Positions 1 through 64,000 of a stretch of DNA of 64,000 nucleotides are shown piece after piece. The translations under genes were made by a program, and so were the position numbers. The notes below the pieces were generated by a model. That model had not been told where the DNA came from, ran no database searches, and saw only the letters and a list, made by a program, of their open reading frames with translations. Numbering within the stretch: position 1 is the stretch's first letter; the number at the start of each line of letters is the position of its first letter. Source of the stretch: Rhina ancylostomus (taxonomy: Eukaryota); contig JARFYF010000063.1 in NCBI GenBank assembly GCA_030265395.1, forward strand, positions 21,547,805 through 21,611,804. The letters run 5' to 3'.

Positions 1-127
1 TCTGAGGCAAGATTCCTTCCAGTTACTGCCTGTGTTTGTCCTGAGGAAGTTTCCTGACTCCAGTCTTGTATCAGTGTGCCGCATTTGGGTTCTGTGAGTT
101 TGCTCTCGATCAACATTGTGACAGGAA

Positions 128-1830
128 ATGCCCAGCAGATCAGGCAATATCTGTGGAGAGAGAAAACCAAGTTTATATCACTGATGGTTAACCTTACAGC
201 TGAGCTGGCTAGTTCTTATTTAAATAGAAAGGAGTGAGACTGAAATTGTTTAATTTGAGGCTTAAGTCTCCAGTTTGCCAAGAGAAAAGATGAGGTGCTG
301 CTCCTTAAGCTCACATTGAGCCTTGTTGGAAGAGATCAGAGGGCCACAGACAGATGGAGAATTAAAGTGGCAGGAACTGGAAGTTCAGGGTCAGCCCTGC
401 AGACTGAGCAGAGGTACTCCATTGAAAAGACCACATTGTTGATGTGGAATGCCAAACACCAGACTGGAAGAAATGCAAGCAAACCACTGCTCCCCTTGGA
501 AGGACTGTTTGGATCACTGGATGGTGGGATGGGAAGAGGTAAAAGGACAGGTGATGCATTTCCTGTGGTTGCATGGGAAAGAGAATGGTGCCTTTGGAAT
601 GCTGAAGAGGTGCATCTGGTGTTGGAATCTTATTGTCACTGGTGGAAATTGTGAAGATTTATCCATTGAATGCAATGGCTGGTGGGAGGGGTGAGGGTGG
701 GATGGTGAAGAGGAGGAGAACTGTCTTTCCTCTGTCTGGGAGGAAAAGTGTTGAGAGCAGAGGTGTTGGGAATTAATGATACACAGTTCAGAGCTCTGAT
801 CTCCAGAGGGAAAGCCATGGTCAAGGAAAAAAGAAGGCATCTCAGAAGCACTGTTGTGAAACATCTCATCAGATCAGAGAGGTCAGATGGAGGAACTAAG
901 AGACTGGAATGGAGTCACTAAAGAATGAGAGGACAAGAAGCAGAATGGGATGAAGCATAGTCAAGATGGCTGCGGAAATTTGTGGGCTTGTTAGGATGTT
1001 TATTACTATCCTATCTTCTGAAATGCAGAGACATCCAGAAAGGGAGGGGAAAAGTCAGACCATGTGAAGGTGAGAGCAGTGTGGAAGTTGGCAGCAAACT
1101 AATGAAACTTTTGAGTCAGTATGAGTACAGGAAGTACTTCAATGCAGTCATCGATATTCCACAGAGAGGGGTTAAGGGAGTGGCCTGAGAAGGACTGAAA
1201 CATTGTTGCTTGCATCCCACAGAGGCAGGCATAGCACCAGACCATGCAAGTTCTGGAGAATGTGAGTGGAAGGAGAAATTGTTCAATGTTAGGATAAGTT
1301 CAGGCAGGCAAATGAATGCATTGATGGAGTGTCCTCTATTCAGGGAAGAAGTGAAGGGCCTTTAGACCCTCTGTGGGGTGGACATGCAGAGGAATTTTGT
1401 CCATGGTAAAGATTGGGACTAGGAAACTGGAAACTGTCGAAATGGCAGAGAGCACCAGCGATATCACTGATGGGAAGGGACAGGACCATGGGAGAAAGGC
1501 TGGAGTCAGGGTAGGAGGAAATCTTTGGGACAAGAGCAGGCTGAGACAATGGTTCTGTCTGGACACACCAGCTTGTGGATCTTGGGCAAGAGGTAGAAGT
1601 GGGCTGTGCAGGGCTGGGAAATGACAAAGCTGGAAGTTGCGGGGGGAAGGTCTCTGACTGTCTGGGAGAATATGCTGATGTTCAATGCTGCAGTCATGGT
1701 CCAAAGGGAGGTTTGAGGAGGTGCCTGGGAGCCACATAGAGCTCCAATTGTCAAACACCACTGCATCATATTTGTCGGCTTGGTTCTTATTGAACTCAAT
1801 GCAGAGGCGGGGAGGTTAGTTAGTAAGAGG
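128..1830 (-). mobile_element. Decayed Penelope-like retroelement (RT and GIY-YIG remnants)
   Basis: Frameshifted fragments QPCTAHFYLLPKIHK..CPDRTIVSACSCP, IFTMD..P..EGLKALHFF and FPCNHRKCITCPFTSS are typical of Penelope-like ORFs. Confidence 0.85.
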
Positions 1831-2306
1831 AATGGAAAAATTGAGACAGNNNNNNNNNNNNTGGCTGTTAGCAATGAATAGATCTAGAGAGGGTAAGAAG
1901 CCAGATCTAGAGGTCCAGGTAGGTCACCAGTTCTGGAGACAGAAGAAAGATGAAGACCCAAGGCAAAGGAATTGTTGTTCTTTACAAGGTCACTTTATCA
2001 ATTGGAATATTGTAGTTGGCAAAGAGATTTCTGTTCCTTTCCAGAGGATCTGTAAAATGGATACTCCCCCCAGCACAGACAAGCCTCACATTAACAAATA
2101 CAATCTTCACCCACATGCTTTTCGATTCTTTCAAAATAATGCGTACAACAGAAAATAGCCCAGTGTTCAAGGAGGGAGTAGTGTTTATTTGAAAGCACTT
2201 CCTCTCGCCTTGGGCAGCAAGTAAATAGGTTGATGTTCAAACAGTACTGGTTCCACTAAGTGTTTGAGTTAGAACACTGCTGCGTAAATTTCTCACAGTT
2301 GGACGG

Positions 2307-2311
2307 ATTGG
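2307..2311 (-). promoter_or_regulatory. Inverted CCAAT box (NF-Y candidate)
   Basis: ATTGG on + strand within the CpG-rich proximal promoter. Confidence 0.3.
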
Positions 2312-2388
2312 TGGCCGATTGATTGAAAGGGGGCTGTCTTTCCCTGTTCCTCCTTTGTAATTTGATCGCTGTGGGCTTTCCTCCGTCA

Positions 2389-2401
2389 GGTAACGATTGA
2401 T
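2389..2401 (+). promoter_or_regulatory. HNF1-like site
   Basis: GGTAACGATTGAT versus consensus GTTAATNATTAAC; 27 nt upstream of the SRE, matching the human arrangement as recalled. Confidence 0.6.
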
Positions 2402-2407
2402 ATGAAT

Positions 2408-2420
2408 GGATGGTCCGATG
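2408..2420 (+). promoter_or_regulatory. HINFP-like element between the HNF1 site and the SRE
   Basis: GGATGGTCCGATG versus human GGATCGTCCGATG (recalled); GTCCG core. Confidence 0.55.
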
Positions 2421-2428
2421 TGAAAGCG

Positions 2429-2438
2429 GTGGCGTGAT
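2429..2438 (+). promoter_or_regulatory. Sterol regulatory element (SREBP site) of PCSK9
   Basis: GTGGCGTGAT (reverse complement ATCACGCCAC), the same decamer I recall for the human PCSK9 SRE; about 60 bp upstream of the TATA box. Confidence 0.85.
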
Positions 2439-2464
2439 CCTCAGCCTAGGGACCCTGTTGACGC

Positions 2465-2472
2465 GGGGGCGG
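2465..2472 (+). promoter_or_regulatory. GC box (Sp1-type)
   Basis: GGGGGCGG between the SRE and TATA; Sp1 is a typical SREBP co-factor. Confidence 0.5.
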
Positions 2473-2496
2473 CGAGCTCACACCTGCCTGAACAGG

Positions 2497-2504
2497 TATA
2501 TAAA
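2497..2504 (+). promoter_or_regulatory. TATA box of PCSK9
   Basis: TATATAAA about 120 bp upstream of the ATG. Confidence 0.7.
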
Positions 2505-2620
2505 GCAGCACATGTGCCAGAAACCACTGAGCGAGTTTACCACCAGCAGTGCCACAGCAGCCGCAGGAACAGGACTCCTGTCCCACATCTAACCGGCCGC
2601 TCTCATACACGCCCTCCACC

Positions 2621-2794
2621 ATGGGCGGCTTCTGGGCAAGCTTACTGATTATCTTCTGCTCTGCATCTTTGTCGGCCGTCTCGGAGTTTGCAGGGGAGCA
2701 GCAGATCGATGAGGGGGAGACTCTTCAGGACTATGAGGTGGAGTCTGAGAGCAGGAACCAGAACAAGCCTGCACCCTTCCACCGCTCCAACACA
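2621..2794 (+). CDS. PCSK9: PCSK9 exon 1 (signal peptide plus acidic prodomain N-terminus)
   Basis: Kozak ccaccATGG; [58 protein letters not shown]; donor gtaagc at 2795; FHR matches the end of human exon 1. Confidence 0.9.
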
Positions 2795-5700
2795 GTAAGC
2801 TCCGCCTTGGGTTTCTCAGCATTCTGCACCCTTCAGTTTATTTCTGTTATTCGCTCCATGTCCTATCAGCATTTCGCCGTTTCCACCTTTCTAATGATGT
2901 TCCAACGCCGCCACTTGTGCGCGCTTTGCCTCTGACTTTGCTTCCTTGCTCGAAATCTTTCTGTGCAAAGCTCCAACCTCACTGATGTAAAGAGTGAAGG
3001 AAGGCTGTGACCAGAGAAGAAAACGAACTATATCCGCTCTTTGCATTTGCGGTTTATTTCTTATTTGGGTAAAAACGTGCAAACTGTGTCTGGTCTGGAC
3101 AGGAATTTAGTGGGGAGTCCAAATGCAAATTAAAATGAGATTATCTAAACGTTTCAAATTGTTTGCTGTATCCCATCTGCAGACACTTGAGTGCGTCTGC
3201 AACAATGAATGTTAGTGAACTGTAATTCGAGAAATGCCCACCAGTGTAGTAACTTACTGGAGGGGCGGATTGGAGTGGGTTTCGATGCATCCTCGTTAAC
3301 AACCCGATCTAAACAGGATTCTTCAGATTTTGGAAGTTTCAGGCAAAAACAGAATCCGCTGAGAGCAGTCAGCAGGTTAGACCGCATCGGCGGAGGGAGA
3401 AACAGAGTTAACGTTTCAGGTCAATGACATTTCCTGGGACGTTGGCTGTTTGTCTCGCCGCTGACCGATCGATTCCTTGGATTATTGTTCCGGCACCCCG
3501 GTGCATTTTATTCAAACAATAAAAGCTTGACTACAGCAGCGGACTGCGGGGCTGCGANNNNNNNNNNTGATTTCCCGTCCCCCCCCCCCCCCGCAAAAAT
3601 ATCCACGTCTGGGTGATCTGCCTGTAAGGGAACCGATATTCTGCCGTGTTGTAGCATTGGACCAGAGATACTGAGCTCTAGCTATAGGAAGAAAGGTAGA
3701 CCTTTCAGCTCTCTTATCACCAATCATTTAAATCACGACTAATTCCATTATCGGTATCCACTTGTATCTATAGCCCAGGAGGGCTTTCTTTAATTTAAAA
3801 AAAATCAAAGCAGGATATCAAACAATGCAGGATATGGATTGTGCAAGGAAAAGTTGGTTGGTAATGGGACAAGTGTTGAAACAAAATCAAAATTATCAAT
3901 TTCAGCCCTGAATATTTGGGATAACTAAGCTGCTACAGTTTGGCGACGGGTGACAGTGCCAGATGTCCAAGTGCTACCAATATTAAGACCGTATTATTCC
4001 TCGCCAGAGGACTGAATTGGAGACACGGGAGACTGCAGGTGCTGGACTCCGGAGCGACTCACAAGCGGCTGGAGGAACTCAGCGGGTTGAGCAGCCTCCT
4101 CCACCCACTGAGTTCGTCCGGCGGCTTCTTTGTTGCCCCAGCGGACAGAATCCGCTCGACCTAGCCCTGCAGCCTTAGAGCTGGTTTAAATGGTTACTGG
4201 CATCCGCACTTCTGCACCAGGTTCAAGGATCTCACTGAAGGGGGAGGGAAACCAGCCAGTGTTCATGGTCCGTATCCGAACAAAGCCCCGGGGAATCGGG
4301 AGCAGTGGGTCGCTTGGACTGGCAACCTGTAATCTGCGGGGATCGGTGCTGGGGCTGCAACTATCTGCAAATAACTACATTAACAGAGACACAGATGTTG
4401 GCATCTGGAGCAATNNNNNNNNNNNNNNNNNNNNNNNNNNNNNNNNNNNNNNNNNNNNNNNNNNNNNNNNNNNNNNNNNNNNNNNNNNNNNNNNNNNNNN
4501 NNNNNNNNNNNNNNCGCGTTGGAGAAAGGAATGGTCGACGTTGTGGGTCCAGACCCTGTACTAGGACTGAGAATGCAGAGGGAGTTGGCGCGACGCTCTA
4601 ACAGCGCCAGCGATCGGGGTTCAATTCCCGCCGCTGTCTGTAAGGAGTTTGTTCTCCCCCTGTCTGCGTGGGTTTCCTCCGGGTGCTCCGGTTTCCTCCC
4701 ACATTCTAAAGACCTACCAGTAGGTTAATTTGGGGTTTAAAATGGGTGGCGAGGACTCATTGGGCTGGAAGGGCCTGTTACCACGAAAGACAGCTGGTAT
4801 TAAGATGGGGGGAGGGGGGTCAGAGATAATTGTTGGACTGAGGAGTGGTGAAGGATGACGGGCAGATGGAGCCAAATGGGCGAGGGGAAGGGGGTGGAAT
4901 TGGGACCCAGCGGCAGGTGGAAGCAGACAAGGGAGAATAAAACAGGGAGATGCCTGGGGGGGGGAGAGGTGTGGGGAAGGTTGTTAACTTAAGTGCAAGG
5001 ACAGAATGTACCATAACCAAATTTGCTGCTGATAGGATAGGTGGGCCAACAAGTTGCAAGGAGGATACAACAAATCTACACAATCACATAGATTAAGCGA
5101 GCAAGAAGTTGGCCGATGGAGAATAATGTGAGGTTATCCACTTTGAAAGGAAGAATGAAAAATAAAATTATTGCTTCAGTGGTGTGAAACTTCAGAGTGT
5201 TGCGATACTTGAAGGTTATCATGCAGGGACGGCACGTAATTGGGAAGCTAAATAGAATGGTGGCCTTTCTTGCAGCGGACCATAAAAGTAGGAAAGTTTT
5301 GATGCAGCTCTACAGGGTGACTTGGAATACCGTGCACACTCTGGTCTTCCTACTAAAGGAAGCTTGTGCTTGCATTGGAGACAGTACACAGAGAGTTCAC
5401 TGGAGGGATTCCTGGATTGAATTAGTTGACATATGAGGAAAACAGGGAGATCGATCTGGGGTGGGGGGAGGTTAATAACTTGAGTGCAAGGACAGAATGT
5501 ACTGTAGCCAATATAAGGATAGGTGGGTTAACTTGTCGCAAGGTTGAACAATTTGGCCAATACTCTTTGGAGCTTGGAAGACTTGGCAGAATGAGAGATT
5601 TTTTTACTGAAACAGAAGATTCTGAAAGATTTTGACAGGGTGGATGCTTAGAGAATGTTTCTCTAAGTGGGGGTATCTGGAACTCGGGGCATAAGTTCAG

Positions 5701-8700
5701 AATAAGAGGTCATCCATTTTGGACAGAGGGGGTGTTTCTTCTCTCAGACTGTTGGGAATCTTTGAAACCCTCTACCCTGGAGAGCTCCGGAGGCAGTGTT
5801 GTTGAATAAGTACAAGGGAGTCAGAGGGTAATGGAAAACGTGGGAAAGGTGTTGAGGCCAAGATTGGATCTGCCATGATCTTAATGAGATGGTGGACCAG
5901 GCTCACAAAGCCAATTGGCCTCCTCCTCCTTCTGTCTTTTAGGTTTCCAGATCCACAGCAAAGTTTTTAACTCTTTATTGTCCTCTGAAATAATCTGGAA
6001 AGTCATTTAGATGTCTCCATGGCTTCCACAAGGGTCCTTTCTGGAAAGTCTTGCCTATGTCACATGTAAGAATAAAAAACCTCCTGGATCTCCTTATATG
6101 ACTTGTGTAACATTTTGTCCAATAACATTCCTGCAAACTGCTTTGGGAGTTTTATTATTTTCAATGTGCTTTATAGATGTAAGTTGGATCAGAAAATTAT
6201 TTCTTCGAACAAGTACAATGAAATTCTTTTTTAGTTAAATCTCACTCAGTGTAGTTGATAACTGACTCAGCATTTCTGCTTGGTGATATGATGAGATAGA
6301 GAAAGCGTTCAACTTAAATCCAGCTACCCAATGGGTGAATGAAGTACTAACCAATTAAACACCATTCTGATTTATAGTTAAGATTAAAATCCATTTCTCA
6401 AGCTGACTTAACTACGATACATCTTCGTTATTGTATTTCCAGACTGGTTGNNNNNNNNNNNNNNNNNNNNNNNNNNNNNNNNNNNNNNNNNNNNNNNNNN
6501 NNNNNNNNNNNNNNNNNNNNNNNNNNNNNNNNNNNNNNNNNNNNNNNNNNNNNNNNNNNNNNNNNNNNNNNNNNNNNNNNNNNNNNNNNNNNNNNNNNNN
6601 NNNNNNNNNNNNNNNNNNNNNNNNNNNNNNNNNNNNNNNNNNNNNNNNNCATGGTAAAGTCGATGCCTCCCCTTTGTTGAGTGTGGGGTGGGGGGGGGGG
6701 TTGGGGAATTGAGGTGAATTAAATATGAATAAGAAAGAGCAATGTGTTAAATATGAGTGTGGGAGGGAGAGGGGTAGTTCCAAGTGTTATCGGTTGGTGT
6801 GAGTTTATTTGAACTGTGTAATGCTTGGAAATGGTCGTGTAAACAACTCTGTTTAGATTCCCAGGTGAAGTTAGTGGAAGCTGCAGCAGAAGCCTGTTTT
6901 GCAGAATCTGAACTGTCAGCCAGCCTCTGCTGGCCTTTCACTTCTTCATAACGTCTGTAGCTTATACATTAATGTCTGGGAAGCAACATGAATAATAGGG
7001 CAGGAGGAAAACCATTTGGCATAGTCTTGAGAACAATGCTTTTTGCATATTAAATCACCTTTGCAATATCTTTGAACCAAAAGTTTAAAAAAAACCAAAG
7101 AACAGTTGTACACATGTGGCTACAAGTGTTGAAGCAACTCCTTCCAGGGGCTTTAGATTGCCTTGAACGTATATTTTGAAGTCAATAAACATTCTACACA
7201 AAAGATGCATTTCACTGTGTGTTTCGATGTACATGTGGCTAATAAAGAAATCCATCAATACATGGATGGTTTCTGCATAGTGTGGATCCAAGACAAAATC
7301 AATCCCTTCATATTTGAAAGTTAAAACAAAGCTTTCAACCCTTGAGTAAAGCCATGGATCCAAGTCCTGCTCTAGAGACATGGTGATGTAATGAATAGTT
7401 GACACTCCAGCCCAGTACTGAGGGAATGCTTTCTGCTGGATTCATGCCCTATTTTGAATTACAAGTGGATGGAAAAATAACCCATGTTGTTATATCGAAG
7501 ACAAAATAATGAGTTCTCTCCAGTACCCTGACGAATACATATCTGTCACATAACATAGGTTAAAAATAGATTATCTGATCATATTCAAATTGCTTTTTGT
7601 GGACTTTGCTGTGCAATATAACCGATATTGCAACAGTGACTACATTTCAGAAGAATTGCATTGGTTGTAAAGTGTTTTTGGAATGCCCTTTGATATTGTT
7701 AAAGGTTCTACTGCAAGTCTTTCTAATCACGTTACTCTTCTCTGTATAACAAATATCCATTTAGAAGTGTACTTTGTGAAATCTTTTGCACAGGCTCTGA
7801 GGCTACCTCACATTGAGTATATTGAAGAAGACTCATCCTTGTTTGCTCAGACTGTCCCTTGGAATCTAAATCGAATTGTTCCTTCAGGGAACACAGCAGA
7901 ACAGTATACCCCACCAAGTGAGTCTTTTTTTATATCTTGACATACAAAGACAAATTAATGACATTGTCGTTAATAACTAAATAAGCTAAACTAACATCTG
8001 CATGTCCTCTCAAAAACCTTAATCTTCTATCATATGTAGAAATTGTATAGTTTTGTTTGTATATGGTAAAGGGCTAATGGCATTTTCATTCACTTTCAAC
8101 CTTGTGCCAATCAGAGATTCCCACAATGCAGAGTTAAAATCCTTGTGCTGAACTCTCATGGTACGAACTTACTCCAATCTCAGAACTGCTTGTGCATTCC
8201 TCTTCCCCACACCAGGCTGTGAGCTAGCAGAGGCAATGCAGTGCCAATTTGTGGCCATTTTACATTTCAGTTATATATATATATATATATATATATAAGG
8301 AAGCATGATTATGCAGTTTTCTTGTAATTGTATATGCTAATACTTCACTTCATATTTTGTTAGATAACGGTGATCTGGCAGAAGTTTACTTACTTGATAC
8401 TAGTGTGCAGACCAACCATCGAGAGATTGAAGGGAAAATTTTTGTAACAGATTTTGAAAGTGTCCCAGAAGAAGATGGCACTCGATTCTATCAGCAGGTA
8501 ACTCGGTCACTGAAGTAACTTGGAAATTTCTGTGCTAGATGAAGTAATTAATTGGTTGAATGGTTTATCAAATAGTTTCAGAGCAGAGATTTCTACAGCA
8601 AGATTAGGGGAGCTGGCTCTTCGTTTAATAATTAATTCCTTATTCCAAAGATCACTGGGAAGATTGACTATTGATGAAAGAGGCACATAAGGATTGTTTG

Positions 8701-8968
8701 AAGTGCACTGGAAGACCACAATAAGACATACCTGTACTTGCACAGCAAAGCCTCAAAAACTATATTGCATTTAGGATCTGACATTTTTTTCTTTAAAAAA
8801 ACTTTTGGGATTTTGGCAAAGCTAACAGTTGTTATCCATNNNNNNNNNNNNNNNNNNATAAGGTGGTGATTGGCTTCTTCAACTGCTGCAGTCAGTGGCA
8901 AAGATACTCTGTCATTACTCAGGGATTTACAATCATTTAAGCTTAATTACTTTTCAGAGTGGCATTTT

Positions 8969-9008
<40 letters not shown>

Positions 9009-12000
9009 TAAACCAATGTTATTGGTAGTCAAGGGGTGGGCTGGTGGGTGGGGAGCTGCCACTTCTCCCACCTTGTACAGGTCCCTGACGGCACTGTTAA
9101 AATGGAGAGTTTCAGAACTTCTTACCTCTTGCTGATGAAAAGTTACGATGGTGTCTGATGTGGAGAGAAACCTGGAAATGCTCACCTATGTATTATCACT
9201 GAATGCATCTTCAGTTTGTCTCATTGAGGCAGATCCTTGAGTTCTCTGGATAACAGGATAATTAAAATGGTTTGGTGCCTAAGGAAAGTCAATCAGTGCT
9301 AATGATACAATCAATTTCCATTTTCATGGTCACTGCTAGAGACAATACTGTTCACCCCATTGAAATCTGAAAAGCAACATTGAGGGCATGCACTGGGCTT
9401 CCTTATTTAGACGCATGGGGACAAAATTATTTTCTATGTGGCAGTACTTCTTGACACAGTGAAAACCATCACTTGTTCTGGCCTTGAAGTTATTTGCATT
9501 TTTCCACAGTTACGCAAATCTAGTTGTGCTTTCTGGTTCCTGCTCAAGAGCTTCTCTTATAATCAGATAGTTTTGCCTTCTTTGCCCCTGCAGGCTAATA
9601 AATGCGATAGCCATGGAACACACACTGCGGGAGTGGTGAGTGGGCGTGACTCTGGTGTTGCCAAAGGAGCAAATGTCCGCACTGTGAGAATTCTCAACTG
9701 CCAGGGCAGGGGTACAGTAAGTGGAGCACTGGCTGGTGAGTACCATCTTTATACTGAGACAAAACTGAGCTACTGTCTATGCTGGGATGTGCCAAGCTGG
9801 GAGGAAACAGAGCAGGCTGCTTAAAGTCATTCTTGCATTTACTTTACTGCCCAGTTTACATGACCTTTATACAGAATTTATATTACTAATAATTTACATT
9901 CACCAGATTGTCAGGGCAAGGTGCACAGGATAGCCAAGATCAAGTGAAGGGCAGAAGAGTATAAAACAGGGTATCAAATGACTGGAGCTTCAATGAGAAT
10001 ATCTTCAGATAAGAGGAATTGAAGAGTTACAATACTGAGTTGAGGAGACACAGAATTTTCAAAAATAAAATTGTTATGATCTTTGACTTTTTCCTTACTT
10101 GTTTTTAAATTGAACTTGACCGTATACTTTTTTTCATAAATTTGTTTAAATTTGGACTTAAATTTTACTTAAAACAAGAAAAGTTCACCACTTCTGCACC
10201 TTGATATTTTTGTCCTTTTCATACCATTGCAATGTTTAGTTTCTCCAGTGCTTGGCCACCTTTTGGTATGGATCATCCTGCCTGTTCCAATTTTCTTCCA
10301 TCAATTAATTTGAAATATGTTTTGGCACATCTGGTTGGGGAGCTGATTTTCCTGCATTTAGTACCAGTGTATTCAAATCAAAGAGAAAGTGCTTACAGTT
10401 CTACTTGTTAAAATTCTGGACTGGATTTTTTTTTCCTCTTAAGAGGTAATGAAATCTGCTTTCATTTCATGATTAGACCTGAGACCTAAACAGGTGAGGC
10501 AGAAATAGAGGAGACTTTAAAGATAATTACTGTTCCTCTGTTCTTTAGGTTTGGAGTTCATCAGGAAAACTCTGATGGTTCAGCCCTACCAACCTTTGAT
10601 CGTGCTGTTGCCCTTTGTTGGAGGATTTAGTCAGACCCTGAACTCAGCCTGCAGACAATTGGCATGGACAGGTGTGGCATTGATTGCAGCTGCCGGGAAT
10701 TACAAGGATGATGCCTGCTTGTATTCACCTGCATCAGAACCAGAGGTATGTTTGTCTTTCTGATTAGAAGCAGTGTTGATAGTTCAGTTGATTTAAGGAA
10801 GCGCCAAGATATTAGGGTTGAATTTTGTGCCTCTGAGATTCATGATGGTTGACGAGCTGGGGCTGTTCTGGTGCTGCTTTTGATGGTTGGTTCATAATAA
10901 GGGAAGGGTTTACGAAAAGTATGGTTGCATAGGTGTTGTGTTTATACACACACCTGGTATTTAAACTAATACATGTTTTATGTCTGTATTATAATTCCTA
11001 GTCCAGTCATTTTTATCTTATTAAAGATTTACATCAGTCAATTTGCTCATCTCTCATTGAAGCTTTGGCAATCTAATAGCCCAAAGAGTGCATACAGCAG
11101 AACTTCTAAGACAACAGGATTAATAATTAGGTTAGGTTAAATCTTTAAAATAGTTATATTTAAATCAATTCAAGCTGACTTGGATGTCGGAGGATTTGAC
11201 AACTCTGTTCTATCACAGCTAATGAACACATGTCATATCCAGGCAACTTACAAGGGATGTAAGCAAAGAACCAAAGTATCAGATGAAATAAATTATACAA
11301 AAATTAACAAGCAGCTCGTTTTCATTTCAGGTTATCACTGTAGGAGCCACAAATTACAACAACCAGCCAACTACAGCTGGAACCCTGGGAACAAACTTTG
11401 GTCGTTGCGTTGACCTTTTTGCTCCTGGTGATGACATTGTCAGTGCTTCCAGTGACTGCCTCACATGCTTCACTTCGAAGAGTGGAACATCACAGGCTGC
11501 AGCTCATGTGGCAGGTACAGAGCGCAGACAGCAACAGGGCTGAGGAAACGCCAGCGCACAAATAGCTGCCCCACAGCTTTTTGGGATGCAGCAGTGGTTC
11601 ACGGGTCCTGTCTTCCACCCCAGCTGCCACATTCACCCATGTTCATGTGGAAAGGTACAGAAGTACTGGATGAAAAATATGACGATGCTGGAGGAACTCA
11701 GCAGGCCAGGCACAATCCGTGGAGAAAAACAGGTGGTCAGCTTCAAGGGTCCTGAGCCATAACATTGACCACCTGCTTTTCTCCACGGATGCTGCCTGGC
11801 CTGCTGAGTTCCTCCAGCATCATCGCGTTTTTCATCTGGATTCCAGCATCTGCAGTCCTTTGTTTCTACAGAAATACTGGAGCTGTCCATTATTTGATAA
11901 CTAAGGTGGACAGTTTCACACCTTGTTATTCATCATCTCCTCACCTGGTAGCTTTTGCATGCTTGAGGGCAACAATTCTTATTATATCTCCTCACTGGAG

Positions 12001-15000
12001 ATAAACCAACAGCTGTCTCTAGGGCTGCAACCCTTCTGGTCTTGGTATCAGGTACAAGAGAAATCAAGAGCTTTTCCTTTAGGTGAAAGCCTTGGTGCTT
12101 TTGATAAGGGCCATAATCCAGCACCTTAAATTTTCCAGTTTTGAGGAAAGCACATGCTCAGTATTAAATACCATGGATGCATATAACACACACATCCATA
12201 ATCTCTCATTTTACTGTTTCTTGAATGATTAGACAGGGAGAGGGCATCCATGTGCCTCTTTCTGCCCCCAGCTGTGCACACCCTTGTCAGATGCAATAAC
12301 ATAGGCCCCAGTCTATCCATCTACTGAAACAATTACAAAAATTGCAATTTATTTTTTATCAATGTTATTCATCAGATTACTTTTTGACCTGCTTTTTCCT
12401 CAACAGGCATTGCAGCGATGATAATGAACGCTGACCCTAACATCACGGTATCTGAATTACGCCAGAGATTAATTCATTATTCCACAAAGAAAGCAATCAA
12501 TGACATCTGGTTTCCAGAGGAACTACGCCTAGTCACGCCCAACAGAATTGCAAGATTGGCTTTGCCTGCACTAACAGGTGAGTGAACAGTAAATACTGAT
12601 ACAGTTGTGAAAGTTCCAGTGTAATCTGTTTATATTAATCTTAAAAAGTAGTCAGAGTACAGAATTCTAACCTGTAAATTAGCATGTATTATTAGTAATC
12701 TGTTGTACTATTGCTGAATTACATCTGGCAAACAAAAAGAACGTAGAACAGGACAGGACAGGACAGCACAGGAACAGGCCCATGATGTCTGCTTCAAACA
12801 CAATGCTGAATTAAACTAAATCTCTTCTGTCTGTACACGATCCATATCCCTCCATTCCCTACAATGATTGAGGAGATTCTCAATAGTTTACAAGTAAATG
12901 ATATGCTGAATCTATACTGAAGTTCTCTGAGGAATGAACAGAACTTCCCAGCAGTTTAAGGTTACATCTTTATTAGTCACATGTACATCAAAACACAGAG
13001 TGAAATGCATCTTTTTCCATAGTGCTCTGGGGGCAGCCCGCAAGGTCACCATGCTTCCAGCACCAACATAGCATGCCCACAACTTCCTAACCTGTACATC
13101 TTTGGAATGTAGGAGGAAACCAGAGCACCCAGGGGAAACCCACGCAGACACGGGGAGAACGTACAAACTCCTTACAGACAATGGTCGGATTTAACCTGGG
13201 TCGCTGGTGCTGTAAAGCATTACGCTAACCGCTACACTACCATGCCTGGGGTCTGTGGGATTAGCATGCATTATCACCTCCTCTAATCACTTCTCAGTCA
13301 CACCCTTATAACAAAAGGAAATATAGAACATATAGCAAGGCTGTTAAATGATGTGCCATCTGTTCACAGAGAACCAGCTGTTGTGCCGGACAGTGTGGTC
13401 GAAGAGGTCGGGGCTCACACACGCAGCCAAGGCTATAGCGTACTGTAGCAAGAGTGAGGAAATGTTCAGCTGTTCAAGTTTCTCGAAGAATGGAAAGAGA
13501 AGAGGGGAACATATAGAGGTAAAATAAATGGAGAAAGTTTACATTGGAACATGTAGATCATGAATTCAATTTGTAATGACACAATAGAGAGGAGGGCGTA
13601 CATAAAGGCAAGGGGAAATGAGAGCTGAGAACAGTGTTAGAACAAGATTAATGAATGCTATAAGAATGGCAAATGTGCTCTAAATTGGGTTAAAAGAAGA
13701 GGACAGATCATAACACACAATGGTAAAATATCTGGCTAAATAACAGAAGTACCATCTTCCCTTGATCAAAAAAAAATCTAGAATGGGGCCTTAATAAATC
13801 AGAGCAATTTCAGAGAATTGGATACAGCTTAATGGTGGTGAGTAGTAGATCAGGACACAGCACATTGTGTGCCCTGGCTGCCCAACCAGTTTTACACTCC
13901 ATCTTCCCAATGAGGCCGTTCATTATTATGATGATTATTAAGTTGCTAATCTTTCTAATATGTAGCACCTGGATCCTGCCCAAAATCACCGTCCATCAGG
14001 AAAGGATGAGTGGACAGAAATTCTGCAGCCGCAAACCTTTCAGTTTTGATATTTCTTCTTCATGTCTCAAGCTCGATTGGTCATGTGTTGTATTAACCCC
14101 CCCCCCCCCCAGCTACTGGAAAGTATAATCAGAGTGCTGGGTGCACTTCTNNNNNNNNNNNNNNNNNNNNNNNNNNNNNNNNNNNNNNNNNNNNNNNNNN
14201 NNNNNNNNNNNNNNNNNNNNNNNNNNNNNNNNNNNNNNNNNNNNNNNNNNTCCTTGAGGATCGATTCCAATAACTTTCCAACCACCGATGTCAGACTAAT
14301 AGGTCTGTAATTTCCTTTATGCTGCCTTCCACCCTTCTTATACGGCAGAACTACATTTGTGACCCTCCAGTCCTCCAGAACCATGCCGGAGTCTATGGAT
14401 TCCAGGAAAATGATCATTTATTTGGAGAAGACTGTTTACAACAATGCAAATAGATTAACAGCAGAAGATTATAGTTAAATTAGGGGTAAGGTCTTATTCT
14501 ACAATAACATTTGCAGAAGAGTGCCCACTCCAGATTTATTATAAAGATACACTTCGAGAAAACAGGCTTCAAGATGGTAGTGGTAACATCAGATTTAAGA
14601 ATTTTCAAACCTGAACATTTTTAGAGCTGCCAGACTATACTGCACTAATTGCATTTAACATGACGACAACCATGCACAGTCCAACACCAACTTCAAAGTG
14701 TGGATTAGAAATAATTCCTGAAACAACTGCAGTGGCAATTTTATGTAGTCCTGGTCGTTTGTTTCCTTGCAAATTAAATCCTCTTTGTAATATATATATC
14801 CTAGGAAGACCAAGGCAAGAAGAAGTGCATAGCTCACAATGCCTTTGGCAGTCATGGAGTTTATGCAATTGCCAGGTGCTGCACTTGGCCAAGAGCTGAA
14901 TGTCTCATCAATGCAAGTTCAGTGGCTAATGATGGCACCACACAAATGGCAGGCTGTCCACACAAGGATTATGTCCTCACTGGTAAGCAATGTTCTGAGA

Positions 15001-17395
15001 AATGTGGCTGCATGGAAGGGAGAGATGTCCTGATTCCGACATCTAAACAATCAAGTTCAAATGTTAGCAATGCATCCAAATTGCCCAGCAGGTGAGTTTT
15101 ACAAATAGTTTGTCAAGAAGCAGGAGTGGATAATTGCACCAAATGGTGTGCAGGTTCCAGATTCAACTCTCAATCTGCAATGAGCTTAAGTACTGGCCTC
15201 GCCATAATTCCCACAAATGGATTATGAGGGTGTCTGTTTGCACTTCCTGTTTAGCAACCTCCCATTGGAAGGGAAATTGAGGCCTCCAGGATCTTCTGGG
15301 GTTAGGCATCACGTTGGTCAACTTTGTTGAACAATTGTGAATGGTCAATGCCCATGTGGTGGTGAGATAGGGTTAAATCTCAGAACACTAGAGATGAAAT
15401 TGATCAATGGATAATGAGATAGATGTTAGTTAAATTCTATGCATATATATTTGGACTTTGACAATTAGATGAAAACACATCATATGAGAATTTTCCAAAC
15501 AGAAGAGGTAGCATTTAGATAGAAACTGATCTTCAGATACACCACATTAAAGCTAGTGATGGTGGTGACCCTTGGATTAAATGACACGGGTTTATGGGTC
15601 TGTGTGGTTCATCAAACTGGCATTCTGAAGATCTTGAAAATCACAGATCTATAGACATCTGAAATAAAACAAAATACTGGAAACACCCAGCAGGTCAGGC
15701 AGAAATGCATGGGGAAAGAAATAACTGTCTTAGATTAAATAATTTTGAGTATTTTTAGCCATAAATGCTGTCTGACCTGTTGGCAGCTTCCGGCATTTTC
15801 TGTTTCTAATTATGAAGATTTTACCTTTGCTGTAGCCTCCGGCTTTGAAATTTCAGGAGGTCAGAGAGGGGAAGGAATTATTCTGGAGTACAGAGAGAGA
15901 AAATCAGGCTCTTACCAAACCCCTTGAATGATTTACAGAACAACATGTGGGAAGGACAAATAGAGAAAAATAGTTATGGAAGACAGAGCTGAGATGTGAG
16001 GCATTGTCCAACTTCTTGAATCATAATTAAATTGTACTTTTTAAAAAAAAAACTATTAACCTTTTATATTTTGCATGGATGGAACATATTCCCTCAGAGT
16101 TCCTGACGTTCTGCAGAGTTGTAGGTAGTGGGAGGGAACCTGACGTATTTCATTAACATAGGGTCTTCACAGTCTGTACAGAAAAATCCCTGTGAAAGAT
16201 ATGATGACAAACACATACTGCAGAGCTTTAGAAAATCTTAAAGTACATGCTACATGTACAGTCCTGCTTATCTATATTAATACTGTTTTAAGGATGCTTT
16301 GACTAACTTTCCAATGCAGGCAAAGGTAGATTAGGAAAGTGACTCTGGAAATAAATAAACCTATTGTTTGCAGGCTGCAGCTCACATTCCTTTTCAACAT
16401 TCAGTGATACAACAATGCCTCAAGCAAACAAGAATTGTCTTGGGCAAAAGGAGACAACCTCGCATGCCACCTGTTGCCAAGCTCCAAGTCTTGAGTGCAA
16501 GGTGAAGGAACAACGTTCTACAGGCCAAGTGGAAAAGGTAAATCTATATTCTAAACATTCAATGTTCTTTTTAAAGTCTTTACTGTAGGGATTACCATAA
16601 TTCCCAGGGTAATATGACAGGAAATGGAAGTGGGATTATAAAACATTTCCATTGTTAAAGTAGATTTCTGTCAGAAACAGAACAACACAACTTTCAATCC
16701 CAAGATTGTTTTCTAAACATTGTTAAATGGATTTGCAAAAATGATGCAATTATCAGGCAAGTAGTTAAGACCATTGACTTGGATCAACTATTAACCATTG
16801 GTTCCCTGGGAGACAGCAGCAGTATACATGCTTGTCATTTGCCAATGCTCTTAGAGATGACTAGATGTATAAAAACCAGAAGTACCAATAAGTTCCAATC
16901 AATAAATATCTTGCTTGAATATTTTACATTTCCTTCTGAAGGGAATTACAAAGGATTGTGGAAATGATTCTTAATTTAAAATAGTATTCAGGAACTTTGG
17001 TTTTAGTTTGTTTACTTGGTTTATATTAGTTTGACTGGGCCATCCTGTAATTTTAAAAGTAAAAATTTGACTTAGCCTGATCCTATGATTTCTATTGGCC
17101 ACTTAAAATAGGGCTCGATACACAAGATGATTTATTCCCTCAGGCAGGAGTTTGTAAAATGTTTCTTGTCCACACTGATAGGTTTGTTGATCTGTGCTTT
17201 AATTTTCAGGTGTTGGTGTCATGTGATGAAGGCTGGACCCTGACTGGGTGCAGTGCATACTCCCATGGGTCTCACACTCATGGAGCATATGCCGTGGACA
17301 ACACTTGCATGGTAATTTACTCAGGAAAGGGGAAAGGTGCTGCAGCCATTGGCATTTGCTGCCGGAAGAGAAGAGGAGGACTGAAGTCTGAGTAA
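2621..17395 (+). CDS. PCSK9: Proprotein convertase subtilisin/kexin type 9 (whole gene span, 12 coding exons, ~664 aa assuming a 192-nt exon 2)
   Basis: Manually spliced GT-AG exons give a signal peptide, prodomain ending SLFAQ, subtilase domain (YLLDTS, DSHGTH, AAAGN, SGTSQAA) and three Cys-rich modules; exon phases are consistent; USP24 lies tail-to-tail as in human. Confidence 0.97.
4017..4140. repeat. Short inverted pair of Penelope-type terminal repeats
   Basis: gctggaggaactcagcggg ... cccactgagttcgtccggc. Confidence 0.55.
4595..4785 (+). mobile_element. tRNA-derived V-SINE (HE1-like)
   Basis: B-box ggttcaattccc and V-core tgtctgcgtgggtttcctccgggtgctccggtttcctcccaca. Confidence 0.85.
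5010..5935 (+). mobile_element. CR1 LINE 3' fragment, decayed
   Basis: KFA-D-like start, tgtgaggttatccacttt, MQLYR..WNTV segment, CR1-type 3' tail ggcctcctcct. Confidence 0.75.
6443..6653 (+). CDS. PCSK9: PCSK9 exon 2 (prodomain), mostly inside an N gap
   Basis: Acceptor ttgtatttccag then ACT GGT TG(n) = T-G-W (human DPW) before the gap; ATG|gtaaag donor right after the gap; the span is close to the expected ~192 nt. Confidence 0.7.
7345..7725 (+). mobile_element. Deu-domain SINE (SacSINE1/AmnSINE-like)
   Basis: gacactccag..cagtactgagggaatgct, gattatctgatcatatt..attgct, caacagtgactacatttca..cattggttgtaaag; ends ~70 bp before PCSK9 exon 3. Confidence 0.7.
7794..7917 (+). CDS. PCSK9: PCSK9 exon 3 (autocleavage site SLFAQ/TVP)
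   Basis: cag|[41 protein letters not shown]|gtgagt; 124 nt. Confidence 0.96.
8272..8297. repeat. (TA)n microsatellite
   Basis: Direct reading. Confidence 0.95.
8364..8497 (+). CDS. PCSK9: PCSK9 exon 4 (catalytic Asp)
   Basis: tag|(N)[44 protein letters not shown]|gtaact; 134 nt; not in the ORF track, translated by hand. Confidence 0.96.
8971..9007. repeat. (AC)n microsatellite
   Basis: Direct reading. Confidence 0.95.
9594..9735 (+). CDS. PCSK9: PCSK9 exon 5 (catalytic His)
   Basis: cag|[47 protein letters not shown](G)|gtgagt; 142 nt. Confidence 0.97.
10549..10745 (+). CDS. PCSK9: PCSK9 exon 6 (oxyanion Asn)
   Basis: tag|[65 protein letters not shown]|gtatgt; 197 nt. Confidence 0.97.
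11331..11514 (+). CDS. PCSK9: PCSK9 exon 7 (catalytic Ser, LDLR-binding strand)
   Basis: cag|[61 protein letters not shown](G)|gtacag; 184 nt. Confidence 0.97.
11669..11836. repeat. 71-bp inverted repeat (head-to-head Penelope-type termini, MITE-like)
   Basis: Arms 11669-11739 and 11766-11836, about 7 mismatches by hand count. Confidence 0.85.
12407..12577 (+). CDS. PCSK9: PCSK9 exon 8 (end of catalytic domain, hinge)
   Basis: cag|[56 protein letters not shown]|gtgagt; 171 nt. Confidence 0.95.
12968..13247 (-). mobile_element. V-SINE (HE1-like)
   Basis: ggaggaaaccagagcacccaggggaaacccacgcagacacgggg is the reverse complement of the V-core; tRNA-like head near 13200-13245. Confidence 0.85.
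13370..13518 (+). CDS. PCSK9: PCSK9 exon 9 (C-terminal domain module M1)
   Basis: cag|(E)[49 protein letters not shown]|gtaaaa; 149 nt. Confidence 0.95.
14251..14417 (-). mobile_element. CR1 LINE RT fragment
   Basis: [39 protein letters not shown]. Confidence 0.85.
14805..14982 (+). CDS. PCSK9: PCSK9 exon 10 (M1/M2)
   Basis: tag|[59 protein letters not shown](G)|gtaagc; 178 nt. Confidence 0.95.
16374..16537 (+). CDS. PCSK9: PCSK9 exon 11 (M2/M3)
   Basis: cag|[54 protein letters not shown]|gtaaat; 164 nt. Confidence 0.94.
17210..17395 (+). CDS. PCSK9: PCSK9 exon 12 coding part (M3 and stop)
   Basis: cag|[61 protein letters not shown]; TAA at 17393-17395. Confidence 0.96.
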
Positions 17396-17835
17396 AATAT
17401 GCCCATTGGATTGTTCCCTCATCCCCTCTCACCAACTTTATATACTTCCCTTCTTTCTTGCAGGCAGGCAATCTTGCTGTGGTTTAGTCTATAGGAAAGG
17501 ACAGCTTTCACCCAGCTCAGAAAGCCAAGGTTGATGTAATCAGGGCAAGTACTAGTGAACTGCTTTCTCTGACAGCTGAGCTCACTCAATCCCATCTTCA
17601 AATTAGTATATAGTTTACAGCAAGTGGAAGAAACTGGCCAAATTCCCCAACCCTTCTGTCTGGCTGAACAAAGCTCAGGTAATGTCATATGACTATAGCT
17701 GATTTGATTTACTTTCCTTTCGGGAAGCTGCTTCTTTGTTTAAAACTTTCTTACTGAGGCACTGTAAACCTGTAAATAGTTTTACAAGAGCATGTCAACA
17801 TTAACACAATAATGATTAGGTTTGTTCAATCTTCA

Positions 17836-17841
17836 AATAAA
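17836..17841 (+). terminator. Candidate proximal poly(A) signal of PCSK9
   Basis: First AATAAA I found after the stop codon (~440 nt downstream). Confidence 0.35.
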
Positions 17842-19485
17842 AACTCTCACACTATCTGATGACCACTGAATGCAGCTGGGATGACAGAAATTCACTGTAG
17901 TATCCAGTCACTCCAGAGCAAACATGTAAAGTTTGCACATGTAGTATTTTGGTGTACCGAAGCCTGTGGGCCTTCATTTACCCTATTCCCAAAATCACAG
18001 CCAAGTTTATTTAAAATAATTTGTTTGCAGCCAAAACAGCACATAATGTTGTACCATTCTTGTTCCAACACATAGGATAATCCTTCAACTGGATGATTCA
18101 GGGAGAGTTAAAACTAAGAAACTGTTTCTTCAGTACATCATGCTTGTTTGAAGAATTATGCCATTGAAATAATTAAACATTTTATCTTAAAACTTAAATC
18201 ATAATTGCCACTTTTCCTGCACTAGTATTTGAAGTTACACCACGCTATCTGGCATCCAATAAGTCATGTGACTCAGTGAAACCCAAAAATAAAAGTGACA
18301 CAGCCACACAAATGATAGAAACATTTTATCATTTTGGCTGGATGGGGAAAAGACACGAGATTTCAACAATATTTCATTTCTTCATTGAATACCTGATGTC
18401 CTCTCTCCTAAATTATGCTGGGGGAAAAAAGCAACATTAAGGAGGTACAAGGTTATTAGCACCCCTGAAGAGGGAGAGAACAGATGAAATATAAAGGACC
18501 AAAGACAAAAATCATAGTAATTACAATTTTCTTTATGCTCAAAGTTTGTAATTATGTCAGAATAAAACACTATAAAGAACCTGCATTTATACTCCAAGAA
18601 ACAGTGAAAACTCCCAATTTTATTGCTCACTTTGTACTTTTGATGTTGTTTATTAGACACCAATCTTTATGCACTTCAAGGATTTTCCTCTCGAGGAGCT
18701 CATTTGCTTCCCAAACAGAAACAAATCCACTGCTCTGTGACATGATTCAGAAAGGTGAATGTCTCTTATCCGTTATTTCTATTCTTAGGCACCCATTACC
18801 ATAGAATGGTCTTAAGCACTTCCAACAGCCTTTAATACTCAGTCATCTTGCAAATGCTTGAGACTAGGGGAAGACGACGTGAGGTATCAGTGTAATGCGT
18901 GTCCAATCACACCTTTTAAATGGGCAGATCATAACTATAATTCCTGAGTATGAGGCTGGGGTTTCTGGAATAGTAAGGCCCCAGGTTTTGATGTGTACGC
19001 AATTTTTCCCAATTGCACTGGACAAAGGACATGAAAGATTCCAAGTTTTTACTGGAATTGATTGAATACAGAATGTAATTATGGCATCTAATTAAATTTT
19101 GCATACATGAAGAAATTTGCTTTCATTGGAATAGAACCTCATTCCTTAGTGGGGGAGATCCAAGTAATCAATACTTCTAATTCACATTTTAATAGATGAT
19201 GGAAGATTAAAGGTGGTAGCTGAACTGAAATATATTGCTTTGCAAAGTGCTGAATTTCTTACCTGCATTATAACCTTATAGACATTCCTGTCCACTGTAC
19301 ATGAATGAAAGGGATACTACATCTATCCAGTAGTAAAATCATCATGTATAGACATAGAACATTAGTGCCAAAGTATTTCAAAATCCCACCAGATTTTATT
19401 GCTACTAACATCTGTAAATATTTTTGAGAATGTACAATGATTTTATACTTTTTCATACTGTTATGTATACGTAACACATTTTATT

Positions 19486-19491
19486 AATAAA
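19486..19491 (+). terminator. Candidate distal poly(A) signal of PCSK9
   Basis: AATAAA preceded by T-rich sequence and TGTA motifs and followed by ttgtgt. Confidence 0.35.
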
Positions 19492-19627
19492 GCTAAAACT
19501 CCATTGTGTAAAGGAAATTGTCACCTATTGCCTTCACCAGAGATAGACTTACAATACCAAGATAAATTGCATTTAGTTTTAAGTGATGCTGCAAAAAAAT
19601 ATTGATTAATGTTAAGACATAATTAAT

Positions 19628-19755
19628 GTGACAAGAAGAGACTGCAGATGCTAGAGCAAAAAACAAGCTGCTGGAGGACCTCAGCGGGTCAGGCAGCATC
19701 TGCAGAGGGAAATGAATAGATGATGTCTTGGGTTGAGACCCTTCACATGGACTGA
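19628..19755 (-). repeat. Penelope-type terminal repeat fragment
   Basis: gagactgcagatgct..gctggaggacctcagcgggtcaggcagcatctg..ggttgagacccttc. Confidence 0.7.
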
Positions 19756-20859
19756 AATTTGTAAATGCCTTTGGTATATTTCAGTGTCAAGATAGCAGTT
19801 ACATGAGTTGATTAAAACAATCCTGTGCCTAATAATGTGGCCAAAACTTAGAAAATCAAAACTTTTTCAAGCCTTTATATACTACAATCAAGTAGTGCTT
19901 CACATGGAGGTAGTCTTCTTTGCTCCAAGCTGTCCTTCTGATGACTGTGTTTGGCAATTATATAAAATTGCATGTAAGTAGTCCACAGAACAATGCTTCA
20001 TGTTTTGGGCAGGACTATTGTGTGACCACTCAACTTGGATCTGAATTGAACCACAAATGGAATTTTTTTTTCCCCTCAAGTTGCACACAAAAGAATTTGT
20101 ACTATCACAGTCCCACAAAAAAGACACATCTACAAAAGAGAAGCTAGTATTCTGCTTCTTTTAAAACCAGGTCAAAGTGCAACTTCAGGATTGAAAACTT
20201 TCAGACACAAGGGATATACTATCGGAAAGGCTTTTGCTTGCAACTTAGATTCTTGTTCACACACTAGCTTTTTTTTTGTGGCTTAGGAATCTAGATTGAC
20301 AATTCAGGTTCCAAGATCAGGGCTGTGTTTTGGCTTGACATTTACCTTTCATCACGAAGCAACTAAATTTTTTTTTATCTGAATGCTGGACGCAAGACCT
20401 GCTATTCATTAAAAAACTGCTTGTACATTATGTTCTAATTAAAGCAAACTTAAATGTCAGTAAAGCTGGTTGTGATGTCTCAAGGACATGAAAGGATGGT
20501 AAATACAAGTTCCTGCTTTCTTTGCAGTCAAAAGCACTATCTTCCAACAAAAAAAAACTGGTGTCAAAAACAACTTGAGTACTTTTAACATAGAGGAAGA
20601 AAATCAGTTATAAGGGAAGGGTTACTTAAAAGCTAAATTAGATAATGGATTTTAGCAGGTCTGCAAGGATTGAAAGGTAGTGAGAAGGAAGGATTTATGT
20701 CGGGACTTCTAATCAATAAGACCTAAAGAGTCAAAGGCAAAGTACAATAGAGTAGAGGAATGGAGAAATTAAGATGCCGGGGTTATCTAAGACTATAGTA
20801 CAAAAATGACATTTCTAAACAGCATATCCATCTACAATGGAGCTAAAAGCCTCTAAAGC

Positions 20860-21604
20860 ATTATCACATAAATGTTAACAAAAATTATGGAAAATCAGGG
20901 CAATGATCAAAAGTTTGGTTAAAGCTGGTTTCTAGGAATAACAGAGAGATAGAACTCCACAGCTTAGGGTTTGGAGGCTGAAGTCACAACAGGCAATAGT
21001 GGAAAATTAGATTTGGTTAACCAGGAGACCAGATCTACTAAGAGAAAAGTTGGGGGGGGGGGGGGGGGCCCAAGGNNNNNNNNNNCCCCCCCCCCCCCCC
21101 ACAAAGGTGTAAAGTCAAAGAGGGATTTTAAAATAAAGTTGACAATTTTAAAATTAAGGAATTGGTAAACCAGGAAAGGATGATAGTTTGCATGAGATTC
21201 AGTGTAAAGGAATGAACAGTTTTAGTTGACTTCAAGTTAATGGAGAGTGGACTGGGGTAAGCCATTCAATGCAATCGAATATCTAAGACTGAAGGCAACA
21301 AAGGGTATAGATAGGAGTTGCAGCAGATGAGCTGAGGAAGGGGCCAAGTTGGAACTAACTGTAAATGCAAATAGGTGGTCCACGTAAATGGTATGAATGT
21401 GTGGCAAGAAGCTCAGGACGTGATTAAATATATGTCATCAAGGTCACGAAATGTCCGAATCATTTTCAGACAGCTGCCAGGGAGATGGATGGAATCAATA
21501 GCCAAGAATGAAGACAGTGATTTCAGTATTCCTAAATTTGGGTGGAAGGAATTCCTGCTTCCCCAGTGCCAAGAGTTGGACAAGCAGTCTGACAAGTTAG
21601 GTGT
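20860..21604 (-). mobile_element. Old L2-type LINE fragments
   Basis: Purine-rich decayed segments (aactccacagcttaggg, attttaaaattaagg, DCLSN.WH..SRNSF..NLG..KSL). Confidence 0.45.
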
Positions 21605-22007
21605 NNNNNNNNNNNNNNNNNNNNNNNNNNNNNNNNNNNNNNNNNNNNNNNNNNNNNNNNNNNNNNNNNNNNNNNNNNNNNNNNNNNNNNNNNNNNNNNN
21701 NNNNTAGCATAAGTACCTGGGTTTCTCTAGCACTAGTTGCCAGAGTATTGGTCAACCTTATGACTACACATAAGGCTGTAAATCTCCAGAGGACTGTGGG
21801 TTCTCAGTTTACCATCTCAAAAAAGGAATAACAGGTCAGGTAACCAAGAGAGAACATAACAAAGACAAAGAAAAGGCCAGGGTGAGGGGGAAGGGGGAGG
21901 GCATGAAACATTTTTTTAAAAAAATCACAACTTTAGTACTTTTTTCACTGAAGTTATGGTCGTCCCAGATTTTCAGTCATGATCTTGTTCTGCAACTCCA
22001 GAATAGT

Positions 22008-22330
22008 AACGGTGTAGTTAAGTTTTTGGACTTGTAACGATATGGAAATATACTTTCAAATCCCACCATAGTAGTTGGAGATTTGGAGTTCAGCTAATTA
22101 AATAAATTTTGGGATTTGTAAAGGTGACTATGTAACTATTGGACTGCTTCGATAAAACGGTTAATTAATACCTTCAGAGTTTGGGGAGGAAGTCTTTGCT
22201 CCATCTGGCCTACCTGCAACTGCAGGCCCACAGCACTATGGAAGTCTTTTAACTGACGTGACATGGCCAAGCATTCAGGAATGAGCTGCTTTAGCCAGCA
22301 AAGCACAGATTTTGTGAATGAATAAAAAAA
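22008..22330 (+). mobile_element. tRNA-derived SINE, decayed
   Basis: ggtgtagtt..ggacttgtaa..ttcaaatcccacca head and gtgaatgaataaaaaaa tail. Confidence 0.55.
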
Positions 22331-24639
22331 GTGACATCTCTATTTAAGTATGAGGAAATATAGCTACTACTTACACAAAGCCCATCAATCTAAATTTCCA
22401 CATCAACAAAAACATCCATTAGATATATTTTCAATCATGACATGTTATTTCTTCAGTGTCACAAGTTATACTCTAAGGTCTATGTTCTCAGTTGCTTCAC
22501 TTCCACACATTATAGACTACAAATGGACTAAAATGCCATCATAATGCGTCTGTTCCAACCATTTCACAGTTCCAACAAATAATATTTATCTCAGTCAGCA
22601 CTGTTACTGCTGGGGATTAAAATAAACAAGTGGAAAGAATTCATATTGTTTATAACAGTTGCGATGCCCTCTAAACAGACACCAGTGGATACTTATCTAC
22701 CACGTTAAAACACAGAGGACAGCAATGAACAGATAAAGTGTGATAAGTATTATGACAGAGAGCAGCATCTTGTTGCCAGCCAGTGAAAGTTTATGTGGCC
22801 TTCTTAATGTACAAATACACCAATTGCTCTCTGTGTATAAGCAACGTGAATTGGTCTCGATGATAGTGGCTTGTATTTATGAACCTCCTTTAAAATGATG
22901 AAATATTGAGATGCTTCTCAGAAGCATTATCAGATAAAGTTAGAAACAGACTCACATTGGGAGTCATTAGGTCTGATGGTCTTGGTCGAATGTCATTGGC
23001 CCTATTGCTTGGTCAAAGGGGCTGGTTATAAAGAGTGACAAGATATAGGCAGGTAGAGAGATTGATAGGAGAGGTTGTAAGAGGGAATCCCAAAACTTAG
23101 GTATTGGTATTGATTTATTTTTGTCACTTGTACTGAGATACAGTGATAAACTTGTCTTGCAAACCGATCGTACAGGTAAATTCATTACACGGTGCAGTTA
23201 CATTGAGTTAGTACAGAGTTCATTGATGTAGTCCAGGTAAACACAATAACAGTACAGAGTAAAGTGTCACAGCTACAGAGAAAGTGCAGTGCAAGGTCAC
23301 CACAAGGTAGATCATGAGGNNNNNNNNNNGTCCTTAAGTCTGGTGGTACGTGCCCTCAGTAGCTATAGACATGGCTGCCAACAATGGAACATTTAAATTC
23401 AAGGACTGAATTTAAATGAATTTAATTCAAGAGACAAGAAGATGGAGGTTTCAAATGGCTGTAAGGCTGAAGGAAATTACAGAAATGGACGGGGGTGGGG
23501 TCAGGGAGTGTGGAAAGGTTATGAAGAGATTGGAAAGCAAGAATGATAATCTTAAAAATCATTATACTGGTGACTGGGGTGTCGATGTACACCAATGAGC
23601 AGAGATGGCATTGGCGAGACAATGCAAGTTAGATAATGTGATGACCTCATGTTTACAGAAAGCGGACAGAGGGAGACAATCTGAGATTTATTGACTACAG
23701 GCAATAAAAGCATAATGAGCTTTCAGCAGCAGACGTGACAAGCCAGTCAGAGTCAGGTGATTTTACAAAAGAGGAAATAGGCAGTTTTAGTGATGGCACA
23801 GATATGTGCTTGAATGTTCAACTCAGCTTTCAGCACAACAGATATAGACACATTATCAGGTGGGATATTATTACAATTTCTCAACAAGGGATCCCCATCT
23901 TCAGATTTACTTCTGCACAGGGAGATTGAACCTACAAGATTCTTGGAAGCCTTTTACTGGTCAGGTTCAGAGGGTGTTGACAGAAGGTCAAATGTTGGCC
24001 TGCTTTCCTTCACTATTGGTGAAACTACATAACACAAGTAAACCCAACGGCAAGAAAACCTAGATATCACACCTCCTAAACTTGATTACCTTTTTTGAAT
24101 TAGTGTATTAGCAAATCAAAATATTGGGAGTTACAAAGGGACAGACAGCCATAAGTAAAAATCTACTGCACATCAGTTTCTACAGTGAGAACAAATACAA
24201 TCTGTATTGAATGACTCTGAATTTGTGGTTCCAGACTTAATATTCCCTGTATGTATTCTAGGGCTGAAAAANNNNNNNNNNCTTCTACATTGTGAAATAA
24301 AGTCCTGAACTGCCTTGTAAGCTGGAGTCAAGACTTATTGTTTTCACCCTGTGCTACCTCGATGCACTGTGTAATGAATTGACCTGTACGAATGGTATGC
24401 AAGATGTTTTTCACTGTAGCTCAGGACAAGTGACAATAATAAACCAATACTATTACCAATAAAAAAGAAAGCTGTATTTTGTGGAGTTTCTGTGCTTAAG
24501 TGTAGGAAAGTCATCCCTGATTCATTCATCTGGACTGATCATCATGATGCTGAGCTCCTCCAGCTTCTTGTTTGTGGCTCCAGAATGCAGCATCTGCAGT
24601 CTCTTGTGTCTCCAAAGACAAGGTGGAGCTCTGCACCAC

Positions 24640-24785
24640 TAAGAGAACTCCCTTGATCTTCTTCATAAGGATGTCATTAGACCTTTATATTCACCTTGGA
24701 GAGCAGATAACATCTGCTGTTCAGAAGTCACACCTCCAACAGTGCAGCACTCCCTCAGTACCAATGCAGTGAGAACCTAAATCTT
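24640..24785 (-). mobile_element. Deu-domain SINE fragment
   Basis: ctccaacagtgcagcactccctcagtac is the reverse complement of the Deu-SINE core. Confidence 0.6.
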
Positions 24786-27700
24786 TACATAGGTTTTGCT
24801 CCTTAAATTAAACTCAACATTTTACTGAGTTCTTTCCATTCACATGTTCAAAATAAGTGAACTAAAAGTGCTTCTCACTTACATCAATGAAACCACTGTA
24901 CTTCCCACATACTACACCCTGCAGTTTGTTAAACATGAAGAGGAGGTGATGCAATGCACCACATTGAAATTGTCTGTGACTCATTAAACCACAGACTAGC
25001 TTTACAATCAATGTGATTCAGGTTTAATCAGCTGGGAAAAAGCGTGGTTGAAAAAATGATACACTTTTACACCAAAAGCTGTCACAACACATTCCAACAC
25101 TACATTCCAAACTGCTTGCACATGTTGACATACAACAATATGGTTTAAATGTTAAAAAACCATTAACAGCTTTTGCAATAACGTGTAATCAGATTTAAGT
25201 TGTGACAACTCATTCCTGGGTTATGTATAAAAAAGGTAAAAGATAAATCAGATAACAGAAACAGATTTTGAAATTTTGCTGATCATAGTTCCAAATTATG
25301 ATATCTCATGATCGCAGGTGGAATTATTTCATTGAAATACGTGTTACTCCTTAACATTACATTATCCACAGACTCTATTACCTTATAGATTCAATTGAGG
25401 ATGTCCCTTGACTTCAAGAGTTTTATGATGATCAAGTATATTTACCTGGATAACACCTGAGTGAAAGACAAAAGTATGTTCTGAACTGTCTTAAGACTGT
25501 TCAAGGTGTTTTCTGATTGCATTGGAACCATTTTAATGAAAAGTACTTTGTCATTAGTGCAGAGAGGATGGCAAGTATTGGTGCATCTTAGGTACTGTAA
25601 GAACCCTCTTCCACCCTGCCTTGTGCTGCCATGGATTTGTGCTCTCTTGTCTGCCCAGCCCTCCATTCCTGATATCGTTCAACCTCATCTGCTTGGGTCC
25701 ATTTATTTCTCCTTCCTTCCGGGGCACTGAGTGTTGCTAAGACCTTCTCATGACGTGACTGAAACAACTGCAGTTTCCGTGGCTCACAGCCAATAACAAC
25801 TGTCCATGGATGTATTGTCCACAATTTTGGCAGCTCGTTGATTGCTCCATTCCTCATTGTCTTCAGCCGGTCAAGCAACATGATGAAGACACAGAGATGG
25901 TCGCCCTTTCTGAATGAGGTTCTGCATCTGGACTAGTTGTCCCTGCTTGTCACGCCAAGCTCTTTCCAGCAGTTTGTCTTTTGCTCCAGATTCCAGCATC
26001 TGCAGTCTGTTGTGTCTCCGTCCCGTCGTCTAAAGTGCATTTCAAATGCCTCAATCTCGACTGCAACGTTAGCAACTGTTTTATCCAATTGCATTTACCA
26101 ATCCAACGTTATTTCGTTAAGAGGGGTGATATGTTGAGCCCAGTGCACCGCGTCGTGTGTTAAAACATTGCCAACTTATAAATTTGATATGTACCAAATG
26201 GTTATGTATTTAAAATATAGGGAAACGAAGACGATTAATAAGTGTGTTTGCTAAAATAGTAGGTATTAGTTTCACCTGAAAGTATTGAGCTTATACGTCA
26301 ATATGCGGCAGAGTTATTTCGGGACTGTACACAATGAGAGCGATAGCAAAGATGGAATCTCATCTCAGGGTTCAGATGACAGCTATAAATTATTGACACA
26401 TTGCCATCGCAGTTGATCATATCATCTGAACACATGGCCAAGGTTAAAGCCTTTAATTGCTGTTATACATCCATCAAATACTAATGATGGCGAGATTTCC
26501 ACCGTCCTTATAAGTTGCAGCGTCGGGTGGTCGCCAAATCATCTTCCACAGTGGATTGTGGGGAAGAAGCAGACAAGGTTTGCTTCCGCTGTAAGTTTAC
26601 CGGGGGGGGGAATAACCAAAGAGAAAAATAGAACCATCCCACAGCACGACAAGTGAGGGTGTCGGATCCCCATTGCTAAAGTACGGTTTTTTGGAGAGCT
26701 TATATTCTGCCAAAACAAAACCGTGTTGTTCAGGTTTAATCGGCGATTTGTCCCCCTCCCCACCCCAAAACCAGATTGTTTGTACTTTGCAATTGTTGCT
26801 GTTGAATGGAGCAGACGTTGGCATCCATCTATAGCGTGCACCATTCCTCCCCCCTGTTCTGTCAGGAACTTTCTGTTAATGAGCGCTGGTCTAGTGACTG
26901 TGGCTGCTAGAACTGCGTTAACTTTCCCTTGGAAGATGCAGGCGCAACAATCACCGGTAGTTTTCAGAACCAAGGATAACAACCACCTAGTTAACAGAAC
27001 TGTAATGCGCTGTCAACCTTCAAAGCTCCGTGTCTCTGGCTTCTTGAGTTGTCCTTCACACCCTTCCTCACCCCTCCAAGGTGTTATCAGCTGTGAAGGT
27101 TTGACTGCTGCATGAGTCTGTTCAAACTCGCACAGAGGGTAGCTGCCACACTTCGGGATGGGTAATCATTCCGGGTGGCGGTACTCTGAAGAACCGCTTC
27201 TCCCTCTCATCTCCCGCCCCACAGCCTGATTCACTCGAGTTCACCGGAGGAAAATGGAACAATGAAGACAGTAAACATTAAACTATATCTTGCAACGAGA
27301 CAAGGCGTCAGACCTACCTGTGTAGCGTTCGGAAACTGTGAAAGAAAGAGTTTTAAATGTGACTACTGAAACGTTTACAAATAATGCGGTGCTAAACGCT
27401 GACATACTTAAAAAGTTCGACCACAACATTATCCAAATTAGCCTGTGCACACAGACAAAAAAAAATTGCCGATCCATTACAAAAAAATTGTTTGAAAATC
27501 TGGTAGGAAGAACAAGAGGCATGCATCTGACCACAGTGTACATTGGATTCTCTGTGAGCGTCCCTCTCTAGGTTAAATGTTGCCGAGACGCCTAGTTTTG
27601 AGTTACGACAGATTTTGGAAATTAATACTACATTAACTAATGAAACTCTTAAAATTATATTCCTGCGCTTCTAGGCGATGGGTGTTAATATTGAACCACT

Positions 27701-27993
27701 AACCCGCTTAACTTCAAACTTTATTGGAGTTCGGTGTGCTGCACTGGGCTGCCGTGCACGCGTGTGGAACTGGGGTTAAAATGGTATTTGGAGGTAAAAG
27801 TGCAAGAAGAAAAGTTTACCAAAAGGTAAATGCTAAGCATGTTGACAAAGCAAAATTTATTAAAGTTTATCTGGGTTCACATGTGCATCATTTTACTGAC
27901 ACATTACTTGTTTAAATAAAGTCTTTGTATCCTGGTTTTAATGTGAAAAGTTCCAGGCAAACAGCAAAGTGGGACTGCATCTTTTAAAATCAT

Positions 27994-27999
27994 TTTATT
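27994..27999 (-). terminator. Candidate distal poly(A) signal of USP24
   Basis: AATAAA on - strand at the end of a 7 kb repeat-poor AT-rich stretch, with TGTA motifs upstream. Confidence 0.3.
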
Positions 28000-30900
28000 T
28001 TAAGTTACTTTCAGCATCTTTTTTTTAATTAAAAAAAAGATCGACATTACAGCATACAAACATTCCCTGGGCAATACAGAATTTAACTGTAACACACATG
28101 GACAATGCACCATTGTTTGTCGAGCAGTGGTGTTTAGGAATAAAGGACAAAGACTTACTGGTTGCACTTTTTGCTTGTTAGACTAAAGAACAAATTCATT
28201 TCTCCCTTGACCCTTCAGGTCATCATCCACAAAGAGCTATGACCCTTTTAAGAGTCAGCTTCTTCATGGACCATGACCAATTAATCAGATATTGGTCAAA
28301 CATGCAATCTATATCAGATGGACTGGATTTTTGTTATTCTCTTCCTCCTCTGTTATGTTCAGAGTCTAAGGGGATATTCCACACAGGTTTTTTTAAAAAT
28401 CTGTATGGATAAAGAGTTAAGCATTCTTCACAACACCAAACACATCTTTCACAGAATCAGGTCATTTCAGAGAGGCAGCCATGAAAGAGCGTACAATAGT
28501 AGGATTAAAATAAAGGTTTGTCACAAAGACCAACATTTCATTATTTATCTGTAAAATATTTTGAAGGCAAATATTCATAAAGATATATCACATCCATCCA
28601 GATAAACATTTCAATGCCTAGTTTTATTTGAAACATCTTTTCAAATAAGATTTAACACCAATGGGGAACTGCATCTTAAATGACAAAACTGCTTTCATTG
28701 CAATGTTGGAAATCTAAAAGGATTTTTTTTTGCAAAACAATATGTTTGCCCTCAAATAGCAAATATAACCACAAGGAAGATCAATGGCACAGGAAAGTAT
28801 ACATGTCTTAAAATTCTATATGTCAGAGGAATATGCCCCTCTTTTGACAAGACACTGCAACATACTTATTGCAGTCTTTTAAATGATTATTGGTTACAAC
28901 TCTGTGTAAACAAATTTAGCATAGGCTATCTAATACATTCAAAAAAAATTCAGAGTATTTTAAGTGGTCATTAAATCAAAACTGTGATAAGTTTTCTCTT
29001 ATTATATCTGGGTTCAGTAGATACTGCTATTCGAGGCTCTCTGTAGGACCTGAAAAAAACACTATTGCAATTATCATAGCCCTTCATGAATACTCCATTT
29101 TGTCCCTCTTGTGTCTGCCCTGATGGCAATCAAATTGTGACGGGTGACCATTTCAGCACTAAGTTGGGCACTGTTACACCAGGCACATCACTATTTGCCC
29201 TTCCCCACATGGTTGTATTAAAAAAAAAGACTTGGAAAATGATTTAATTCCCATTTTGCTACAATAGTTTAAAATGCTGAATTATGGTCACCTTTAACTT
29301 CCTGTAGATGTTGACTAGCATCTAGGCATTCACTGGTGAGAGAATGTTGCTTTTAGATTACAGTATTACAAGTGGAATCAGTGGTGTAACATAACCCTCA
29401 GTACTATTTACAGATTTCTATCAAAATAAGACTAAAGAATATACTTTAAGATTTACTTCAGAAACATAACTCAATGGTCCCATCTGTTGCTCAGATGTTA
29501 CTTTATGACATATATGGTATCACATTCAAATGTTGAGATGAGTGGGGTGATCCTGCAAGTCACAATACTGCAACAAACATTAATTTTCTTCAGTTAGTTC
29601 ATGCTTATCTTGCCAACAATGATAGCACAACAGTAATAGTCAAGATAGTTTAATTTTTCACATAATAAAACAATTAACTGGAAGGCTAGAAATGAATTCT
29701 TACAATACTGTGGTGTGCTGCAGGGAACCAAGGAAGCAATACAGTCAGAATTAAAAATGGCATTTATGAATGATATGAAACTCACAGGAGGCTTTGTTTG
29801 CAGACTTCATGAAAAAGCAGAACTACTAATGTTACTAAGTTCAGTACTAATGTTAAAAAGCTTCAACTATATTCTTTGAGCCATCTTCTGTTAACTGTAG
29901 AGGAGCTACGCAGGGCTAAAAGAGATACAGTATTTGACTGGTAAGGCACAGAAGGAATATTCTCCTTCTTAAGAAAGCGGTTTATGCAGAACTTGACAAC
30001 TAAAACTAGCATGTCACTGCGAGATCCCCAGGACTTGATTCTAAGTCTGTCCTCTTATGCCCATTTGATCAGACCAGTAGGAACAGAGGTGTTCCATTTG
30101 CTGTTCCATTTCCATGATGGATGGAAATAATGCTTTTATTAGTTAGGATATTTAGTGTACAGACACATTTGGATGATATATTAGCAGTAATGATCCAGTG
30201 TTCTGTCCCTGATGTGAGTAGAACTGGAGATTCAGCTTTTAAAGTGAGGAAGAATGTCAATCTATATTTATTGAAGGATAGAGGCTTTGAACTGGAATAT
30301 GCCCTTTTAGAGAATGAAAAGGACTATTTTCAGTTGAGAACTAACATTGTGATGTTTATTCTCAAGCCAAAATTAGTCTGTTTTGGTGGTTCAAATAGTT
30401 ATACCAAAATTATTTTGATAATGTTTTACAGAAAGTTGATTGCCATTATATAATCAGCTATTTAATAAAGTGAAAAGAAAACATTAAATTGGTTGATAAA
30501 AATGCTGCAAGTTACACTTGTAGAGTTTGTTTACTGGTTCTTTTTTGAATTAAAAAACAACACATTAAAGCAGTGATGCTAATGCCTAAAGAGCCTGGGC
30601 TTAAGGGTTAGATTACTTGAAGCTAGACTACATTATTTAGTGCAGCTTCTCTATTGGTAAACCAACATGTGACTCAATCTGAAATTCAACTTCTGCGGTC
30701 TGGGAACGGCAACTAGAGGTTGATTAAACGCAGCAAGAATAAATAGGTGTCTTCCCTAGTAGCTACCTTAAAAGGTTAAAATATTGGGGAAGTGTGGTGG
30801 TAGGCAACCTCACTGTGCTTATGGGCATGAATCAAATGGAAACAAAGGTTTCATAGGAAGCAGGAAAGATGAAATTTCTAATGCAACTACCCAAAATCCA

Positions 30901-33900
30901 TAACTGTGAGTACTTAGCCAAAAAATGCAATGCTCCCTGGAATAAGTAATCAAAAAGAGATTGAAACATCATCCACCCATAACCTTGATTCAAATCCAGC
31001 TCCAAAATGGATTAAACAAAAATCTCCATGGTGAATGAAAGACTATCACGTTAATTTAGTTTGGAAAAACTCTCAAAGCTAGTTCATAATGCAGATGTGC
31101 ACATCTTGCAGAAATGCTCAGAACCTAGCTGGTTTTAGGTTGTGAAACTCACTCAGAAGGATCTATATAGAAAATAGAAATGCATACAGGTACTCTAAGG
31201 GATACCTTTCAGAGACTATGAATAAGACATAGTTTCAAGAACAGCAGATAGATTTTAATTCCACCTCTGGACTCCACGGATGTGGCCATCCCTAAAGCTG
31301 TCAGATGGCAAAAATGAACAAAACCATTTCTCAGCAATAAGACTCCTCACTGATAAACACACAAGTGTGTGGAATGAAATTAGTAACTTTTAACTAATGC
31401 TAACCACTTCATTGCCCATGTTAATAATAACTGGTCAAATTACAGCAGAATAAATCTTGTATCTAACCCACTGATGTCCTCATTTGAAGCCATACCATTA
31501 AATAACAAACATTTTGGCTCTGGTGAGCATTTTTGCTCATTGGCAATAGGATTATTGAAGTAGATGTTGGCAATTTGCAACTGACACCATTGTGCAGCTC
31601 CTCCAGGTATACTGCTAATGAATATTTCAAAAGACAACCAGGCTAGAACCTAACCAACCAGTACTCTCACTACCAGGCGGCTAATGTGCCAAAACTTTGA
31701 GATCCAGCAAAAATAATAAAAAGGCACTTGTGGCCATCCGTGCCTTTGGCTTGGTGGTCCATACTGGACATTGTCATCTGATGAAAGCCTGACCCCCAAG
31801 ATGTGTTACTCTTGGTATACTGTGAATGTATAGTAAGGCAGAAGATCAAAGGCCTATTCATTAACATATGGCAACAAAAACCTTGCATACAAAAGGACAA
31901 ATTAAAAAGTCTCCTGCATTTCCAAGCAATTCATAAACTGGCACAAAATGGAGGCTAATAAAGCAGTGGTGGGATACTGGCACCAGGTGCGACTTGTGTG
32001 CATCCCACTCACCACACATTCACTCATTACACAATTGAGCCCACACAATCTCATTGGTTTCCAGTGATTCCCAGGAGGTAATTTACATTAATCTTACTGT
32101 AATATTCTATGGTAGCCTTTCGGCAGATTCAGCCTGCAATACAGTAGCAAGAGCGATGCTGTAGTCAATCGACAAATATATCTTCAGATTTCCAAAATGT
32201 TTCAACTACACTGAAAAAAACAAAAAACAAATGCTCTTAACCCTTACCTGCATAAACCTAAATGTAGGTCAGAATGTCTCCAGGATGCTGCATTTGTACT
32301 TTTGTTCATTCTACTACCTTCACCACTGTTTGCTATTAACATAAAGGTTCACATTGGTTGGGTGTTTAAATTAACCATAGTCTGCTTATAATCTAAAAAT
32401 GAATTTGATTGCAAGTTAGCCACAACATTTCTAAACAGAAGTGAATATTTTGATTAAAAGCTACTCAACATATATTTTAACAAAGCAAACTGCAACTTAA
32501 GAAAAAAATGTACTTATTGAACATTGTACAAATATCTTAAAAATGTAACCAGGAAATAGTGCTTTACTATATGACCCATTCTACATTTTCCATGGACTAT
32601 TGAAGGGATTAATGCATTGTATAATCTGAAGTTGTTTAGATAAAATATTGCTTAAGTAGCAACCCCAGTTCAGCTGCTTATTTCTGAATTCATTTTAGCA
32701 GACAAACACATTGCAGTAAATATAACTTCTCACAAATCCACTTGCATAAGATTCACCTCAATGACTCTATGCTGGCTAAAGGTTACTGCCCTCGAAACAA
32801 AGTTAAATATTTCTAGTGTAGTTTTGTGCTCTTTGTTAGCCCAAATCAAAACTTGGTAGTGTGGGGATGATTAAAGATGTTAAAATATCCAGATACTCTG
32901 GCGCCGCAATAGGAGCTTCAAAATATGGACAGTATAATTAAAGTTGACAAGAAACGTGTCTCTTATGAATGACGTGCAACAATTTAATTGCATTATAAAA
33001 GATGAAAAGCTGAGAATATGATTTAATATCTAATCTGCCAAATTTGAGACACTTTTTTTTAAGTTAGTCGTATAAAGGTTTTCGCACTACATTAATCTCT
33101 TACAAAATACCTAGTTACAAACACAGAATTGCTTTAAAGTGGCTATTGAGTACGAATTAGGTGGGAACCTGCCAGTCTGATTTCAGACCAAGAGGGATTG
33201 GGAATTCATTATTCTTTTCAGAACCAATATCACAATACATTTCAATGACCCTTCCTATACAAGTTTATGAATTATCATAGCAAATCTAAATTTTTTCAAC
33301 ATAAATAAATTAATTTTATTTCCACTGGGGTTACTAACTTAAGAAACAACTTTCTTCCCTGGTTGGAAACTGCTGAGAATCTCTTTGTCAAACCTTTATG
33401 GGTTAATGCATAGTAAATACAAGTTGATACTTCAACTTAAACAGAAGCCAAGGAAGAAATGGATAACTTCTCTCTGACTACAATGGGAAATGCTGATGTG
33501 CAAGGTCCATGATACAAAAAATGATTTAAGTTTCCTATGCTAATTTATCAATTCATGTCAAGCTTCTACTGTAGGGATAATGTCAAAGATGTTCCAGGGG
33601 TTATACTATAAATGCTCCAATGACATTAGATAGTTTGTCTTTCTTTCCCCTTCCCTTTTATTCAGAAACCCAAGTAACCATCACTGATAATTTGACCATC
33701 TCACCACAAACTCAACTATGTAATGGACAAGTGCACAATACCAATAGGTTGCTGGTTATATTAAAAGCTGATAGAAATTAGTCAATAAAACTTTAAATCA
33801 TTAAACCACAAATGATAACCCTTTTGTAAGGGTGTGTGTTATAGGACATAATGGAGAAAAGGATCCACCTGACTCAAGGGAGAGTATATATTCTAATAAA

Positions 33901-34694
33901 TAATACTCAGATACAGTGCAAGAGCTTGAGCTGTGTTCCACAACTCTATATGGTTGCATGTGCCAGTTAATCCTTACCATGTAAGGTCATCTTATCCGTA
34001 CCACAGAAAGATTCGAAGGATTTTCCACAGAGGAGGAGGAAAGTTTCAGGCAGTTTAGCCTGCACAGCTCTGCAGCATTATGTGGAGTGGCCTGGGACCA
34101 AGTTATCTGCCTAATTAGCTGCAGATGTTATGTAAAAAAGCAGAAATATAAATTCTTTTAAGAACGTCTGAAATGAAATCAATGAATCTGTGAGGACCCT
34201 GTCATGGTTACAAACTGCTTGATGTCATGAATATTATCTAATCCAGTGATAAGTGATTCTTATACATCCCATGAGCTGCATGTAGGTGCATTCTTCTCCC
34301 ATCATTTACTGGGTTGGCAGCATCAGAAACTGCAAAACAATATGCATGAACTTACTAGTGTAGGTGAACTTGTCAAGTAAGTATTACACACTTGCCCATT
34401 ACATATTCTATTTCTACTATAAAAGGTGTCAAAATATGATTCAAAAACAAATTAAGGCCATCTTAAAAACAGAAGTAATGCAAATTTATGGTGTGATCAA
34501 AATAATTGTGACTTATGTCATTGTAATGAAACATCAGTTAATATCTCACCAACTAAAATTCTAACATCTATTGCATAAATGACCATAAAGATTAGACTTT
34601 GAGCTCCTCAAAACAAAATATACATTGTTAACATCAATTTCATTGGAAAATGGCAGCTGGTCATATGAATTTAAAAAACAAAATGTGTGTTGCC

Positions 34695-34700
34695 TTTATT
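34695..34700 (-). terminator. Candidate proximal poly(A) signal of USP24
   Basis: AATAAA on - strand ~620 nt after the stop, followed by a T/GT-rich tract. Confidence 0.45.
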
Positions 34701-35321
34701 AAAGGATTAATCTAATATTTAATAACATTCCAGGCTGCAATTAAATAAGGTAACACAATAGATGCACTCATGTACAGAGTACATTCTTGTTAACCAAGAT
34801 TCCTCTTTGCAAAAGCACCTGGAACCTATCAAATATTCTAACAAACAATTATTGTAACCTAATGTGAACAGATTTACCAGATGCTGTATTATACAAATAA
34901 AATTAAATCTATATAACGTAGTACCACAAAGGATTTTGTTACTCCAAACTCTGGGGACTATTATACACAAATTAACAAGCTCTTCTTTCACCAAGATTGT
35001 ATGAAAATCTTAATCAAATCCTCCGCAGTTACTACTGAAAGCATTAGATAAAAATTTCCTTTTTTGAATATTCACAAGCACAATCAAATTATCCTTCTCC
35101 ATACAAAATCTTCAAAGAACAAGAGAGACTTGCATTAAGTCTTGAGCTTTAACTCTTGGCAAAGTTAGCTTCATAACAGTGCCTGCTATCTGCAACCTGG
35201 GAGTCTGTGCACCTTCCTCCAATCGAATGGTGCCCAAAGCTTTCTGAAATGGTGCCAAGTCATTCAGCACTAATAAAGTTAATTGACACCAAGCATTGTC
35301 CAAAGGAACTTCCAGTCATCT

Positions 35322-35384
35322 TTACGAATCCATATCATCAAGATCACTTTTAGATTCACCAATCATCATTGGTGATTCTGAGCC
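35322..35384 (-). CDS. USP24: USP24 last coding exon
   Basis: tag|GSESPMMIGESKSDLDDMDS*; TAA at 35324-35322. Confidence 0.95.
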   Translation of the reverse strand, partial: GSESPMMIGESKSDLDDMDS

Positions 35385-38300
35385 CTAAGTTTGAAATAAA
35401 AACAGAAAGTTTTACAAGACAGATCCCATTAGGGTCAACAATCGCAATATCTTAAAGATAACATTGCTTGTATGTTATAAGGTGATAATGGAAAGAGAAA
35501 TCTAGAATGCCTGTCATAGTGAGTATTGGAACAAATGCAAGAAACTATCTTTTGAGGAAAAAAAAACAGTAAAACATCAGAAACCTGCAGTAAATGTGTT
35601 ATCTGAAACAGAAATACATGTTAATGGTATTCTAAGTAAAGGCTTGGCCCAGGATATTAACCTCTTTTGCAGATGTTCTTAGAACATCCCGTGCAATGAA
35701 TTTTGTACTCTAAGGGGACCCCTCTTTAGTAATGGTTAAATTCTACAAGAAAGAATGATGTAGTTCATTTTTCTTTTGAAATCTATTAATACAGGTAGCT
35801 CCGCAGAATACAAGTGCAAAATCCTCAAAAAAGAAGCAACCAACAGGTAAGCTTTAACCTTTATTGCCACTGTAGCAAAATCTCCTGAGAAGGACTGAAT
35901 TAGTGAAGTCATCACATCACAAAGTGCCCATGAACTTGTGGGTGGAGCTTTGATGCCAAGTAGAATGAAACTGCAATGTATTCACTAATTTATACTAAAA
36001 TGACAGCATTGTTAGAACAGGAATGTGTTTCCGTTTTAATTGAACCACTACTTCTCAGATGTTGTACTTTAGAATTTGAAAAATGTTGATTCAAATTAAA
36101 TACATGGACAAGTTCCTGAGTTGTAAAAATACTTAGAAGTTTATGTTCAATATTTGTATTTTTACTATTCATCATATTGTATGTTGACTTATCTGACATT
36201 TCTGTTACAATTTTTTGTTGCTGTTTTCCTAAAACTTATGTNNNNNNNNNNNNNNNNNNNNNNNNNNNNNNNNNNNNNNNNNNNNNNNNNNNNNNNNNNN
36301 NNNNNNNNNNNNNNNNNNNNNNNNNNNNNNNNNNNNNNNNNTTTTTTGTTGCTGTTGTCCTAAAACTTATGTTTAACCTTTAAGGAATTCTCCTTACCTG
36401 TCGAAGAGTTCTATCTCCATTCTCTGCAGCTGGGCTGCCTTCTGAACCATTACTGCTCCCAGATTGCTCCTTTTCATTCAAAAGGGCTGTAGCATAGGCT
36501 AATGTATCCTGTAGCAAAATAAATTATGATCTCTTAGGGAATTATTTTTTGTGACATTTAAATCTAGGCTATCTTGTGGTCAAGAAAAATTCAAGACTGA
36601 ATTTTAATCTGAAGAAAAGACATGTATTTATATAGCACCTTTCACAACCTCAGGACAACTAATATCTTTTTATAACTGAAGAAATACCTTTCGAAGCACA
36701 AAAACTGCTGTAATATTGGAAAGCTGAACACAGAACAGTACATTACAGGAACAGGTCTTTCGGCCCACAATGTCTGTGCCAAACAATGCCAAATTAAACT
36801 AAATCTCTTCTGCCTGCACATGATCCAAAGACCCCACCCACCTGGGACATTCTCTCTTCTTTCCTCTTCCATTAGGTAGAAGATGTTTCAAGTCAATGAT
36901 GACCCTTTATCAGAACTGGATGTAGGAAAACAAATGTGTTTTAAGTTGCAGAGGGCCAGGTAACAAAAGGGAATGGCTGTGATAGCAGAGATCAAGGTTA
37001 TTTAGGTGACACAACTGCTTTCAGTGCTGCCCAAAGAGGGAAATCAATGTTAGTCATTGCAGATCTGTCTAGGGGAGTGAAGGAGTGAACAAAGGAGGAT
37101 CAATGATAGAGAAAAAAAATCAACTTGCTTGAAGTCTGAGATACAGAGCACAGCAGTTGCTGGAAATCAAAGGCAATGCTGGAAATACTCAGATCAGGTA
37201 GTACTAACAACTGAATCCAGAACCAAGGTAAAGAATTCAATTCTAATTTGATTTGTGATATTCCACACCCCACCTAATACTTCCAAGTCAAAAGGAAGAA
37301 AGAGATTATTCAAATCTGTGCTTATGAGAGAACCATCAATGGTTCAAAGCTGACATACCTGTGCTGAAATTGTGCGCTGAAATGTCTTTGCTGTTGAGGT
37401 TTCATTCGATATGTTGCTCTGCGGTGCCCAATAATGTTCAGACATCTAAGCAGAGAGAAACAAAACAGGGGAAAAAAACTATAAGGTACAAACTTATATC
37501 AGTTTCCTGGTGTACAAATAAGCTTTCAAGAATTTCTTCAGTATTTCAAGATGCTCTAGAAGCAACCCAGTTAAAAATTTCAGAAACTTATTCAGATATT
37601 AGGCCCGTTTTAAAGAGCCTGTCACTCTGATCTCTCCTGAAGGTCTGCATTTTGACAAGAGCACTCTAAAAGGTTTGGAAAAAGTGTTTAAATACATAAG
37701 AAATACAAGGAGCAGCTCATTCTACTTCCAGTGTCTTGCTGTCATTCAGTAAGATCTCAGCACCACTTTCCTGCACTAACTCCATGTCCCTCAATTCAAC
37801 TGACATCCAAAAATCTGTCAAAATATGTCTTGAACGTACTCAGTGACTGAGCCTTCAGAGCCCTCTTAGGTGTAGAATTCCAAAGATTCCCTACCATCTA
37901 ATTGAAGAAACATCTTCTCATATCAATCCTGAATAGCCAAACATTTATTTTGGGAATGTGAACCCTGATTCCAGATACTTTAGCCAAGAGAATTCCATCT
38001 TTACAGCTATCTTGTCATGTTCCAAAGGACCCACTTTAACTTGCTTAATATTTCTCTTTTTTTTTTACATATCAATGTGAGGTTTTAACAGTGCGTATTG
38101 TTTCCCTTAAAATATTGTTTTTTTAACTCTTTCTTCCTCTGAGTGCCTTGGCCGCCTTCTGTTGCATTCTGATATTTTCCCAGTCTTCAGATATACTGTT
38201 TTTTTGGGCAACATTACATCTGTNNNNNNNNNNNNNNNNNNNNNNNNNNNNNNNNNNNNNNNNNNNNNNNNNNNNNNNNNNNNNNNNNNNNNNNNNNNNN

Positions 38301-41300
38301 NNNNNNNNNNNNNNNNNNNNNNNNNNNNNNNNNNNNNNNNNNNNNNNNNNNNNNNNNNNNNNNNNNNNNNNNNNNNNNNNNNNNNNNNNNNNNNNNNNNN
38401 NNNNNNNNNNNNNNNNNNNNNNNNNNNNNNNNNNNNNNNNNNNNNNNNNNNNNNNNNNNTTACAATTATATAAAACTATTGTATAATGATCCCTCAAGGT
38501 CCCTTATGTACAAGATACTGAATTAACCTTCTCATTACAGAACACCAAATCCCTCATTAAATCCAAGAAACCTCCATGAATTCATCTGAAGATTCTCTCA
38601 CCTGAAACTACTTTTCTTTCCCCCCAACAGATACGACTTAACCTGCTAGGTGTCCCAGCATTGTTTTTATTCCATGAATTTGTCCTGCGCACCACTGCTA
38701 GTAATTTGGTAGGCTTTCTACATGTAGGTTAAAGTAACCCACAATTATTATATTACTAGAGCCAAAGATGGGTGCCCTTTGTCGGTGACTCACCTCCTGA
38801 CACCCCTAGGCCTTTCTATCATCTCTAAAGGCACACATAAGGAGCTGTGATGGAATACTCCTGGCTGCATAAGTTCATCAACAACACTGAAGACACTTGA
38901 CACCATCTAGGATAATTTAGAGCACTTGATTTGCACCTCAACAGCATCCCTAAACATTCATCTGGTCCACTACTGGTGCACAGTGGCTGCAACTTGCACT
39001 ATCAGCAAAATGCATTGCAGTTACCCAACCACAGCGCTGCCCAAAACTGCAACCTCTATCACAAAATAGGAAAAGGGCAGCAAGTGCATGAGAACACCAC
39101 TACCGCAGGTTCCCTTCTTATTCACACACCACTATGTCCTTGACATATGTTGCATGTCCTGCACTGTCACTGATCTAAATTTGGGAACACCCTGGCCAAT
39201 GGCAAAGTAGGAGTACTTTCAGGGGACTACAGAGATTCAAGGCAGAGGATGACCATTGGCTTCACAAAGGCAACTAATGCTGGCCTAGCTAGTGATGCCC
39301 AAAATCCCAAAATTACTTAAAAAAAAAGCATATCCCATTCCGATTTATACTATGGCCTATAATACTATTACTGTTTGGGAGCACAGATACAACTCATAAC
39401 AATGATTTCTGATCCTTACTGTTTCTTAGCCACCAAACTATTTTATTCCTTGATTTCCCCAAGATCCTTTCTCTCCTGTCTATTTATCCTATTTCTTAAC
39501 ATCAAGGCAACCGTCCATCTCTCATAAGAACCATAAATTAAGAGTTTGTAGATTCAAAGACAGTTATGTGTAGTGAAGAATGGTTCATGCAATTAGTTTC
39601 AGAATACTGACTTTCACAAATGCAGTAAACAAGATACAGTTCATCTCATGAAAGGCAGTAAAATCACTTACCTTTTTCTGTAACCACTGCACAGCCCAGC
39701 TCCAGTGATGGGGATGTTCACGAAAGTAGTCCTTTGCAGCTGAACATCTATTAAATGAAGAAGTGAACTCACTTATTTTGGAATGAGGAAAAGAACAGAA
39801 GCAAAATTGAAAGAAAAACAACATCTGGTTAGCCTAACAAGGTGGCACATGCTACTCTCAAAATCCCAAGTTTAANNNAGAAAGATGGTATAAGATGAAT
39901 TCCAGAGATGAGATTAGAGTGACTGACCTTGACATGAAGGCAGCATTTAGCTAAGTGAGGTATTGATGAACCTTCATAAAATTGAAGTCAATTAGCATCA
40001 TGGGAATAATTGTCCTATGGCCAAAAAAATGAAGCAGTCCATGACTGTAGGCGACAAGATCTAGACAATATTCAGGCACAGGTTGATAAATGGGAAATAA
40101 AAAAAACACATCTCACAAGTGCCTGGCAACAACTATTTCCATGGAGAGCTGCATAAAACTAGCCATCATTTAGTACGTATGTGAATCTGGACCAGAGGAG
40201 GAAGAATATGGTACATGTATGATTTCTTTTTAAACAAAAGTGAACTGTTTGCCCATTGTGGTGACCAATTAAGCTGTTAGTTGCTGTTCTGCATGAACTG
40301 GTGACAAAGTTGTGCTAGTTCCTGGGTCCACTCACCATTCAATGCTTGGTCACACTATATCTTGATTGTAAAGTCCTCATCCTTTTTCTCAAAAATCTCA
40401 TGGGTTTGCAGCTCCCCATTTCTCATATCCTCGAGACCCAGAACCTCTGAAATCTAAGTGTTCTTTCACATCTAGGACAATAATATGCTCCAAATGTAAT
40501 CACTCCACCATGGTAGCCATGCCTCCAGCTATCATAGTCCTGAATTTTGAAATCCTATCCTTCCTGGCTCCTTTTATGAAACAAGGCCTTTAGTCACCAC
40601 CCTAATATCATCATCTTTGTTTCAATGATAAGTTTTATTGAAAATGCTCATGAAACATCTTTAACATGGCAGAATGTGTCAAGATGTGGTGTGGAAATAC
40701 AATATTCCCTAGAGCTGGATTTTCCTAATTTGAATAAACACTTCCACTCAGTAGTTAACACAAATTTACTCGATCCACGTTCCTGGGATGAAACCAATGA
40801 ATGAAGCCAAATTTCTGAACTCTATATATAAAAGCTGAAAATAATGGCAACATTCAGCAGGTCAGATAGGATGTGGCGAGAGAAAATTCACATTAAATCA
40901 GCCTGAAATATCAACTCCACTTTCTTTTATCATTAAATGCTACCTGATCATTTGGCAGGGAGAATCCAAAGAGAAAGTTGAATGCTTCCACCATATTTTC
41001 TTTCAGATTTCTAGTAAGTACAACATTTTGTATTCATATCTGAATTGTTCCAAGGTCAATTACACTCCATACCACGTTCTCCATTTTCCTTGCTGAGCAA
41101 TTCAGGCACAAGACCTGAAAATGTATACAATATTACTTCCATTTTGCTGACGGTGAACTATGGCAAGGTGTGTTTTAAATCATTAATATAGAATGGCTCC
41201 TAGAAAGGACATAAATGGACATAATCAAAGCCCCAAGGCTTAATGCCTTGATTGCGCATTTTGCATTGTACTGAGCCCAGACTGAAGTGTCTTTGAAAAT

Positions 41301-44300
41301 TTATATTTATAACCCATTAATCCTGCATTCAAGTGAGGCACAGCATATTTAGACATTCAAAAAAATCAAAGAATTTGCAGATGCTGAAATCTAAAATAAA
41401 AACAGAAAATGCTTGAAATACTCATCAGGTTAGTTGCATCTGTGCGAAAAGAAATAAAGTTAACATTTCAGGTCGAAGATCCTTCTTCAGAACTCAATTT
41501 AGAACTTGTCATAGAGACAACTCTTCATGTTTTCATCTGACTTGTACATGTGCTATAAAAATCTAATCAAGAAACACAAAATACAAAAACAACCATCTTT
41601 TCTGTTGCACTTGGAACTCTAGTCAGCCATTAAGAGACATCTCAACCAAGCACAATTGGAGGATAGTTATATACGAATGTTATAGCATGGCTTGTTCTGT
41701 GGGCAAAAATTTCTTTGGATGAAATGTTTGTTGGAATATTGAGACTTGAACAGAATGTTGTTAGATATGTAAATTATACTCAACTCTATTATTCCTGACT
41801 ACAAATTCTAAACTCTATCTCCCTCCTTACATTTATACATCTTCACCAAGTATACTGACGCTTCGAATTAACACTTGAAATCGACAATATTCTAAAATGA
41901 NNNNNNNNNNNNNNNNNNNNNNNNNNNNNNNNNNNNNNNNNNNNNNNNNNNNNNNNNNNNNNNNNNNNNNNNNNNNNNNNNNNNNNNNNNNNNNNNNNNN
42001 NNNNNNNNNNNNNNNNNNNNNNNNNNNNNNNNNNNNNNNNNNNNNNNNNNNNNNNNNNNNNNNNNNNNNNNNNNNNNNNNNNNNNNNNNNNNNNNNNNNN
42101 NNNNNNNNNNNNNNNNNNNNNNNNNNNNNNNNNNNNNNNNNNNNNNNNNNNNNNNNNNNNNNNNNNNNNNNNNNNNNNNNNNNNNNNNNNNNNNNNNNNN
42201 NNNNNNNNNNNNNNNNNNNNNNNNNNNNNNNNNNNNNNNNNNNNNNNNNNNNNNNNNNNNNNNNNNNNNNNNNNNNNNNNNNNNNNNNNNNNNNNNNNNN
42301 NNNNNNNNNNNNNNNNNNNNNNNNNNNNNNNNNNNNNNNNNNNNNNNNNNNNNNNNNNNNNNNNNNNNNNNNNNNNNNNNNNNNNNNNNNNNNNNNNNNN
42401 NNNNNNNNNNNNNNNNNNNNNNNNNNNNNNNNNNNNNNNNNNNNNNNNNNNNNNNNNNNNNNNNAATCGAAAATATTCTAAAATGAACTTCCTTGGACAT
42501 TATTTTTACAATAATGCAAGCTGTTCATAAAGAACCAGCAAAAGCCATGTTCATATTTGTAAATCAATTTTAAGTTCAAGTACTTACTTCTGAGCTAATA
42601 GTACCAAGAATTTGATACATTGATAGCAGCGGCTGCTGTCAACATTATTACTCTGGTGCATCAGGGCTGCGGAGTGGAGAGAGAACAATAATGATTTAGC
42701 AAGTCAGTAGTATCAGAACAAGCTGCTAGAGACAACAAGACCATACAAAAGATTTTCCAATATGGTTAAGCTAGATACCAAGTTGTCTGCCCAACAGGTG
42801 TTACATACACAATTACATGAACACTACTCACAAGATTACAATACTGGTGGAAAGAGAGGGCTATTGAAAAGAATGAGGTACATGCATGCAACCAAGCACA
42901 ATTCAGTTATCTGAAAAATATTCAAAAAACTCTATTCAGTAAATATGGTGCAATTCACATTTGGAAAGCAGAGGTTGAATCCAAGATATGTACTGAATTA
43001 GCTTATCACAGTTGGACTTGAAAGAATATAACTGGTCAAGCTTCTCTGGGAAAAGGACAAATGGAAAACATTAGTTGTCTGGTAGTTCCTTTAAAAAGCA
43101 CATGCTTGGATGTCAGGCATACAACTAGATAATCTGCCAACACACACTACGCTATCTGAAGATGGAAACAATATCTATAACTGCGATCAGGGTGCATTAC
43201 ATTTCTCCCTTTTCTCTGTAGCTTCTGACTACAATAGCCAGACTGTGCTCTTCAATCAGCAGTCAAGTACAGAACCAGCTGACATCAATATGTGGGTCAG
43301 CACATTCATGACTTCCATGCTGGCTAGCACATCCAGACTTCCAGGTCACCGCTCAACACAGCACCAAGTTCAGGGAAGGAGCTGTGTTGAACTGAGGGAT
43401 CTGATATTCGATGTATTTGGCTCCTCAGCTTTATGGAAGCCACGGATGGAGTATCTAACACAATCCCATTCATCTGAATGGGGTTAGCCGCCTAGATGGA
43501 AAAGGTAAGTGGTTTGTTTTTCTTTTAAAAGAATAGAAAATATTAATATTTATCAGTTAAATGTAGTTTTAGAGAAGTCTAATTTTATTTAAATTTTCAA
43601 CTGTTGTTTTAAATGCCTCTGATTTTTAGCTGTCAAAAAGCCATCAGGAATTCTAGGGTTCAAGCCCCACCACTGGGTACCCAAGGCCTCAGCACCACTC
43701 ACAGAATACTCTGCTCCAAGACAGTTGCAGCAGTAAACCTGATTAATTGGTCAGTGTCCAATGTGGTCCTCCAATATTCCTCTGCAGCTGCTTGTTTTCA
43801 GCTTTAACTATCCAAATATAGCCATAACACTTCTGGCAGTGGGCTTCTTTCCCACCTGTTTAGCACTAGACTCCTTCATTTTCATCAGACAACATTTGAC
43901 TCCATCCACTGGCTCTATGCCACACTGTTTACCTGGCATCCAGTCCTGGAAACGCTGTAATTTCTTTCCTCCAGTTAAACAAAGGGAAGATGGGAACCTG
44001 TTACCTTGGCCTCCAATACAAATTGTGTCAACGGAATTATTTGTTCCCTGGTCTTAATCTCAGGTGGCATCAATTGGTTTACATTTGGCATCCCAATTCA
44101 ATTTGGATTAAATTGCTGACCCTACAAAGTCTTTTACCCCCCATAAATATCCCTCATACTGCCGACAACTCACCTGTGTAAAATCCACATCTATTTCTTT
44201 GTTACCTACAGCCTTATCTCTTCTAACATCTGTTAGCATGCATCCCATTCTTTTCTCACTATAAACTTCATTCTAAACTCTTCTACCCACATCCTCATTG

Positions 44301-47300
44301 CCTTGGCTTACCTACAGCAAGGGACCAATTTAAAATTCTCATCTTTAGCATATATCAGAGTGGAGGGGGCTGGGTTTGTAGGTGGGGTGGGCTAGTTAAC
44401 AAAGATGTACCTAAAAGTCCTTTCTCCGACTCAAAAGCAAACTTCAGCCGGCGAGATTGCAATGGATCTTCAATGACCTTGAAGACAAGGTGAAAGAAAA
44501 CAAGTATGTTACTGGTGTGGTTATTTTCCAAAGTGATTCTTCACTCTATTGATGCACTGTCCTTTAATTTTTCAAAAACTACAAGCTAGTCCTGTTTGCT
44601 TTGTCAATTATCATCATTCAGTCTGTTGTTCGTACATAGCAAAAAATTAAACCACAATCATGGCTTGTAAAATCTAGTATTTATTTTTTAAGGATTTATT
44701 TTCTCTTCACATTATTTGTTGGCTTTATTTTTTTCCCATTTATCTGCTCCTTCCTGGAGGACGTGCTCAAACCTGAAAATAATGATTTGAATTGTTACAG
44801 TGAAAGGGTGGTTAAGTCTTTACCCAAGTTTGCCTCAGTCATACTTTATCCAGGAGCTAAAATTTGTCAAAGTAAACAAGGCAAAAAACATCCAAGTCAT
44901 CAGCAAAGTCAGTAAATGCAAGCTCCATCAACAACTTTGACCATTTAGGTTCTGAGCACCTGCCCTGGGCTGCATAGTTATGCCTGCTGTTGCATACATT
45001 TCTTCTAACATACAACGCTAGGAAAGGCACTGATAATTCTCTTACTTACCAGGATTTCATGCAGTAATTGGAAGATATTCTTCAGTTCGTGAGGTGGAGC
45101 TGTCTCCAGCTGGATCTGTGCAACACAAAGCATACATAATCATAAAATACAATCATAGAAAGTCATATTTAACAAGTTAATAGATTCATATTTTTGTAAC
45201 TACACCAATAAGAGCAGCTTTTTCCCCATATAGTCGACATGGATCTTAGCAAGGCTTTTGACAAGCATCTTTGATAGATTGGTCAGAAAAATAAAAGTCT
45301 ATGGGATTCAAGAGAAGGTAGCATACTGTCAGGATGCTTATGAGCATAGTACCAGGTGTGGAGAATGCTAGCCACAAAAAGATTAGATAAGTTTGGAGGC
45401 TCTCTTAAGATTGTTGGAAACCAAGGAGAGATTTAATAGTCAAAAAACATTATGAAGGCAAAGATAAGAACTAATTTCTCTTCATACAGAGATTAAAATT
45501 GGTACGCATGGATACAAAATAATTGGTAAAAATGCCATGAAGAATGCAGCAAATTTATTTTCCCAAGGATATGAGGATCTGGAATTCACTGCTAAAAGGG
45601 TGGAAGAAGCATAAATCCTTATTGCATCTTTCAAGTATGTGGAATAGACATATTTTTCCCCCACATGCTTCAAATAAAGTAACTTAAGCAGCTGAATGAA
45701 ACTCATCTAGGGCTCCTACTAAATTCATTTAGATTCTGTCCTCATTATCTGCTCAATTGCTGTACATGAATCTGGGGAGATGTGGCTCCAGGCCTATTGA
45801 ATTTTTTCAAACAGATATCTATATGCACATCAAGGAACCGATCACTGCATGTAAAATATGGTGATCAGTTCCCAGACCAGTTGTGCCTGGCGGTTCCTTG
45901 CTGAGTGTCTGTTCTGATAGAGAATCATTTTTGTTTACACAGCTGTACCTGATTTGTTAGCTAAATTTCCCTTTAAATACTTAAATGTCTTAAATTGTCT
46001 ATTAATGCATGTTAATGCTTTTACATTATAGGGCATACTTCCGTTTATTTGGGATTGTGTTGGATACAAAGAAAAGGCCTTAGCAGCATATGTTATGTTT
46101 TAAAATGTGGGAAGCCCATGCCCCTATCTTGTATGGAATACAAAGACAGTGTACATCAAACCTTTCACTGCTTAACACTTCAATCTACAGGCTAGACATA
46201 GCTTCACAGTGAGAATCTTGTACTTTAGTCTCCAAGTATGAAATGATCACAAAGTATTGAAATTTGGTAGTGCCAAATAGCTAAGAATCAACAATTAAAA
46301 CTGCAAACAAATAAACAGGAACTATTCAATTAGGTGACTTAGTTTTTATATTTTTGCCTATTATAGAGTTGTGTGCAAGTTCTCCTCTAGAGAGGAGTAC
46401 ATTAATCTAGGCTGAAACTTCAGTGGAATGTTGAGAGTGCTGTCCTGCCCGTCTACTTCAGAATCAGATTTATTATAACGGACATATGCCGTGAAATCTG
46501 TTGTTTTGTGGCAGCAGTACAGTGCAAGACATAAAGACAAAATTACTATAAGTTACAAAAAAAGTTACAAAAAAAAATTGTGCAAAAGAGGAATAATAAA
46601 GTCATGTTCATGGACCATTCAGAATTCTGATGGTGGAGGGGAANNNNNNNNNNNNNNNNNNNNNNNNNNNNNNNAATGTGTTGGGCCGCAAGGTAGATCC
46701 TCTGAGACGTTGATGCCCAGGAAGTTGGAGCTGCTCACCATTTCCACCACTGACCCCTTAATGAATACTGGTGTGTGTTCTCCCAACTTACACTCTTGTT
46801 TCACTTCAAATGTTTATTTAATTTTCCTTGAAAGATGTAGGAATCTCCACCTTAACCACTTCTGAAGGCAAGGTTGAACTGAGCACCAACCTACCCTGGT
46901 GGCAGCACAGTTTCCTCACAGAAGTAGTTAAGGTAGTACATGCTCTAACAAATAAATACATTTCCTAGAAGTACATTTCCAATAATCTCTTTCATCACTC
47001 TCCAAGACTGCAATGAAATGCAAAACAGGCTCGAGGGGCTAAAAGGCATTTGCCTGCTCTTTAGCTGGAAATACAAGTTTCCAGACAGGAAATCCACAAG
47101 ATCAAATTTGCTAATAAATTTATCACCCAAATCTTATAACTCAATTGAAAATGCAAGATGAGTCAGAATGTAAACCAATTCAAAAAGGGACCCGAGAGGC
47201 AACTTTTACCACGCAGAGGTGGTGAGAATATGGAATGAACTGGCAGGGGAAGTGCTTGCAGTGGGTACAATAGTATTATTTAAGAAGCACTTGTATAGGT

Positions 47301-50300
47301 ACATGGAGAGGTGGGGCTTGGAGAGATATGGGACAAACACAAGAAGTTGGGACTAGGTGGGTGGACGATGTGGTCGGTATGGATTGGTTAGGTTGAAGGG
47401 CCTGTATTCGTGCTGTACTGCTCTACGATTCTAAGTAAACAAACCTGCATCCTATAATCAACAAAGCAAATCTTCAAATTAGCTCATCGTGCAAGTAGAA
47501 TGCTCAGTTACTATACCTTGTGCTTTGATGCATTAACAAGTAATGGGGGAAAATGTATTCTACTTTCAATTAGTTATAGCAATGCCACGGACAACAGGTT
47601 TTTGAAAGGATAATGAAAAAGGGTGGAGCAGTATCAGTACCTTTCTTCAAAGAGCTTCCTCTATATATAAGCAATATTATAAAAGTGAGTTTTTCCATTA
47701 TATGAACGTTAAAATTCATATCCCAAAATTGTGCCATTTTATGTCTTATCTCCAGGCTGTGCACTGACATTGAGAGAACGGAGCTGCCTTTGTTCTGCTG
47801 CCATTTATTTTTGTAGAAAATCTGGCACAGCACATGCTGCTTTTCTGCTTTAACAATTGAATTCAAGGACTCTTTTACCAGGATCTCTTGCATAATGGCA
47901 GAAAATGCTGAGTCATAAAATGCTGGGAATGCTCAGCAGGCCAGGCAGCATTTGCAAGCTGCTGCATGTTCTTACTTTCTATAGATGCTTCCATATCTGC
48001 TGAGTGTTTTCAGCATTTTCAGTACGTTTCCAATTTCTAGCATCCGCAGTTTTACTAAAATTTTTAATTTTCTGTTGCATCATCTAATGCAAAAACTTAA
48101 TGAAATTGTATTGTGTCTTTCTTCATCACCCAACACCCTTTGGTCTATTCCCCACTTTCAGCAAGAACCTACCTGTGGTCCTTTCATCCCTAAAGAAGTT
48201 ACCACAAAGAAATGTTCCAACTCTCACTAATAGCATTTTTCACTTCTTTCCTCCCTGGCTGTCAATGACTGCACTTTTCTGTTCTCTTTCCCTTAAATGG
48301 TGCCTTTCCATTAGTTCTCACTTGGAATGTGACCTCTTTAAACATAACTTCCCTTTGGCCTAATTTGGAATCATTCAAAGAGCCCATCTATTGGTCAGAC
48401 TAAAGATACATGGGTCTTGAGGTTTTGCATAGCTGAAATTCCTGCTTTACTTTCCCTTTGTGAACAAGATCTTTATTCTCTTTTGTCATCATCCATACCG
48501 GGGAAAAAAAATGTGGTGTTGGTGAGGATCTAAATCTATATACACCACAGCTACCTTACATAACCAATCACTTTTTCAAAGTGTCCTGAAATTAACAAAA
48601 TACAATTTGTCGCTAATAAAACTGATGACAATCCTTGATTAATCCAGACTATTTTTTAAATTCATTCAAGGGATGTGGGCTTCGCAGGCATTGAATTCTC
48701 CATCCCTAATTGTCATTGAGAAGGCGGTGGTCAGTCTTCTTGAACTGCTGCAGCTCTCAAGGTGTGAGTACACCAACAATGCGATAAAGGAGGTTGTTCC
48801 AGGATTTTGACCCAACACTGGTGAAGAAACAGCAATGTATTTTGAAGTTAGGATGGTGTGTGGCTTGAAGTACAACTCTTAAGTAGTGGTGTTCCCATGC
48901 CCTTGTCCTTCAAGGTGGTAGAGGTCATGGGTTTGGAAGGTGCTATTTAAGGAGGCTTGGTGAATTGCTGCAGTGCATCCTGTAGATGGTACAAACTGCT
49001 GTTACAGTGGATTGGTGGTGGACTGAGTGAATAGTTATGGAAAGGGTGTCTATCAAGTGGGCTACAATGTCCTGTATGGTGTCAAGCTTCTTGAGTGTTC
49101 TTAAAGCTGTGCTCATCCAGGTAAGGGAACAGTATTCCACCACACTCCTGACTTGAGCCTTGTAGATGGTAAGCATTTATAAAAGCTAACTAATTTTATC
49201 TCATAACCCTGTAACTTTACTCTTTATCATCAGTATGAGATACCAGTGAAACAGTCCTATGTATATGGAAAAGAAGTGGAAGTATTTTGTTTCGAATCAC
49301 TAATATCCTTCTCATCAATGAACAGCAAAATGTTGAAGCATAAATCTTCTATTCCATTCTGCCTATTTACCTTAATGGTCTGTAATGCCTGCACCAATGA
49401 GAAATGTTCATTGCAGAAACAGCAGTAAGTCACCATCTCAGAAAGCACAGACAAAGATCCCGTCAGCTCTCGCATAGCATACATAACCTGAAACAATAAA
49501 GTGGCACTTAATAAAAATGTCACTACCTCTCTTGCATTTACCACAAACAGGAATACAAGATTACAAAATCCCTGCACCATAAATTTTAACTTTATTTTTT
49601 CCTCTCTTTTTCTGAGATTCACTTTTAAAAGGGTGGGAACAGCCTTCTGCATCTGTGCATGGTAAGTGCCACCCTGCAGATAGATATCACATGTATATCG
49701 AAACACACAGTGAAATGCATCTTTTACATTTACTTCAGCAGTTCTTGCAAATATATTTAATGTGGAATTTCTCTCAGCCCAGTTAACTAATTTGATGTTA
49801 AACATCCTTAACTGACTTCCCTGTACTATTTTGAGAGATGAGCACCGCAATCATTTTAAATATTACTTATCCTGTGATAAGAAAAAACCCCACAAATATC
49901 AACTAAAAAATTACCTCAAGTAGGTAAGCTTGTCCTTCAGGTCTGAAGAGAGTTTCTACATCTTGGTGTAAAGGTACCTGTGGAGTTGGTGAATGCCATT
50001 TGTACTGCCCGGGATCTTGAACAACAAGAAACATTTAATATAGCTTGTATTCTTCTACTTCAGCTATTTTCAACCAAGAATTTCTTAGTTCCCAAATCAA
50101 AAACATTTAGCTAACATTAATGAAGAGTTTGTTTTCAGGGACAAATATGCATTCAAAACTGAATTCTCCACATTTAAATTAGCTGATATTTAACTCAGAA
50201 AAACAAGGAGCTGAATTTGGAGTTGTGCGCAATTATAAGCTTTTAAGCAGAATTAAGAAACAACTTAGAATTTCCATTAACAGGGAAATAAAGGGGTCAA

Positions 50301-53300
50301 AGACAACCTCCATTGGCTATTTCAATCTCTTTGCAGACTGGCATAACAGGGCAAAATGGTTTGCATAGCTTCCTCTCCTTGTTGACAGAAAGATCATTGG
50401 TGCAAAATAAATAACATGTGAAAGGAATGAATCAAATACTGAAATTTTAAAAACAGCTTTATCTGAAGAACAGCAACCATCCTCACAAATCNNNNNNNNN
50501 NNNNNNNNNNNNNNNNNNNNNNNNNNNNNNNNNNNNNNNNNNNNNNNNNNNNNNNNNNNNNNNNNNNNNNNNNNNNNNNNNNNNNNNNNNNAGGAATGGA
50601 GCCAATTTTATTACCAAAAGTTTAACAGTAGTTTTTGTCAAACTTGAAGGGTTTTCTGGTGAGGATGTTTATTCTGCATATCATCCAGAATAATTAAACT
50701 GAATCCCACAGCCTTGTGAACATTGCTGCCTATCCTCCAATGTTATTACAGACACTTTAGAACTGCTGGATTATTCTTTCTCCTTCCCACTCCCACACTG
50801 CCTCCTCTATACTGCAAACATATGATTCAGATGAGCTGTATATTTGACTGAGGATAACAGTTCCAAGCTGTGGAACCAAACCACTTCACTGATCCCTTGC
50901 CAACAACTGTTGAAAGGAAAGTTGCAGTATTTTTAAGAAGCAATATGTACCAAACTTGCTGAGTCACAGGCCATATTTAGCAGCTGGAAACATTCAGCTA
51001 TCTCATAGACTCCATTCAAAGCTTGGGACTCAAAGAAGAAACAGATTTCCTTAACACCCTTTGTGAGTTCCGTCATGATAGGATGGTACTCTGGGCACCA
51101 CAAAATCTCTGGGGCTTCATTTCCACATTACTAGATTTATCTCATTGTCTATAGAAAGTGCTAACTGTTATTAGGATATGGTTTCATGTACAGTTCTAAG
51201 GAAGGGTTTTTGACCCAAAATGTTAACAGTTTCCAATAGATGAAGCCTGACCTGCTGAGTTTTTCTGTTTTTATGTCTGGTTTTATGTACATTAGCTGCT
51301 GTCTTAACTGATCAGCATTAAACTGAGACAATGAGTGATGACAGCATTTTTAACAGTACATTATGCGTGATCCTGCCTTCTTTTTATGTTTGGTTACACA
51401 TTTTCAGTTTGGGGATTGTAGGAGTGAACGTTCAGGCTTATTTTTCAGCCTTGAGAATAGAGGGAAAGCACCACTGAATATGTAGCACAGTCCTAATGTG
51501 AAAAGCCAGGAGACTTTGCTGAATATGTTAAGGATACATTGAGAGAGCAGTTCGTGAAGCCTATGGCATCCTGGATTTTGAAAATATCCAGGGCAGGTTA
51601 TTTTGAACATGTATACTGTATAAAACGTTAGTTAGCCATAGCTGGAATATTCCATTTTAGGAAGAATGTGGAGCTTCTCGAAAGGATGTAAAATAATTTA
51701 TTCTTTAGTGCACATGTAGTCTTGCACTGCTGCTTCACCATCCTTGTGATGCAGCAATGCTCATTTACTAGGATGATTCCAAGGATGAGGTATTTCAGTC
51801 GAACCAAAAGATGATGAGGTGGCAGCTTCGTGAAACAGCAATAAAAGACTACATGTGCACTGAAGAGGGTTAATAGCATGGAATAGATGGTCTCACAACC
51901 AATACATTAAATTGAGGCTCTAAAGTATGACCATGTCTTTTGTGAATGGAGGTGGACAATTATAAACAGCTTATGGGAGGAAGAGACCTCAGGAATATCT
52001 CTGTCCTCAACTGTGGCAAGATTCAGCACATCATAGAGCACTACAGCACAGAAACAGACCCTTTGGCCCATCAAGTCCATGCTGACCTGATCTTCTGCCT
52101 AGTCCCATCTACCCGCACCTGGACCATAACCCTCCAAACCCCTCCCATCCATGTACCTATTCAAACTTCTCTTAAATGTTACAACTGAACCCGCATCTAC
52201 CACTTCCGCTGGCAGTTTGATCCACACTCTCACCACCCTCTGAGTGAAGAAGTTTCCCCTTACATATTTCACCTTTCACCCTAAACCTATGTCCTCTATA
52301 GTTCAAGTCTCACCCAACTCTGAGGGCGGTGGGGGGAGGAAAGAGGGGGAGGGAAAGCCTGCATGGATTCACCCAATCTATACCCCTCAATTTTTTTTCA
52401 CACCTCTGAGATCTCCCCTCATTTTCCTGTGTTCCAGGGAATAAAGTCCTAACCTATTCAGCCTTTCCTTATAAGCCAGGTCCGAGTCCCAGCAACAATT
52501 CTTATAAATTTTCTCTGCACTCTTTCAAGCTTATTGATACCTTTCCTGCAGGTAGGTGACCAGAATTGCACACAATACTCTAAATTCAGCCTCACCAACA
52601 TCTCATACGATTTTAACATAACATATTCCAACTTCTGTACTCAGTGCCCTGATTTATGAACATCAAAGTGCCAAAAGCTCTCTTTATGATCCTATCTACC
52701 TGTGGTACCACCATCAAGGAATTATGGATCTTAATTCCCAGATCCCTTTGTTCAACTGCACACCTCAGTGCCCTAGCATTCACTGTGCAAGTCTTACCCT
52801 GGTTTGTCCTCCCAATGTACACCACCTCACAATTGTCTGCTTTAAATTCCATCAGCCTTTTTTCAGCCCATTTCTCTAGCTGGCCAAGAAGCTTTGATAG
52901 CATTCCTTGCTCTCCACTGCGCCCCCAATCTTGGTATCATCTGCAAATTTACTGATCATATTATCACCTAAATCATTAATATAGATGATAAACAACAACA
53001 AACCCAGCATCAATCCCTGAGGCACATTAGTCACAGGCCTCCAGTCAGAGAGACAACCATTTACTACCACTCTCTGACTTCTCCTACTAAGCAAGTGTTG
53101 AATCCAGTTGGCGACTTCATCCTGAATGCTAAGTGACTTAACCTTCTAGACCAGCCTCTCACGCAGGAATTTGTCAAGGGCCTTGCTAAAGTCCATGTAG
53201 ACAATGTCCACCGCCTTTCCCTCATTTACCTTCTTGGTAACTTCCTCGATAAACCCCACAAGATTGGTTAGACATGACTTGCCATGCACAAAGCCATGTT

Positions 53301-56300
53301 GACTATCCCTAATCAGGCCCTGTCTATCCAAATGCTTGCATATCCTGTCCCTTAAAATACCTTGCAATAATTTACCCACGACTGACATCAGGGTCACCCG
53401 CCAATAATTTCCCAGCTTATTCCTTGAGCCTTTCTTGAATAACAGAACAACATTAGCTATCTTCCAGTCCTCTGGCACCTCACCCATGGCTAAGGATGTT
53501 TTAAGTATCTCTGCCAAGGCCCCTGCAATTTCTGTACTAGCCTCCCATGAGGTCTGAGTGGGCACACTGTCAGGCACTGGGGATTTATCCACCTTCATTC
53601 ACCTCAAGACAATCAGCACTTCATCATCTGTAATCCAGATGTAGTCCGTGACCTCACTATTCTTTTGCCTCAGTTCTATAGTTTCTGCGTCTGTCTCCAG
53701 AGTAAATACGAAGGAACAATTTCATTTAAGATCTTCCCCATCTCTTTCTGCTCCATGCATAGATGACCACACTGATCTTCAAGCAGACCAATTTTGTCCC
53801 TTGGTACCCTTTTGCTCTGAATGTGGCTATAGAAACTCTTGGGATTCTCTTTTTCACTTTGTCTGCTAGAGTAACCTTGTGTCCTCTTTTTGCCCTCCTG
53901 ATTTCTCTCTTAACTCTTCCCTTGCATTTCTTATACTCAAGTGCCTCATTTGATCCTAACTGCCTATACCTGATATGCGCCTCCTTTTTCTTTACCAGGG
54001 CCTCAATATCCCTCAACAACCAAGGTTCCCCAAACCCGTCAGCCTTGCCTTTTATTCCAACGGGAACATACAGATTCTGTACTATCAATATTACACTTGT
54101 GAAAACCTCCCACTTAACAAGCACCTCTTTGCTGGAAAATAGCCTATCCCAATCCATGCCTGCCAGTTCCCTTCAGATGCCAAAATTGCTCCAATTTAGA
54201 ATCTCAACCCAAGGACCAGTCCTATCCTCCATAACCATCTTGAAACTAATGGAATTTTGATCACTAGATCCAAAGTGTTCCTCTACACACACTTCTGTCA
54301 CCTGCCCTGTCTTGTTCCCCAAGAGATCTAGCATTTCCTCTGAGCACTGCTGTGACATTTTCCCTGAAGAGTAANNNNNNNNNNNNNNNNNNNNNNNNNN
54401 NNNNNNNNNNNNNNNNNNNNNNNNNNNNNNNNNNNNNNNNNNNNNNNNNNNNNNNNNNNNNNNNNNNNNNNNNNNNNNNNNNNNNNNNNNNNNNNNNNNN
54501 NNNNNNNNNNNNNNNNNNNNNNNNNNNNNNNNNNNNNNNNNNNNNNNNNNNNNNNNNNNNNNNNNNNNNNNNNNNNNNNNNNNNNNNNNNNNNNNNNNNN
54601 NNNNNNNNNNNNNNNNNNNNNNNNNNNNNNNNNNNNNNNNNNNNNNNNNNNNNNNNNNNNNNNNNNNNNNNNNNNNNNNNNNNNNNNNNNNNNNNNNNNN
54701 NNNNNNNNNNNNNNNNNNNNNNNNNNCTCCACTTACTGCTCTGTCACTCTGGTTCCCACCCCCCTGCAACTCTAGTTTAAACCCCCTCCCCCCCTCACCC
54801 CGAGCAGCACTAGCAAACCTTCCCACCCTCTAGTACGTCCTCTCTGAGCACTGCTGTGACATTTTCCCTGATGAGTAAACATCTGAAAGGTTTCATCTTA
54901 ATTCTACTCAAAATTCATTCTTTTAAGATAGATTGACAGGTAGTATTCAAAGGGACCTGGGTGGCCTAGGCAACACCCTTCCCTCCCTGTATCCTTCATA
55001 GCTTTCCCATTCCCACCTGCCATGCAGGCACTATCTCCCTATGTTCATTTATTCTATCTCGTCCCCATTTGTCCATCACTTCTGACCTCATCTGGTTGCA
55101 CCTATCACATACCTGCTCGTTTCTCCACCCCCGCCTGACATTTCTATATACTGGCAACCTACCCCCCCATCCAATCCCAGTCCTGATGAAGGATCTCGAC
55201 ACAAAATGTCAACACATCAACTTTGCATTCAGAGATGCTGCTTGATCCAATGAATTCTTCCAGCAGTTTATTTTTTGCTCCAAATGGTATTTTTTTTATT
55301 GCAAGAGAACTTAATGGGTAGAAATGTCTTGCTTCAATTATATAAAAACCTTGAAACCACATCTGGAATACTGTGTGCAGGTGCACTCACTCTAGCCAAG
55401 AAAGGATATAATTTCAAAGTTCACCAGACTGATTCCTAGGATGGCAGGTTCCTTGCACAAAAGGAGATTAACCAATCTGGGTTAATCACTTATCATTCTT
55501 AAGTAATCACTTTGAAACGCACAAAATTCCTACAAGGATTGACAACAGAGATTTGGAGTTGACACTACCCCTCTCTGGGGTATCAAGAACCAGGAGAGGT
55601 CACAGCCTCAAAACAATAGGACATTTCAAGGTAGAAGAAATTTCTTTATCCACAGGGTAGTGAATTTTTGGAATTTTCTACTCAGGGAGTTGAGGAGGCT
55701 CAGTCACTCAATATACTTAAGGAAGAGATAAATATATTTTTGGATATGAAGTTAATCAAGACAATGAGACTGATGCAGGAAAGCACTGCTGAGGTAAAAG
55801 ATTCAGCAATGGTCTTAACGAATGGTAGAGCACACACAAGACTAAAATGGTCTGCTGCTGCTTCTAATTATTGCATTTCTACTCTATGAACCTATGTTCC
55901 TACTCTATGAACCTAATGTTTAGCAAAGATGCAGCATCTGCAATACAAAACTGAAATTAAAATCCAAGATGATGTAAGGGGAAGCAGCCCAGGGATTTCA
56001 TCCTCCAAAATGGCTTAACTGAGTCAGCAGACAATACGCAACAATATCAAATCACATCCAGCAAGAAAACAATTTTAAAAAACGATTAAAAGTGGAACAC
56101 TGCAGATGTTGGATATGTGCATGTCAGGTAGCATCTGTGGAGAGAAAGGACTGGTTTGTGTTTCATTGACTTGTTTCTTTCCACAGATGCTGCCTAATCT
56201 GCTGAAAGTGACTGAGGTGACTGTTACGTACCAGCAACGAAAGAAACACACCAAGACATGTATACCTGTTAAAAACTACTTTATTAATAACTACTCATGA

Positions 56301-59300
56301 TAATAAGTAAAAATGTTAGAATGTTGGAAGTACTAATGTTAAACCCCAAACATTAACTCCTAAAAACTAACTAAACTTGTCGTGTGTGTGTGGCAAATTC
56401 CCANNNNNNNNNNNNNNNNNNNNNNNNNNNNNNNNNNNNNNNNNNNNNNNNNNNNNNNNNNNNNNNNNNNNNNNNNNNNNNNNNNNNNNNNNNNNNNNNN
56501 NNNTCGGACTGACTCCGACTGGTTGTTTCAACAACAACGTCATGACGTTCTTTATCTTCTGTTGACGTAAGCACGCCACAATCTTAAAGGAACCTTCACT
56601 AATAATAACCTAATCCGTAACAGTGACCAACTCAGCAGTTTCACTGCAATACATTACTTCCACTTTTGTGTGCTCAAACAACTCAACTTTGCATTGCATC
56701 TTGTCATGTTGTAACTTTTACCTGCACTTAACTTGCCCTCTTCAATCATCTCAGTTTTCTCTACCCTTCCTTCTCCAATTAAATGCACTTTACACCCACA
56801 CTGTTAAACTATGTACAAGCCTCAACAATGCAATCACCAATCATGAGTTTTGCATTTACTGTACAGGTATTCCAAGATGGGATCAATTGATTACTTTTGT
56901 CAATTTACTAAAGAATTGCCTTGGTTGTGTCCAATGCTTTACCTCCATCGGTCTCTCAACTCCATGCCATGAGTCATTAACTCTAATATTTGACAATTTC
57001 TCATTTTTGAGCGACACTCAAATTGTATATGTGCAGAGAATTTTTGAATACTGGGCCTCACTTTGGCAATATTTTTATTGAAGTCATTCTCTAAAAGAAA
57101 ACACAACATACCAACTGTGAGTAGAGATGAAATGTCTGTATGTAGGACTAGTGATGCCAAAGTGATATGAAGATACCAGAATTCACGGGCCTGTGCAGAA
57201 CTCCAGCGCCGACTCTAATAGAAAAATAAAGCCAGTTTTAGTGTTGAAATGTTAAGACTTTACTTGGATGGATTCAATCATGAAAATTTAAGAGAACAGT
57301 TTTTAAAATATTAGCTATCTAACTGATTTTTCTTCGTCACAAATGAAAGAATGAATAATTAAATAAAAATGGAAGCAATGTTACATTTTTTGATTATGTG
57401 GATAAAGAATAGCAAACAGTGAAAAGGAGGCATCTGATCAGATTAGATGTACACAGGTCAATGGCTGACACAGGAGAGATCAATAAGGTACAATAGGGCC
57501 TCAATTTTAAGGATGAACTAACAGAGCACTACACTTACTTGGTTGTTCTGCCTTGATGGACCCAGAAGAAAACAAAGCATTCTCTTGAATGCAGAGTGTT
57601 TGAATAAGAGCTGACAGGCCTTGAAACCCTGAGGACAGATAAAAAGTGAACTTAGAAGACATCAGCAAAATATCACAAAATATCTGTCTAAAACTTCACA
57701 GTCCAAATACATGAAAAATATTTCCTGGCCACCTCAAAGTGAAGGGATGAAAGGTTCACAGTCACAACTAACAAGACACAAATAATCAGGGGCAAACTGC
57801 TTTCTTTCAAAAGAATAACAGAAAACACTGAATTTGTAGATCCTACTTCCTTTTCCTCACTTATGTTGCTTGGCTGAAACAAGTTACATGATAACATGAC
57901 ATAGTTGACTTGGAATAAAAGAATTCTTTGGCGAAAGTCAGAGGTAGATGATGGGAGCAGGAATACAAGTTTATATGGTTCCTTGACTGCTGCTCCACAA
58001 TTCAGCAAGGTCATGACTGATTTGATCTTGGACTCAACTTCACTTGCCTACTTGGTCATGAGAATGTTTGATCCCATTAAGATCTGAAATTTGCTAATTC
58101 TTGAATATATACAGTAATTTAGCCACGACAGTTCTCTGGGATCAAGATTTACACCAGTTAAAGATTCACGACCTTTCAAAGGAAGACATTCCACCTCTTT
58201 CAGACTTAAATGAGATAAACCCTTATCCAGTCTTTGACCCTAGGTCTAGATTCCCTCTTTAAAGGATACATCCCTCAGGATCTTGTATATTTCAATAGTT
58301 TCAACTCTCGTTCTGTTAAACTCCATACAGTGTTGACCCAACCAGCTTAATCTCTCATGGGACACAGTAGTCATAACTGGAATCAACTAATGAAGCTTTT
58401 CTGCACCTCTTCAAAAAGGCGATCAAAATGTCATGCAGAATTCCAGATTTACTCCCATCTGTGCAGCCACAGCAAAACTTTGGTATGTGTTCTATCCTAC
58501 TTGCAATGAAGGCCATCATCCCATTTATAATCAAACAAAACTCTTCATGAAAGCAGGCAAAGTCTTAAAGGTCCAAAAATGGTTAGGATCAAAACTTTTT
58601 CCAAAAATATATGTAAAAAAGGTCTACATTTAGCTGAAATGCTCAAATTTTTCAATAAAAGATTCCAATGTNNNNNNNNNNNNNNNNNNNNNNNNNNNNN
58701 NNNNNNNNNNNNNNNNNNNNNNNNNNNNNNNNNNNNNNNNNNNNNNNNNNNNNNNNNNNNNNNNNNNNNNNTTTTTCAATAAAAGATTCCAATGTTATTT
58801 TTCTTCTTGTTCACAGCTCCAACATTTTTTCCTCACAAGGCTGTTAACATATATTTTAAAAAAATACAAGTGATTCTGAATTGGTAGAAACTAGTTTGAA
58901 AAATATGCTTTTGGACAATTTTTACCCTGGCTAATTTTGCACCAAGGTACATAAAGACTTTCAGGCAGTGGGGAATTTATTTTTCAGAATGCAGGCACTT
59001 GTGGGAAGTCAGCATTTTTTGCCTATCCCTAATCACTTGAGGTGATGGCATACCAGCTTCTCGAAAACTTGCAGTACTGAGGGAGGATAATCCCACAATG
59101 CTATTGGTTGGATGGGTGGATAGATGGACAAGGAAGTGCTGTCTGGAATTAGATCCAGTGACAATGAAGGAACGATATTTTCAAGTTGGGATTGTGTGCA
59201 ACTTAGAGGAGAACTTGCAGTGCTCTCATTCTCACTCTAACACACTGCCCTTGTCCTTGTCCTTCTTGATAATCAAGGCTGTGGATTAGGGAACTGCAGT

Positions 59301-62300
59301 CTGAGAAAATGAGAAAAGTAACTGCATTGTATTTTATAGATGGTACATACTGTAGCCATGACAACTTGGTGGTAGAGTGATTGTACTCTTATTTTGCTTG
59401 ATGAGGTGCCAATCAAGTAAGCTTCTTTATCATCAATGGCATCAAGCTTCAAGTGCTGTTGGAGCTGCAATCATCCAGGTACTTGCAGACTATTCCATTG
59501 CGTTCCTGACCACTGCTTTGCAGCTGGCAGGAAGAGCTGTCAGGAGGAAAGTCATTCCCCACAGGATATGCAGATTTTGAACTGCTCTTGAAGCCACAGT
59601 TGACTTTCTAGTAATAGTGACTCCAGAATGATGATGATGATGATGATGATGATAATAATAATATGGGACTTGGCAATGGTAATACAGGCCGTCCCTGGCT
59701 AATAAATGGGTTCCGCAAGTTGGAAAATACACAAAAATCACTCGATGGGGTAACCATGCTTATATGGTATTGAAATGAATGTTATCAAAAGCATACAAGA
59801 TAGACAAGAAACAATTACTAGAAGTGGAGAGAAGAAACTAGTTCTGGAGTTTATAGGAATGAGGATATATATTATACATACATACACTGGAGTTTTGAAT
59901 TTAACAATATTATGGTAGCTTGGCCGTACATGTCCACAAGTTAGGTGTTTGTAACCAGATGGCCTGTATTATTAAATATCAAAAGGTGGGTGGTTAGGCT
60001 TCACATTGTTGGAGACATTTGTTGCCTAATGCAAATATTACTTGTCATCAGGTCTGGCTGCCTACAGGCACGATCTGCTTCATTGGCCAAAGTTATGAAC
60101 ACTGTGCAGTTACTGGTGAAGACTCACTGGTGAAGGTCATTGATGCTGATGATTGACCCCCAACAAATACAACCATCTTCCTTTGTGGTAGGTATGGCTA
60201 TGCCAGTGCCTTCTTGATTCCTATCAGCTTCAGCTTTACTAAGGCACCTTGATGCCACCACTATTTAAATACAGCCACATGGACAGTCATTTTCACTACA
60301 CTGCTAGAATTCAATACTTTGGTCCCAGTTTGGACCAAAACTGATACATTGGGACCTATGAGATCCTGGCTAAATCCAAAGTGATGATCAGTTAGCAGCT
60401 TATAAGACCATAAATGCCACTTGATGGCATCACTGATGACAGTGTATTGCTGATGATTGAGAGATGACTGGAGAGTATTCAGCAGGATCAGATTAATCCT
60501 ATTTTAAGAACTGGACTTTACAAGGCAATTTTCCACATCAGGGGCAGAAGCAAGGTTAAATGCTGGTCCCTTAACAGAAGGGGTAGAAGAATTTATGATG
60601 GGAAATAAAGTATTGACGGAAGAATTAGAACATAGAACAGTATAGCACAGAACAGGCCCTTCGGCTCACGTTGTGCCAACATGGCTACTCCCTTCATAGC
60701 TAATGCCTTTATCTCTCTATTTTCCTCTCATTCATGCGCCCATCCAATCCCCTCTTAAAAGACCCTAATGAATTTGCCTCCACCACCCTATCAGGCAATG
60801 CCTTCCAGGCATCCACCACTCTCTCAGTAAAAAAAAACATACCCCTCACATCTGTTCTAAACCTAACCCCTCTCACCTTAAATGCATGCCCTCTGGTATT
60901 GGATCACTAAATAATGGGAAAAAGATATTGCTTGTCCACCCTATCTATGCCCCTTAATTTTATATACTTCCAAGAGATCACCCCTCAGCCTCCGCTGCTC
61001 CAAAGAGCCAGTGTTTGTCCTACCTCTCCTGATAGCACATGCCCTCTAATCCAGGCAGTATCCTAGTAAAACTCCTCTGCAACCTCTCTAAAGCCTCAAC
61101 ATCCTTCCTATAGTGAGGTGACCAGAAATGCACGTAATACTCTAAGTGCGGCCTAACCAGAGTTCTATAGCGATGCATCATAACTTCTTGACTCCTAAAC
61201 TCAATACCTCGATTAATAAATGCAATCATTCCATAAGCTTTCTTAACCACCCTATCTGCGTAGCCACTTTCAATGAGTCATGGACTTGCAAAATTAATTA
61301 AACAATTACTTTGTGTCTACCACCATCTCATATTAGTAGATTAATCATCCACTACCATTTACGAATTGAAGTGGCAGAATGGCAGAGCTTTGATCAGATC
61401 TGTTGGTTGTGGATCACTTAGCTCCAATTTGTTGCCGTTCAGCACACATGCAAGTCCTGTGTTGCATCTTCAGCAGGTTACTCTTGGTGGTACTCATAAT
61501 ATCCCTTCTGCATTCCTCACTGAACCAGGGTTGATGCCCTGGCTTGACACTAGTGTTAGAGGTTATATTGTGAGACATTCACTTATTTTCTTTTGACAGC
61601 ACAAAATGGACAAAGAACATATTTTACCTTTTGCACAAAGTTGTTGAAGAGGTTGAAATACTGGGAACAGTTTTTGCAATTTTCGGCTACATCCTTGTCC
61701 AGTAAGCCAAGCAGCACCTCCAGCAGCTGGTCCAATCCTTTCAGCTGAAAAAACATTTTCTTTAGGGACTTTCAAGACATGGTAACAATTGAAGTACACA
61801 TCAAATTGTTAAATATAGGTGGAAAATGGCCAGTAATGTAACAAAAGATCATCTATAATGCTCCATACCATTTCTTTACCCTTTCAGATATCTAATACAG
61901 GGCTGGCAAACTTATTTTATATGATGATCCTGTTCTGATACAAGGCATTTGGTGTGGGCCACATAAATGATTAGGATGCAGAGGCATAGAAAATGGTTAG
62001 GTTTTGTCCATTTGAAAGGAACAAAACAGATTCAGTGTACACACCCAATGTCCAGATGCAAAGATTTGTGCCTTACCACATGACATGACCTCTGCTGTAC
62101 TGGGCTACACCTGCTGTAGGTATGGCCAGGATCAGCCCAAAAATCAGCCACTCTCCCATGTTTTACTCTCCCTGATCTTCAGTTCCTCCAACTTCCATCG
62201 ATTCTTCTTCCCTCCTTCACTTCCACCGAGCTCTAATGTTCTGATGCGTGGTGAACAAGTGTGGGAAGAACTCTCAGTGTGAAATGAGAGCTTTATTGGC

Positions 62301-62906
62301 CAGTTAGCAGTACTGAATGAGTTTGTAATGTTAAATGTAGCACAATGTGAATCAGTTAAAACTTCCTTTTGCTATATAATATCACTACACTAAGTTTTGT
62401 TAAAACCTCATTGAAGGCAAATGTTCTACAGCTGTTGATGATGTTTAGGGTAAGCAATATTAATCTTGGAATTCTACGCCTTAGAGTTTAAACAAAATAA
62501 TTAATTTCATACTAGGAAGTTAATGACTTTTGTTTTGCTTAGGTTGGAAAAGTTATGAAACCAGCAAGATGAAACATGCAAAGCAACAAAATGCATTTGC
62601 TCATTATTTTCAATTATTTAACATTTTAATAAGCAATACCTCCTTGCCAGAACTTTTAATAAACTAGTCCATAATTGTGGGTTAGGACAATTGAACAATA
62701 TTATGCTAATATTGAACCAATTTGGGAACATACATGATGAGATTTTAGGCAAAGATGTGTGCAACGTAACCATTTACCACTCAGCTTTTCACACATGCCA
62801 TTTACTAACCTTTTCCTGATAAAGCAAAGCACTCTCGAGGGCTTTTTCTAGAATGGTAGCAACAGTGACTCTGACCTCTCGAACAGTGCACTCCAGAAGG
62901 AAAATC
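35322..62906 (-). CDS. USP24: Ubiquitin specific peptidase 24, 3' part (13 coding exons; the gene continues beyond the window)
   Basis: Spliced exons stay in frame and match the USP24 C-terminus (...RELTGSL...YCCFCNEHFS...QLETAPPHELKN...HHWSWAVQWLQKKMSEHYW...GSESPMMIGE..SDLDD); tail-to-tail with PCSK9. Confidence 0.96.
36398..36508 (-). CDS. USP24: USP24 penultimate coding exon
   Basis: cag|DTLAYATALLNEKEQSGSSNGSEGSPAAENGDRTLRQ|gtaagg; 111 nt. Confidence 0.95.
37359..37445 (-). CDS. USP24: USP24 exon
   Basis: tag|MSEHYWAPQSNISNETSTAKTFQRTISAQ|gtatgt; 87 nt. Confidence 0.95.
38770..39310 (+). mobile_element. LINE 3' fragment (CR1/L2 clade, same family as 48660-49176)
   Basis: gtgatggaatactc, acttgacaccatctagga, cacagtggctgca. 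Confidence 0.6.
39672..39747 (-). CDS. USP24: USP24 exon
   Basis: tag|CSAAKDYFREHPHHWSWAVQWLQKK|gtaagt; 76 nt. Confidence 0.95.
41365..41495 (-). repeat. Penelope-type terminal repeat with a minimal hammerhead ribozyme motif
   Basis: Minus strand reads GAGTT-CTGAAGA-AGGATCTTCGACCT-GAAA-TG-TT-AACTT, followed by the common elasmobranch terminal repeat. Confidence 0.65.
42588..42666 (-). CDS. USP24: USP24 exon
   Basis: cag|(A)LMHQSNNVDSSRCYQCIKFLVLLAQ(K)|gtaagt; 79 nt. Confidence 0.94.
44411..44477 (-). CDS. USP24: USP24 exon
   Basis: aag|VIEDPLQSRRLKFAFESEKGLL+G|gtacat; 67 nt. Confidence 0.92.
45050..45115 (-). CDS. USP24: USP24 exon
   Basis: cag|IQLETAPPHELKNIFQLLHEIL|gtaagt; 66 nt. Confidence 0.94.
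46460..46790 (-). mobile_element. Rex1/Babar-type LINE fragment
   Basis: HTPVFIKGSVVEMVSSSNFLGINVSEDL and an aataaatctgattctga-type tail. Confidence 0.65.
47185..47435 (+). mobile_element. CR1 3' end
   Basis: gagaggcaactttt..cagaggtggtgagaatatggaatgaactg..gaagggcctgtattcgtgctgtactgctcta. Confidence 0.75.
48660..49176 (-). mobile_element. LINE 3' fragment (CR1/L2 clade)
   Basis: LTIYKAQVRSVVEYCSLTWMS...LKKLDTIQD. Confidence 0.75.
49371..49487 (-). CDS. USP24: USP24 exon
   Basis: cag|VMYAMRELTGSLSVLSEMVTYCCFCNEHFSLVQALQTIK|gtaaat; 117 nt. Confidence 0.94.
49915..50015 (-). CDS. USP24: USP24 exon
   Basis: aag|(D)PGQYKWHSPTPQVPLHQDVETLFRPEGQAYLLE|gtaatt; 101 nt; phase fits both neighbours. 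Confidence 0.88.
52030..54830 (-). mobile_element. CR1 LINE, ~2.8 kb, frameshifted ORF2 (RT) with 3' tail
   Basis: VPEDWKIANVVLLFKKG..QHGFVHGKSCLTNL..VDIVYMDFSKALDK, VPQGLMLG..LFIIYINDL..ISKFADDTKIGG, EHFGSSDQNSISF. Confidence 0.95.
54990..55285 (+). repeat. Penelope-type 3' region with a degenerate hammerhead motif
   Basis: Pyrimidine-rich tract then cctgatgaaggatctcgacacaaaatgtc..agatgctgcttgatcc. Confidence 0.6.
55330..55900 (+). mobile_element. CR1 3' fragment
   Basis: ccacatctggaatactgtgtgcag, gttcaccagactgattcctaggatg, gggtagtgaatttttggaatt. Confidence 0.75.
56222..56622 (-). mobile_element. LTR (solo, or collapsed LTR retrotransposon) with 5-bp TSD
   Basis: Termini TGTTACG...CGTAACA flanked on both sides by GTGAC (56217-56221 and 56623-56627); AATAAA on - strand near 56280; internal 100-N gap. 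Confidence 0.8.
57112..57214 (-). CDS. USP24: USP24 exon
   Basis: tag|SRRWSSAQAREFWYLHITLASLVLHTDISSLLTV+G|gtatgt; 103 nt. Confidence 0.92.
57539..57628 (-). CDS. USP24: USP24 exon
   Basis: cag|GFKACQLLFKHSAFKRMLCFLLGPSRQNNQ|gtaagt; 90 nt. Confidence 0.9.
59628..59653. repeat. (ATG)n microsatellite
   Basis: Direct reading. Confidence 0.9.
59685..59966. mobile_element. Tc1/mariner (Tigger-like) MITE nested in a LINE
   Basis: TA-flanked imperfect TIRs: TA|CAGGCCGTCCCTGGCTAATAAA ... TTTGTAACCAGATGGCCTG|TA. Confidence 0.6.
60626..61290 (-). mobile_element. CR1 LINE 3' fragment
   Basis: VKKAYGMIAFINRGIEFRSQEVMMHRYRTLVRPHLEYYVHFWSPHYRKDVEALERLQRSFTRILPGL plus tail. Confidence 0.9.
61628..61744 (-). 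CDS. USP24: USP24 exon
   Basis: cag|LKGLDQLLEVLLGLLDKDVAENCKNCSQYFNLFNNFVQK|gtaaaa; 117 nt. Confidence 0.93.
62810..62906 (-). CDS. USP24: USP24 exon
   Basis: aag|G+IFLLECTVREVRVTVATILEKALESALLYQEK|gttagt; 97 nt. Confidence 0.92.
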
Positions 62907-64000
62907 CTTATAGGCATACATACACATGCAGAGAAAAGCAAAGTGAAGTGTTATGTTTGTTTCACATTTTTGTTTATTACTCTATAATAACCTAATCAAA
63001 AATACAAGTATCAATAGAAATTAGGTGGGGAGGAAAGAGATGGAGAAATGGGGCAAGGAAAGAGCTGGACAGAGGACAGGGAATAGAGGATAGTCTCCCC
63101 TTTGAAAATGACTATTCATGAATTTATACTATCAGCTTTTAAAGAGTGTAGGTAAATGAGATCCAGGAAAAAGGATAGTGATNNNNNNNNNNNNNNNNNN
63201 NNNNNNNNNNNNNNNNNNNNNNNNNNNNNNNNNNNNNNNNNNNNNNNNNNNNNNNNNNNNNNNNNNNNNNNNNNNNNNNNNNATAGTGATACATTAGATT
63301 TATTGCAAGCTTAAGCCAACGCAGAGCAAACAGGGGCACATGCATTGTGTGGAAGAACAGGAGATATCAGTAGGAGTGGATAGTTAAGATTGTGTAATCT
63401 CCTCTTTGAACCCAGTTTCTATATTCTTCCTTCCCTTCACATTGCCTTCATTTTTTAAATAAATTTTCAGATGGTTTTATACAAAATAATCTAATGGAAC
63501 AATAAGAACCTAAAAGATGGAAAGGCAATTAATGATTCATAAAAAATTTTGGAAATCTGGATAGTGGATGTAAGTCAGTTTATCAATCAGTGCAATGTCA
63601 TTAAAATATTGTCACCAATATTATTAATGTATAAGACACAGATTCATTCAGCAGTAATCAAAGATCCTCATCCAAAGTTCAGTTTAAGGCACATCACTGG
63701 TGCAGAGTAAAGCACTCTTACTTTTCATTTGATTTGTTTTGTTATGTTAGATCTTAGAATACACAGAGCAAGGGTGACCAAGAGTTTAGTCTGTTTCGGT
63801 CACACAAGGATGTGTCATGAAGCTTCAGNNNNNNNNNNAACAGCAAGTTTTGATTTCATTCCTATTCAATCAAATATACCGAAAGTTGCTCAGACTCACA
63901 GAATTAAGTGTTTTAGTGAACTATGTCAGATACTGATGACTTATGTACTGTAAAATGAAAAATACAGCAGTATACCACAAAGCTCGGAAAAGCTAAGATA

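Follow-up and report, generated by a model that had tools for sequence, protein, structure and literature searches.

The PCSK9 locus of the ray and its proximal promoter

The window, by which we mean the whole 64 kb stretch of DNA analysed here, carries a PCSK9 gene on its plus strand. A search of the PDB with the exon at 9594-9735 returned PCSK9 chains at E ~1e-20, the next family following at 3.5e-11, and a Pfam search of the gene identified the PCSK9_C3 domain (E 5.5e-25). With PCSK9 of the sawfish Pristis pectinata as the query, tblastn mapped 11 of the 12 expected exons, yielding a model with 0 internal stops and AG/GT at all readable junctions:

2621..2794, plus strand: coding part of exon 1, comprising the signal peptide and the acidic start of the prodomain, 93% identical to Pristis pectinata PCSK9
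7794-7917, 8364-8497, 9594-9735 and 10549-10745, plus strand: exons 3-6
11331-11514, 12407-12577, 13370-13518 and 14805-14982, plus strand: exons 7-10
16374-16537 and 17210-17395, plus strand: exons 11-12 (exons 3-12 together span 7794..17395)

Exon 2 was not found by tblastn in the readable sequence of the interval 2795-7793 and is probably located in the run of Ns between exons 1 and 3. In a protein search with exon 1, the single match among 20 candidates was Pristis pectinata PCSK9, at 93%. The encoded protein is identical to that of P. pectinata at 577 of 600 residues; identity falls to 86% with two other batoids, 79-83% with eight sharks, 73% with Callorhinchus and 56-68% with 18 bony vertebrates. 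Its place in a quick tree of 16 rows is among the batoids (support 99), within the chondrichthyans (support 100). These identities, together with the tree placement, indicate that the gene is PCSK9 of a ray close to the sawfish. A preliminary description of this DNA had named PCSK9 of a cartilaginous fish, a call that the PDB match, the 11 mapped exons and the batoid placement confirm.

Several minor features surround the gene. On the minus strand, positions 1-1850 hold decayed retroelement-like coding remnants with an IDD motif and a Cys-rich stretch, which had no match in Pfam and which we take to resemble Penelope-type elements; if so, only ~700 bp of unique sequence lie upstream of the ATG. 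Further minus-strand frames at 39585-39833, 49257-49850 and 61563-61808 look like exons of a downstream gene, probably USP24 in our reading, USP24 being a known neighbour of PCSK9; searches of PDB, Pfam and the ESM Atlas with this gene gave no usable match. LINE-type reverse transcriptase fragments at 52876-53598 and 14067-14417, also on the minus strand, matched Pfam RVT_1 without reaching the curated cut-off (E 8e-6 to 0.055), and intron 1 contains a short interspersed repeat at 4570-4790, which we assume to be akin to shark and ray SINEs.

In the proximal promoter of this PCSK9 ortholog, 192-232 bp upstream of the ATG at 2621, lies a cassette of three motifs. A motif scan of the window recovered the motif positions and the 27-nt spacer given in the preliminary description, as well as the core promoter elements:

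2307..2311, minus strand: inverted CCAAT box, possible NF-Y site
2389-2401, plus strand: HNF1-site ortholog GGTAACGATTGAT, 9/13 identical to human in a by-eye comparison
2408-2420, plus strand: HINFP-element ortholog GGATGGTCCGATG, 12/13 identical to human
2429-2438, plus strand: SRE GTGGCGTGAT, next base C, 10/10 identical to human PCSK9
2466-2472, plus strand: GC box, 27 nt downstream of the SRE
2497-2504, plus strand: TATA box TATATAAA

Across the 64 kb, each of the three cassette motifs has a single occurrence, which is on the plus strand, and the SRE is the only exact copy. The 27 nt between the HNF1 site and the SRE (2402-2428) enclose the HINFP element, which begins 21 nt before the SRE. 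The GC box, presumably an Sp/KLF-type motif, and the TATA box had both been described as following the SRE, and are present there; from the spacing to the TATA box, transcription is predicted to start near 2526. The CCAAT box is a weak candidate, given how common this 5-mer is across the window (158 copies, both strands counted). Over the window as a whole the CpG observed/expected ratio is 0.24, but in 400-bp segments across 2001-3600 it reaches 0.49-0.95, in keeping with a promoter. An Rfam scan of 1800-5000 returned 0 matches, so a known RNA family does not explain the element. A TTGACGC 7-mer, which we take to be CRE half-site-like, lies at 2458-2464, 20 nt beyond the SRE on its downstream side. 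In human, the D7 primer carries TTGACGC in the opposite orientation and ~6 nt nearer the SRE, a post hoc match that may be due to chance.

Gap-free alignment of the ray and human cassettes

As the human reference we used published oligonucleotides (an EMSA probe, a spacer oligo and primers), which were compared with the ray sequence by eye. In the accessible text of PMC2781434, the human PCSK9 HNF1 site is placed at -386 to -374, 28 bp from the SRE, and is described as identical across human, mouse and rat; mutation of this site or of the SRE leaves ~5% and ~14% of promoter activity, respectively, and almost abolishes sterol repression in both cases. The wild-type human spacer is printed in the Table 1 oligos of PMC10855603, and supplementary table 1 of PMC7026728 gives primers running from the spacer into the SRE together with the five bases altered in an HINFP mutant. 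Pieced together from these printed oligos, the human spacer measures 6+13+8 = 27 nt (PMC10855603, PMC7026728), in agreement with the human motifs and spacer length given in the preliminary description.

An alignment without gaps to the human cassette had been named beforehand as one of the points on which the proposed conservation could be refuted; it was obtained, with 36 of 51 positions identical in a by-eye count. The identical positions cluster in the elements, with 9/13 in the HNF1 site, which is thus the most diverged part as originally proposed, 12/13 in the HINFP element and 11/11 in the SRE and its next base. The linkers (2/6 and 2/8, together 4/14) and the flanks (3/14 on the 5' side and 5/22 on the 3' side, together 8/36) remain at background level. 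Within the HINFP element, whose 13-nt limits are those of the preliminary description, the sole difference falls at 2412, and the five bases altered in the human HINFP mutant (2413-2417) are all kept.

Could such a pattern have arisen by convergence or chance, an optimal SRE having appeared independently and the remaining matches having been picked post hoc? Two points speak for this reading: the SRE of the cassette has the generic SREBP consensus, and the limits of the elements were in part set post hoc. We estimated chance from match counts only, with p=0.25 per column unless stated. Once the SRE is anchored, 25 of the 40 columns upstream are identical without a gap or any partition into elements, which gives P=6e-7, or 2e-5 if p is raised to 0.30. 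For the spacer alone, taken as one unpartitioned block with 16/27 identical, P=1.6e-4, and the ungapped E when 1 kb is compared with 1 kb is ~6e-5. The harshest correction, over all start pairs and 40 lengths, yields 8e-4 at p=0.25, 9e-3 at 0.27 and 0.22 at 0.30; this last value would leave room for chance, but the local base composition is ~0.25 for each base. Elements and linkers differ in identity (32/37 against 4/14, Fisher P=1.4e-4, or 0.002 without the SRE, the HINFP limits being partly post hoc), and identity sits on the sites mutated in human studies and stops at the element edges, which likewise argues against convergence or chance. We therefore consider independent origin very improbable. 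With P ~6e-7 for the 40 columns that precede the anchored SRE, common descent is very likely, and the distribution of identity along the alignment is that of a phylogenetic footprint. On these grounds, positions 2389-2439 are very probably the ortholog by descent of the mammalian proximal PCSK9 promoter cassette. Although drawn from a promoter comparison that covers one cartilaginous fish, this footprint suggests that the PCSK9 cholesterol switch is as old as the jawed vertebrates.

The 5' site calls for closer scrutiny. It differs from the human HNF1 site at positions 2, 6, 8 and 11, and has four mismatches to the printed consensus, two per half-site, where the human site has two; 354 of the 61,471 13-mers of the window (0.58%) fit this consensus equally well or better, and two other 13-mers within 1900-2620 equal its score. 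Of the bases changed in the human luciferase HNF1 mutant, one of three differs in the ray, which retains four of the five that the HNF1 EMSA mutant alters (human probe, accessible text of PMC2781434). At positions 7 and 13, ray and human share letters beyond what the consensus demands, which fits descent better than convergence. In human, a FoxO site is described as overlapping the HNF1 site (accessible text of PMC8589637). At 2394-2399, in place of the FoxO-type core assigned to the human overlap, the ray has CGATTG and lacks this core; the FoxO site is an accessory trait of the cassette and was not treated as defining it. The change at position 8 is among those that remove the core, which suggests that FoxO3 repression of PCSK9 was a later addition.

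One may then ask whether, in a cassette that is homologous throughout, only the SRE and the HINFP element act as they do in human, the 5' site being in decay or occupied by another liver factor of the ONECUT/HNF6 type. The doubled number of consensus mismatches, the lack of an intact HNF1 half-site and the missing FoxO-type core are all consistent with this reading, and ATTGAT in the ray 5' site resembles the Onecut core, which would make HNF6 a rival occupant. Against it, the site lies exactly 28 bp upstream of the SRE with 9/13 positions identical (P ~1e-3 for this identity), and has thus stayed constrained at a fixed offset while its flanks were randomised; moreover, position 8 is nearer the HNF1 consensus in the ray than in human. 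We regard a cassette working through the SRE and HINFP element only as possible, though clearly the less probable option.

Spacing and read-through protein models

The preliminary description had further claimed that the spacing of the cassette is under strict constraint. Protein models that read through the promoter offered a check on register independent of the by-eye identity count. Among 143 PCSK9 proteins, the 135 named ones were examined, and 22 of them have long N-termini. Four of the 22, from drill, macaque, armadillo and alligator, none of them a fish, translate a recognisable cassette; these models, which start at promoter ATGs, are probably annotation errors. In drill and macaque, the models begin with an ATG lying within the HINFP element and give the peptide M-x-x-x-W-R-D; the window, translated from 2418, has the same four residues in register. 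A match to the drill query of this quality occurs at 10 of ~128,000 positions, and only once within 1900-2620. For armadillo, translation begins within the HNF1 site and the register is that of human; departures from the human peptide affect one codon of the HINFP core, one codon of a linker and the SRE. Taken alone, the agreement of this model with the window (4/14, a level attained at 0.3% of positions) is weak.

The alligator model reads M-x-x-x-x-W-R-D-P, in which W-R-D-P agrees with the frame of the ray SRE. Since WRD is expected by chance in only ~0.4% of 58-codon frames, the alligator WRD is probably the SRE. Between its Met and the SRE-derived residues, however, there is one codon more than in the primate pattern, suggesting, from one protein model, either that the linker between the HINFP element and the SRE is 3 nt longer in alligator or that the HINFP element is changed or lost. 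The remaining 18 of the 22 long N-termini, including those of pigeon, electric eel, bowfin, frog and two opossums, displayed no convincing cassette pattern, and may be too short, spliced or diverged; a short pattern match in frog was judged to be chance.

The claim of strict spacing thus holds for ray against human and for the armadillo, drill and macaque registers, but alligator suggests otherwise, and as a universal rule we rate strict spacing at less than even. That the ray and human linkers are randomised (4/14) yet unchanged in length suggests selection against indels in the ray and mammal lineages, and the register kept in armadillo points the same way. Alternatively, the sites may be ancient and their spacing loosely constrained, the equal ray-human length merely reflecting short linkers, which total only 14 nt, and the slow evolution that is characteristic of chondrichthyans, with indels elsewhere. 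The extra codon in alligator speaks for such looseness, though this case is read from protein alone and the alligator Met may not be the HINFP ATG. Loose and constrained spacing are, in our judgement, evenly matched.

The read-through models also bear on the core promoter, as the primate peptide cannot encode a TATA box at the position of the ray TATA box. The GC box and TATA box lie outside the part shared by ray and human, and, as far as these sequences tell, have no primate counterpart at those places; in the accessible text of PMC2781434, the human Sp1 site is placed upstream.

Proposed regulation and relation to known systems

Taken together, the best explanation is that the ray cassette is an ortholog that works as in mammals, which we consider likely overall. 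When sterols fall, nuclear SREBP2 would most likely bind the SRE, judging from the ray sequence and the human analogy; HINFP, just upstream, would direct histone H4 acetylation via NPAT/TRRAP, as in human. Strong expression would be limited to liver and gut by a liver-enriched factor acting at the 5' site, putatively HNF1A, whose affinity is probably below that in human, and the local GC box and TATA box would set the start near 2526. We infer factor binding and the sterol response in the ray from human experiments, and our confidence differs between the parts: by this analogy, the SRE is highly likely to be sterol-responsive, HINFP binding at its element is reasonably likely, and HNF1 binding at the 5' site could equally well occur or fail.

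HINFP is best known as a cell-cycle factor for histone H4, and Li and Liu reportedly described in 2012 a role for it at the PCSK9 promoter. The variant of the element found in the ray resembles, we presume, site II of histone H4; a mouse H4 promoter primer contains GGTCCG, in a source that does not label GGTCCG as an HINFP site. The role of HINFP at PCSK9, through histone acetylation, is described in the accessible text of PMC8589637 and PMC8626262.

A bolder proposal would be that the cassette is a rigid, enhanceosome-like unit that pre-dates the split between cartilaginous and bony vertebrates, that HINFP was a co-activator of SREBP2 at PCSK9 from the start, and that a repressive FoxO3/SIRT6 arm was added when HNF1 position 8 left the consensus; we put this forward tentatively and think it rather unlikely as a whole. 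On that proposal, the co-induction of PCSK9 and the LDL receptor, which blunts statin action, would be an ancestral jawed-vertebrate circuit. If the ray cassette works as in mammals, SREBP2 control of PCSK9 would date to the base of the jawed vertebrates. The comparison also points to a constraint on the little-studied HINFP element nearly as strong as that on the SRE, and provides a natural footprint of the bases and spacings that matter in the promoter of a drug and gene-silencing target. It reveals no new mechanism; the cassette is a known one, notable for its age.

The closest known system is the PCSK9 cassette of human, mouse and rat (Li et al. 2009, accessible text of PMC2781434), with which the ray shares the gene, the order and strand of the sites and the 27-nt spacer. 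Compared with human, the SRE is identical and the HINFP element nearly so (12/13), whereas the HNF1 site is weaker (9/13) and without the overlapping FoxO core. The ray cassette is also nearer the ATG, with the SRE at -192 against about -346 in human, and the GC box lies downstream of the SRE, where human has its Sp1 site upstream and primates no equivalent of the ray TATA box at that place. Classical SREBP2 targets carry an SRE beside an Sp1 or NF-Y site, and HNF1 as the partner is described as unusual for an SRE gene (accessible text of PMC2781434). The ray promoter likewise has a GC box, an inverted CCAAT box and a TATA box, but the conserved partners of its SRE are the HNF1 and HINFP sites.

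The cartilaginous-bony split lies over 400 million years back. In the literature searched, with subscription papers, figures and genome-browser tracks outside its scope, conservation of the cassette is reported for human, mouse and rat only. The accessible parts of PMC7929951, PMC12291266, PMC2034530, PMC1779597, PMC9263516, PMC12323225, PMC3128520 and PMC4359374 mention no cassette outside mammals; an earlier notice of non-mammalian conservation is possible. Synteny of the PCSK9 locus is described as conserved from sharks to placentals in PMC7929951, whose accessible text does not cover the promoter. Among liver modules mapped in five mammals, fewer than half of the human ones were common to a second species (Ballester et al. 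2014, accessible text of PMC4359374). Like these modules, the ray cassette is a combinatorial liver element near a lipid gene, but it spans the cartilaginous-bony split and is known from sequence alone. Given such fast turnover of liver modules even among mammals (PMC4359374, same text), it is unusual for a three-site metabolic cassette to align gap-free from ray to human.
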